This document shows positions 1 to 32,000 of a stretch of DNA of 32,000 nucleotides, in pieces. Both the position numbers and the translations under genes were made by a program. This stretch comes from Candidatus Electrothrix sp. GW3-4 (lineage in GTDB: Bacteria; Desulfobacterota; Desulfobulbia; Desulfobulbales; Desulfobulbaceae): contig NZ_CP147990.1 of the NCBI RefSeq assembly GCF_037902255.1, positions 810,001-842,000 of the forward strand. The letters are read 5' to 3'. A model generated the notes under the pieces. That model did no database searches, was not told the origin of the DNA, and worked only from the letters and a program-made list of their open reading frames with translations. Position 1 is the stretch's first letter. Each line of letters opens with the position of its first letter.

Positions 1-393
1 AGCACCGAGCAGCCTGCCGACCTTGGGTACAGTCCCTGCATCCACCAGACCAGAGGAGCCCAGTTCCAGCTCATCCAGCAGGGCCTGCATCCTGACCCGT
101 TCCACCACCCGGAGCTGCTCCACCTTGGCCAGATCTGTGATCAACATCACAGCCAGGCCTTTTTGCAGCGGTGAGAGTTTGTCTTGTCCTGATTTGTTGT
201 TGAAGTAGAGCACGGCAAGGGAATTCGATGGGCTGGCCGCACCCTGGGTCGAAAGCGCTTTTTCCTGCTGGATGGCCTGCTTGGCCCAGTCGCGTTCCGT
301 TTGGGTAACGACCTGGCTGGCCTGGGCAAGGGCTGCGCTGTAGAGCCAGATAAGCGTTGCAGCCGCTCCGCGAAAAAATGGGGTGTAGCTCAT
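1..393 (-). CDS. N-terminal part of an exported CsgG/HfaB-like (TolB-N-like fold) domain protein; the 3' end lies outside the window
   Basis: It is absent from the ORF track because it runs off the window edge. The ATG at 393-391 is preceded by GGAGGA (rc of 399-404) with a 5-nt spacer. The frame is open for 131 codons to position 1. The translation begins MSYTPFFRGAAATLIWLYSAALAQA (signal-like). It continues ...SLAVLYFNNKSGQDKLSPLQKGLAVMLITDLAKVEQLRVVERVRMQALLDELELGSSGLVDAGTVPKVGRLLGA, a pattern I associate with CsgG/LpoB-type periplasmic modules. Confidence 0.55.
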   Translation of the reverse strand, partial: MSYTPFFRGAAATLIWLYSAALAQASQVVTQTERDWAKQAIQQEKALSTQGAASPSNSLAVLYFNNKSGQDKLSPLQKGLAVMLITDLAKVEQLRVVERVRMQALLDELELGSSGLVDAGTVPKVGRLLGA

Positions 394-495
394 ATATTTC
401 CTCCTCGATAGAAAAAAACAGGGTGGGTTGATACCGGAAAAGGTGAAACTCCTGCTTGTCTGAATACGCCTGGGTAACCACCTCATGAAAATAAA

Positions 496-1056
496 TCAGG
501 GAAGCCGCTGGAGTGCTCTTGCTGCTAATTCCTTTGCCTGCGGCAAATTTTCTTTTGCAGTACCTGCGGTTATCTTGATGCTGAAATAATATCTTTTGCT
601 CAGGACGTACAGCTCTCCGGTTGGAGCAGGCAAGCCGACAAGCCAATAGGCCTTTTCGCCAATGCCTTGCACAGGATCGCAGGAATCAAGGAGCGAGATC
701 GGATTGTTGGGAGATTGCAGGGAAGCGATCAATTCGTTCAATGCCTGCGCTGCCTCTGAGGGATTTTTTTTGTCCTGGAGTTGGATGATCACAGAGCGGT
801 TATCCTGCTTGCCATCAAGGGCGGCAAAATGACACTGGGTTGTTCCGGCCATGATGGAGCTTCCTGACAGTGCAAACAGATCAGCGAGATTGCCGTCTGT
901 TACCTGAACGCCCGCTGTATCTTGAACCTCTTTTTTTGTGATTAATCCACAGGCATTCAGCTTGGTTGGCGTGTGAGGAGAGGCCAAGGCAAAGGCTGGG
1001 CAGGACAACCAGATGAGGGTTGCAACTGTGAAATGAAGAATTGGGGGGCGTTGCAT
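496..1056 (-). CDS. exported hypothetical protein (signal peptide, possible lipoprotein)
   Basis: This is track ORF 496..1071. I prefer the second ATG (1056-1054) because GGGAGA lies 7 nt upstream. The N-terminus MQRPPILHFTVATLIWLSCPAFALA is signal-peptide-like. I recognise no family. It is co-directional with the 1..393 gene. Confidence 0.6.
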   Translation of the reverse strand: MQRPPILHFTVATLIWLSCPAFALASPHTPTKLNACGLITKKEVQDTAGVQVTDGNLADLFALSGSSIMAGTTQCHFAALDGKQDNRSVIIQLQDKKNPSEAAQALNELIASLQSPNNPISLLDSCDPVQGIGEKAYWLVGLPAPTGELYVLSKRYYFSIKITAGTAKENLPQAKELAARALQRLP

Positions 1057-1097
1057 TCTTTTTTCTCCCATAGAGTTTCAAAGATAGTGGCGGGTGT

Positions 1098-1147
1098 AAA
1101 AAATTGTACAGCATCCTGTTTTTTTATTGTTCTACTCCAACAGGATG
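1098..1147 (-). terminator. possible intrinsic terminator downstream of the ABC permease gene
   Basis: A 9-bp stem pairs CATCCTGTT (1112-1120) with AACAGGATG (1139-1147) around an 18-nt loop. On the minus-strand RNA the hairpin is followed by ..AAUUUUUU (rc of 1098-1105). Confidence 0.35.
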
Positions 1148-1285
1148 AAGGTGTCAATCCCGTCATTTTCATATTTTGTTCTAAGCGCAGGCTCATGGCC
1201 TCTTACCTGAAAGTGGTTGGCGAAGCCGACCAGGTTTCTTCCCTCCTTTATGAGGACGAGGAGAAAAGTGCTTCTCTTGAAGATC

Positions 1286-2536
1286 TTAGGAAGAACTGCC
1301 AAGTGCTTGGATCGGATCCATTGCCGCCGCCTTACGGGCCGGGTAGATCCCGAAGAACAGGCCAGTGAGAAGGGATATGCCCAGAGGAAGGGCGAGCAGG
1401 GGTATGGAAAATCCAATGGGCCAGCCGGTCAGCATACCAAGGCATAAAGAGAGAAGGATGCCGCAGAGAATACCTATAATTCCGCCAATAAGGGTGAGCA
1501 AGATAGCCTCGCCCAGGAATTGGAGGAGGATATGTTCCGGGCGGGCACCTACTGCCCGCCGGAGGCCTATCTCATGGATGCGTTCGGAGATATTGGCGAG
1601 CATGATATTCATAATGCCTATGCCGCCGACAAAGAGGGTGATAGCGCCGATGATGCCGAAGACCAGATTAAAGATGCCCTGGATTTTCCTGGCCTGGGCC
1701 AGCATTTCCAGGGGAATGATGAGCTGAAAGTCATTTACCCCGTTATGGGCCATATGCAGGCTTCGGCGGAGGAGGGCAGCACAGGGTTTGACCTGATCCG
1801 GCTGTTTAACCTCAATAAGGAGCTCGGTCAGGGGGGCTGCCTCCTCGCTGTTGCCTTCCAGGGTGTCCAGGGGAAAGAAGATGCTGTTATTGAGGTTCTG
1901 CATGGTGACCTTGCCTTGTTCCGTATTCAATGCATCCTGCCGGGCAAGGATGCCAATGACCAGGAACAATTGCTCACCAATGCGGATCTCCTGGTTAAGC
2001 TGTCCTTTTTGGCCCAAGCTGATGGCGACCTGCCAGCCCAGTACGCAGACCTGCTGACGGCGCTCTGTGTCAGTCTCGCTGAGAAAGCGTCCCTGTGCCA
2101 TCTGGATACCGAGGATATCGCCATAACTGGCCGTGCATTCCATGAGTCGGGGATGCAGACCTCGGGGGAGGTCAGTCAGGTTGAGGGTCCGTTCTCTGGC
2201 GCCTGCTGTGTTGCGGAGAAAGGGATTATTGGTGCGCAGCCTTTCCCGGTCGCTGTTTTGTAGGCCAGCAGAGTGCTGCTGCTTGGCACGGTGTAGCTGT
2301 TCTTCTGTGAGCTGATCTGCACGGATAAATATATTGGTGATGCCCATCTGCTCAATATGGCGCATGGTCTCCTGCTCCGCCCCTTTGCCGATGGCGATCA
2401 CGGCCACCACGGCCATAATTCCACAGACGATGCCCAGGATGGAGAGGAGGGAACGGAGTTTATGCTGGAGCAGGGAAAGGCAGGCGCTTTTCAAAAGAAC
2501 CCGGGCGCGATGCCCCTGTTTATTGTAAACGGCCAT
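1286..2536 (-). CDS. ABC transporter permease, MacB/FtsX family (periplasmic MacB_PCD-like domain plus C-terminal FtsX 4-TM bundle)
   Basis: This 416-aa ORF has an N-terminal TM helix (LLSILGIVCGIMAVVAVIAIG), a large soluble domain and a hydrophobic C-terminal FtsX-like region (..FGIIGAITLFVGGIGIMNIMLANISERIHEIGLRRAVGA..). It overlaps the upstream ATPase gene by 17 nt. Confidence 0.9.
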   Translation of the reverse strand: MAVYNKQGHRARVLLKSACLSLLQHKLRSLLSILGIVCGIMAVVAVIAIGKGAEQETMRHIEQMGITNIFIRADQLTEEQLHRAKQQHSAGLQNSDRERLRTNNPFLRNTAGARERTLNLTDLPRGLHPRLMECTASYGDILGIQMAQGRFLSETDTERRQQVCVLGWQVAISLGQKGQLNQEIRIGEQLFLVIGILARQDALNTEQGKVTMQNLNNSIFFPLDTLEGNSEEAAPLTELLIEVKQPDQVKPCAALLRRSLHMAHNGVNDFQLIIPLEMLAQARKIQGIFNLVFGIIGAITLFVGGIGIMNIMLANISERIHEIGLRRAVGARPEHILLQFLGEAILLTLIGGIIGILCGILLSLCLGMLTGWPIGFSIPLLALPLGISLLTGLFFGIYPARKAAAMDPIQALGSSS

Positions 2537-3182
2537 TGCGCAGATATCTGGTGGTACGGGCTTGCCCGGCGATTGCAGGATCGTGGGTCACCAGGACCAG
2601 GGTGCAGCCCTGTTGGTTGATCTCCCGGAAGAGGGCGAGAATTTCCTGGCTGCTGTTCTGATCCAGATTGCCGGTGGGCTCGTCAGCGAGAATGAGGGCC
2701 GGTTTGACCGCTAAGGCCCTAGCTATGGCCACCCGTTGCATCTCTCCACCGGAAAGCTCATTCGGTTTATGCTGGATCCTCTGTTTAAGCCCCACTTGCT
2801 CAATGGCCCGGCGGGCCTCTGTCTCTGCCTGCTCTGGCGGGATACTGTTATAGAGTGAAGGAAGGAGGACGTTCTCCAGCACGGTCATGGTGGGCAGGAG
2901 GTGAAATTGCTGAAAGACATGGGCAATGGTCTCGGCCCGGAGCTGGGCCAGCTCTTTTTCCTCCAGTTGGAGGATATCCTGGCCGCGCAGGAGGCAGGTG
3001 CCGCTGGTGGGCTTGAGCAGGCAGCCCAGGATATGGAGCAGGGTGGACTTGCCCGAGCCGGAGCTGCCCATGATAGCGAGAAAGTCGTTTTCCTCGATAT
3101 CCAGATCAACGCCTTGCAGGACCTGGAGACAACCTGAGCCATGTTTGTACTGATGGCTGATGTTACGGGCGGAGATGAGCAT
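2520..3182 (-). CDS. ABC transporter ATP-binding protein (MacB/LolD-type ATPase)
   Basis: Walker A is GSSGSGKST, the ABC signature is [15 protein letters not shown] and Walker B is [12 protein letters not shown], with an H-loop THD. No Shine-Dalgarno-like sequence precedes the ATG in the present context (see findings). Confidence 0.95.
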
Positions 3183-3185
3183 TAT
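3176..3185. repeat. left copy of the 10-bp direct repeat TGAGCATTAT bounding the island; it contains the ATPase start codon
   Basis: An exact decamer is shared with 8910-8919. Its reverse complement ATAATGCTCA holds the ATG at 3182-3180. Confidence 0.85.
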
Positions 3186-3470
3186 GTTGCTGGAAAGCTG
3201 AATGTTATAAATACTTCCGTTCGCAGGATTTCAGTGCGATCAAGATTCCCCGAGCTTCAGGGGCTTTACAGGAATCTGCAGGAGGTCAAGGCAATGTTAT
3301 GAATATTTTTTTTAGTCGGGCGGAATTTTGAATAATAACGCAATGCGTGAATAACGTCAAACGTGATAGCAGTTGATCGCTCAAACTTTGATCAGGGCAT
3401 TTTTTTGTTGCGCCACAAGTGTTTTTACGCTGTATCTCATTGTCACGTTAAGGATTTTTGTGAAAAACAG

Positions 3471-3500
3471 TTGACGGGCACGGATTAACAGGGATATGTT
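3471..3500 (+). promoter_or_regulatory. candidate sigma70-type promoter for the island leader/ROCO transcript
   Basis: TTGACG (3471-3476) is followed by a 17-18-nt spacer and ATATGT/TATGTT (3494-3500). This was matched by eye only. Confidence 0.3.
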
Positions 3501-3673
3501 GCGTTTACCATAACAAATGGCAATCCTTAGTTTAACTGAGCGGGTGCCCTGCTTTCCTGTCGGATCGGGAAGCTGATAAAGCCACAACTGTCGTGAGGCG
3601 GTGTCGGAAAGCCACGGGTCTTCGGGGAGGAGACAGCCGGGTTGCCTGCTTTTACCTGTACCGGAGGTGTGTT

Positions 3674-3772
3674 ATGAGTTCTTTATTTCATTCAAGTACC
3701 TTTTCCAGCTTTATCGGCAGGTCTGTTGACTGTCGTGACTCCTCGTACTCGTTTCTATCCCTCAATAGTTAA
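3674..3772 (+). CDS. possible 32-codon Ser-rich leader mini-ORF (MSSLFHSSTFSSFIGRSVDCRDSSYSFLSLNS)
   Basis: The ATG at 3674 follows GGAGG (3663-3667) after a 6-nt spacer, and the stop is TAA at 3770-3772. Twelve of 32 codons are Ser. It is below the ORF-track size cutoff, and there is no homology evidence. Confidence 0.25.
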   Translation: MSSLFHSSTFSSFIGRSVDCRDSSYSFLSLNS

Positions 3773-3840
3773 TCGGGGTTTGATCCTAATGACCCTAGAT
3801 GGCGGAAAAGGGTATAAGTCCGGTCCAACAGGTAATTACA

Positions 3841-3875
3841 GTAGGGGCGACCGGCCGGTCGCCCCTACAGCGCAC
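3841..3875. repeat. REP-like element, copy 1: GTAGGGGCGACCGGCCGGTCGCCCCTACAGCGCAC (28-bp perfect palindrome plus a 7-bp tail)
   Basis: The palindrome GTAGGGGCGACCGG/CCGGTCGCCCCTAC is perfect. The GTAG head and CTAC end resemble REP elements. It lies 99 nt upstream of the ROCO ATG. Confidence 0.85.
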
Positions 3876-3973
3876 GCCGTGTTAGCATTGGCCCCGGTGC
3901 TCATCGTACATAATGCCCCAAAGGGGCTGTATCTAATCAGCTCAGGCTAACGCCCTGAGCCATCTGTATACCG

Positions 3974-6724
3974 ATGGATAGAGAAGCAATAGAAAAAGAA
4001 CTGGCACAGTTCCCTGGGGAATGGGCTGCGGCTTTTGCTGCCCGCTGTGCTGCCCAATGCCTGCCTGCCTTGTTGGAAAAAAAAGATCCGACAGACAGTT
4101 GGTTTGCCTATTGGCCAGACAAAAAGCGGGATCAGTATCTCTTTGCCGTGTTCCGGGCAAACAGTGTAGCTTCCGCCGTTACAGGTGTCGCCTCCTCCGC
4201 CTACATCAACACCGCCTTCAACGCCGCCATCGACGCCGCAGACGCCTCCGTCTACGCCTCCTACGCAGACGCCTCCGCCTATGCCGCCTTCTCGGCCTCC
4301 GCCGTCTTAGACTCCTTCGACACCTCCGCCTCCGCTGTCAACATCACCGCCAACGTAACCGGCCTAGATATTTCGCAACAGCTTGCTCTTCTCAGAAAAG
4401 CCTGCAACAGCCAAGGCAGTTTTACCGACTACCTGTTCCAGCCCCTCTGGCAGCCTGGGGAGGAATGGTATGAACGCGCCAAGGAGTTTGTCCAGGTTCT
4501 CCGTGAGTATGGTTCCGGCTTTGACTTCTGGGCAGACTGGTACGAGGACCGGCTAGAGGGCAGAGCACCGGACAAGGACCTGCTGGATGCCATCGCCAAT
4601 CTATCATACGAGCAGCTGACTCAGGAACCGGCCCAGATCAACGCCTACCTGAAGAGCCTTGTCCATAAAGAGGACTTGGCCGAAAGCAGCCTGAACCGGG
4701 TGCGGGTTATCTTTCTTGGCTACGGTGCCACCGGCAAGACCTCCCTGATCCGGGTGCTCAATAACAAGAAGGTGGTAGAAGGCAAGGAACCCATGACCGC
4801 TGGCATCGACATTCTGGACTGGAAGGTCCCGGACTCGGACATCACAGCCCATTTCTGGGACTTTGGCGGTCAGGTCATGACCCATGCCACCCACCAGTTC
4901 TTCCTGCGCTCGAAATGCCTGTACATCCTGGTCCTGGACGGCAGGACCGAGATCAACGCCAATGAGCAGGCCGAGTACTGGCTGGATCATGTGCGGGCCT
5001 TTGGCAGGGACGCGCCGGTCATGCTCATCGGCAATAAGGCCGACCTCTGCCCGGTGAATCTGGACATGGCCCGACTCCGGGACAAGCACCCCAATGTGAC
5101 TGACTTCTACCCTCTGTCCTGCACCCAATATCGCGGCAACTATGCCCCTCATTTTCAACGCTTCCGGGCTGACCTGCTCCAACAGATCCTGGCCGTGGGT
5201 ATGCACGGCATCCGCTTCCTCAAGCCCCACTTCACCGTCCTGCAGGAGCTGATCAGCCGTTCCGGCAGGGACTCCTTTCTCCGCAAATCAGCCTACGAGA
5301 ACCTGTGCAAGGATAAGGGCGTGGCTAAACAGGGCGACCTGAACCGGGACTGGCTCCTTGACCTGCTGGACAAGCTGGGCGTGGTTCTCCACTTCCCGGA
5401 CATCGCAGACCTGGACAGCCTGATCCTCAACCCCCGCTGGCTCACCTATGGGGTATATCGCCTGCTCTACTCGGAAGCAGCCCAGCAAGCCAAGGGGCGG
5501 CTCAAGGAGCAGGAGGTCATCAGCATCCTGAGCCGACGGGAGGTGGATGATAACCTGGGCAATCCGCTCAGTTATACCCCGGACAAGGCAGGTATCGTAA
5601 TCAAGGCTATGGAACGCTTCCGGCTCTGCTTCCGCTGCCGCCTGGACCCGGACCTGCTCATTATCCCGGCCCTGCTGGAAACAGACCAGCCTGCCCACGG
5701 CTTTATCAAGGCAGACAGTCTCTGCTTCAGCTTTGCCTTTCAGGGCTTCCTGCCCCGCCATGTGCTGCCCAACTTCACTGTGGCCCGCCATGACGAGATA
5801 GCTGACGAGATGGTCTGGCAGAACGGGGTGGTTCTGCGTGCTGAGGATGGCAGGGCCGAGGCCCTGGTCCAGGCTGATTACCATGAACGCAGCCTGACCC
5901 TGTGGGTGCGTGGCCCCCAGGCCGGGCAATACTTCCGCTACCTGCACCAGGATATCTGCCGCATCCTGCGCCGGATGCCGGACCTGCGCTTCAGGGAATG
6001 GGTGACGGTGCCGGAATCCACCCGTATCAAAGAGGAAGCAACAGACTTTCCCCTGCGGTCAGGAAACAACGGGGACAGCCCGGCACGCGCCGACTTTCGT
6101 CAGCTCCTGGCTATGGAGGCCAGAGGACAGAGAGAGTACATCTGCGAGTACGGGGCCTTTGATCTGCATTGCATCCTCCAGATTATGCCTGCCCCAGCCC
6201 GGCAGAGCTACAGGCAGGAGATGCACGGGAGGGCAGAGGTGTATTATGTGCAGCAAACTATAAACGGAGACAACAATACCTTATCCGCTACCGGAGAGGT
6301 AACACATAGCTCAGTCAGAGCCGGAGGAAACATGGGACACACATACAAGAACACCATAACCAACAGCGGTAGCGGAGAGCAGAACATTGCTCAGGGTGAC
6401 GGGGCTATTGGCAAGCAGGTCAATATCTCGGAAACGAATGCACCGCAGGCCCCGGTAGAGGATCTGCTCAAGCTACTGACTGAGATCAAGGCCCGACTGC
6501 CTGAGCTGCCGGACAAGGCACAGATAAAACTGCGTAATGCTGTGGAAGAAGTCGAGATGGAAGTACAGGAGGACAAGCCGGATAGAGAGGAGATCGCAGA
6601 CACGCTGACCCGTGCTCAGAAGGTACTCAAGGCTATACCCGGTACCGTGGCAGCGGCCCAGTCTGTGGGTGTTCTGCTGGGCAAGGCCCTGATATGGTGC
6701 GGCAAGGCGGCAGGGATGTCGTAG
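3974..6724 (+). CDS. Roc-COR (ROCO) family GTPase, 916 aa, with an Ala/Ser/Asp/Tyr-rich helical N-terminal region and an N/G/T/Q-rich linker plus amphipathic/hydrophobic C-terminal tail
   Basis: The G1 P-loop is GYGATGKTS (nt 4718-4744), G3 is WDFGGQ (4856-4873) and G4 is NKAD (5033-5044). COR-like sequence follows (..LLDKLGVVLHFPDIADLDSLILNPRWLTYGVYRLL..). The C-terminus is ..NIAQGDGAIGKQVNI..VEDLLKLLTEIKARLPELPDKAQIKLRNAVEE..GTVAAAQSVGVLLGKALIWCGKAAGMS. No SD precedes the ATG. The stop codon TAG (6722-6724) lies inside REP-like copy 2. Confidence 0.85.
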   Translation: MDREAIEKELAQFPGEWAAAFAARCAAQCLPALLEKKDPTDSWFAYWPDKKRDQYLFAVFRANSVASAVTGVASSAYINTAFNAAIDAADASVYASYADASAYAAFSASAVLDSFDTSASAVNITANVTGLDISQQLALLRKACNSQGSFTDYLFQPLWQPGEEWYERAKEFVQVLREYGSGFDFWADWYEDRLEGRAPDKDLLDAIANLSYEQLTQEPAQINAYLKSLVHKEDLAESSLNRVRVIFLGYGATGKTSLIRVLNNKKVVEGKEPMTAGIDILDWKVPDSDITAHFWDFGGQVMTHATHQFFLRSKCLYILVLDGRTEINANEQAEYWLDHVRAFGRDAPVMLIGNKADLCPVNLDMARLRDKHPNVTDFYPLSCTQYRGNYAPHFQRFRADLLQQILAVGMHGIRFLKPHFTVLQELISRSGRDSFLRKSAYENLCKDKGVAKQGDLNRDWLLDLLDKLGVVLHFPDIADLDSLILNPRWLTYGVYRLLYSEAAQQAKGRLKEQEVISILSRREVDDNLGNPLSYTPDKAGIVIKAMERFRLCFRCRLDPDLLIIPALLETDQPAHGFIKADSLCFSFAFQGFLPRHVLPNFTVARHDEIADEMVWQNGVVLRAEDGRAEALVQADYHERSLTLWVRGPQAGQYFRYLHQDICRILRRMPDLRFREWVTVPESTRIKEEATDFPLRSGNNGDSPARADFRQLLAMEARGQREYICEYGAFDLHCILQIMPAPARQSYRQEMHGRAEVYYVQQTINGDNNTLSATGEVTHSSVRAGGNMGHTYKNTITNSGSGEQNIAQGDGAIGKQVNISETNAPQAPVEDLLKLLTEIKARLPELPDKAQIKLRNAVEEVEMEVQEDKPDREEIADTLTRAQKVLKAIPGTVAAAQSVGVLLGKALIWCGKAAGMS

Positions 6725-6755
6725 GGGCGACCGGCCGGTTGCCCCTACAGCGCAC
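6721..6755. repeat. REP-like element, copy 2 (34/35 identical to copy 1, same orientation of the AGCGCAC tail)
   Basis: The sequence is GTAGGGGCGACCGGCCGGTTGCCCCTACAGCGCAC. It starts exactly 2880 bp after copy 1 and has a single C-to-T difference at 6740. Confidence 0.85.
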
Positions 6756-6836
6756 CACTTCTGGACATGCCCTGTTGGTGCGGAGACCGTAACCTACGAG
6801 CTGAAAAACAGCATGCCTTCCGTGAGACAAACACGG

Positions 6837-6951
6837 TAGGGTTTGCCTTCCAAAAGGCGTAGGTTTTGCCTGTCAAAAGGCATAGGGTTTGCCTTCCAAA
6901 AGGCATGGGTTTTGTCTATCAAAAGGCGTAAGGTTTGCCTTCCTGATGGGC
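6837..6951. repeat. tandem array of five 23-bp units (alternating A/B subtypes, i.e. a 46-bp higher-order period), each with a GCCTT-N4-AAGGC mini-palindrome
   Basis: The units are TAGGGTTTGCCTTCCAAAAGGCG (6837), TAGGTTTTGCCTGTCAAAAGGCA (6860), TAGGGTTTGCCTTCCAAAAGGCA (6883), TGGGTTTTGTCTATCAAAAGGCG (6906) and TAAGGTTTGCCTTCCTGATGGGC (6929). The 23-bp phasing continues with GGGCACCC at 6948 and 6971. Confidence 0.85.
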
Positions 6952-7073
6952 ACCCCTTAGACACCCTGAGGGGCACCCTTTTGATTCGCAAAAATACTCG
7001 AATTGATCAATGTCTATATCCATCTCTTTCCATAAAGAATAATCATTTCTTATCAGGAGGTTCCCCATGCCGG

Positions 7074-8027
7074 TTGGATACTAATGTCAGAGAGAACAAA
7101 CTCACCACGCCCCCTTCATACTACTGTCAGACAACTGCGGAAGAAACTCTCGGCAATGACGAGGTCGCGGAACTTATTCATACGCTGAATCCGACAATCA
7201 CCACTGCGCAGGCTAAGACGGTTCTGCAGAACTTCCAGCAGGTTGTCACAGAGCAGGTTGCCGACGGCAAGTTCGTCAAGTTGAAGAACTTCGTCTCCTT
7301 CATGCCGCGCCTCCAGGTGCGTCTGGACGTTCCGACCGATGATATTCCGCCTGATGCGGTGAAAGTTGCGGCCAAGGTCCCGAGGCAGTTCAATCGGGCT
7401 GTTCAGAATATAGCGACCTACGAAAGGCTCGGTTATCCGTCCAAGGCCCCTGAAGTGGTCACCGGGTACGAGACAACGACGGAGTATCCCCGCTTTATCA
7501 GGGAAGGATATCCGTTCCGTCTTACCGGGAAATACATTGGTTTTGATGTTGCGGATGAGGACCTGGGAATCTTCCTGGTTGATGCCGATGACAATGAGAT
7601 CGAGCAGGATAAGATTGCCCTCAATGACCCGTCAAAGGTGATCATCACGGCAGACTTCGGCGGGGAGCCTGCTGTATCACCCAATGTGGAGAAGACCATC
7701 CACTGCCGCAACAGATATACCCGGCACGGCACCCTCCGGGAGGGATCATACGAGTACGTAAGGAGTATGAATTACATTGCATCTGATCAGCTTGAGATGT
7801 TTGTTGCCGGTTCCGATGCAACCGGACCTGTTCAGGCTGTGCAGCACGATGCTCCGGCTGAGGACTGCCGCGTTGAGGCCATATTGAAGCCGGATGATAC
7901 GATCACCCTGGCAATCGGGCCGTACACAGGAGAGATGGGGCCTCCTGTTTCCGTTACAGGCGGAGATATTGTCCTGACCGGGCTTGCTGTTGATGTTACG
8001 CTCAATATTGCTGACCAGGATGCATAA
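7074..8027 (+). CDS. HU-like (HU_HIG-type) DNA-binding domain protein with a DUF4469-like Ig-fold C-terminal region, 317 aa
   Basis: This is the frame of track ORF 6843..8027, whose N-terminal 77 codons read through the tandem array and look spurious. The proposed TTG start at 7074 lies 13 nt after AGGAGG (7055-7060). The N-terminus LDTNVRENKLTTPPSYYCQT..DEVAELIHTLNPTITTAQAKTVLQNFQQVVTEQVADGKFVKLKNFVSF follows the HU-fold pattern of Bacteroidota-type HU/DUF4469 proteins as I remember them. The later segment ..FRLTGKYIGFDVADEDLGIFLVDADDNEIEQDKIALNDPSKVIITADF also fits that family. Confidence 0.65.
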   Translation: MDTNVRENKLTTPPSYYCQTTAEETLGNDEVAELIHTLNPTITTAQAKTVLQNFQQVVTEQVADGKFVKLKNFVSFMPRLQVRLDVPTDDIPPDAVKVAAKVPRQFNRAVQNIATYERLGYPSKAPEVVTGYETTTEYPRFIREGYPFRLTGKYIGFDVADEDLGIFLVDADDNEIEQDKIALNDPSKVIITADFGGEPAVSPNVEKTIHCRNRYTRHGTLREGSYEYVRSMNYIASDQLEMFVAGSDATGPVQAVQHDAPAEDCRVEAILKPDDTITLAIGPYTGEMGPPVSVTGGDIVLTGLAVDVTLNIADQDA

Positions 8028-8298
8028 CGATACGCTGTATAACTTCCTGCTGGCGCGAGGACGATATGTCCTGGAGGTCTGCAATATGGATCAGTTCGGC
8101 CGTCACTGATCATCACGGATGTCTGTGCTGCAAAGCCGGAGCGGAAGCACCGGTTCTCTTGTCCCTGTCCTTACAAAATCTTTACAATTTATTTCTTGAT
8201 TAACCCATTCCCTTTATGTTCATTGTCTACAGTGCAGGCATGAAGTAAGGAAACAAGTCTACGTAAAATGTAAAAAATGGAAAATCAAGGAGAAAAAT

Positions 8299-8859
8299 AT
8301 GCAGCTCGATACCCAATCCAAGCTCGGTAGCAATACATTGGCATTACACTGGATCGTAGGCATCATGATGATAATGTTATTGGCAGTAGGTGTCTTCATG
8401 GAAGAAACAAAAGCTTATGCGCTGTATCCTTGGCATAAAGCATTTGGCGTATTGATTATATTTCCTGTTATTCTCCGAGTGGTCTGGAGAATAAAAAGCG
8501 GTTGGCCTCCTCCTGTTCGTGAATACAAAAAGTCAGAGAAAATACTTTCAAAGTTTGTCCATTATCTTTTGCTGATCGGTACGGTGATCCTGCCGATTTC
8601 AGGTTTTATGATGTCAGCAATGGGGGGGCATGGTGTTGAGGTGTTCGGCTTGGAGCTTGTACCCCGAAACCCTGATCCAGCTAATCCGATGGAAGTCGTT
8701 CCATTGAACGGGGCAGTTGCAGGTATTGCCCATGAACTGCACGCTTTAGCTGGCACCAGCATTATCATCGGAGTGATCCTTCATACTGTTGGAGTATTAA
8801 AGCACCATATACTCGATAAGGATGGAACATTACTCCGCATGCTGGGAGCGAAAGTTTGA
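8299..8859 (+). CDS. cytochrome b561 family protein (CybB-like di-haem membrane cytochrome)
   Basis: The 186-aa protein has four hydrophobic helices with conserved His positions (ALHW.., WHKAFG.., AHELHALAG.., LHTVGVLKHH). The SD is AAGGAG, 7 nt upstream of the ATG. Confidence 0.85.
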   Translation: MQLDTQSKLGSNTLALHWIVGIMMIMLLAVGVFMEETKAYALYPWHKAFGVLIIFPVILRVVWRIKSGWPPPVREYKKSEKILSKFVHYLLLIGTVILPISGFMMSAMGGHGVEVFGLELVPRNPDPANPMEVVPLNGAVAGIAHELHALAGTSIIIGVILHTVGVLKHHILDKDGTLLRMLGAKV

Positions 8860-8909
8860 CTTTATACCCGATTCGAACCTTTTTAATGCCTGGGATTGCG
8901 GGTGGAGGT

Positions 8910-8919
8910 TGAGCATTAT
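8910..8919. repeat. right copy of the 10-bp direct repeat TGAGCATTAT
   Basis: This exact decamer lies 10 nt downstream (in minus-strand sense) of the adaptor gene stop codon at 8930-8932. Confidence 0.85.
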
Positions 8920-8929
8920 ATCACCATGA

Positions 8930-10354
8930 TCAATAACCATCAGGGCGCACCAAGAAGACCTGCTCTCCTTTGGCCAGCCCTTCAGTGATCTCGATGAGAT
9001 GTTCGTTGCTCTGCCCGGTTTGCAGACTGCGTTGTTGCACCTCTGTACCGGTCTGAACATAACAGAAGGGACCTCCGTTATCCTGGAACACAGCTTCAAT
9101 GGGTAGGGAGAGTGCCTGAGTGACCTGTGCGGTTTGCAGTTCCACTCGGGCAGACATGCCCGGCCTGAGCCGTTTCTCGCTGGTCTTGAGCGCGAAATGG
9201 GCCTGGAAATATTTTTCTCCAGACCGTCGTCCTTGCTGTTTTTGGGCCAAGGCACCGATAAAGGCCAGTTCTCCCTGGAGGTGGAGGGATGGGTAGGCGT
9301 CCAGAGTGATCAGGGCGGGTTGACCTACCGCGATCTTATGGAGGTCGATTTCCCGGACCTTGCTTTTGACGATCAGGCTGCTCAGGTCTGGCAGGGAGAG
9401 GATGGGTTGATTGATGATGACCGTATCACCCTCCTGAGCGGTCCGCATTTCGCCATTGCGGAAGGCCTCATGATGAATAACCAGGCCGTTAAAGGGGGCG
9501 TAGAGGGTGGTTTTTTCCAGCTCTGCTTCTACCTGGCGCAGGGCTGCCCGGGCTGCTTGCAATTTGGCCTGGACCTGATCCACAGCAGCCTTGGCTCGGG
9601 CAATTTCATGGACACCGGCCTTACTGGTCTGTTGCAGGCTTAACTTGGCATTCTCCACCTTGGCAGTGGCGGTTTCCGTGAGTGAGGGGAGGATGAAGTC
9701 GTGGTACGCTGTATAGCGTCGCTTTGCACTGGCAAACTCTTCTTGAAGGACCCTGATCTTGTCGCGAATGCGGGTCAATTCCGCAGGGTTCTCGTAGCCT
9801 TCCTGTGCCAATTTCTCCAGATCAACCGCATATTCCTGGTATCGTTTGAGCTCCAGTTTTGCTTTGTCTCGCTCATCCCGATGTTGGGCCAGGGTCATGG
9901 GGCCATCTCCTTTGACAAGCCGTTGCAGATCAAGTTCCGCGACCCTGAGGCTGTAGCGGGCGGTCTCGTTTTTATGGCCCACCTCTATCTTTTCCCAGTG
10001 GAGGAGCTGCTCAGCCGCTTCAAGGCCTGCGGTCAGATCGTCGATCTGGGCTGTACATTCGGCAATCTCCTCTTCAAAACGAGTGGGATCAAAGCGCACC
10101 AGGATATCTCCTTTTTTGACCGGATACCCATCCTGGGCAAGAAAAATAATCTTTGCCCCTGGCCCCTTGATACGGGAGGCGACCAAATGGGAGTTCACTG
10201 CCTGGAGGGTGCCGACCGTGCGCACTGTTACCTGGAAATCCCGGAGCGTTGCTGTGGTCAAGGGGGGAGAGTGTCCAGCAGGAGGAGGGGCGTACTGTCT
10301 CAACAGGAATAGCACAAAGAGGGCAGCGCAGAGAAGAGAGAGGAAATATTTCAT
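8930..10354 (-). CDS. HlyD/MacA-family periplasmic adaptor (membrane fusion protein) of a tripartite efflux system
   Basis: The 474-aa protein has an N-terminal TM anchor (LLCAALFVLFLL), a lipoyl-like segment (..VKKGDILVRFD..), a long coiled-coil hairpin and a C-terminal beta-barrel (..RPGMSARVELQ..). Its start overlaps the TolC-like stop by 4 nt (ATGA). Confidence 0.9.
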   Translation of the reverse strand: MKYFLSLLCAALFVLFLLRQYAPPPAGHSPPLTTATLRDFQVTVRTVGTLQAVNSHLVASRIKGPGAKIIFLAQDGYPVKKGDILVRFDPTRFEEEIAECTAQIDDLTAGLEAAEQLLHWEKIEVGHKNETARYSLRVAELDLQRLVKGDGPMTLAQHRDERDKAKLELKRYQEYAVDLEKLAQEGYENPAELTRIRDKIRVLQEEFASAKRRYTAYHDFILPSLTETATAKVENAKLSLQQTSKAGVHEIARAKAAVDQVQAKLQAARAALRQVEAELEKTTLYAPFNGLVIHHEAFRNGEMRTAQEGDTVIINQPILSLPDLSSLIVKSKVREIDLHKIAVGQPALITLDAYPSLHLQGELAFIGALAQKQQGRRSGEKYFQAHFALKTSEKRLRPGMSARVELQTAQVTQALSLPIEAVFQDNGGPFCYVQTGTEVQQRSLQTGQSNEHLIEITEGLAKGEQVFLVRPDGY

Positions 10355-11826
10355 GGGGCCTCGGGACTGTCCTCGCGAGAGGTATTCAAAGCAAGCAGGG
10401 TGCCCATGGCAGCACGAAAGCGGTATCTGTCAGTGATGTAGCGGAGTTCATCGCTCATAAGATCAATCCGGGCCTGTTCGAGTTGGGTCTCTGCTTCAAG
10501 GAGATCAAAATTATCCGCTTCATTATACTGAAATTTAATCTTTGCTAACCGTTGTTTCCCTGTTGCCTGGTGGATTTGTTCCCGGCGGAGGGCAATGCGC
10601 TCCTTGGAGGCATTAAGGGTGTTGAGCACGGTACGCACTTCCCGAATAATTTTTTCCCGGGAGGATTCCAGGCTCAGGCGGCTGCGATTAACCGCCAGGC
10701 GGCTATTGGCCAGGGCAGCCTCTTCTGTAAAACGTGCCCAGTTTGTGCTGCTGGTCAGAGAAAGAGACCAGATATCTTCATCCGGGAGCAGGAAGTTTTC
10801 AAACTCCTCTGACTCTCCCTGGCGGGTGTAGCCCAGTTTGAGCCTGAGGTCGGGCAGGGTGTTCTCTTTTGCCACCTTTTCCTTGCGCAGGGCCTCAGTG
10901 ATATCAGCCCGGCCCTGGGTTATCTCAAGCCGGTGTTGCAGGGCGATCTGCACGGCCTCGTTCAGCTTGATATTGATCAGGGTATATTGCAAAGGGGCCT
11001 CGACCTCTATGGGCCGATCCAGGGGCAGGGCCAGGAGGTCTTTGAGGCGATCAGCTGCCTCAGCCGCGTGTCTTTGGGCGTTGTTCAGCTGCTCCTCAAT
11101 CTTTTTCAGCCGCAGTTCGGCCCGGTAGCCATCCATAGAACGGCCGATGCCTGCTTTTTCCCTGATGCGGGCGGTGTGCAGATGCCCTTTGAGGGGAGGT
11201 AACTGGTCTGCATAGAGATTGACAAGATATTGGGCACGAATCAGGGTATAGACCGCCTGCACGGTCTCCAGCACGGTGTTGATCTTAGAGCGGTGCAGCC
11301 TGCGAGAGGAGGTGGCCAGGCTGTGCTTCCGCGCCAGCACTGTATTGAGGGTCGTATCTCTGCCAAACCCCCGTAGCAATGGCATTGCCAGCGAACAGCT
11401 GATTCCTGTTCCGTAGGCATCATCATCTATTTCCACACTGGGCGCAACCCCGATCTGGATGCCGTTTGGGAATTTTTTCGAGACCTCGCCGCCAACTCTC
11501 CAGACGACCTGCTCTTCATCATTCTCTTCGTCATCAGTGGAGGAGTAATTGATACTGGAGATCGGGGTGAACTGCACAGAGAACCTGTCACGTGCCTCAT
11601 TCAAATAGATCTGGTTGCTGCTCAGGTCAAGGGCGCTGTTCCTGAGCTGGCGATTATAGCGTAATGCCCGGTTGATGGCCTCTTCCAGGGTGAGCTCCGT
11701 TGGGGGGGGCGCTTCCCTTGCAATGGTCCGCGTTGTGGGGAAAAGAAATACCACCGGAAACACCATCAGGACAAAGATGGTCCTGGCATGAAGGGATAAG
11801 CGATCAACGAAAAACAGGCTTTGCAT
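10351..11826 (-). CDS. TolC-family outer-membrane efflux protein
   Basis: The 491-aa protein has a signal-like N-terminus. The typical LTLEEAINRALRYNRQLR.. motif is followed by two repeated coiled-coil/beta halves. It is translationally coupled to the adaptor gene. Confidence 0.9.
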   Translation of the reverse strand: MQSLFFVDRLSLHARTIFVLMVFPVVFLFPTTRTIAREAPPPTELTLEEAINRALRYNRQLRNSALDLSSNQIYLNEARDRFSVQFTPISSINYSSTDDEENDEEQVVWRVGGEVSKKFPNGIQIGVAPSVEIDDDAYGTGISCSLAMPLLRGFGRDTTLNTVLARKHSLATSSRRLHRSKINTVLETVQAVYTLIRAQYLVNLYADQLPPLKGHLHTARIREKAGIGRSMDGYRAELRLKKIEEQLNNAQRHAAEAADRLKDLLALPLDRPIEVEAPLQYTLINIKLNEAVQIALQHRLEITQGRADITEALRKEKVAKENTLPDLRLKLGYTRQGESEEFENFLLPDEDIWSLSLTSSTNWARFTEEAALANSRLAVNRSRLSLESSREKIIREVRTVLNTLNASKERIALRREQIHQATGKQRLAKIKFQYNEADNFDLLEAETQLEQARIDLMSDELRYITDRYRFRAAMGTLLALNTSREDSPEAP

Positions 11827-12168
11827 TACAAAGAGAAGTATGACGTCTGTTGGTAAAATGTTGGCAGAAGTTACGCACGAGACGGGCTCGTTTATGATGA
11901 GATAATATGTTACGTGCGGAGAGGGATGTCGTCAATCGATTTCCTGAGGCAAGAGGAAGAAGGGGGCTGTCTGCGTATCCTTGACGGAAAAAACACTGGA
12001 AAACAGGGGCGCTGCTGTGCTAGAAAGAAGGCTCCTGTCGTTTATTCCAGGTGGTTTGCTCTAACCATGGTACACGGAGAAAGGGCAGAGACGCAACCTG
12101 AAGTTATTTGATGCTGCAAGCAGCGGGCTCTCAGAGCCGGGCTTCATAATACAAAGAAAGGGGAAAAT

Positions 12169-13707
12169 ATGATATTTGAGCTCAATCAGAAAGAACCGGA
12201 GCTGTTCAGCGGGGATCTGCTGGCCTATTTTATCCGAGAAAGCGAGGGCAAGACCGTGCCCTGCCCGTCCAAGGCCGTGCGGAGAAAGTTGAAACACGCC
12301 TGGAAGAGCGGTGATTTTACTGGCAAGAAAGGGCAGACCTTTTTGTTTTATCCTGCTGCATCAACAAAGAATCCTTCGGCCTATCGAGTTTTGGTTATTG
12401 GTTTGGGCAAAGCAGCTGATGCCAACGATAATAATGCCCGGCGTGAGCAGCTCAGGCTCGCCGCCGGAACAGCTGTTCGGCAGGCAGCAGGGCTCAAGGT
12501 CAAGAGCATGATGGCGGTCTTGCCTGAGAAGACCGGATTGGAGGATAGCGAGGTTGCCGAATGCCTGACCGAGGGGCTTATCCTGGGGAGCTACCGTTTT
12601 GATAAGTATAAGAGCAAAAAAGAAGACCAGGATGATTCGATAGCAATAGAGGCCTTTTCCCTGCAGGCTGGTACGCTTGATTCTCAAGCGGTGTATGAAG
12701 GAATGAACCAGGGCAAACGGGCAGCCGATGCAGCCTGTCGGGCCAGAGATATGGCCAATGAACCAGGCAATGGTTGGCCGCCAGCAAAATTTGCTGAATT
12801 TGCCCAGCGATTAGCACGCAAGCATAAACTTTCCTGTGAGATTATTGAAAAAGATGCCATGAAAAAACTGGGCATGGGCGGTATCCTGGGCGTGAATCAG
12901 GGCTCTGCTGAGCCGCCCAAGCTGGTTATCCTGAAATACGAGGGAGGGAGCAAGAAAACAGATCCAACCCTGATGCTGGTGGGCAAGGGGCTAACCTTTG
13001 ATGCAGGGGGGATCAGTCTGAAGCCTGGGCAAGGGATGGAAGACATGAAGTATGATATGTGTGGCGGTGCCGCTGTCCTCTCTGCCATGCAGGCCATAGC
13101 CCAGGAGCGCCCCCAGGGGATCAATGTGCTGGCCCTCGTACCGTCTACCGAAAATCTGCCTGCCTCCACCGCGCTTAAGCCCGGCGATATCATCACCCAT
13201 TATAATGGCAAGACCTCGGAGATCATCAATACCGATGCCGAGGGCCGTCTGATTCTCGCTGATGCCCTGGCCTACGGCATTGCAACCTATGCACCGGATG
13301 CAGTGATCGACCTGGCCACCCTGACCGGAGCTGTTATTATCGGCTTGGGTAATCACCGCACTGGTCTGATGGCCACCGATGACAGCCTGGCTGAGCAGAT
13401 TTTGACTGCCGGAGATCGGGCCGGGGAGCCCCTCTGGCGGCTCCCGCTGGGACCGGAGTATTCTGAGCAGATCAAGTCGCAGGTGGCGGATATTAAGAAC
13501 ACCGGCGGCAGGGGCGGGGGAACGAGTACTGCTGCGGCCTATCTCCACGAGTTTGTTGGGGATACACCTTGGGCCCATCTTGATATTGCCGGGACAGCCT
13601 GGAATTTTACCGAAAAGAGCTATATCCCTAAGGGGCCGTCCGGCATTGCTGTGCGCACCCTGGTGGATCTGGTCCGGCATTGGCAGGGAAAGAAGAAGGG
13701 AAGCTGA
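12169..13707 (+). CDS. pepA: leucyl aminopeptidase (M17 family)
   Basis: The 512-aa protein carries the M17 signature NTDAEGRL and the ..VGKGLTFDAGGISLKP.. and ..MKYDMCGGAAV.. motifs. The SD is AGGGGA. Confidence 0.95.
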   Translation: MIFELNQKEPELFSGDLLAYFIRESEGKTVPCPSKAVRRKLKHAWKSGDFTGKKGQTFLFYPAASTKNPSAYRVLVIGLGKAADANDNNARREQLRLAAGTAVRQAAGLKVKSMMAVLPEKTGLEDSEVAECLTEGLILGSYRFDKYKSKKEDQDDSIAIEAFSLQAGTLDSQAVYEGMNQGKRAADAACRARDMANEPGNGWPPAKFAEFAQRLARKHKLSCEIIEKDAMKKLGMGGILGVNQGSAEPPKLVILKYEGGSKKTDPTLMLVGKGLTFDAGGISLKPGQGMEDMKYDMCGGAAVLSAMQAIAQERPQGINVLALVPSTENLPASTALKPGDIITHYNGKTSEIINTDAEGRLILADALAYGIATYAPDAVIDLATLTGAVIIGLGNHRTGLMATDDSLAEQILTAGDRAGEPLWRLPLGPEYSEQIKSQVADIKNTGGRGGGTSTAAAYLHEFVGDTPWAHLDIAGTAWNFTEKSYIPKGPSGIAVRTLVDLVRHWQGKKKGS

Positions 13708-13815
13708 GCGGCCTGGAAGGGTATTTGAGTATTTGCCCGTATCCTGCTGGGTGATCTGTCGGGCACGAAAAGTTTAAAAACTACAACATACTGAGACAAA
13801 GTAACGGAGAAACAT

Positions 13816-14835
13816 ATGGCGAAGCGAAAAGGTATTACTGTCAGTAGACAGATTATGGACAGCCAGCAGACTCACCCTGAGGCAACAGGGGAGCTCACCG
13901 GTTTGCTCAATGAACTCATTGTGGCGGCAAAGATCATCAGTGCCGAGGTTAATATGGCCGGTCTTGCCGGTATCCTGGGCCAGTCGGGTAAGACCAATGT
14001 GCAGGGGGAGGAGGTACAGAAGCTGGATGACTTTGCCAACCGGACCCTCAAACGACGTATGGAGCAATGCGGCTATGTCTGTATTATGGGCTCGGAAGAG
14101 GATGACGGGGTAATCCCGGTCTTGGACGGCTACGAGGGGAAATACACCCTGGCCTTTGATCCCCTTGACGGTTCTTCCAATATTGATGTCAATGTCAGTA
14201 TCGGCACAATCTTCTCTGTCCATCGCCGTAAGAGTACAGGCAAGCAGGGCGATATGTCTGATTTGCTGCAAAAGGGAAGCGAGCAGGTGGCGGCCGGTTA
14301 TGTTATCTACGGCTCCAGCACGATGCTGGTCTACACCACCGGTCATGGTGACGGCGTCCATGGTTTTACCCTTGATCCCAGCGTGGGTGAGTTTTTTCTC
14401 TCCCATCCAGATGTCACCATTCCCGAACAGGCAAGGTATTACAGCATCAATGAGGCCTACTCCCGGTACTGGTATGACGAAACCCGTGCCTACATCGATA
14501 AGCTGAAAGAGATGGATGAGCAGGGGGAGCGCTCCTACAGTCTGCGCTATATCGGTTCGCTGGTAGCGGACTTCCACCGGAACCTGGTCAAGGGTGGTGT
14601 CTTCCTCTATCCTCGGGATAAAAAGAGTACTGATAAGCCAGACGGCAAGCTGCGCCTGCTCTACGAGGCTGCCCCGCTTGCCATGATTGCGGAAGAGGCC
14701 GGTGGCCTGGCCATGACCGATGACGGACGTCGTATCCTGGATATTGAACCGACGGATCTGCACCAGCGGGTGGCTTTGGTTATCGGCTCTCGTGATGAGG
14801 TGACTATGGCGGAGGGGTATTTTAAGAAGGGTTAA
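13816..14835 (+). CDS. fbp: fructose-1,6-bisphosphatase, class 1
   Basis: The 339-aa protein has ..GELTGLLNELIVAAKIIS.. and ..FDPLDGSSNIDVNVSIGTIFS.. and the C-terminal ..GKLRLLYEAAPLAMIAEEAGG.. typical of FBPase I. The SD is ACGGAG. Confidence 0.95.
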   Translation: MAKRKGITVSRQIMDSQQTHPEATGELTGLLNELIVAAKIISAEVNMAGLAGILGQSGKTNVQGEEVQKLDDFANRTLKRRMEQCGYVCIMGSEEDDGVIPVLDGYEGKYTLAFDPLDGSSNIDVNVSIGTIFSVHRRKSTGKQGDMSDLLQKGSEQVAAGYVIYGSSTMLVYTTGHGDGVHGFTLDPSVGEFFLSHPDVTIPEQARYYSINEAYSRYWYDETRAYIDKLKEMDEQGERSYSLRYIGSLVADFHRNLVKGGVFLYPRDKKSTDKPDGKLRLLYEAAPLAMIAEEAGGLAMTDDGRRILDIEPTDLHQRVALVIGSRDEVTMAEGYFKKG

Positions 14836-14924
14836 GGCACCGGGAAAGGGTTAATCCTTTATGGGCGGGCGCGCTCCAGCGCTCGCCCGGATAGCCCCGA
14901 GGGGCAACGTGCTGTCTTTTCCAT

Positions 14925-14966
14925 AAAAAAAAGCGGAAACAAGGCATGGCCTTCTTTCCGCTTTCT
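14925..14966. terminator. shared hairpin terminator between convergent fbp and the 110-aa gene (strong for the minus strand, weaker for the plus strand)
   Basis: A 15-bp stem with one mismatch pairs AAGCGGAAACAAGGC (14931-14945) with GCCTTCTTTCCGCTT (14949-14963). It is flanked by an A8 run on the plus strand, which gives a U8 tract after the hairpin on the minus-strand RNA. Confidence 0.65.
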
Positions 14967-14980
14967 GCTACAAAGAAAAA

Positions 14981-15313
14981 TTAACGGTTTGTCGTGACCT
15001 CCATCTGTTGTGCCTGGATCTGAGCACGGATCTTCTCCATTATTACAGGCAGGACAACAGGCTGGATGCTGCCCTGCATGAAGTTTTGAGGAACACGCTC
15101 TGCCATCATTTTGTTGCGCATTTCATTTTTCAGCAGCAGCGCAGAGAAATTTTGTTTGATCGTCTCCTGCTGCATCTGGGTTAATAACTGATCAACAGTT
15201 GCCTCAATACTTTTGATGCTCTTGCTATCCACCTGCATCGCAGCAACAGCAGGGCCTGACATTATTAAACCAGCAGCCAGTCCGAGTACGAACCTCATCG
15301 TCAATTTTTTCAT
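14981..15313 (-). CDS. small exported Met/Gln-rich protein (110 aa), unknown function
   Basis: This is track ORF 14981..15400. I prefer the internal ATG at 15313, which gives MKKLTMRFVLGLAAGLIMSGPAVAA (a clear signal peptide). It shares the motif KNEMRNKMM with the neighbouring 203-aa protein. Confidence 0.6.
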   Translation of the reverse strand: MKKLTMRFVLGLAAGLIMSGPAVAAMQVDSKSIKSIEATVDQLLTQMQQETIKQNFSALLLKNEMRNKMMAERVPQNFMQGSIQPVVLPVIMEKIRAQIQAQQMEVTTNR

Positions 15314-15448
15314 TTTTTCTCTTGTTATAATTATGAGATAGTTTGCTCTACCTCTTTGGGATTTATTCACTCGCCTTTTTGGTAAAACAGAAAAGTGCAT
15401 ACTCCTATCAGTAGGATGCCGAGGGACACGATGAGTAGAATCATCGTG

Positions 15449-16060
15449 TCAGCAGTTCGGAAGCCTAGGGTTACCAGAGGAACAGGAGGTGTTCTTGAGT
15501 TGTTTTTTTGCGGTGTTATAGTTTTTTTGGGCAATGTTTACCGTCGTTGGCTCAAGCATAAATCTGCTTATCATGAACGGTTGCATCTTTTCCTGAAGTG
15601 GATTGGTGGCCATACGCTCTTTCATCATCCTTTCCTGAACCGAACTCGCCACAATCGGGTCAGAGGATATTACACGAATAGTCTCCTCAATCTTTTTCGC
15701 CATCACTTGGTTGACCATTTTCTGGGTAGCCGCATCAAGCACACTTGACTGACCTGAGATAACAACTTTAATGGGCTGCATCGCTCGGCATTCCATGCAG
15801 GTTTCAACGACTCTTGCCCGCTTTCTGGCCGCTGTATTCTGTTTTACGGTATCACTGACTATCGACATCATATTGTTCTGCATATTCTTGAATACAGTTT
15901 GATCGGAAAAGATATTCTGGACCACATTGTTTATTTTGGTGGCCATTGTTTGCGCCATAAGGTTTTGAGTTTCTTTGCCGAATTCCGATGATATTGCTGG
16001 TCTGGAAAAAAAGATGATGCTTAATGTTGCTATTACGAGAAGATTTCGTCCTCTTTTCAT
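15449..16060 (-). CDS. exported Met/Gln-rich protein (203 aa) with two internal copies of the module found in the 110-aa neighbour
   Basis: The SD AAGGAG lies 8 nt upstream of the ATG at 16060. The signal peptide is MKRGRNLLVIATLSIIFFSRPAISS. Its repeated modules contain ..TQNLMAQTMATKI..KNMQNNMM.. and ..TQKMVNQVMAKKI..VQERMM... Confidence 0.65.
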   Translation of the reverse strand: MKRGRNLLVIATLSIIFFSRPAISSEFGKETQNLMAQTMATKINNVVQNIFSDQTVFKNMQNNMMSIVSDTVKQNTAARKRARVVETCMECRAMQPIKVVISGQSSVLDAATQKMVNQVMAKKIEETIRVISSDPIVASSVQERMMKERMATNPLQEKMQPFMISRFMLEPTTVNIAQKNYNTAKKQLKNTSCSSGNPRLPNC

Positions 16061-16259
16061 TCTGCTAACTCCTTTGGGTTAAAAGGGGCGTTGTTGCCCT
16101 TCTTTTTTATTATTGTTTATGTCTCACTGTAACAGGCAAGGGATGAATGGAAGATTAACGAAAGATTATCAGAAAATTAAACCAAGTTCTTTTTGGGGAA
16201 ATGGCGGGAAAAAAATACCCGCCTCGGTATCATTCGTTGTCAGAGGATAAAAAAAGAGG

Positions 16260-16287
16260 TTTACAATAATGTGGTTGGGTATATATT
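16260..16287 (+). promoter_or_regulatory. candidate sigma70 promoter for the small-peptide/NTase/kinase cluster
   Basis: TTTACA (16260-16265) is followed by a 16-nt spacer and TATATT (16282-16287). The predicted transcript start is about 75 nt upstream of the 79-aa ORF. Confidence 0.4.
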
Positions 16288-16368
16288 ACGCAGTGTTGTC
16301 TTGAAGAAAGGAAGGGCTTGGTCAATATAATTGGCCAGTGCTGGGATGTTTGAGCGGAAGATAAGAGG

Positions 16369-16608
16369 ATGAACGAGCAGAAAGATGGATGTGCCGAGAG
16401 TCAGGTCCTTGGTAATATTGGCGTTGAACAACCCAAAGAAATGACCCGACGGCAGGCGTTAGCTGCTCTGGGAAAATTTGCTGCTTTTTCTGCGCCGATG
16501 ACTATTACCTTGCTTGCTGCCGAAGATGTTTTAGCTTGGAGTCCACCCGACCCTCCCAGTGAAATGCCTATTGAAGAGATTCCTCCTGAACTCATTCCTT
16601 GGCGCTGA
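16369..16608 (+). CDS. small protein (79 aa) with a twin-arginine-signal-like segment and a Pro/Glu-rich C-terminus; candidate precursor/substrate peptide
   Basis: ..MTRRQALAALGKFAAFSAPMTITLLAAEDV.. shows an RR motif, a hydrophobic core and an A-x-A-like site. It is followed by LAWSPPDPPSEMPIEEIPPELIPWR. It is the first ORF behind the promoter candidate. The start is ambiguous between ATG 16369 and the internal ATG of MTRRQ. Confidence 0.5.
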   Translation: MNEQKDGCAESQVLGNIGVEQPKEMTRRQALAALGKFAAFSAPMTITLLAAEDVLAWSPPDPPSEMPIEEIPPELIPWR

Positions 16609-16680
16609 AATAATTTTTTTTCGGGCCTGTTTATTTTGTCTCGTGGTGATGAACTGTGAACTTATCGTTTCTTTGCCTGT

Positions 16681-17739
16681 ATGCGTTATTGTAGATATAC
16701 AGAGCTCCTCTGTCAATGTCTCACCTATTGGGATGTGAGCTCGGTGGACACGGCTCAATCTTCCCTTACCAGGGGAGCGGTAAACTGGCCAATACTACTT
16801 CTCTGTGCTGACAGGCATCATATTCTTCCCTCCTTATTCTTTTCCCTTAACCAATCCAGCTTACTCAGATACCTCCCCAAAGAAGTTTCCGAATATCTCC
16901 ATGCTGTATGGACACTCAATAGAAGACGAAACCGTATGCTGCGTCAGGCATTGTTTGCCGTTTCCCGCCAGCTCAACAAAATTGGAATAGCTCCTGTGCT
17001 TCTAAAAGGAGCGACGGCACTTATTGCACAAGAAAACTCAGGCTGTTTTGATCGGGTAATGTATGACTTGGATTTGTACATCCCAGAGCAACGAAGCCGT
17101 GAAGCATATGATTTCCTCAAAGAACATGGGTATACTCCTTTGTATACGACCCAGGCATTTTGGGATCAGCACCATCATGAGGCGGCGTTACGGCATAGTG
17201 AGTTTCCGGTATCTATCGAACTCCACAAGCACATACTTTCCGCAAAGCAATTTAACGATGCACCGGTCTCCGTACGAGAAGGGATGGAAAAGATTCGGAT
17301 CGGTGGGGCAGAAATGCTTCTGCCCAACCGATCCTTTCGTGTGCTCCATAATTTTATTGATCATAGTATTCATGATGGTTTTTTCTTCCAGAACAGGATT
17401 GAACTCAGAAGGTTATATGAGTCTGTACGGCTGAGGGCTGATCGGCCTTGTGAGATCAGGTGGCATAACGTCCAGGCCTATTGCCGAAAGAAAAGAATAT
17501 ATACGGCTTGGTTGACCTATTGTCTCAGCAGTAGGCAACTCTTTGCCTGTCAACTTCCGTGTCCGGTGCCTCGATTCTCCTACGCCCTGTATAAAGAGCA
17601 GCAGGTACGACTACACTCCTGGTTTCCGTTGCTCAGCTTTGTCAGGTATTGGTTGCAGCGAGGCGTTCGATTACCTGCAAGGCTTGTGCGAGCTTCGTGG
17701 TATGCTGTGAAGTTCGAAGACATTTTTCGTCATCTTTAA
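16681..17739 (+). CDS. nucleotidyltransferase family protein (NTP_transf_5 / 'uncharacterised nucleotidyltransferase' type)
   Basis: The 352-aa protein has ..VNWPILLLCADRHHILPSLF.., ..GIAPVLLKGATALIAQ..FDRVMYDLDLYIPEQRSREAYDFLKEHGY.. and ..PVSIELHKHIL... This matches the LKG...R..-DLDL-...GY pattern of that family. Confidence 0.8.
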   Translation: MRYCRYTELLCQCLTYWDVSSVDTAQSSLTRGAVNWPILLLCADRHHILPSLFFSLNQSSLLRYLPKEVSEYLHAVWTLNRRRNRMLRQALFAVSRQLNKIGIAPVLLKGATALIAQENSGCFDRVMYDLDLYIPEQRSREAYDFLKEHGYTPLYTTQAFWDQHHHEAALRHSEFPVSIELHKHILSAKQFNDAPVSVREGMEKIRIGGAEMLLPNRSFRVLHNFIDHSIHDGFFFQNRIELRRLYESVRLRADRPCEIRWHNVQAYCRKKRIYTAWLTYCLSSRQLFACQLPCPVPRFSYALYKEQQVRLHSWFPLLSFVRYWLQRGVRLPARLVRASWYAVKFEDIFRHL

Positions 17740-17780
17740 TGGAAGATGTCAAGTGAGCACCTCAAACAAAAAAATGAGTA

Positions 17781-18977
17781 GTGCTTGTTAGAACAGCGCA
17801 TTTTCCGTTACAGGAGAGTCTGGTTCTTCTCAATCCAGACCGTCAGCGACTTCATCTGCTTAATCCCTTAGCAAGGTCTGTATATGAAGCCCTGGAGGCG
17901 GGACTGCTCCCTGATGAGATCACAAGAGAGATTGCAGGCTCCCGAGGTGAGAGCTTGCAATCCACCAGATCTGAACTTGATAGGCTTTTTCACCACTGGT
18001 ATCAGCAAGGGTTAACAACGAATTCCAGGGACGTATGGGGGGAACATCCCGACCTGTCAGAGGAAGAAAAAAGGAGGTACAGGGGACAGGTTCGGTGCCC
18101 AACCATATGTGATGAAGAGTGCGATAAAGGGAGCGGTGAAGGGGTATTCTGTCTTTATGATCTTGTTTTTCGAATCAGGGGAGGAAATTCTGGGCTCTGG
18201 CGGCAGATTTTGGCTCTTTATGGACATCTTAGGGGGGATTCTGAGCAAGGTAAGGAGGAGACATGCTTTGCGTTGTCCAGAGAGGCAGGTATATATGTCC
18301 TTATTCAGGATAATCAGATAGTCAGTGAGGTTGACGATAGTGAGGCCGCTGTGTTGGCCCTTACTTTTGAAATAGCAGAACTCTGGCGCCGGAGGAGAGA
18401 CGAGGGGCTTTTTATCGCCCATGCTGCCGGGGTGGGACGGAAGAAAAGCTGTTTTTTGCTGCCAGCCAAGGGCGGCAGTGGGAAAAGTACGCTTACTGCC
18501 GCGCTTCTCAAAGATGGCTTTTTCTATCTTTCTGATGAAATTATCCCTGTCTTGCGGGATTCCGGCCATGCCATAGCCCATCCTTTTTGCTTGCATATTA
18601 AACAGGGAAGCCTTGATGTCTTACGTCCAATGTACCCAACGCTCGACAGGTTACAGCAATATCCTTGGGGAGCAACTACATTGCGTTTCTTGCCGCCACC
18701 GAGTTTTCATCAGCAGGTAACTCGAAAAACCTGGCCAGTTGCTCAAATAATTTTTCCGCAATATCAAGAAAAAACGGAAACAAAACTCCAGTTAATTTCA
18801 CCTGTGGAAGCATTGCAACACCTGATCGAAGCTGGCTGTATCTTAAAGACGCCGTTGCATCCTGAAACAGTTGCAGAACTGGTCGACTGGATTCAGCAGC
18901 GTCCAGCCTACACCCTTCGTTATAGCTGTTTGCATGATGCGATTCGTGTACTGAGACAGTTGCCTGACAGTTTATGA
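17781..18977 (+). CDS. fusion of an N-terminal PqqD-like (RiPP-recognition-element-type) domain and a C-terminal HPr-kinase-related P-loop kinase domain
   Basis: The N-terminus ..LVLLNPDRQRLHLLNPLARSVYEALEAGLLPDEITREIAG..ELDRLFHHWYQQGL is PqqD-like. The C-terminal half ..FIAHAAGVGRKKSCFLLPAKGGSGKSTLTAALLKDGFFYLSDEIIPV.. matches the HprK C-terminal P-loop, with GGSGKST at about nt 18470-18490. The GTG start at 17781 is uncertain. Confidence 0.8.
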   Translation: MLVRTAHFPLQESLVLLNPDRQRLHLLNPLARSVYEALEAGLLPDEITREIAGSRGESLQSTRSELDRLFHHWYQQGLTTNSRDVWGEHPDLSEEEKRRYRGQVRCPTICDEECDKGSGEGVFCLYDLVFRIRGGNSGLWRQILALYGHLRGDSEQGKEETCFALSREAGIYVLIQDNQIVSEVDDSEAAVLALTFEIAELWRRRRDEGLFIAHAAGVGRKKSCFLLPAKGGSGKSTLTAALLKDGFFYLSDEIIPVLRDSGHAIAHPFCLHIKQGSLDVLRPMYPTLDRLQQYPWGATTLRFLPPPSFHQQVTRKTWPVAQIIFPQYQEKTETKLQLISPVEALQHLIEAGCILKTPLHPETVAELVDWIQQRPAYTLRYSCLHDAIRVLRQLPDSL

Positions 18978-19091
18978 CTTTTTGGTTCATATCGCAAAAA
19001 AGATGTTGAAAAATAAGCAGACAACATGAAGTTCATTGGGTATCAGATAAATCCAGAGGCAGCGCTGTGGCTGCTGAGGAGGGGACGAGCA

Positions 19092-20975
19092 ATGGCTGGC
19101 ATGAACGGTGGATCATTCCTGTTGAAACGTTTTTTCTTTGTAATGGCATTGAGTATCTTGTTTGCCGGGCAAGGGCAGGCAACTATTGGCTCACCAGCGC
19201 TTGAGAAATTTCTCATGCCGGGTGGCACGTCCTTTGATCGATTTGGCAGGAGCGTGGCCGTGGATGGTGATACGGCAATTATAGGGGCTCCGTATGATCA
19301 CACCTCTGCCGGAAGCGATGCCGGGAGTGCCTATGTTTTTGTGCGCACAGGAGGAGTATGGGAAAAACAAGCAGAGCTCATCCCTAATAACCCAGCTGCG
19401 TACGACAACTTCGGCTTCTCGGTTGCCTTGGACGGAGACACCGCAGTTATCGGAGCATACGGTGCAGATTTTTCCATTGGCTCAGCGTATGTCTTTGTTC
19501 GTTCCGGTGGAGAATGGACGCAAGAGGCCAAGCTTACTCCAAGTAATGGAGGGGAAGATGATTGTTTTGGTGCGAGCGTCGCTGTAGCAGGTGACACGGT
19601 GGTTGTTGGTGCATATCAGCATAATGAGTTAGGGAATAATTCCGGCTCAGCCTATGTCTTTGTTCGTTCAGACGGAGAGTGGCGTCAGGAGCAGGAGCTC
19701 TTCCCTGCCGACGGTGAAGAAGGAGATATCTTTGGCTATTCAGTGGCGGTGGATGGTGATACCATTGTTATTGGGGCTATGTATAATAGCCCATCCGATC
19801 TCCGCTATGCGGGCTCAGTCTACATTTTTACGCGAACGGATTCAGAGTGGAACCAAGAGGGCAAACTTTTAGAACCTGCTGGATCTTCGTATAATAATTT
19901 TGGTGCGAGTGTATCCTTGGACGGCGATACGGCGCTTATAGGGACATCTCACAATATCTTTACCTCAATGGGGGCAGCCTATATCTTTACCCGTTCCGGG
20001 ATGGACTGGGATCAAGGAAGAAAATTAACACCCACTGATGGGGTGATTGGAGATAGTTTTGGTATTAGCGTATCGTTGGACGCTGACACGGCAGTGATTG
20101 GGGCTTGGTATGCTGATAATGAGGCCTTAGGAACCATCGATTCCGGTGCTGCCTACATATTTACCCGTGATACGAACACCGGTGACTGGTTAGAGAAGGC
20201 TAAGCTCGTTGCTCCAGACGGGAGCGACAATCAAAATTTTGGCCATCGTGTGGCTGTCTCCGGTAATACCGCCCTGGTCGGCGCTTCTCAGGATAGTGAA
20301 CTCGGGACAAAGGCTGGCGCTGCCTATCTCTTTGGTCCACCCTGCGGCTGGGGCCGTACCCTGCCCGCAGGGCGCTGGCAAATGACAGCCCCTCCCTGTA
20401 CAGCTGATCCCAATACAGTCATCGATCAACTCGCTGATGACATTGGCACAGAGGCTAACTACGATGTGCGTTGGATCTCCTTTGCATTTGATCCTGTGGT
20501 GCAGGATTATGACCAGCAAGTTGAAGACGATCCTTTTTCGCTTGGTGCGGGGAATTGGAATTTTTCCTACGATGGGGGATTCATAACCTTTGAGGGGACA
20601 TCTACCCCTGTCGAGGACTGTACAGCCCCGTACGGATTGACCGGGAATTGTTTTGTCATTCCTCTGGAAATTGCTTCGGGGTCTGACCGTTGGAACATGG
20701 TCGGGCACCCTCTTCCCTATGCTGTTGCTTGGGATCAGGTACGGATAGCGGTTTATGATGAAAACGGATCCTGGGCCTTGTATACCCCCACGGAGGCTAA
20801 CGATGCGGATATTGTTGAGAAGAACTTGTACCGCTGGACCGGGAGCTCGTATGAGACCTGGGATGATGTTGAACCTTTATTAGGTACGCTCCAGCCCCAG
20901 GAGTCGATCTGGGTGCGAAGTTTGCCAGGGTCTGGTGCGTACAGTGAACTCAAGCTGCTCATTCCTGCGCAGTAA
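19092..20975 (+). CDS. secreted FG-GAP (integrin-alpha-like) seven-repeat beta-propeller protein with a ~210-aa C-terminal domain of unknown function
   Basis: There are seven repeats of FG.SV(A/S).DGDTA.IGA...GSAYVF.R.G..W.Q..KL (nt ~19230-20340). I prefer the ATG at 19092 (GGAGG 9 nt upstream), which gives MAGMNGGSFLLKRFFFVMALSILFAGQGQA (a signal peptide). The track ORF starts at 19026. Confidence 0.85.
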   Translation: MAGMNGGSFLLKRFFFVMALSILFAGQGQATIGSPALEKFLMPGGTSFDRFGRSVAVDGDTAIIGAPYDHTSAGSDAGSAYVFVRTGGVWEKQAELIPNNPAAYDNFGFSVALDGDTAVIGAYGADFSIGSAYVFVRSGGEWTQEAKLTPSNGGEDDCFGASVAVAGDTVVVGAYQHNELGNNSGSAYVFVRSDGEWRQEQELFPADGEEGDIFGYSVAVDGDTIVIGAMYNSPSDLRYAGSVYIFTRTDSEWNQEGKLLEPAGSSYNNFGASVSLDGDTALIGTSHNIFTSMGAAYIFTRSGMDWDQGRKLTPTDGVIGDSFGISVSLDADTAVIGAWYADNEALGTIDSGAAYIFTRDTNTGDWLEKAKLVAPDGSDNQNFGHRVAVSGNTALVGASQDSELGTKAGAAYLFGPPCGWGRTLPAGRWQMTAPPCTADPNTVIDQLADDIGTEANYDVRWISFAFDPVVQDYDQQVEDDPFSLGAGNWNFSYDGGFITFEGTSTPVEDCTAPYGLTGNCFVIPLEIASGSDRWNMVGHPLPYAVAWDQVRIAVYDENGSWALYTPTEANDADIVEKNLYRWTGSSYETWDDVEPLLGTLQPQESIWVRSLPGSGAYSELKLLIPAQ

Positions 20976-21102
20976 GTCATCAGCTTTCTGCATAAGCCCT
21001 ATCCCTCCCCCGCTGGGGCGGGACAACACAACATGAAAGAGGGGAGGCCTGGCCAGCTTCGCCAGCCATTTTTCTCTCAGAAAAACAAGGACCGGAGGTG
21101 AG

Positions 21103-21729
21103 ATGATGTTCCGTTATGTTTCATATAAGGCCTGTATGAGGCCTCAGGGTAGCACAGGAGTCTTTCTGCTGCTGATGATGTCTTGCATGCTCCTGCTACA
21201 GGCAGGCGATGCGCTGGCAAAAAAGACCTGGAAACCTCGACCGGGAGAGTGGTATGTGCGCCTGATCGTCACTGCGGACGATGGGCGGCAAGACAGCGGG
21301 AATTTTCTAGGAAGGCTTACTGAGAGCAGGGCGGGCCTGGACAATCGTGACCTTCCTGAGCTCCCCCCACCGGCTTCACCAATCGGGGATAGCTATCTCA
21401 GTATAGTCTTTCCTCACCCTGAATGGAAAGGGCAGCAGGAGAACTACACAGCAGACTTTCATGGGGTGCCAGAGACGGGATTGGGCAAGAAAGAGAGCTG
21501 GACTTTTGAGATCTGCACCCATACTCCTGGTATCCCGGTGACCTTGAGCTGGAAAGGCGACGAGGCTGTGCTACGGCATAGCCAGTTGCTTGATGCCACG
21601 ACAGGGCGCATCCTGGTGAAGAAATGCTCGGCGACCTCAGAATATGTCGTTGAACTGACAAAGGACTGTGTATCTTTTGTCTGGGAGTATCGTGGAAGGG
21701 GGAAAGGGTTCCCTCCAAGGTCAGGATGA
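21103..21729 (+). CDS. secreted hypothetical protein (208 aa)
   Basis: A strong SD (GGAGGTGAG) sits directly upstream of the ATG. The signal-like N-terminus is ..GVFLLLMMSCMLLLQAGDALA. I recognise no family. Confidence 0.7.
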   Translation: MMFRYVSYKACMRPQGSTGVFLLLMMSCMLLLQAGDALAKKTWKPRPGEWYVRLIVTADDGRQDSGNFLGRLTESRAGLDNRDLPELPPPASPIGDSYLSIVFPHPEWKGQQENYTADFHGVPETGLGKKESWTFEICTHTPGIPVTLSWKGDEAVLRHSQLLDATTGRILVKKCSATSEYVVELTKDCVSFVWEYRGRGKGFPPRSG

Positions 21730-21737
21730 CCATTCCC

Positions 21738-21947
21738 TAGATTAGAACGATTCTGCACAACAGACGAATGGTTCTGCGGAAGGTTAGAAAGGCTCTGCAC
21801 TGTCTAAGGATGGTCCTAAGATAGCTTCGGATCACTCTGCACTGTTGAAGGATAGCTCCGCGATAGGTACGAGTCGTTCTGCGCAAGATGAGAGCGTTTC
21901 TGCACCGTCGAAGAGTAGTCCTGCTACAGGTTAGCATGGCTCTGCAC
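21738..21947. repeat. strictly phased tandem array of ten 21-nt units with a conserved CTGCAC-type core (an eleventh degenerate unit runs to 21968)
   Basis: The cores fall at 21753, 21774, 21795, 21816, 21837, 21858, 21879, 21900, 21921 and 21942, spaced exactly 21 nt apart. They read CTGCAC, CTGCGG, CTGCAC, CTAAGA, CTGCAC, CCGCGA, CTGCGC, CTGCAC, CTGCTA, CTGCAC. Most units carry a variable 3-4-bp inverted repeat just 5' of the core, such as AGAAcgaTTCT, AGGAtggTCCT or AGCatgGCT. Confidence 0.8.
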
Positions 21948-22056
21948 AGGGGGAGAGCGATCATGTCGCTAGAGCTCGTCTCTCGTTTATCGGGATGGAT
22001 TAGGAATGAGGGTGAGGAAGCCCCCAGAAAGCGTTATCGGGTTTGATCCGATCACA

Positions 22057-22347
22057 CTATCGGGGAGAGGCGGTAGAGGGGGCTTGTTGGGCGACACGGC
22101 GTTGGGCCAGATCATCCAGCCATTGCTGCACCATTGCAGCATTCCGACGCCCCATTTCCTGAGCTAGGTTCAGGCTCTTTTGCCACACAGCTTCCGCCTT
22201 ATCCAGCTCACCGCGTTTTTCATACACGCTGCCCAGATTGGCGAAATCTGCCGCTATGCCTTCCTTGCTGCCCAAGGCTTGATTAAGCTCCAGAGCTTTC
22301 AGGTGCATCTCCTCGGTCTTATCCAGCTCCCCAGTGCGTTGCAACAA
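22057..22347 (-). pseudogene. C-terminal TPR fragment of a disrupted membrane/coiled-coil/TPR protein gene
   Basis: The track ORF has TPR_12-like repeats (..TGELDKTEEMHLKALELNQALGSKEGIAADFANLGSVYEKRGELDKAEAVWQKSL..). The frame continues upstream (LGLLLQRTG..) to the MITE junction at 22353-22356. Confidence 0.7.
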
Positions 22348-22352
22348 AAGCC

Positions 22353-22474
22353 CTAGTACAGCAACCGCTAAATTTTGCTAATAACTCATATCGGCTTAAC
22401 CGGCTGTAAAAACCATAAGTTTCAAAAATTACTTGCGTGAAGTTATTAGTCGAACTTGCAAATTACTGTACTAG
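22353..22474. mobile_element. MITE (114-bp element, 22357-22470) flanked by duplicated CTAG (or TA within CTAG), inserted in the TPR gene
   Basis: CTAG occurs at 22353-22356 and 22471-22474. The imperfect 30-bp terminal inverted repeats are TACAGCAACCGCTAAATTTTGCTAATAACT and the rc TACAGTAATTTGCAAGTTCGACTAATAACT (20/30 identical, with the outer 5 and inner 9 bp identical). There is no coding capacity. Excision restores ..AAC ATG CTA GGG CTT TTG.. = NMLGLL, a proper TPR helix. Confidence 0.75.
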
Positions 22475-22810
22475 CATGTTCAAGCCTTTCGTATTGTCCG
22501 GGTCAAGCTTCACCGCCTTTCGGTAGGCAACCAAGGCCGCTTTAGTGTCGCTCTGAAAGGCCAACGCCCCCAAGTGCCGGGCCGCTGCCGCCGCTTCCTT
22601 GTTGGCCTTCCGCCCTTCCGCCTCCTTGCTTCGTAGCACCTCGGCAAAGATGACCTGAGCCTTGGCTGTATCGCCCTGCTCCAATGCCCGCAAGGCATCG
22701 TTAATGCTGGCAGCAGGCGCATCCGCCTTGGACAAAGCGGTGATGGCTTCGGTCAGGGCCTTGATCTGCTCGTCCTTGGCCTCCAGTTGCCCTTGCAGCG
22801 GCCCAACCAC
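22463..22810 (-). pseudogene. central coiled-coil/TPR fragment of the same disrupted gene
   Basis: The track ORF (GTG start) reads VGPLQGQLEAKDEQIKALTEAITAL...AYRKAVKLDPDNTKGLNML and then runs into the MITE, where a stop is supplied by MITE sequence. Confidence 0.65.
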
Positions 22811-23118
22811 TTCTCAGCCAGTTTGCCCGCATTCACCGCAACCACCTTCTCTTTCTCCATGTAGCTGTTCCACGCGGACAAGCCTATCCCGGAGAACTGC
22901 AAGCCAAAGCCCGCCAGCAGCAGTACCAAGGCCAGCCAGAACCCGTAGCGGAGAAAGAGCCTGATGATCAGGGCACTGTCTTTCTTGGTCGCCTGAGCCA
23001 GCAGCCCGGACTTCATCAGCTGCCAGTGAATGCCGTAAGCCAGCATCATTACAAAGCCCACCAGCACCAGCGGGTGCGTAAGATACGGGGCAACCTTGTC
23101 AAAGCCTGTGATGTTCAT
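22753..23118 (-). pseudogene. N-terminal two-TM fragment of the same disrupted gene (frameshifted near 22808-22813)
   Basis: MNITGFDKVAPYLTHPLVLVGFVMMLAYGI... contains two hydrophobic helices, followed by ..VNAGKLAEK. After that the frame degenerates into an Arg-rich tail (WLGRCKGNWRPRTSRSRP*), while the adjacent frame continues as a sensible coiled coil. Confidence 0.65.
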
Positions 23119-23160
23119 GGTTGTGCTCCTGCTGCGCTGTTCTCAGGGGCGTATTTTTAC

Positions 23161-23329
23161 GAGTTGGGGGGGCTGTCAACTCAGCATCGGAAGAACTTGA
23201 GTCTCCCTGCCCTTGCCACCCACCGTTAAAACGGTGGGCTATTATCAATCGCCCCTCCAGGGCGGGGATACTCGGAAAACAGCGTCCCGGAGGGACTGCC
23301 GAAAATAGCCCGGTGTTTCAACGCCGGGC
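23161..23329. repeat. cluster of five short GC-rich hairpins (REP/BIME-like intergenic module)
   Basis: The hairpins are GAGTTG..CAACTC (23161-23182), CCCACCGTTaaAACGGTGGG (23219-23238), CGCCCctccaGGGCG (23250-23264), GTCCCggaGGGAC (23283-23295) and GCCCGGTGTTtcAACGCCGGGC (23308-23329). Confidence 0.5.
23300..23329 (-). terminator. intrinsic terminator of leuD
   Basis: On the minus-strand RNA, 10 nt after the leuD stop, comes GCCCGGCGUUGAAACACCGGGC (a 10-bp stem including one G-U pair). It is followed by UAUUUUCGG. Confidence 0.55.
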
Positions 23330-23339
23330 ACTGCTCACA

Positions 23340-23879
23340 TCAGTACTTTTGATCCGCATAGGCCAACCAACCACCGGCAGCCACCAGTTCCTTATCAAAG
23401 GGATTCATGGAGAAGCTGCACTCCACCTTCTCTCCCTTGCCGTTCTCCGCAACCACGGTATCTTTGTCCAGCTCAATACCGATCTTAATCGTACCATCAC
23501 CCTGGGCCAGGGCAAAAAGCTTGTCAATATCCGCCTTGCTCAGTTCCACTGCCAGGATACCGCAGTTGAACATGTTCTGGCGAAAGATACGGGCAAAGCT
23601 TTCACCAAGAACCACGTTGATGTCGTTGACCTCCAGGGCCCAGACCGCGTGCTCACGGGAGGAACCGCAACCGAAGTTGGAGCGGGTCACCAGCACCGAT
23701 GCCTGTTGGAAATCATCTGCCTGGGTGTCAAACTCCTTGCCATCCAGGAACAGGTCTTCCAGGAGGTGGGGCTGCAAGGCCCGTTTGGTGATCTCGGTAA
23801 GGTACTTGGCCGGAATGATCTCGTCCGTATTAATATCGTCTCTATCTATAAAAAAGGCTGAACCGCCGAATGCTTTCAT
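23340..23879 (-). CDS. leuD: 3-isopropylmalate dehydratase small subunit (short, type-2 LeuD)
   Basis: The 179-aa protein has ..DINTDEIIPAKYL.. and ..VTRSNFGCGSSREHAVWAL.. typical of the aconitase swivel domain. It lies directly downstream of leuC. Confidence 0.9.
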   Translation of the reverse strand: MKAFGGSAFFIDRDDINTDEIIPAKYLTEITKRALQPHLLEDLFLDGKEFDTQADDFQQASVLVTRSNFGCGSSREHAVWALEVNDINVVLGESFARIFRQNMFNCGILAVELSKADIDKLFALAQGDGTIKIGIELDKDTVVAENGKGEKVECSFSMNPFDKELVAAGGWLAYADQKY

Positions 23880-23909
23880 GTCCTTCGTTGCTCCTTTTAG
23901 CTGGGCTGC

Positions 23910-25196
23910 TTAGTTGATAAACTGGGCCGGGTCTGTGATTTCTCCGGTAACCGCTGCTGCGGCAGCACAGAGCGGGCTCATTAGATGGACCATGCCGCCC
24001 TTGCCCATACGTCCGTTGAAGTTCCGGTTAGTGGTCGAGGCGCAGGACTCGCCCTCCGCCAGCACGCCGCTGCTCATGCCCAGGCAGGCACCGCAGGTGG
24101 GGTTGAGCACACAGAAACCAGCATCCATGAAGATCTTGATCAGGCCTTCATCCAGGGCCTGGGAGTAGATGGCCGGGGTGGCCGGGGTCAGAATGCCGCG
24201 CACGGTGTCGGCAATGGTGCGTCCCCGCAGGATAGAGGCGGCAGCCCGAATGTCTTCAATGCGACCGTTGGTACAGGAGCCGATATAGACCTGGTCGATT
24301 CGGGCTCCGGCCAGATCATCGATATCCTTGACCTTATCCGGCTTATAATCATAGGTTACCTGGGGGCGCAGATCAGAGACGTCAATGGTCAGGGTCTCGG
24401 CATATTCCGCATCAGGATCTGAATGCCATGTGCTGAAGTCTTCTACAGCATCTTCCAGCGAGGCATAATCCTCCTGGATAAAGGGCCAGAGGTACTCGGC
24501 AGTCACCTTGTCCGGCAGGCAGAGACCAGAGGTGGCCCCGGCTTCCACAGACATATTGCAGAGGGTCATGCGCGAGGACATGTCCATTTGCTCCACCACA
24601 GGACCGCAGAATTCCATGACCATGTCAGTGGCCCCGTTCACGGTGAGCTGCTTGATGATCTTGAGGATCACGTCCTTGGCATACACACCAATGGGCAGGG
24701 TGCCAGTGACTTCTATCTTCATGGACTTGGGCTTACGGAAGGCGCAGACACCTTTGAGGATACCCACTTCCAGATCCGTGGTGCCGACACCGGCAGCAAA
24801 GGCGCCAAAGGCCCCGTGGGTACAGGTATGGGAGTCGCCCATGATTACGGTGTTGCCCGGACGGATAAAGCCCTTTTCCGGGAACAGGGCATGGCAGACC
24901 CCGTTGCGGCCCACGTCAAAGAAATCTTTGATTTTATGCCGTCGGGCCCAGTCGCGCATGATCTTGGCCTGGGTCGCGGTCTTGGAATCCTTGGCAGGAG
25001 TCACATGGTCAATCACCGCCTTGATCCGCTTGGGATCAATAACCCGGTCCATGCCCTTGTCCACCAGGTCCATGATGGCTATAGGGGTGGTGATTTCATG
25101 GCACATGATCACATCGATATCCAGGACCATGTTTTCCGGGGTGGGGGTGTCACGCAGATGGGCTGCGAAGATCTTTTCAGCTATGGTTTGTCCCAT
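23910..25196 (-). CDS. leuC: 3-isopropylmalate dehydratase large subunit (type-2 LeuC)
   Basis: The 428-aa protein has ..IMCHEITTP.., ..GDSHTCTHGAFGAFAAGVG.. and ..IGSCTNGRIEDIR.. and ..NRNFNGRMG.. (aconitase-family Fe-S cluster ligand motifs). Confidence 0.95.
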   Translation of the reverse strand: MGQTIAEKIFAAHLRDTPTPENMVLDIDVIMCHEITTPIAIMDLVDKGMDRVIDPKRIKAVIDHVTPAKDSKTATQAKIMRDWARRHKIKDFFDVGRNGVCHALFPEKGFIRPGNTVIMGDSHTCTHGAFGAFAAGVGTTDLEVGILKGVCAFRKPKSMKIEVTGTLPIGVYAKDVILKIIKQLTVNGATDMVMEFCGPVVEQMDMSSRMTLCNMSVEAGATSGLCLPDKVTAEYLWPFIQEDYASLEDAVEDFSTWHSDPDAEYAETLTIDVSDLRPQVTYDYKPDKVKDIDDLAGARIDQVYIGSCTNGRIEDIRAAASILRGRTIADTVRGILTPATPAIYSQALDEGLIKIFMDAGFCVLNPTCGACLGMSSGVLAEGESCASTTNRNFNGRMGKGGMVHLMSPLCAAAAAVTGEITDPAQFIN

Positions 25197-25302
25197 TCTT
25201 TTTCTCCGTGGGATAAGGTTGAGTTGTTCACCTCGTGCAAAGACAGCTCAGGGAAGGGTGCATGCACCTTCCTGCGAAAAAACAATGATGTGTTGTGGAA
25301 CA

Positions 25303-26445
25303 TCAGGAAAGGGCAGAGTCGTGAGCTGCCGGGAATGTCTTGAGGACTTCTACAATACGTGCTGCGGCCTGGCCATCGCCGTAGGGATTACTCTTGCTGG
25401 CCATGGCCTGGTAGGCCTGTTTGTCGGTGAGGAGACGTCCTGTCTCCTGGATGATCAGCTCCTTGTTCGTTCCAACCAGCCGGACTGTTCCTCCCTCTAC
25501 AGCCTCGGGTCGCTCTGTGCTCTCCCGCATGACCAGCACTGGTTTACCCAGCGAGGGAGCCTCTTCCTGCACACCCCCAGAGTCAGTCAGGATCAGGCGG
25601 GATTGGGCCATTGCCTGGACAAAGGGGGCATAGTCCAGCGGTGATATCAGATAGATATTCTTTTTCTTTCCAAGTAGGGTGTTCACCGGTTGCTGGACAT
25701 TGGGGTTCAGGTGGACAGGGTAGACAAAGCCTACCTCAGGATGTCTGTCCGCCAGCACGGCAATAGCCTCGCAGATGTTTTGGAAACCATCACCGAAATT
25801 TTCCCGACGATGACCGGTGATCAGGACGTAGGGTTGGCCTTCCTGAACCAGAGGGCCTGCTGCGCCAAAGGGCTCTGGATTAATCTCAGAGCCTATTCGC
25901 TGGCGTACCCAGAGCAGGGCATCAATCACCGTATTGCCCGTCTGATGCACTGTCTTTTTGGCAATGCCCTCGCAGTAGAGATTATGGCATGCCTGTTCAG
26001 TGGGCGCGAAATGGAGGGCCGCCAGACGCGAGGTCATGGATCGATTAGCCTCCTCCGGGAAGGGCGCATAAATGTCAGCGGTACGCAGCCCCGCCTCTAT
26101 ATGACCAACAGGAATCCGGTTGTAAAAGGCAGCCAGGCTTCCGATGAAACAGGTGGTGGTATCGCCTTGCACCAGGACCAGGTCAGGCTGTTCCCGTTGC
26201 AGTACCTCACGTAAGCCGATCAAAATCCGTGAGCTCAGATCAAAGAGGTCCTGGTTATCCTGCATCACATCCAGGTCATAATCTGGATTGATGGAAAAAA
26301 GCTCCAGGACTTGATCCAGCATCTGGCGATGTTGGGCCGTGACACAGACCTTGACCGTGAATTCCGGGGCAGCAGCAAGGGCATGGATGACCGGGGCCAT
26401 TTTGATGGCCTCCGGTCGGGTGCCAAAGATGGTAAGGACCTTCAT
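25303..26445 (-). CDS. wecB: UDP-N-acetylglucosamine 2-epimerase (non-hydrolysing)
   Basis: MKVLTIFGTRPEAIKMAPV.., ..VQGDTTT.., ..HIEAGLRT.. and ..TDSGGVQEEAPSLGKPVLVMR.. are present. I use the ATG at 26445 rather than the TTG at 26469 given by the track. Confidence 0.9.
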   Translation of the reverse strand: MKVLTIFGTRPEAIKMAPVIHALAAAPEFTVKVCVTAQHRQMLDQVLELFSINPDYDLDVMQDNQDLFDLSSRILIGLREVLQREQPDLVLVQGDTTTCFIGSLAAFYNRIPVGHIEAGLRTADIYAPFPEEANRSMTSRLAALHFAPTEQACHNLYCEGIAKKTVHQTGNTVIDALLWVRQRIGSEINPEPFGAAGPLVQEGQPYVLITGHRRENFGDGFQNICEAIAVLADRHPEVGFVYPVHLNPNVQQPVNTLLGKKKNIYLISPLDYAPFVQAMAQSRLILTDSGGVQEEAPSLGKPVLVMRESTERPEAVEGGTVRLVGTNKELIIQETGRLLTDKQAYQAMASKSNPYGDGQAAARIVEVLKTFPAAHDSALS

Positions 26446-26475
26446 TGCATATCCGTCTGATGAGTGCAAGCTGGG

Positions 26476-27420
26476 TTATAAGCCTAATGCCGCCAGCTTC
26501 TGGAGAGCTTTTTCCTGCTCTTGGGTCAGCTGCTTGGGAACTTCGACAAGGACCTTGACGTAGATGTCTCCCCGGTTCCCTATGGGGCCTGATGGAAGAC
26601 CATGACCCTTAATGCGCAGTTTCGCTTCCTGCTGCACCCCAGCAGGTACCTTGAGCTTGAATTTTCGCCCGTCCAGAGAGGTGATTTCCACGCTTGTTCC
26701 CAGGCAGGCCTGACTAAAAGAGACTTTTTTTTCGGTGACGAGATTATCGCCATCACGGGTGAACATGCCATGAGGTTGAACTGTTACCTTGAGGTATAAG
26801 TCACCTGGAGGTCCTCCTGAGGGAGAGGGAGCCCCTTTGCCGGAAAGACGGAGGCGCTTCCCGGATTCAATACCCTTAGGTATTTTTACCGCGATGTTCT
26901 GCGTCCCACCGTCGCGGCGTAGACTGATGTTTTTTTCTCCGCCGTGCAGAACATCTTCCAGGGTAATGCTCATCTCATAGGTCTGATCCTGTCCCTTGAC
27001 CGGCTGGGGGCGACAGCTGCCTCCACCGCACCCACCACCTTGGGCTCCTCCGCCCTGACTGAAAAAGTCAAAGGGGCTCCCACCACCGCTCTGGCCACCA
27101 AAGCGAAAGGTCGTGCGTCCACCACCAGCCCCGCCAAAACCGAACTGGTTGAGAATATCGTTGAGGTCAAAGTTCCGGAAAATATCTTCCTGGGAATACC
27201 GCTGCTGAAAGCCCGCAGATCCGTAGGTGTCGTATTCCTGCCGTTTCTTTTCGTCGGAAAGAACCGCATAGGCCTCGCTGATCTCTTTGAACTTAGCCTC
27301 AGCCTCTTTATTATCCGGGTTTTTATCTGGATGGTATTTTACAGCCAGTTTTCGGTAGGCCTTCTTTATTTCAGCTGCGGATGCTGTTTTATCAACTCCG
27401 AGAATTTTATAATATTCCAT
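26476..27420 (-). CDS. cbpA: J-domain co-chaperone of CbpA architecture (J domain, G-rich linker, DnaJ C-terminal domains, no zinc finger)
   Basis: [35 protein letters not shown] carries the HPD motif. A Gly-rich linker follows, then ..[22 protein letters not shown].. (DnaJ_C). There are no CxxCxGxG repeats. The symbol is assigned by architecture only. Confidence 0.8.
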
Positions 27421-27793
27421 ATGCGTTGTACTTTTCAGGCCCCTCCTGTTTTCTGGGGAAAGAGCACGATGAGCCGTTATGATTCATTTTTCAGTTTTTA
27501 ACTGACGTATTTTCCATTTCATAATAAAAAATAAGAACAAAATGGAATTTGTCCAATGGAATTTCTCTGATTGCAGAGGGATGGGGTAGGGATTAGCCTC
27601 CTACCGAGGCTGTCAGGGCTTGGGTTGAGCGAATGATTATTTTTTCTGCCTCTTCTGTTGTTAGCAGGTAGAAATGAGCGATCTGCTCCGGTACAGACAA
27701 ATAACGCCTGGCAAAAGCGTTCTCCCCCGGCCTGCGGCCGAGACCAAATCTGGAAGTAACAGTGACGCACAACATCATGTTACTTAGACGCTC

Positions 27794-27831
27794 AATAAAA
27801 AATGGCGAAGAGCCGCAGCTGGCCCTTCGCC
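27794..27831 (-). terminator. intrinsic terminator of ssb
   Basis: On the minus-strand RNA, GGCGAAG (rc of 27825-27831) pairs with CUUCGCC (rc of 27804-27810) around a 14-nt loop. The hairpin is followed by AUUUUUUAUU. Confidence 0.75.
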
Positions 27832-27854
27832 CTGTCGGGTCAGGATATATCCGT

Positions 27855-28325
27855 TTAGAATGGAACGTCGCTCCCTGTGCCTCCACCTGTCTGGCCACCG
27901 GAAAAATCATCATAGCCCCCTCCTCCAGGAGGGGTGCCACCTGCAGGGCCTGGGTCGTATCCACCACTGCCACCGCTACCATAACCTCCCCCTCCTTCGC
28001 CACGGGGGGTGAGAAATTGGACATCAGTGGCAATAATCTCTGTTGTCCAGCGATCATTACCGTTCTGATCCTGCCATTTTCTGGTTTGGAGTCTGCCTTC
28101 AACGTAGACTTTTGAGCCTTTATGGAGGTATTCGTTGCAGATCTCTCCAAGGCGCTGCCAGGCAACAATCCTATGCCATTCTGTTTCTTCCTGTTGCTGA
28201 CCTTCTCTGTCTTTCCAGCGTCTGGTTGTGGCCACATTAAAACTTGCCACAGCCACGCCACTTTGGGTGTAACGTAGTTCAGGATCAGCCCCGAGGTTGC
28301 CTATGAGCATCGCTTTATTCAGCAT
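27855..28325 (-). CDS. ssb: single-stranded DNA-binding protein
   Basis: [37 protein letters not shown]...[35 protein letters not shown] is an OB fold. A Gly/Pro-rich tail ends in the acidic tip ..GSDVPF. Confidence 0.95.
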
Positions 28326-28568
28326 AGTTTGTCCATTCCTGTATGTTGGAGGAGACCGTTCGTACGAGCGCCTTTTTTTTCTGGTTGTTGTTCTGGTATC
28401 CTTGATATTGTAGCCAGCACGTTGGATTTGGTGCAGAGCAGAACAGCCTTGTTTTTATCTTTCTTCCGTAAAAAGTCAAGAGGAAAAGGTGGGGCGAGAA
28501 ATGCTCAAGGAAGATGGTCCCCCTGAGCTCGTTTTTTGGGCTTACGTAATTTATTGAAATCAAGTACT

Positions 28569-29396
28569 ATGAGAAAATGGAATTTTTTCGCTCTGGAGAT
28601 TGAGAAAGAGGCGGAGGAAAACAGGATTGCCGGGATTATGCAGAAACCGCAGAAACACTTGTATCATTATTTTTCATCCCTTGAATCCACCAATACCCTT
28701 GCGGTCAATATGGCGGAACAGGGTGCAGAACATGGCACCATAATCCATGCGGATAAGCAGACTGGTGGGCGGGGACGAGGTGGGCGACGATTCGAGTCTC
28801 CTGCTGGAGGGTTGTACTTTTCCTTGATCCTTCGCCCTGAGTTTGAGCTTGCGGACTTGCCGCTCATCACGTTGGCTGCCGGGACATGTCTTTGCCTGTG
28901 TATCCGGGACGTGGTCTCTGTGCCTGTTATGATGAAATGGCCTAATGATCTCTACCTGCATGAGCGAAAGCTGGCAGGAATCCTTACAGAATCAGGCCCG
29001 ATACGTAGAGGAAAGGCAACGTTTGTTGTTATCGGGGTTGGGCTCAACCTCTTGACAACGCCTGAACATTTTTCCCCGGAATTGAGCCGGAAAAGTATAT
29101 CCTTGGCTGCTGTTTCTTCTGGCTGCCCGCAAGCAGAGGCATTGCTCCCTCTGCTTGTCAAGGCCTTGCTCAGAGCCAGCCAGCAATTAGGCGAAGACAA
29201 GGGGGCGTTGCTTGCCGAGTGGCGAAGGTTTGATTATCTTCGGGGCAGGCAGTTGCGCTATGTCCAGCATGAGAAAGAAATCCCGGCAATCGGGATAGGG
29301 CTTGCCGAGGACGGACAATATATTATACTTGATTGCCAAGGGATTGAACATCGGGTGACAGCCGGTGATTTAAATCCTGTTAGACCTGTGCCTTGA
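28569..29396 (+). CDS. birA: biotin--[acetyl-CoA-carboxylase] ligase (group I, no N-terminal HTH)
   Basis: ..SLESTNTLA.. and the biotin-binding loop KQTGGRGRGGRRFESPAGGLYFSLIL are present, as is ..KWPNDLYLHERKLAGILTE... The track ORF begins at TTG 28536. The start is uncertain between ATG 28569 and ATG 28638. Confidence 0.85.
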   Translation: MRKWNFFALEIEKEAEENRIAGIMQKPQKHLYHYFSSLESTNTLAVNMAEQGAEHGTIIHADKQTGGRGRGGRRFESPAGGLYFSLILRPEFELADLPLITLAAGTCLCLCIRDVVSVPVMMKWPNDLYLHERKLAGILTESGPIRRGKATFVVIGVGLNLLTTPEHFSPELSRKSISLAAVSSGCPQAEALLPLLVKALLRASQQLGEDKGALLAEWRRFDYLRGRQLRYVQHEKEIPAIGIGLAEDGQYIILDCQGIEHRVTAGDLNPVRPVP

Positions 29397-29437
29397 AAAA
29401 AAGAGAGAGAAGAGGCGGAAGAAAAAAAGGATTATCT

Positions 29438-30448
29438 ATGGAACAGAAACGATTTAAGGCCCTGGTAGTTCGTGAAGATGAAGGACAGCTATTTCATCGG
29501 ACTGTGGAGGAACGTAGGGTTGGCGAGCTTCCGCCGGGTGAGGTTCTGATTCGGGTTCATTTTTCATCGTTGAATTATAAGGATGCCCTGTCTGCCAATG
29601 GTAACCGGGGGATAACAAAGACCTATCCGCATACTCCGGGTATTGATGCCGCTGGGGTGGTGGCTGCCTCGGCAACGGGCCAATTCAACGAGGGTGATGA
29701 GGTCATCTGTATGGGGTACGATCTCGGTATGAATACCCCAGGGGGCTTTGCCGAATATATCTCTGTTCCCAATGATTGGGTGCTGGCCAAGCCTGCTGGA
29801 ATCTCCTTGTATGAGACCATGCAGATCGGTACAGCTGGCTTTACCGCCGCCCAATGTGTGGAGCGCCTGATTTCTTTGGGCGTACGCCCGGATCAAGGTC
29901 CTGTGTTGGTGACCGGTGCTACCGGTGGTGTGGGCTCCACAGCGGTTGCCCTGCTCAGTAAGCTTGGTTTTCAGGTAACGGCAGTGACTGGTAAAGAAAG
30001 TGAGCATGCTTTTTTACAGGAATTAGGCGCTGTTCATATATTGACAAGAAGGCAGGCCATTGGACGTGTTAGTGCAGCTATGCTCAGAGAACGCTGGGCT
30101 GGCGTGGTTGATACTGTTGGCGGCGAGGTCTTGGCCGGTGCTGTTAAGGCCACCCAATACGGCGGTGTTGTGGCCTGTTGCGGCAATGTAGCCTCCGGGG
30201 ATCTACCCCTGACGGTCTATCCCTTTATTTTGCGAGGGGTCTGTTTGATCGGTATTGATTCTGCCAGCTGTCCCATGGTGCGCCGGGAGGAGATCTGGCA
30301 GCAGCTTGCCGATGGTTGGCGTTTGACCATGCTGGACGGATTGACCACCCGTATTTCTCTTGATCAGCTCGGTCAATATATTGAGGCTATGCTTGCCGGT
30401 AAGACAACAGGTCGAATCGTGGTTGATCTGGGGGGAGCGGCAGGATGA
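29438..30448 (+). CDS. MDR-superfamily NADPH:quinone/acrylyl-CoA reductase of the YhdH/AcuI type
   Basis: MEQKRFKALVV..VLIRVHFSSLNYKDALSANGNRGITKTYPHTPGIDAAGVV.. and ..VLVTGATGGVGSTAV.. (Rossmann fold) are present. I use the ATG at 29438 (AAAGGA upstream) rather than the TTG at 29393. Confidence 0.85.
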   Translation: MEQKRFKALVVREDEGQLFHRTVEERRVGELPPGEVLIRVHFSSLNYKDALSANGNRGITKTYPHTPGIDAAGVVAASATGQFNEGDEVICMGYDLGMNTPGGFAEYISVPNDWVLAKPAGISLYETMQIGTAGFTAAQCVERLISLGVRPDQGPVLVTGATGGVGSTAVALLSKLGFQVTAVTGKESEHAFLQELGAVHILTRRQAIGRVSAAMLRERWAGVVDTVGGEVLAGAVKATQYGGVVACCGNVASGDLPLTVYPFILRGVCLIGIDSASCPMVRREEIWQQLADGWRLTMLDGLTTRISLDQLGQYIEAMLAGKTTGRIVVDLGGAAG

Positions 30449-31440
30449 CAGTGGAACAGGCACAGGAAGTACTGACCGTGGAGGCCGAGGGCATTACCGC
30501 TGTCCGGGATGCCTTAGGAGAGGAGTTTGTTCGGGCTGTGGATCTGATTATGGACTGCCCGAGCCGGCTGGTGATCAGTGGGATTGGCAAATCCGGCTTG
30601 GTGGGCCAGAAAATTTCTGCTACCCTTAATTCAACCGGTACCCCGTCGTTTTTTCTCCATCCGGTGGAGGCTATGCATGGGGATTTGGGCATGGTCAGTG
30701 CCACAGATATTGTCTTGGCGATCTCGTACTCTGGAGAAACATCTGAGCTGAATCTTTTGCTCGAAAGCCTGAAAAATCGTTCGGTGCAGATAATTGCCAT
30801 GACTGGGAACGATAAATCCACTCTTGCCCGTTATGCTGCGGTTACTCTGAACGTTGCAGTGCCTCGGGAGGCCTGTCCGCTTGGTCTAGCTCCGACCACC
30901 TCAACCACTGCTACCCTTGCCCTTGGAGATGCTTTAGCGGTTTCTTTGCTTCGGCGCAAGCGGTTTCGGGAAGAGGATTTTCGGCGCAATCATCCTGGAG
31001 GCAGCCTAGGAGAGCGACTCAAGGTCGCTGTGCAGGAGGTCATGCTCACTGGTGACAAGGTGCCGCAAATCAGAAAAGAAGCAACCCTGGAGCAGGCTGT
31101 TGCTGAACTGAACAAAAAGAATATCGGGGCAGTGCTGGTGGTAGAGGACTCGAATAAACTCTGTGGGATTCTTACCGACGGTGATCTGAGACGCCATTTG
31201 CTTGAGGAAAAATGGTTGGAGAAAGGGTCAGGAGCGGCTGAAAGCAGAAAGCACATAAGCGATGTGATGACCCGGCACCCGGTCACCATTTCTGGTGAAC
31301 TCATGGCAGCTGACGCCCTGAGTCTGATGCAGAGTAAGGATATCACCGTATTGGCAGTCGTTGGTGAGGAGAACAGCGTGCAGGGACTTCTTCATCTGCA
31401 CGACCTGTTGGGGAAAGGCGAGTTCCGTTTTCTGATTTGA
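30445..31440 (+). CDS. kdsD: KpsF/GutQ-family arabinose-5-phosphate isomerase (SIS domain plus two CBS domains)
   Basis: ..RLVISGIGKSGLVGQKISATLNSTGTPSFFLHPVEAMHGDLG.. is the SIS domain. The C-terminal tandem CBS domains include ..AVLVVEDSNKLCGILTDGDLRR... The start overlaps the upstream stop (ATGA). Confidence 0.9.
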   Translation: MTVEQAQEVLTVEAEGITAVRDALGEEFVRAVDLIMDCPSRLVISGIGKSGLVGQKISATLNSTGTPSFFLHPVEAMHGDLGMVSATDIVLAISYSGETSELNLLLESLKNRSVQIIAMTGNDKSTLARYAAVTLNVAVPREACPLGLAPTTSTTATLALGDALAVSLLRRKRFREEDFRRNHPGGSLGERLKVAVQEVMLTGDKVPQIRKEATLEQAVAELNKKNIGAVLVVEDSNKLCGILTDGDLRRHLLEEKWLEKGSGAAESRKHISDVMTRHPVTISGELMAADALSLMQSKDITVLAVVGEENSVQGLLHLHDLLGKGEFRFLI

Positions 31441-31487
31441 TCGCGTAAGAGGCTTTTTTTCTAATCAACAAAAAAACGAGCGAAAAA

Positions 31488-31694
31488 ATGTGTCAGTTGA
31501 ATGTAGTGATGGAACAGGAGGGGAACCAGGAAACCCTTATGGAAGCAGTAACCGGTCTGGAGGTCACGGAGCAGGGAATTGTCCTGCGGACCTATTTTGA
31601 AGAGCCTATGACGGTCGGCAATGCCTTGATTAAGAGCATTGATTTTCTCGGAGGTTCTGTGGTACTGGTACCAGATGCCGACAGGAAAAACTGA
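31488..31694 (+). CDS. cooT: CooT-family small nickel-binding protein
   Basis: The 68-aa protein has an N-terminal MC (Cys2), and its overall pattern MCQLNVVMEQEGNQETLMEAVTGLEV..IVLRTYFEEPMTV.ALIKSIDFLGGSVVL is like the CooT/RNA-binding-fold family as I remember it. Confidence 0.65.
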   Translation: MCQLNVVMEQEGNQETLMEAVTGLEVTEQGIVLRTYFEEPMTVGNALIKSIDFLGGSVVLVPDADRKN

Positions 31695-31763
31695 GCTTTT
31701 GTTGTGGATCCGTTAAGAAGTTGAGAAGAAAAGATACTTTAATAGGAGGCCGAGGAGGCTGCA

Positions 31764-32000
31764 ATGAACGATCTTGAGAAATTACGCGTAATGTTACCGC
31801 ACTGGATTGGTCATAACCAGGGGCATGGTGGAGAATTCGCGCAATGGGCGGAAAAAATAACAAGTGACTCTCCAGAGGTGGCCCAGCTGCTTCGTGATGC
31901 TGTCCAGTCTCTGCAAGAGGCCCAAAGCAGCCTTGAAGAGGCCCTGGAAAAGGCAGGCGGCCCTCTTGAGGAACCGGGTGGTCCGAGCGGTCACGGCACA
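31764..32000 (+). CDS. hypothetical His-rich helical protein, N-terminal part (3' end outside window)
   Basis: It is absent from the ORF track because there is no stop in the window. The ATG at 31764 is preceded by GGAGG (31754-31758) with a 5-nt spacer. The translation is MNDLEKLRVMLPHWIGHNQGHGGEFAQWAEKITSDSPEVAQLLRDAVQSLQEAQSSLEEALEKAGG..., open for 79 codons to the window end. Confidence 0.6.
   Translation, partial: MNDLEKLRVMLPHWIGHNQGHGGEFAQWAEKITSDSPEVAQLLRDAVQSLQEAQSSLEEALEKAGGPLEEPGGPSGHGT

What the first reader, a model, noticed from the sequence alone, without database searches (positions are those of the whole stretch)
3176..8919. Tripartite ABC-efflux operon split by a 5.7-kb opposite-strand island bounded by a 10-bp direct repeat that contains the ATPase start codon
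The TolC-like (10351-11826) and HlyD/MacA-like (8930-10354) genes and the matching ABC ATPase (2520-3182) and FtsX permease (1286-2536) are all on the minus strand. They are separated by 5.7 kb of plus-strand genes. The decamer TGAGCATTAT occurs at 3176-3185, where its reverse complement ATAATGCTCA carries the ATPase ATG at 3182-3180. It occurs again at 8910-8919, just 10 nt past the adaptor stop codon (8930-8932). Deleting 3186-8919 in silico gives ...GATGGTTATTGAtcatGGTGAtataATGCTCATCTCC... That reads as the adaptor stop, a GGTGA Shine-Dalgarno-like box, and the ATPase ATG 13 nt after the stop, which is a normal coupled operon junction. In the present arrangement the ATPase ATG has no SD-like sequence upstream (..ccagcaacataATG). 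The orphan repeat copy keeps the SD, and its ATG (8916-8914) now opens a 28-codon ORF running antisense into the 3' end of the cytochrome b561 gene (stop at 8830). I see no integrase, no transposase and no terminal inverted repeats inside. The insertion mechanism is therefore open: a target-site duplication, the att core of a decayed or cis-mobilisable element, or microhomology-mediated capture. The cargo (ROCO GTPase, HU-like protein, cytochrome b561, repeat arrays) is itself unusual.
Basis: partly seen in the sequence, partly recalled or inferred. Interest (0 to 1): 0.75.

Follow-up and report, generated by a model that had tools for sequence, protein, structure and literature searches.

The report
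Efflux operon split by mosaic islet
In the cable bacterium Ca. Electrothrix GW3-4, a four-gene efflux-pump operon has been cut in two at the start of its ATPase gene by a 5.7-kb patchwork of unrelated genes that differs between species and has been swapped between them; the case is real and well documented, but it is a fairly ordinary kind of genomic islet.

Summary
TGAGCATTAT occurs only at 3176-3185 and 8910-8919, and the gene calls are correct. The predicted empty site exists. Two Electrothrix contigs (L001, L018) and three outgroup contigs carry adaptor and ATPase 15-22 nt apart.

The interpretation needs correcting.
- The decamer is the still-identical core of a decayed duplication of about 34 nt of the ATPase 5' end. 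It is not a 10-bp target-site duplication.
- No unsplit relative has a Shine-Dalgarno box at this junction, so that argument fails.
- The island is not one recent insertion. It is present in most sampled Electrothrix species and its cargo differs in each.
- It contains nested insertions with their own long direct repeats (53 nt, 57-78 nt). The ROCO gene sits in a cassette bracketed by REP palindromes.
- A GEMM-I (c-di-GMP-type) riboswitch is its most conserved part.

All four transporter genes stay under purifying selection (dN/dS 0.05-0.14).

Island tracts are 93-100% identical between species whose genome-wide ANI is 77-82%. The tract edges fall at the orphan ATG and about 340 nt into the ATPase gene, so the islet spreads by recombination. 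How it first inserted is unresolved.

The parts
1286..2536 (-). MacB-type permease (MacB_PCD + FtsX domains), distal half of the split operon
   Evidence: Pfam; NCBIfam MacB 178 bits; dN/dS 0.09-0.13 against L015 and L021
2520..3182 (-). ABC ATPase (LolD/MacB-like). The N-terminus MLISARN is conserved in all orthologs, so ATG 3182-3180 is the true start
   Evidence: dN/dS 0.05-0.12
3153..3185 (-). ATPase-side copy of the duplicated segment (ATA + first 30 nt of the gene); the decamer is 3176-3185
3186..3370 (-). New upstream leader of the ATPase. The 15 nt next to the ATG (cAGCTTTCCrrCAAnATA) are shared by split genomes of both clades. The rest is window-specific and holds a promoter-like site, TTGACG-17-TATTAT, at 3360-3332
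   Evidence: Promoter function is inferred only
3571..3650 (+). GEMM-I type riboswitch aptamer (c-di-GMP-I / c-di-GMP-I-GGC). It points away from the ATPase into the island cargo and is the most conserved island component
   Evidence: Rfam 56.1 bits against a gathering score of 35; 58.4 bits to the GGC variant; orthologous copies in L008, L009, L019, L021 and L025
3791..6825 (+). ROCO cassette: REP palindrome 3841-3875, Roc-COR gene 3974-6724, REP palindrome 6721-6755. It is absent from the same slot in other species
   Evidence: L009 has a RAYT plus REPs in this slot. A ROCO ortholog with the left REP lies at an unrelated locus in L023
6836..6943 (+). 23-nt tandem hairpin repeat (4.7 copies) upstream of the HU-like gene; 10 copies in E. 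aestuarii
7074..8109 (+). HU-HIG/DUF4469 gene, shared by islands of both clades. In this genome a 1-nt insertion creates a stop at 8025-8027; the ancestral stop is at 8107-8109
8112..8881 (+). Cytochrome b561 module (gene 8299-8859). Present in GW3-4, E. aestuarii and E. scaldis; absent from the type-B islands (L002-4, L014-16). GC3 is 0.44 against 0.60-0.72 for its neighbours
8882..8919 (-). Orphan copy of the ATPase 5' end (decamer 8910-8919). It is 35/35 identical in E. aestuarii and E. scaldis and opens the small ORF 8916-8830
8930..10354 (-). Periplasmic adaptor (RND_mfp/HlyD), proximal half of the operon
   Evidence: TIGR01730, 140 bits against a cutoff of 94.9; dN/dS about 0.10
10351..11826 (-). 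Outer-membrane factor (OEP/TolC family), first gene of the operon
   Evidence: dN/dS 0.11-0.14

Best explanation
Shown: the ancestor of these cable bacteria had a contiguous OEP-adaptor-ATPase-permease operon. In most Electrothrix species it is interrupted exactly at the ATPase start by oppositely oriented DNA. About 34 nt of the ATPase 5' end (-3 to +31) are present twice. The functional copy sits on the gene. A decayed orphan copy sits behind the adaptor stop.

Shown: the insert is not a unit. Its conserved core is a riboswitch-led region next to the ATPase plus an HU-like/DUF4469 gene. Other cargo was added or exchanged separately: ROCO between REP palindromes, cytochrome b561, Uma2/PDDEXK_2, toxin-antitoxin pairs, RAYT, FG-GAP and lectin genes. 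Several of these additions have their own long imperfect direct repeats made from the ends of the interrupted genes. Island tracts are far more similar between species than the genomes are, and the tract edges lie at the orphan ATG and inside the ATPase gene.

Inferred: the islet originated and spreads by recombination, not by a transposase. One end is anchored by homology in the conserved ATPase 5' region. The other end joins at the short ATPase-like orphan segment (homology-facilitated illegitimate recombination, or Campbell-type integration). The pump still works as two transcription units, and the islet supplies the promoter for ATPase-permease.
For: Contiguous ancestral state: the outgroups L011, L012, L013 and L005 and the unsplit Electrothrix alleles L001 and L018.

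Longer duplication: one L001 segment aligns to both window copies; anchored alignment gives p = 0.001-0.03.

Shared junctions: the leader cAGCTTTCC..CAAnATA|ATG is present in the window, L008, L009, L010, L015 and L019. The orphan is present in the window, L019 and L021.

Mosaic cargo.

Nested long repeats: a 57-nt repeat around a BrnT/BrnA-like cassette in L016 and a 53-nt repeat around Uma2+PDDEXK_2 in L019.

Purifying selection on all four transporter genes among split genomes: dN/dS 0.05-0.14 at dS 0.3-1.2.

Lateral exchange:
- Between the window and E. aestuarii or E. scaldis, identity is 89-98% over cytochrome b561, 95-100% over the HU-like gene and 94-98% over the first ~340 nt of the ATPase. 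It is 62-88% over adaptor and OEP and 57-88% over the ATPase 3' half.
- dS is 0.14-0.19 for island genes against 0.9-1.2 for adaptor and OEP.
- Published genome-wide ANI of GW3-4 to other Electrothrix species is 77.4-82.3% (PMC11247825).
- In the first 135 nt of the ATPase gene, split clade-B genomes follow clade A at 13 of 13 informative sites. Further downstream the split is 8 to 8 (Fisher p = 0.003).
Against: No step of the insertion mechanism is observed directly. A 34-nt homeologous segment is a poor substrate for RecA.

The unsplit alleles L001 and L018 form a pair with 97% bootstrap support inside ATPase clade B. L001's adaptor is sister to that of the split genome L014. The history therefore needs either lateral spread of the split allele or one precise loss, and these cannot be told apart here.

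Lower dS in island genes could partly reflect gene-specific rates. Many relatives are short MAG or metagenome contigs. Expression of the two halves and the activity of the predicted promoters are untested. The type-B islands lack the orphan copy, so a secondary deletion has to be assumed for them.
Confidence: 0.65

Rival explanations
1. The islet is, or was, a site-specific integrative element without its own integrase (cis-mobilisable). Its attL and attR share the core (ATA)ATGCTCA at the 5' end of the ATPase gene. An integrase encoded elsewhere inserts and excises it, and excision re-fuses the operon.
For: Direct repeats lie exactly at both junctions. They have a 7-10 nt identical core and imperfect flanking similarity, as in att sites. 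The ATPase-side junction is the same in both clades. Unsplit alleles are nested among split ones. The orphan is 35/35 conserved across three species. The edge of the laterally shared tract falls exactly at the orphan ATG.
Against: The only integrase-like hit is a fragment about 9.4 kb upstream of the ATPase in E. communis, among IS elements. No inverted recombinase-binding arms are visible around the core. The other exchange boundary lies about 340 nt, or about 135 nt, inside the ATPase gene rather than at the repeat, which fits homologous crossover. Nested insertions carry long repeats of unrelated sequence, so one att-specific enzyme cannot explain them all. The type-B islands have lost the orphan copy.
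Confidence: 0.2
2. A classical transposon or IS-mediated insertion made a 10-bp target-site duplication and later lost its transposase and ends.
For: An exact 10-bp direct repeat lies at both junctions. Electrothrix genomes are rich in IS elements: 120 predicted in E. scaldis (PMC10926707).
Against: Similarity continues to about 34 nt. There are no terminal inverted repeats and no transposase in the window. In E. aestuarii and E. scaldis only 7 nt (ATGCTCA) are shared exactly.
Confidence: 0.04
3. The two gene pairs were never one operon in this lineage and the decamer is a chance repeat, or the arrangement is an assembly artefact.
For: Chance 10-mer pairs are common in 32 kb. Many related contigs are fragmentary.
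Against: Contiguous four-gene operons exist in the outgroups and in two Electrothrix contigs. Independent assemblies are identical or nearly identical to the window: L007 matches over its full 8.8 kb, and L006 and L007 encode all the genes they cover at 100% identity. The same split is present in three closed genomes.
Confidence: 0.01

Closest known systems
MacAB-TolC / DevBCA-type tripartite ABC exporters (type VII ABC, MacB superfamily)
   Same: An outer-membrane factor, a periplasmic adaptor, an ABC ATPase and a MacB_PCD/FtsX permease. They are encoded in that order in the unsplit relatives.
   Different: ATPase and permease are separate polypeptides; E. coli MacB is a fusion (my knowledge). 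Here the operon is cut between adaptor and ATPase. The substrate is unknown.
Integrative elements that target the 5' end of a gene and replace its upstream region, e.g. SXT/R391 in prfC (my knowledge, not tested here)
   Same: The insertion lies at the very start of a gene. The direct repeat contains the gene's start. The inserted DNA supplies the new upstream region, and the gene stays functional.
   Different: No integrase, conjugation or excision genes. The repeat is imperfect (about 77%). The content is mosaic and differs between species.
Homology-facilitated illegitimate recombination / one-sided homologous integration of foreign DNA (described for Acinetobacter and Streptococcus pneumoniae; my knowledge)
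   Same: One boundary of the transferred tract lies inside a conserved gene, as a homologous anchor. The other lies at a very short similarity. The results are variable-length imperfect duplications or deletions of recipient sequence.
   Different: It is inferred here from comparative sequence only. Natural transformation has not been shown for cable bacteria.
REP elements with their RAYT transposase (REPINs)
   Same: The 28-nt palindrome GTAGGGGCGACCGGCCGGTCGCCCCTAC brackets the ROCO gene. The orthologous slot in L009 holds a RAYT-like gene with the same palindromes.
   Different: REPINs are not known to carry a 2.7-kb gene between them (my knowledge). The RAYT match is below NCBI's cutoff (61.8 against 80 bits).
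Regions of genome plasticity / integration hotspots between conserved flanking genes
   Same: The flanks are conserved, the cargo differs in every species, toxin-antitoxin and nuclease genes are present, and there is evidence of exchange by flank recombination.
   Different: The hotspot lies inside an operon of one functional machine rather than between unrelated core genes.

Membership tests
Tripartite MacB-type ABC efflux system | Outer-membrane factor of the TolC/OEP family | tested here: met
   PF02321, 115.7 bits, two repeats
Tripartite MacB-type ABC efflux system | Periplasmic adaptor (membrane fusion protein) | tested here: met
   TIGR01730 RND_mfp, 140.5 bits against a cutoff of 94.9; MacA 99.7 bits
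Tripartite MacB-type ABC efflux system | ABC ATPase plus a permease with a MacB periplasmic core domain and an FtsX domain | tested here: met
   PF00005, PF12704 and PF02687. The equivalog cutoffs for MacB and LolD are not reached, so this is the family and not a named ortholog
Tripartite MacB-type ABC efflux system | The four genes act together as one pump | not testable with these tools
   Indirect only: contiguous operon in the outgroups and purifying selection on all four genes
Integrase-mediated integrative element / genomic island | Flanking direct repeats (attL/attR) with an empty site in relatives | tested here: met
Integrase-mediated integrative element / genomic island | Tyrosine or serine recombinase gene in the element | tested here: not met
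   None in the window, L015, L019 or L021
Integrase-mediated integrative element / genomic island | Excision to a circle with a restored target site | not testable with these tools
   Needs reads or PCR from a culture
DDE transposon / IS | Terminal inverted repeats and a transposase | tested here: not met
DDE transposon / IS | Short target-site duplication of fixed length (2-14 bp) | tested here: not met
   The repeat extends to about 34 nt
c-di-GMP-I (GEMM-I) riboswitch | Match to the Rfam covariance model above the gathering score | tested here: met
   56.1 bits against 35 in the window. Orthologs score 52.6-63.5 bits in five other loci. The GGC-variant model scores 58.4 against 59 in the window and above its cutoff in L008 and L019
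c-di-GMP-I (GEMM-I) riboswitch | Ligand binding and control of the downstream gene | not testable with these tools
   No clear terminator follows the aptamer. The downstream gene differs between species
REP/RAYT (REPIN) system | Palindromic REP copies associated with a Y1 (RAYT) transposase | tested here: inconclusive
   REPs at 3841 and 6721. L009 gene: NF047646, 61.8 bits, E 7e-17, below the 80-bit cutoff, with REPs at L009 778 and 1020. There is no RAYT in the window

The most novel reading that the evidence does not exclude
Cable bacteria have a cassette-insertion process that has not been described. It would place small gene modules at the ends of genes and duplicate 34-78 nt of the target each time: the ATPase 5' end in the window, the HU-like 3' end in L019, and the adaptor stop plus HU-like 3' end in L016. 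It might be driven by the PD-(D/E)XK (Rpn-like/Uma2) nucleases that travel in these modules. The islet that splits the pump operon would then be its oldest visible product.
Probability: 0.08. Interest if true: 0.7.

Novelty: new member of a known kind. Interest (0 to 1): 0.38.

Why it matters
The case shows in unusual detail how an operon for one multi-protein machine can be cut in two and still be kept. A duplicated gene start preserves the ATPase, both halves stay under selection, and the insert becomes a shared slot for exchangeable cargo among species. For cable-bacteria biology it flags three things: a conserved GEMM-I riboswitch in front of ever-changing genes (a Roc-COR GTPase in GW3-4), a REP/RAYT system, and inter-species recombination tracts in organisms that cannot yet be grown in pure culture or manipulated genetically. 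It does not reveal a new kind of system.

Tried and rejected
- Extension of the duplication upstream. I suspected that the ATPase leader was a decayed copy of the adaptor 3' end plus spacer. Local alignments against L001, L018, L011, L013 and the window's own adaptor side were no better than shuffles, so I rejected the idea.
- Composition as a marker of foreign origin. Island GC is 0.536 against 0.524 for the rest of the window, and the tetranucleotide distance is within the window's range. Only cytochrome b561 stands out (GC3 0.44).
- A structured RNA or terminator in the orphan region. Folding z-scores were between -1.2 and +1.2.
- A phage or defence-island origin. The HU-like protein has no relative in viral contigs. 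There were no PHROG or PADLOC hits of note, apart from PDDEXK_2 matching phrog_3300 'transposase' and a weak ROCO C-terminal hit to PDC-M14B.
- tRNA genes as integration targets. None are present in the window.
- An integron reading. There is no integron integrase, and the repeats are duplicated local sequence rather than attC-like sites.
- Literature. No paper in the library discusses this locus, riboswitches or c-di-GMP signalling in cable bacteria.

Full report
**Source and observation.** The window comes from the closed genome of Ca. Electrothrix sp. GW3-4. Exact protein look-ups give consecutive accessions from WYD85066 (ATPase) to WYD85072 (M17 peptidase). The strain is named Ca. E. antwerpensis in PMC11247825. 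TGAGCATTAT occurs only at 3176-3185 and 8910-8919. Pfam and NCBIfam confirm the gene calls:
- MacB-type permease, 1286-2536(-)
- ABC ATPase, 2520-3182(-)
- Roc-COR protein, 3974-6724(+)
- HU-HIG/DUF4469 protein; its real start is 7074, as in the public gene call
- cytochrome b561, 8299-8859(+)
- RND_mfp/HlyD adaptor, 8930-10354(-)
- OEP, 10351-11826(-)

An exact 10-mer pair is not rare in 32 kb. What matters is where the two copies sit and what relatives show.

**The empty site exists.** Three outgroup contigs whose ATPase is about 70% identical (L011, L012, L013) carry OEP-adaptor-ATPase-permease as one operon, with 15-22 nt between adaptor and ATPase. A Myxococcota contig (L005, adaptor 50% identical) has the same gene order. 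Two Electrothrix contigs from independent samples are also unsplit:
- L001...GGTTACTGA tcatctcctttgatatt ATGCTTATTTCTGCCCGCAAT
- L018...GATTACTGA tcggttccctacacaatatt ATGCTTATTTCTGCC

**The repeat is longer than 10 nt.** BLAST aligns L001 through the adaptor stop as far as window 8894. It also aligns L001 11452-11748 to window 3185-2889, so one 25-nt stretch of L001 matches both window copies. Written out:
- orphan: ATAATGCTCA-A-C-C-TCC-A-CCCG-C-AAT-CC-CAG-G-CAT
- gene: ATAATGCTCA-T-C---TCC-G-CCCG-T-AAC-AT-CAG-C-CAT

I ran an alignment anchored at the end of the decamer and scored it against 2000 random 45-mers from the window. It gave p = 0.027 with the window's own ATPase and p = 0.001-0.0025 with the orthologs in L008, L009, L010 and L015. 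The duplication does not extend upstream: the ATPase leader shows no similarity to the adaptor 3' end or spacer. The duplicated unit therefore runs from about -3 to about +31 of the ATPase gene. That is too long for a transposase-type target duplication.

**The Shine-Dalgarno argument fails.** None of the unsplit junctions has a Shine-Dalgarno box. The GGTGA at the orphan is specific to GW3-4; E. aestuarii and E. scaldis read TGAtccATG there.

**The split is widespread and the insert is a mosaic.**

On the ATPase side, the ATPase is preceded by the conserved leader cAGCTTTCC(r)(r)CAAnATA|ATG and not by the adaptor in AX5 (L008), a JGI contig (L009), a Logan contig (L010), L015 and E. aestuarii (L019). 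E. scaldis (L021) has a truncated leader. I did not read the leader in E. communis (L025), but no adaptor lies within 10 kb upstream of its ATPase; IS66, Y2_Tnp and an integrase fragment lie there instead.

On the adaptor side there are two junction types:
- Type A (GW3-4, E. aestuarii, E. scaldis) keeps the orphan followed by cytochrome b561.
- Type B (E. aarhusensis L002, L003, E. marina L004, L014, L015, L016) reads TGA-(t/g)gatat-tttttattcggga and then runs straight into the stop codon of the HU-like gene, or in L003 and L004 into a retained fragment of its 3' end. It has no orphan and no cytochrome b561. One deletion from a type-A ancestor would explain it.

Cargo between the two ends:

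| Genome | Cargo |
|---|---|
| GW3-4 (window) | ROCO, HU-like, cytochrome b561 |
| E. aestuarii (L019) | 117-aa gene, 1493-aa FG-GAP_2, HU-like, Uma2, PDDEXK_2, cytochrome b561 |
| E. scaldis (L021) | Uma2, several small genes, FlmR_OhkR_N, Uma2, PDDEXK_2, cytochrome b561 |
| L015 | HU-like, 100-aa gene, 729-aa β-propeller-lectin-like gene |
| L009 (partial) | RAYT-like gene, HU-like |

**Nested events.**
- ROCO lies in a segment (about 3791-6825) that is missing from L009. It is bracketed by a 28-nt perfect palindrome plus 7 nt, at 3841-3875 and 6721-6755.
- In L009 the same slot holds a gene matching the REP-associated tyrosine transposase model (61.8 bits, E 7e-17, below the 80-bit cutoff). 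The same palindrome family lies at its end and inside it.
- A ROCO ortholog (86% nt identity) with the left palindrome lies at an unrelated locus in another Electrothrix assembly, L023.
- In L019, the Uma2+PDDEXK_2 module is flanked by a 53-nt direct repeat (85% identical) made of the HU-like 3' end. The PDDEXK_2 protein matches phrog_3300 'transposase' (E 8e-21).
- In L016, a BrnT/BrnA-like toxin-antitoxin cassette is flanked by a 57-nt repeat with one mismatch. The repeat comprises the adaptor stop codon, the spacer and the HU-like 3' end. L003 and L004 share this insertion, with a longer first copy.
- L021 has a 37-nt perfect repeat around an 84-aa gene.

Long, locally derived direct repeats at gene ends are thus a recurring signature here, and the sequence differs each time.

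**A conserved regulatory core.** Rfam finds a GEMM-I type riboswitch at 3571-3650(+). It scores 56.1 bits to c-di-GMP-I (gathering score 35) and 58.4 bits to the GGC variant (gathering score 59). Orthologous copies, always pointing away from the ATPase, are present in L008, L009, L019, L021 and L025. The gene that follows differs in every genome. Promoter-like sites face both ways in the window: minus strand 3360-3332, TTGACG-17-TATTAT; plus strand 3471-3500. L008, L009, L015 and L019 share a different promoter-like stretch about 95 nt upstream of the ATPase ATG. Promoter activity is inferred, not shown.

**Both halves are kept.** Among split genomes, dN/dS is 0.05-0.12 for the ATPase, 0.07-0.13 for the permease, 0.06-0.11 for the adaptor and 0.08-0.14 for OEP, at dS 0.3-1.2. 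The split is therefore old and both halves are still functional. E. marina L004 is an exception: it lacks OEP and the first ~50 adaptor codons.

**History.** In the ATPase tree, clade A (GW3-4, E. aestuarii, E. scaldis, L009) has 91-93% bootstrap support. Clade B (L008, L010, L015, E. communis, plus the unsplit L018 and L001) has 100% support on the full-length gene. The unsplit pair has 97% support. L001's adaptor is sister to that of the split genome L014 (93% amino-acid identity). Its last ~150 nt and its stop region, however, resemble GW3-4 and not L014. Presence and absence of the split are therefore not tree-like.

Two observations point to lateral exchange by recombination.
1. Published ANI between GW3-4 and other Electrothrix species is 77.4-82.3%. 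Against E. aestuarii, GW3-4 is 89-98% identical over cytochrome b561 and its upstream region, 95-100% over most of the HU-like gene, 93% over the riboswitch block and 94-98% over the first ~340 nt of the ATPase. It is only 62-88% identical over adaptor and OEP and 57-88% over the rest of the ATPase. dS is 0.14-0.19 for island genes against 0.9-1.2 for adaptor and OEP. The adaptor-side edge of the similar tract is the orphan ATG itself. The orphan is 35/35 identical, while the spacer and the adaptor 3' end next to it are about 74% identical.
2. In the first 135 nt of the ATPase gene, split clade-B genomes agree with clade A at 13 of 13 sites where clade A and the unsplit allele differ. Further downstream the count is 8 to 8 (Fisher p = 0.003).

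So the islet travels together with the first 135-340 nt of the ATPase gene.

**Mechanism.** What is shown:
- a duplication of the gene start
- recombination tracts that end inside the ATPase gene and at the orphan
- repeated nested insertions with long imperfect repeats

What is inferred: the islet integrates and spreads by recombination. The conserved ATPase 5' region serves as a homologous anchor, and the short ATPase-like orphan serves as the other joint. This could be homology-facilitated illegitimate recombination, or Campbell-type integration of a circle. I rate this at about 0.65 including the shown parts. The specific mechanism alone would rate about 0.4.

The main rival (about 0.2) is a site-specific, cis-mobilisable element with an ATGCTCA core. 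It would explain the nested unsplit alleles and the strikingly conserved orphan. It lacks an integrase and visible binding arms, and it does not explain the crossovers inside the gene.

**Verdict.** What it describes is a known kind of thing: a recombining islet or hotspot that happens to sit inside an operon. The by-products may be the more interesting leads. They are the riboswitch slot, the REP-bracketed ROCO gene, the recurrent long gene-end duplications, and the conserved small ORF MLNLHPQSQALKR(F/V)ESG, which shows three synonymous changes.

Noticed in passing
window 3571-3650 (+); L008 2182-2259, L009 1621-1698, L019 1420-1497, L021 4784-4862, L025 8926-9004: A GEMM-I type riboswitch (c-di-GMP-I, borderline to the GGC variant) is conserved at the ATPase-proximal end of the islet in six genomes. 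The gene directly downstream differs in each: REP-ROCO, RAYT, 117 aa + FG-GAP_2, 161 aa, Lcl_C. No paper in the library mentions riboswitches in cable bacteria.
   Followed up: partly
window 3841-3875 and 6721-6755; L009 778-803 and 1020-1045; L023 2042-2069: The REP-like palindrome GTAGGGGCGACCGG(C)CGGTCGCCCCTAC brackets the ROCO gene. L009 has a RAYT-like gene in that slot. A ROCO ortholog with the left REP sits at an unrelated locus in L023, so the ROCO cassette has moved.
   Followed up: partly
window 8020-8109: The HU-like/DUF4469 gene carries a 1-nt insertion (GCATAACG against GCATACG in E. aestuarii) that creates a stop at 8025-8027. The last 28 codons are still readable in the +1 frame up to TGA 8107-8109. 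The same sequence is present in two Logan assemblies (L006, L007) from sequencing runs SRR28154588 and SRR28154589, so it is probably real.
   Followed up: yes
window 6836-6943; L019 6580-6901: A 23-nt tandem repeat, each unit a small hairpin (TGCCTTCCAAAAGGCA) with a T-rich tail, lies upstream of the HU-like gene. There are 4.7 copies in GW3-4 and 10 in E. aestuarii. Its function is unknown; terminator stack or binding-site array are possibilities.
   Followed up: no
window 8830-8916 (-); L019 10567-10617, L021 same: The orphan start codon opens a small ORF whose first 17 codons, MLNLHPQSQALKR(F/V)ESG, are kept in E. aestuarii and E. scaldis with three synonymous changes and one replacement. 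The first 35 nt are identical. This could be constraint or simply recent shared ancestry.
   Followed up: partly
L019 8045-8097 / 9792-9844; L016 601-657 / 1371-1429; L021 7598-7634 / 8062-8098: Three further small cassettes at this locus are each flanked by long direct repeats of local sequence: Uma2+PDDEXK_2 'transposase' (53 nt), a BrnT/BrnA-like pair (57 nt) and an 84-aa gene (37 nt).
   Followed up: partly
window 23219-23264 (+); L023 1300-1345 and two more partial copies: An Acido-Lenti-1 RNA motif (44-47 bits, above the gathering score) is present in the window. It is repeated around toxin-antitoxin and small genes upstream of the ROCO ortholog in L023.
   Followed up: no
window 2096-2828 against L021: Within FtsX and the ATPase, a ~730-nt patch (FtsX 5' third plus ATPase 3' half) is only 57-87% identical to E. 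scaldis. The flanking FtsX 3' part (87-98%) and ATPase 5' part (92-98%) are far above the genome ANI. The coding sequence of the pump is itself a recombination mosaic.
   Followed up: partly
L004 6766-7000; L025 1-10000: The E. marina MAG lacks OEP and the first ~50 adaptor codons, with the M17 peptidase gene directly adjacent. E. communis has no adaptor within 10 kb upstream of the ATPase; that region holds IS66, a Y2_Tnp fragment, an integrase fragment, HigB/HTH and Lcl_C genes.
   Followed up: no
window 3974-6724, residues 790-901: The C-terminal region of the Roc-COR protein, beyond COR-B, gives weak hits to the PADLOC candidate defence family PDC-M14B (E 4e-7). Roc-COR proteins are a multi-copy family in cable bacteria, with a second paralog in GW3-4.
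   Followed up: no

What the first reader, a model, noticed from the sequence alone, without database searches (positions are those of the whole stretch)
3974..6724. 916-aa bacterial Roc-COR (ROCO) GTPase with atypical terminal modules as island cargo - candidate NTPase-based conflict/defence protein
The central region has an unambiguous Ras-like G domain (GYGATGKTS, WDFGGQ, NKAD) followed by COR-like sequence. The flanks are unusual. The N-terminal ~240 aa form a helical region with a cryptically repetitive Ala/Ser/Asp/Tyr stretch (SAYINTAFNAAIDAADASVYASYADASAYAAFSASAV, nt ~4190-4340) and a W/Y-rich motif (FDFWADWYEDRLEGRAPD). The C-terminal ~150 aa have an Asn/Gly/Thr/Gln-rich low-complexity linker (..NTITNSGSGEQNIAQGDGAIGKQVNI..). 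Charged amphipathic helices follow, and the protein ends in a hydrophobic segment (GTVAAAQSVGVLLGKALIWCGKAAGMS) that could insert into membrane. Large multidomain NTPases, including Roc-COR GTPases, have been predicted computationally to act as sensors in prokaryotic conflict systems, but to my knowledge no bacterial ROCO protein has an experimentally defined defence role. Its position in an apparently inserted islet, flanked by palindromic repeats and next to a DNA-binding protein gene, fits that idea. The link to defence is inference only.
Basis: partly seen in the sequence, partly recalled or inferred. Interest (0 to 1): 0.75.

Follow-up and report, generated by a model that had tools for sequence, protein, structure and literature searches.

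The report
Cable-bacterium ROCO GTPase with death-effector-like tail
A real 916-residue Roc-COR GTPase gene of a cable bacterium sits in a 5.7-kb inserted islet, and its tail is a module that related bacteria encode as a small separate protein next to NLR-like or TPR partner genes carrying the same short motif, so it is a testable candidate for a GTPase-driven cell-suicide or immunity switch.

Summary
ORF 3974-6724 encodes a 916-aa Roc/COR-A/COR-B protein, identical to a Candidatus Electrothrix sp. GW3-4 protein. It lies in a 5.7-kb insertion (3186-8893) that splits a TolC-HlyD-ABC-MacB operon, which is contiguous in a related Electrothrix.

The termini need reinterpreting. The N-terminal ~240-aa helical domain occurs in 117 of the top 120 homologues. 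It has no Pfam or PDB match and carries a hypervariable Ala/Ser/Tyr insert (aa ~63-130; 3-18% identity between orthologues that are 80-100% identical elsewhere).

The C-terminal 130 aa are 70-80% identical to standalone ~125-aa cable-bacterial proteins. In 5 of 7 loci examined, these lie directly upstream of an NB-ARC-TPR or TPR-only gene whose N-terminus carries the same ~25-aa Gly/Asn/Gln-rich motif. This resembles NLR-associated amyloid signalling pairs.

The module is that motif plus a four-helix bundle. It matches the PADLOC candidate PDC-M14B and elsewhere is fused to caspase, CHAT, TIR, HNH and AbiTii domains. In ROCO paralogues the same slot holds TIR or multi-TM tails.

Best reading: an NLR-like GTPase switch fused to a regulated effector module. 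Function is inferred, not shown. The flanking palindromes are dispersed REP-like elements, not islet borders. Verdict: new variant of a known kind.

The parts
3186..8893 (.). 5.7-kb inserted islet carrying the ROCO gene, the HU-like gene and a cytochrome b561 gene. It splits a TolC-HlyD / ABC-ATPase-MacB efflux operon on the minus strand.
   Evidence: The window aligns to Electrothrix L013 over 8894-12046 and over 2889-3185. In L013, HlyD (10001-11434) is followed by the ABC ATPase at 11455. The operon is also contiguous in Myxococcota L017. E. marina L016 carries different small toxin-antitoxin-like genes after HlyD.
3841..3875 (+). REP-like palindrome GTAGGGGCGACCGGCCGGTCGCCCCTAC plus AGCGCAC, copy 1, 99 nt upstream of the ROCO start.
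   Evidence: The same palindrome lies upstream of the orthologue in L006 and in at least 120 metagenome contigs.
3974..6724 (+). ROCO gene, 916 aa: N-terminal helical domain, Roc, COR-A, COR-B, shared motif, four-helix bundle.
3974..4702 (+). N-terminal all-helical domain (aa 1-243), specific to this ROCO subfamily. Its best conserved motif is GFDxWADWYxDRLxG (aa 182-196). Candidate sensor or regulatory domain (inferred).
   Evidence: Conserved in 117 of 120 homologues. AlphaFold2 model has pLDDT 86 and pTM 0.84, with 14 helices. No Pfam hit, no PDB sequence hit and no Foldseek PDB hit (best E 0.7).
4160..4363 (+). Hypervariable Ala/Ser/Tyr/Asp-rich insert (aa ~63-130), containing cryptic 12/21/27-nt repeats.
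   Evidence: Identity is 3-18%, with length differences of up to ~40 aa, among four orthologues that are 80-100% identical elsewhere. dN/dS is about 1.56 here against 0.09-0.34 in the rest of the gene. Tandem repeats are shown. This is the lowest-confidence part of the model (pLDDT 60-80).
4703..5044 (+). Roc G domain (aa 244-357), with P-loop K255, DFGGQ and NKAD.
5228..6148 (+). COR-A (aa 419-568) and COR-B (aa 583-725).
6323..6334 (+). Shine-Dalgarno-like GGAGGA, then AAC, then ATG (Met787), retained in frame inside the ORF. This is exactly where the standalone small-protein genes start.
   Evidence: The sequence is identical in orthologue L006 and in the standalone gene of L138 (CGGAGGAAACATGGGACAC). 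Standalone proteins begin MGHTY....
6350..6424 (+). Shared 25-aa Gly/Asn/Gln-rich motif NTITNSGSGEQNIAQGDGAIGKQVN (aa 793-817).
   Evidence: An HMM built only from the N-termini of five partner TPR or NB-ARC-TPR proteins hits this segment at E 2e-12. It is the only hit in the six-frame translation of the window. The segment is disordered in the monomer model (pLDDT below 50).
6455..6712 (+). Four-helix bundle (aa ~828-913). The last helix is Gly/Ala-rich and ends ...GKALIWCGK.
   Evidence: AlphaFold2 helices at 42-58, 61-78, 85-100 and 107-127 of the 130-aa fragment, pLDDT about 85. PADLOC PDC-M14B at 1.1e-8. hhalign against the C-terminal modules of paralogous ROCOs gives probability 94.7%, E 6e-8.
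6721..6755 (+). REP-like palindrome, copy 2, overlapping the TAG stop codon.
6836..6951 (+). About five tandem 23-nt units (TAGGGTTTGCCTTCCAAAAGGCR), each a small hairpin, between the ROCO and HU-like genes.
7074..8027 (+). HU-like DNA-binding protein with a DUF4469 Ig-like domain. The probable start is TTG at 7074, after AGGAGG at 7055-7060.
   Evidence: Pfam HU-DNA_bdg, HU-HIG and DUF4469. A 27%-identical homologue lies near the ROCO orthologue in L006.
8299..8859 (+). Cytochrome b561 gene, the third gene of the islet.
   Evidence: Pfam Ni_hydr_CYTB, 4e-28.

Best explanation
The gene encodes an NLR-like but GTPase-based molecular switch with three working parts.

1. An N-terminal helical domain with a fast-evolving Ala/Ser/Tyr-rich surface. 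This is the proposed ligand-sensing or autoinhibitory part (inferred).

2. A Roc-COR GTPase core. This is the nucleotide-dependent switch that controls self-association, as known for C. tepidum Roco and LRRK2. Homology is shown here; activity is not tested.

3. A C-terminal output module made of a ~25-aa Gly/Asn/Gln-rich, beta-prone motif followed by a four-helix bundle.

In other cable bacteria this same module is a free ~125-aa protein. It is encoded directly upstream of an NB-ARC-TPR or TPR-only protein that starts with the same motif. That is the gene-pair logic of NLR-associated amyloid signalling. In the window lineage the module is fused in cis to the ROCO switch, an 'all-in-one' architecture. 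It replaces a more divergent version of the module that is ancestral to this ROCO subfamily.

On activation, for example by infection or another non-self cue, I propose that clustering of ROCO molecules brings the motifs together. The motifs associate homotypically, perhaps as cross-beta structure. This releases or remodels the helical bundle, which then acts as the toxic output. The most likely output is membrane perturbation through its Gly/Ala-rich last helix. The cell carrying the signal would be killed or arrested, which in a multicellular filament protects its clonemates.

The retained internal ribosome-binding site and ATG could also yield free module protein that the fusion protein nucleates (speculative).

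Shown: the architecture, the homologies, module sharing and motif pairing, the variable effector slot, hypervariability and the insertion.

Inferred: sensing, motif-driven assembly, toxicity, membrane targeting and the defence role.
For: Core and N-terminus
- The Roc, COR-A and COR-B core is confirmed, with intact G1, G3 and G4 motifs.
- The N-terminal domain is family-wide and confidently modelled as helical. Its insert is hypervariable between close orthologues, with dN/dS about 1.6 against 0.34 or less elsewhere.

The C-terminal module as a shared unit
- The C-terminal 130 aa are 70-80% identical to standalone proteins.
- In E. communis the standalone gene is followed after 170 nt by an NB-ARC-TPR gene beginning MDNRFENKGKDQNVAQGDGAIGKQIN.
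- TPR-only partners with the same N-terminal motif follow it in L008, L009, L011 and L139.
- An HMM built from the partner side finds ROCO aa 793-817 at E 2e-12.
- The motif composition (5 Gly, 4 Asn, 3 Gln, 3 Ile, no Pro, no Leu) fits the published bias of bacterial amyloid signalling (BASS) motifs.
- The model shows a disordered motif followed by a four-helix bundle.

The module sits in an effector position
- The slot after COR-B holds TIR in P0036, P0040, P0047 and P0069.
- It holds multi-TM tails in P0016 and P0033 (hydropathy above 2.0).
- It holds a homologous helical module in most paralogues (hhalign probability 94.7%).
- The module family has 267 representatives. Members are fused C-terminally to pentapeptide-repeat, CHAT, caspase, PNP_UDP, TIR, HNH, DCD, EAD8, HetE-N and AbiTii domains. 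Of 42 long members scanned, 25 match PADLOC PDC-M14B.

Genomic context
- The gene is islet cargo at a variable hotspot.
- Homologues are solitary genes beside toxin-antitoxin pairs in 3 of 4 other loci.

Literature
- AP-GTPase-COR conflict systems with variable C-terminal effectors have been predicted (PMC8195603).
- Amyloid signalling has been shown experimentally in the Bab/Agp antiphage system (10.1101/2024.11.07.622273).
Against: - There is no functional data of any kind.
- No canonical defence system (restriction-modification, CRISPR, CBASS and so on) is adjacent in the window or in the five homologue contexts read.
- The four-helix bundle has only generic structural matches in PDB and BFVD (E above 0.2). 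Bab did not appear among the PDB matches, and no Bell or HeLo Pfam family matched.
- The last helix is only borderline hydrophobic (1.51).
- The motif is N-terminal to the effector domain, the opposite of all described BASS and Bell pairs.
- Amyloid formation is untested, and AlphaFold gives no structure for the motif.
- A test for motif covariation within gene pairs was not significant (49 of 120 permutations; n = 5).
- The module is also fused to enzymes that are effectors themselves (caspase, TIR, HNH). That fits an adaptor role as well as an effector role.
- The hypervariable insert could simply be a tolerant low-complexity region that changes by repeat slippage.
- Neither the ROCO protein nor the module was found in viral contigs.
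Confidence: 0.5

Rival explanations
1. Adaptor reading. The C-terminal module is not the killer. It is an effector-associated, Death-like homotypic adaptor. The ROCO-borne copy recruits other proteins that carry the same module (caspase, CHAT, TIR, HNH, pentapeptide-repeat or free small proteins), and those deliver the output.
For: The module is fused to many different effector-type domains as well as to an NTPase core. That is the published definition of an effector-associated domain (EAD). It is small and helical. Copies in cable bacteria are unusually similar to each other: 70-80% identity between the ROCO tail and free proteins, against 64% for the N-terminal domain between orthologues.
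Against: In the gene pairs, the NB-ARC-TPR or TPR partner shares only the 25-aa motif, not the helical bundle. The free 125-aa protein therefore has no other candidate output domain. EAD8-module and HetE-N-module fusions place the module in the effector position. No Pfam EAD family matches it.
Confidence: 0.2
2. Housekeeping or developmental signalling. The ROCO protein is a regulatory GTPase of filamentous, multicellular bacteria, for example in cell differentiation, filament breakage or envelope organisation. Its tail would be a localisation or tethering device, and its position in an islet would be incidental.
For: The family is large, with more than 1400 homologues. It is prominent in cable bacteria, Beggiatoa, methanotrophs, Gallionella and Nitrosomonas, with at least two paralogues in this genome. 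No canonical defence genes are adjacent. Paralogue P0013 sits beside hydrogenase genes. The biochemically studied bacterial Roco proteins have no known defence role.
Against: Presence is variable, at a hotspot that holds toxin-antitoxin genes in another species. A hypervariable insert lies in an otherwise strongly constrained protein. The tail is exchanged for TIR or TM modules. The module is linked to NB-ARC partners, caspase, CHAT, TIR, HNH and AbiTii fusions and to PADLOC PDC-M14B.
Confidence: 0.2
3. Decaying or accidental fusion. The C-terminal fusion is an evolutionary accident, by read-through into a neighbouring small gene. It has no integrated function, or only the internal small ORF is functional.
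For: The internal SD-ATG is intact. Locus L138 shows a relic of a ROCO 3' end directly upstream of a 'standalone' copy, so fusion and fission both occur. The junction region aa 762-791 is only 49% conserved.
Against: The fusion is intact in five proteins from independent assemblies (P0001-P0005). dN/dS is 0.14 for the motif and 0.34 for the bundle, which indicates purifying selection in the fused state. A homologous module is fused in the same place across the whole ROCO subfamily.
Confidence: 0.07

Closest known systems
Prokaryotic Roco proteins (Chlorobium tepidum CtRoco, Methanosarcina barkeri Roco2) and human LRRK2 and DAPK1
   Same: A Roc G domain is followed directly by COR-A and COR-B. 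Sequence matches are 1e-61 to 4WNR, about 1e-51 to 3DPU/6HLU/8R4B and 4e-16 to LRRK2. The G1, G3 and G4 motifs are intact.
   Different: There are no LRR, ankyrin, kinase or WD40 domains. The N-terminus is an unannotated helical domain with a hypervariable insert. The C-terminus is a motif plus a four-helix bundle that is shared with free small proteins.
Bacterial AP-GTPase-COR conflict systems predicted by Kaur, Iyer, Burroughs and Aravind (eLife 2021, PMC8195603)
   Same: A Roc-type GTPase with COR acts as the switch, the C-terminal effector slot is variable (TIR among others), and the systems are enriched in multicellular prokaryotes.
   Different: [quoted passage not shown] This subfamily instead has a helical domain with a hypervariable low-complexity insert. 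I did not find the motif-plus-bundle module, or its pairing with NB-ARC or TPR genes, described in the passages I read.
NLR-associated amyloid signalling pairs: Bell domain with a BASS motif plus an NB-ARC or NACHT NLR (Dyrka et al. 2020), the E. coli Bab/Agp antiphage system (Ibarlosa et al. 2024), and fungal HET-S/NWD2
   Same: A ~25-aa Gly/Asn/Gln-rich motif is shared between a small helical protein and the N-terminus of an adjacent NB-ARC-TPR or TPR protein. The hosts are filamentous, multicellular bacteria. 'All-in-one' fused versions exist alongside two-gene versions.
   Different: The motif lies at the N-terminus of the effector and the hydrophobic helix at its extreme C-terminus, a mirror image of Bell, HeLo and Bab. 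The fused receptor is a ROCO GTPase, not a STAND ATPase or a TPR-GreA/B-C-PIN (TGP) protein. No sequence or fold similarity to Bell or Bab was detected. Amyloid behaviour is untested.
PADLOC candidate system PDC-M14 (component B), and the AbiTi component of the lactococcal two-gene abortive-infection system AbiT
   Same: The ROCO tail matches the C-terminal ~105 positions of the PDC-M14B profiles (1.1e-8). Intermediate family members match both PDC-M14B and the AbiTi profile, and in those proteins the module is fused to an AbiTii domain (P0301, P0240). AbiT is an experimentally shown abortive-infection system (PMC13064643).
   Different: Only the C-terminal part of PDC-M14B is matched. PDC-M14 is a candidate system, not a validated one. 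The window protein has no direct AbiTi hit and no AbiTii partner. The link to AbiTi is transitive and weak (E 1e-4 to 1e-5).

Membership tests
ROCO (Roc-COR) GTPases | Ras-like Roc G domain with the G1 (GxxxxGK[ST]), G3 (DxxG) and G4 (NKxD) motifs | tested here: met
   Pfam Roc at 3e-22. GYGATGKTS at 249-257, DFGG at 296-299, NKAD at 354-357.
ROCO (Roc-COR) GTPases | COR-A and COR-B domains directly C-terminal of Roc | tested here: met
   Pfam COR-A at 2.5e-22 and COR-B at 2.8e-18. The match to the C. tepidum Roc-COR structure covers aa 218-681.
ROCO (Roc-COR) GTPases | GTP binding and hydrolysis coupled to a dimer-monomer cycle | not testable with these tools
   This needs biochemistry. Only the conservation of the motifs is shown.
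Bacterial AP-GTPase conflict systems (Kaur et al. 2021) | [quoted passage not shown] | tested here: not met
   No LRR family appears in the Pfam scan. The N-terminus is an all-helical domain, though it does contain a hypervariable insert.
Bacterial AP-GTPase conflict systems (Kaur et al. 2021) | Variable effector domains C-terminal of COR | tested here: met
   In homologues the slot holds TIR, multi-TM tails or helical-module variants.
NLR-associated amyloid signalling (BASS-type gene pairs) | A ~25-aa motif shared between an effector protein and the N-terminus of an adjacent NLR-type protein | tested here: inconclusive
   Met for the standalone homologues in 5 loci (L001, L008, L009, L011, L139). 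In the window the module is fused to the ROCO protein, and no partner with the motif exists in the 32 kb.
NLR-associated amyloid signalling (BASS-type gene pairs) | Motif composition enriched in Gln, Asn, Gly, Val and Ile and depleted in Lys, Pro and Leu, with beta propensity | tested here: met
   Composition is 5 Gly, 4 Asn, 3 Gln, 3 Ile, 1 Val, 1 Lys, no Pro and no Leu, against the bias stated in Dyrka et al.. Beta propensity was not computed.
NLR-associated amyloid signalling (BASS-type gene pairs) | Motif at the C-terminus of the effector, whose Bell or HeLo-type domain has an N-terminal hydrophobic helix | tested here: not met
   Here the motif is N-terminal and the Gly/Ala-rich helix C-terminal. 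No Bell or HeLo Pfam hit was found, and fold matches are generic only.
NLR-associated amyloid signalling (BASS-type gene pairs) | The motif forms amyloid and templates its partner | not testable with these tools
   This needs fibril or prion assays. The AlphaFold monomer model leaves the motif disordered.
PADLOC PDC-M14 candidate system | Match to the PDC-M14B profile | tested here: inconclusive
   E is 1.1e-8, but only to profile positions 154-259 of 267. The N-terminal part of PDC-M14B is absent.
PADLOC PDC-M14 candidate system | Presence of the other PDC-M14 component or components nearby | tested here: inconclusive
   Within the islet, the HU-like protein has no PADLOC hit. The cytochrome b561 gene and the genes outside the islet were not scanned against PADLOC.
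AbiT abortive-infection system | An AbiTi-like protein together with an AbiTii protein | tested here: not met
   The window tail and nine standalone or short module-family proteins have no AbiTi hit, even at E up to 10. Only intermediates (P0301, P0240) match AbiTi. No AbiTii is found in the window protein.
HEPN RNases (considered because AbiTii homologues are fused to HEPN domains) | A conserved Rx4-6H motif in a four-helix bundle | tested here: not met
   There is no histidine in aa 826-916, and no conserved His or Arg column in the alignment of the module family.
STAND NLR-like ATPases (NACHT, NB-ARC, Avs) | A STAND P-loop ATPase domain | tested here: not met
   The NTPase is a Ras-like Roc domain. 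It may work like an NLR, but it is not a member of that family.

The most novel reading that the evidence does not exclude
A ROCO GTPase, the bacterial kin of LRRK2 and DAPK, serves as the receptor of a prion-like signalling cascade. GTP-controlled clustering of the protein would convert a Gly/Asn/Gln-rich motif into a templating fold. That fold would activate a mirror-image, HeLo-like four-helix executioner. The executioner would be supplied both in cis and as free 130-aa protein translated from a ribosome-binding site retained inside the same ORF. The hypervariable Ala/Ser/Tyr insert would be the diversifying recognition surface. If so, this would be the first amyloid-type signalosome built on a small-GTPase switch rather than a STAND ATPase, and the first assigned biological role for a bacterial ROCO protein.
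Probability: 0.15. Interest if true: 0.85.

Novelty: new variant of a known kind. Interest (0 to 1): 0.62.

Why it matters
Bacterial Roco proteins are used as structural models for LRRK2, the Parkinson's disease kinase, yet none has a known biological role. The proposal that they are immune or death switches rests on domain-architecture surveys alone.

This locus gives a concrete, compact test case. It is a single gene with a clear switch, a hypervariable candidate sensor surface and a C-terminal module. The free form of that module is genetically paired with NLR-like NB-ARC-TPR proteins through a shared short motif.

If the reading is right, it would extend motif-templated (amyloid-like) death signalling from STAND NLRs to Ras-like GTPases. 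It would define a new, widespread effector or adaptor module, with 267 representative clusters fused to caspase, CHAT, TIR, HNH and AbiTii domains. It would also add a regulated cell-death system to cable bacteria, where sacrificing one cell in a conductive filament has obvious consequences for the whole organism.

If the reading is wrong, the hypervariable insert and the module network still need an explanation.

Tried and rejected
**Ideas tested and rejected**
- Palindromes as borders of a mobile unit. The islet ends at 3185/8894, not at the palindromes. The palindrome is in at least 120 metagenome contigs and in the orthologue's different locus.
- HEPN RNase identity of the four-helix bundle. 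This was suggested by the AbiTii-HEPN literature. The family has no conserved His or Arg.
- A second copy of the motif at aa 762-786. The partner-side HMM does not detect it. Conservation with the standalone genes begins only just upstream of the internal SD-ATG.
- A classical C-terminal transmembrane anchor. Maximum hydropathy is 1.51.
- A diversity-generating retroelement (DGR) origin for the hypervariable insert. No template-like repeat exists elsewhere in 3100-8400.

**Tests that were inconclusive**
- Co-variation of the motif within gene pairs was not significant with five pairs.

**Searches that found nothing**
- A profile search with the N-terminal alignment returned only 2 hits, because Ala-rich words saturated the candidate list. 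Whether this domain occurs outside ROCO proteins therefore remains unknown.
- Viral contigs hold no relative of the ROCO protein or of the module.
- There are no tRNA genes in the window.
- The literature searches found no experimental ROCO defence paper and no paper mentioning PDC-M14.

Full report
**1. The observation**

Its product is 100% identical to a database protein named 'COR domain-containing protein [Candidatus Electrothrix sp. GW3-4]', from a 4.64-Mb contig of a cable bacterium.

Pfam places Roc at aa 244-357, COR-A at 419-568 and COR-B at 583-725, all with E values of 1e-18 or better. The G motifs are intact: GYGATGKTS at 249-257 (so K255 is the P-loop lysine), DFGGQ at 296-300 and NKAD at 354-357.

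By sequence, the closest solved structures are Methanosarcina barkeri Roco (4WNR, 1e-61), Chlorobium tepidum Roco (3DPU, 6HLU, 8R4B, about 1e-51) and LRRK2 (4e-16). Membership of the ROCO family is therefore secure.

**2. The islet is real, but the palindromes are not its borders**

On the minus strand the window carries TolC-like (10351-11826) and HlyD (8930-10354) genes. After a gap it carries the ABC ATPase (2520-3182) and MacB/FtsX permease (1286-2536) genes. In another Electrothrix genome (L013), HlyD is followed after 20 nt by the ABC ATPase. DNA homology to the window breaks at 3185 and 8894. A myxobacterial locus (L017) is also contiguous.

So 3186-8893 is a 5.7-kb insertion carrying three plus-strand genes: the ROCO gene, an HU-like/DUF4469 gene (probable start TTG 7074) and a cytochrome b561 gene. 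In Ca. E. marina (L016) the same position after HlyD holds small toxin-antitoxin-like genes instead: HicB-like, BrnT-like and a nucleotidyltransferase. The site is therefore a variable hotspot.

The 28-nt perfect palindrome with a 7-nt extension at 3841-3875 and 6721-7655 brackets only the ROCO gene; more precisely its second copy is at 6721-6755. The same palindrome lies upstream of the 86%-identical orthologue in a different genomic location (L006). It is a dispersed REP-like hairpin, and the copy over the stop codon may act as a terminator or stabiliser.

**3. The N-terminal domain is typical of the subfamily, unannotated and partly hypervariable**

The first ~240 aa are conserved in 117 of the 120 best homologues. 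These come from cable bacteria, Beggiatoa, Methylovulum, Methylomonas, Gallionella, Nitrosomonas and Massilia.

An AlphaFold2 model built on 29 sequences is confident (pLDDT 86, pTM 0.84) and entirely helical, with 14 helices. Nothing matches it:
- No Pfam family.
- No PDB sequence profile hit.
- No Foldseek PDB hit; the best is E 0.7 with TM below 0.25.

The Ala/Ser/Asp/Tyr stretch lies inside this domain and is extraordinary. I compared four orthologues that are 80-100% identical over most 30-residue windows. In aa ~68-130 they share only 3-18% identity and differ in length by up to about 40 residues. Between the window gene and its L006 orthologue, which have equal length here so codons align without gaps, dN/dS is about 1.56. 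The rest of the gene gives 0.09-0.34. The DNA shows 12-, 21- and 27-nt cryptic repeats.

This could be a diversifying recognition surface. That would be analogous to the 'rapidly evolving LRRs' of the AP-GTPase proteins described by Kaur et al.. It could equally be a slippage-prone, tolerant region. The present data cannot separate the two.

**4. The C-terminal tail is a discrete, shared module**

A search with aa 762-916 returned 64 proteins. Most are standalone and 119-142 aa long, come from cable bacteria, and are 60-80% identical to the ROCO tail. They start MGHTY(N)NT..., exactly at ROCO Met787.

Inside the ROCO ORF the sequence GGAGGA-AAC-ATG precedes Met787. This is the same ribosome-binding site and start used by the free genes, and it is identical in the orthologue. 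The fusion is intact in five proteins from independent assemblies. The motif and the bundle are under purifying selection (dN/dS 0.14 and 0.34).

Locus L138 (Desulfobulbus sp. TB) shows the reverse process. A relic of the ROCO COR-B end (LLALEGVGETRYICADGVFDLRCILQIMP) lies out of frame directly upstream of a 'free' copy.

**5. The free module is paired with motif-sharing NLR-like genes**

In Ca. E. communis the free gene is followed after 170 nt by a 684-aa NB-ARC + TPR protein. Its N-terminus, MDNRFENKGKDQNVAQGDGAIGKQIN, repeats the motif of the small protein, NSGSGEQNFAQGDGAIAKQVN.

In E. laxa, in Desulfobulbus sp. F5 and on a JGI metagenome contig, a ~435-aa TPR-only protein with the same N-terminal motif follows directly. 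In Electronema halotolerans a DUF2281-PIN toxin-antitoxin pair sits between the small gene and that partner. In E. aestuarii no partner is adjacent.

An HMM built only from the five partner N-termini finds ROCO aa 793-817 at E 2e-12. It finds nothing else in the six-frame translation of the window.

A ~25-aa Gly/Asn/Gln-rich motif without Pro or Leu, shared between a small helical protein and the N-terminus of an adjacent NLR-type protein in a filamentous bacterium, is the signature of NLR-associated amyloid signalling. This was defined by Dyrka et al. (BASS motifs). It has now been shown to operate in the E. coli Bab/Agp antiphage system.

There are differences:
- The motif is N-terminal to the helical domain, whereas it is C-terminal in Bell and Bab.
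- No similarity to Bell or Bab was detectable.
- My five-pair test for within-pair covariation was not significant.

**6. What the module is**

The AlphaFold2 model of aa 787-916 leaves the first 39 residues disordered. It folds the rest into a four-helix bundle with pLDDT about 85. Structural matches are generic four-helix bundles only.

The tail matches the C-terminal ~105 positions of the PADLOC candidate PDC-M14B (1.1e-8).

A profile search of 1.84 billion representatives found 267 members. Many are free and 100-150 aa long. The longer ones all carry the module at their C-terminus, behind one of these domains: pentapeptide repeats, CHAT, caspase, PNP_UDP, TIR, HNH, a dCTP-deaminase-like domain, EAD8, HetE-N or AbiTii.

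In AbiTii fusions the module region also matches the PADLOC AbiTi profile (P0301 at 1.7e-4, P0240 at 3.4e-5). This gives a weak, transitive link to the experimentally established lactococcal AbiT system.

The literature reports HEPN domains fused to AbiTii. I therefore checked for an Rx4-6H motif. The module family has no conserved His or Arg, so an RNase role is not supported.

**7. The position after COR-B is an effector slot**

Most paralogous ROCOs end in a more divergent version of the same module: a Gly/Asn-rich beta-like stretch followed by helices with the LPxLP and KxxP landmarks. The profile-profile comparison gives probability 94.7% and E 6e-8.

Others carry a TIR domain there or strongly hydrophobic multi-TM tails (hydropathy above 2.0). 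The window lineage has thus swapped its ancestral tail for the variant that circulates as the NLR- or TPR-paired free gene.

**8. Contexts of homologues**

ROCO genes of this subfamily are solitary, with no conserved operon partner. They lie beside toxin-antitoxin pairs in three of the four other loci read: ParE (L006), UPF0175/DUF3368 (L140) and HipA (Beggiatoa, L141). The exception is paralogue P0013, which sits next to hydrogenase genes.

An HU-like gene recurs near the closest orthologue (27% identity) but not near the others. No restriction-modification, CRISPR or other canonical defence system is adjacent. Neither the ROCO protein nor the module occurs in the viral contig collection.

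**9. Most likely mechanism**

I read the protein as an 'all-in-one' NLR-like device built on a Ras-like switch:
- Sensor or autoinhibitory N-terminal domain with a hypervariable surface.
- Roc-COR nucleotide switch controlling self-association.
- Output module made of the motif plus the bundle.

Activation would cluster the motifs. Their homotypic, possibly cross-beta, association would remodel the bundle into a toxic form. The favoured guess is a membrane-active form acting through the Gly/Ala-rich last helix (...VGVLLGKALIWCGK). This rests on the analogy with HET-S, Bell and Bab, and on the TM tails of paralogues. The helix itself is only borderline hydrophobic (1.51).

The main rival is that the bundle is an adaptor, like an effector-associated domain, that recruits module-tagged caspase, CHAT or TIR proteins. 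Its many fusions to enzymes favour that view. Two facts favour the effector view. The NB-ARC and TPR partners share only the motif, which leaves the free 125-aa protein with no other output domain. And the EAD8-module and HetE-N-module fusions place the module in the effector position.

A housekeeping signalling role is not excluded.

**10. Comparison with what is known, and novelty**

The general idea that bacterial Roc-COR proteins are conflict switches with variable C-terminal effectors is published, though only as a computational prediction (PMC8195603). NLR-associated amyloid signalling in bacteria is also published.

I did not find the following described in the papers I read:
- This ROCO subfamily's N-terminal domain with its hypervariable insert in place of LRRs.
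- The motif-plus-bundle module and its network, spanning ROCO tails, free genes paired with NB-ARC-TPR or TPR partners, and fusions to caspase, CHAT, TIR, HNH and AbiTii.
- The mirror-image orientation relative to Bell.
- A ROCO GTPase occupying the receptor position of such a pair.

I found no paper giving an experimental defence role for any ROCO protein. These searches cover only the held library. I rate the finding a new variant of a known kind. It is of good but not exceptional interest, because every functional step is still inference.

Noticed in passing
window 6836-6951: About five tandem 23-nt units (TAGGGTTTGCCTTCCAAAAGGCR) lie between the ROCO stop and the HU-like gene. Each unit forms a 6-bp hairpin followed by a T-rich run. 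The core TTTGCCTNNCAAAAGGC occurs 4 times here, with only one 2-mismatch match elsewhere in the window; 0.16 matches are expected by chance. The units could be stacked terminators or binding sites, for instance for the HU-like protein.
   Followed up: partly
window 3841-3868 and 6721-6748; L006 2042-2069; loci L018-L097 and further: The palindrome GTAGGGGCGACCGGCCGGTYGCCCCTAC is found exactly in at least 120 metagenome contigs from many samples, sometimes twice per contig. It is a widely dispersed REP-like element beginning with GTAG. No associated transposase was looked for.
   Followed up: partly
window ~14832-23338: A second insertion of about 8.5 kb relative to Electrothrix loci L013 and L016, with low G+C (0.42-0.48). 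It encodes an NTP_transf_5 protein, a 649-aa FG-GAP-repeat protein and several ORFs with no Pfam match. It is flanked at 23215-23330 by a cluster of small hairpins that recurs in L006 (three copies) and L004.
   Followed up: partly
window 6323-6334: An intact GGAGGA-AAC-ATG lies in frame inside the ROCO ORF at Met787. It is identical to the translation start of the standalone module genes, so the gene might yield both the 916-aa fusion and a free 130-aa product.
   Followed up: partly
L138 760-1266 (Desulfobulbus sp. TB): Directly upstream of a 'standalone' module gene lies an out-of-frame relic of a ROCO COR-B end (LLALEGVGETRYICADGVFDLRCILQIMPVQARQY). A TPR gene sits further upstream. This is evidence that free copies can arise by decay of ROCO fusions.
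   Followed up: yes
L016 8266-10300 (Ca. Electrothrix marina): The same chromosomal site, after HlyD, holds HicB-like, BrnT-like and nucleotidyltransferase (MNT-like) small genes instead of the ROCO islet. Short segments of the window (6945-6981 and 8052-8111) are conserved there. This suggests a recombination hotspot with shared junction sequences.
   Followed up: partly
plasmid records, e.g. NZ_CP064043.1 55490-56359: Single ~290-aa proteins that combine an AbiTii domain with the AbiTi/PDC-M14B-like module (P0301 type) are encoded on 148 plasmid records from Aeromonas, Klebsiella, Vibrio and Pseudomonas. All are annotated as hypothetical.
   Followed up: no
alignment A3, profile positions 33-76 (window aa ~827-864): The module profile gives a modest sequence match (E 8e-5 over 44 helical residues) to the small terminase subunits 4XVN and 6V1I. 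This is probably helix-composition similarity and was not pursued.
   Followed up: no
window 6843-8027: The long ORF called from TTG 6843 runs through the tandem repeats. Comparison with the L006 homologue and an AGGAGG at 7055-7060 point to TTG 7074 as the true start of the HU-like/DUF4469 gene (317 aa).
   Followed up: partly
P0212, P0230, P0243, P0251, P0263: Some proteins carry two copies of the shared motif. One is at the extreme N-terminus (partner type, MDNxF...) and a second lies ~130 residues later, in front of the helical module. They may be fusions of partner and effector or pseudo-repeat architectures.
   Followed up: no
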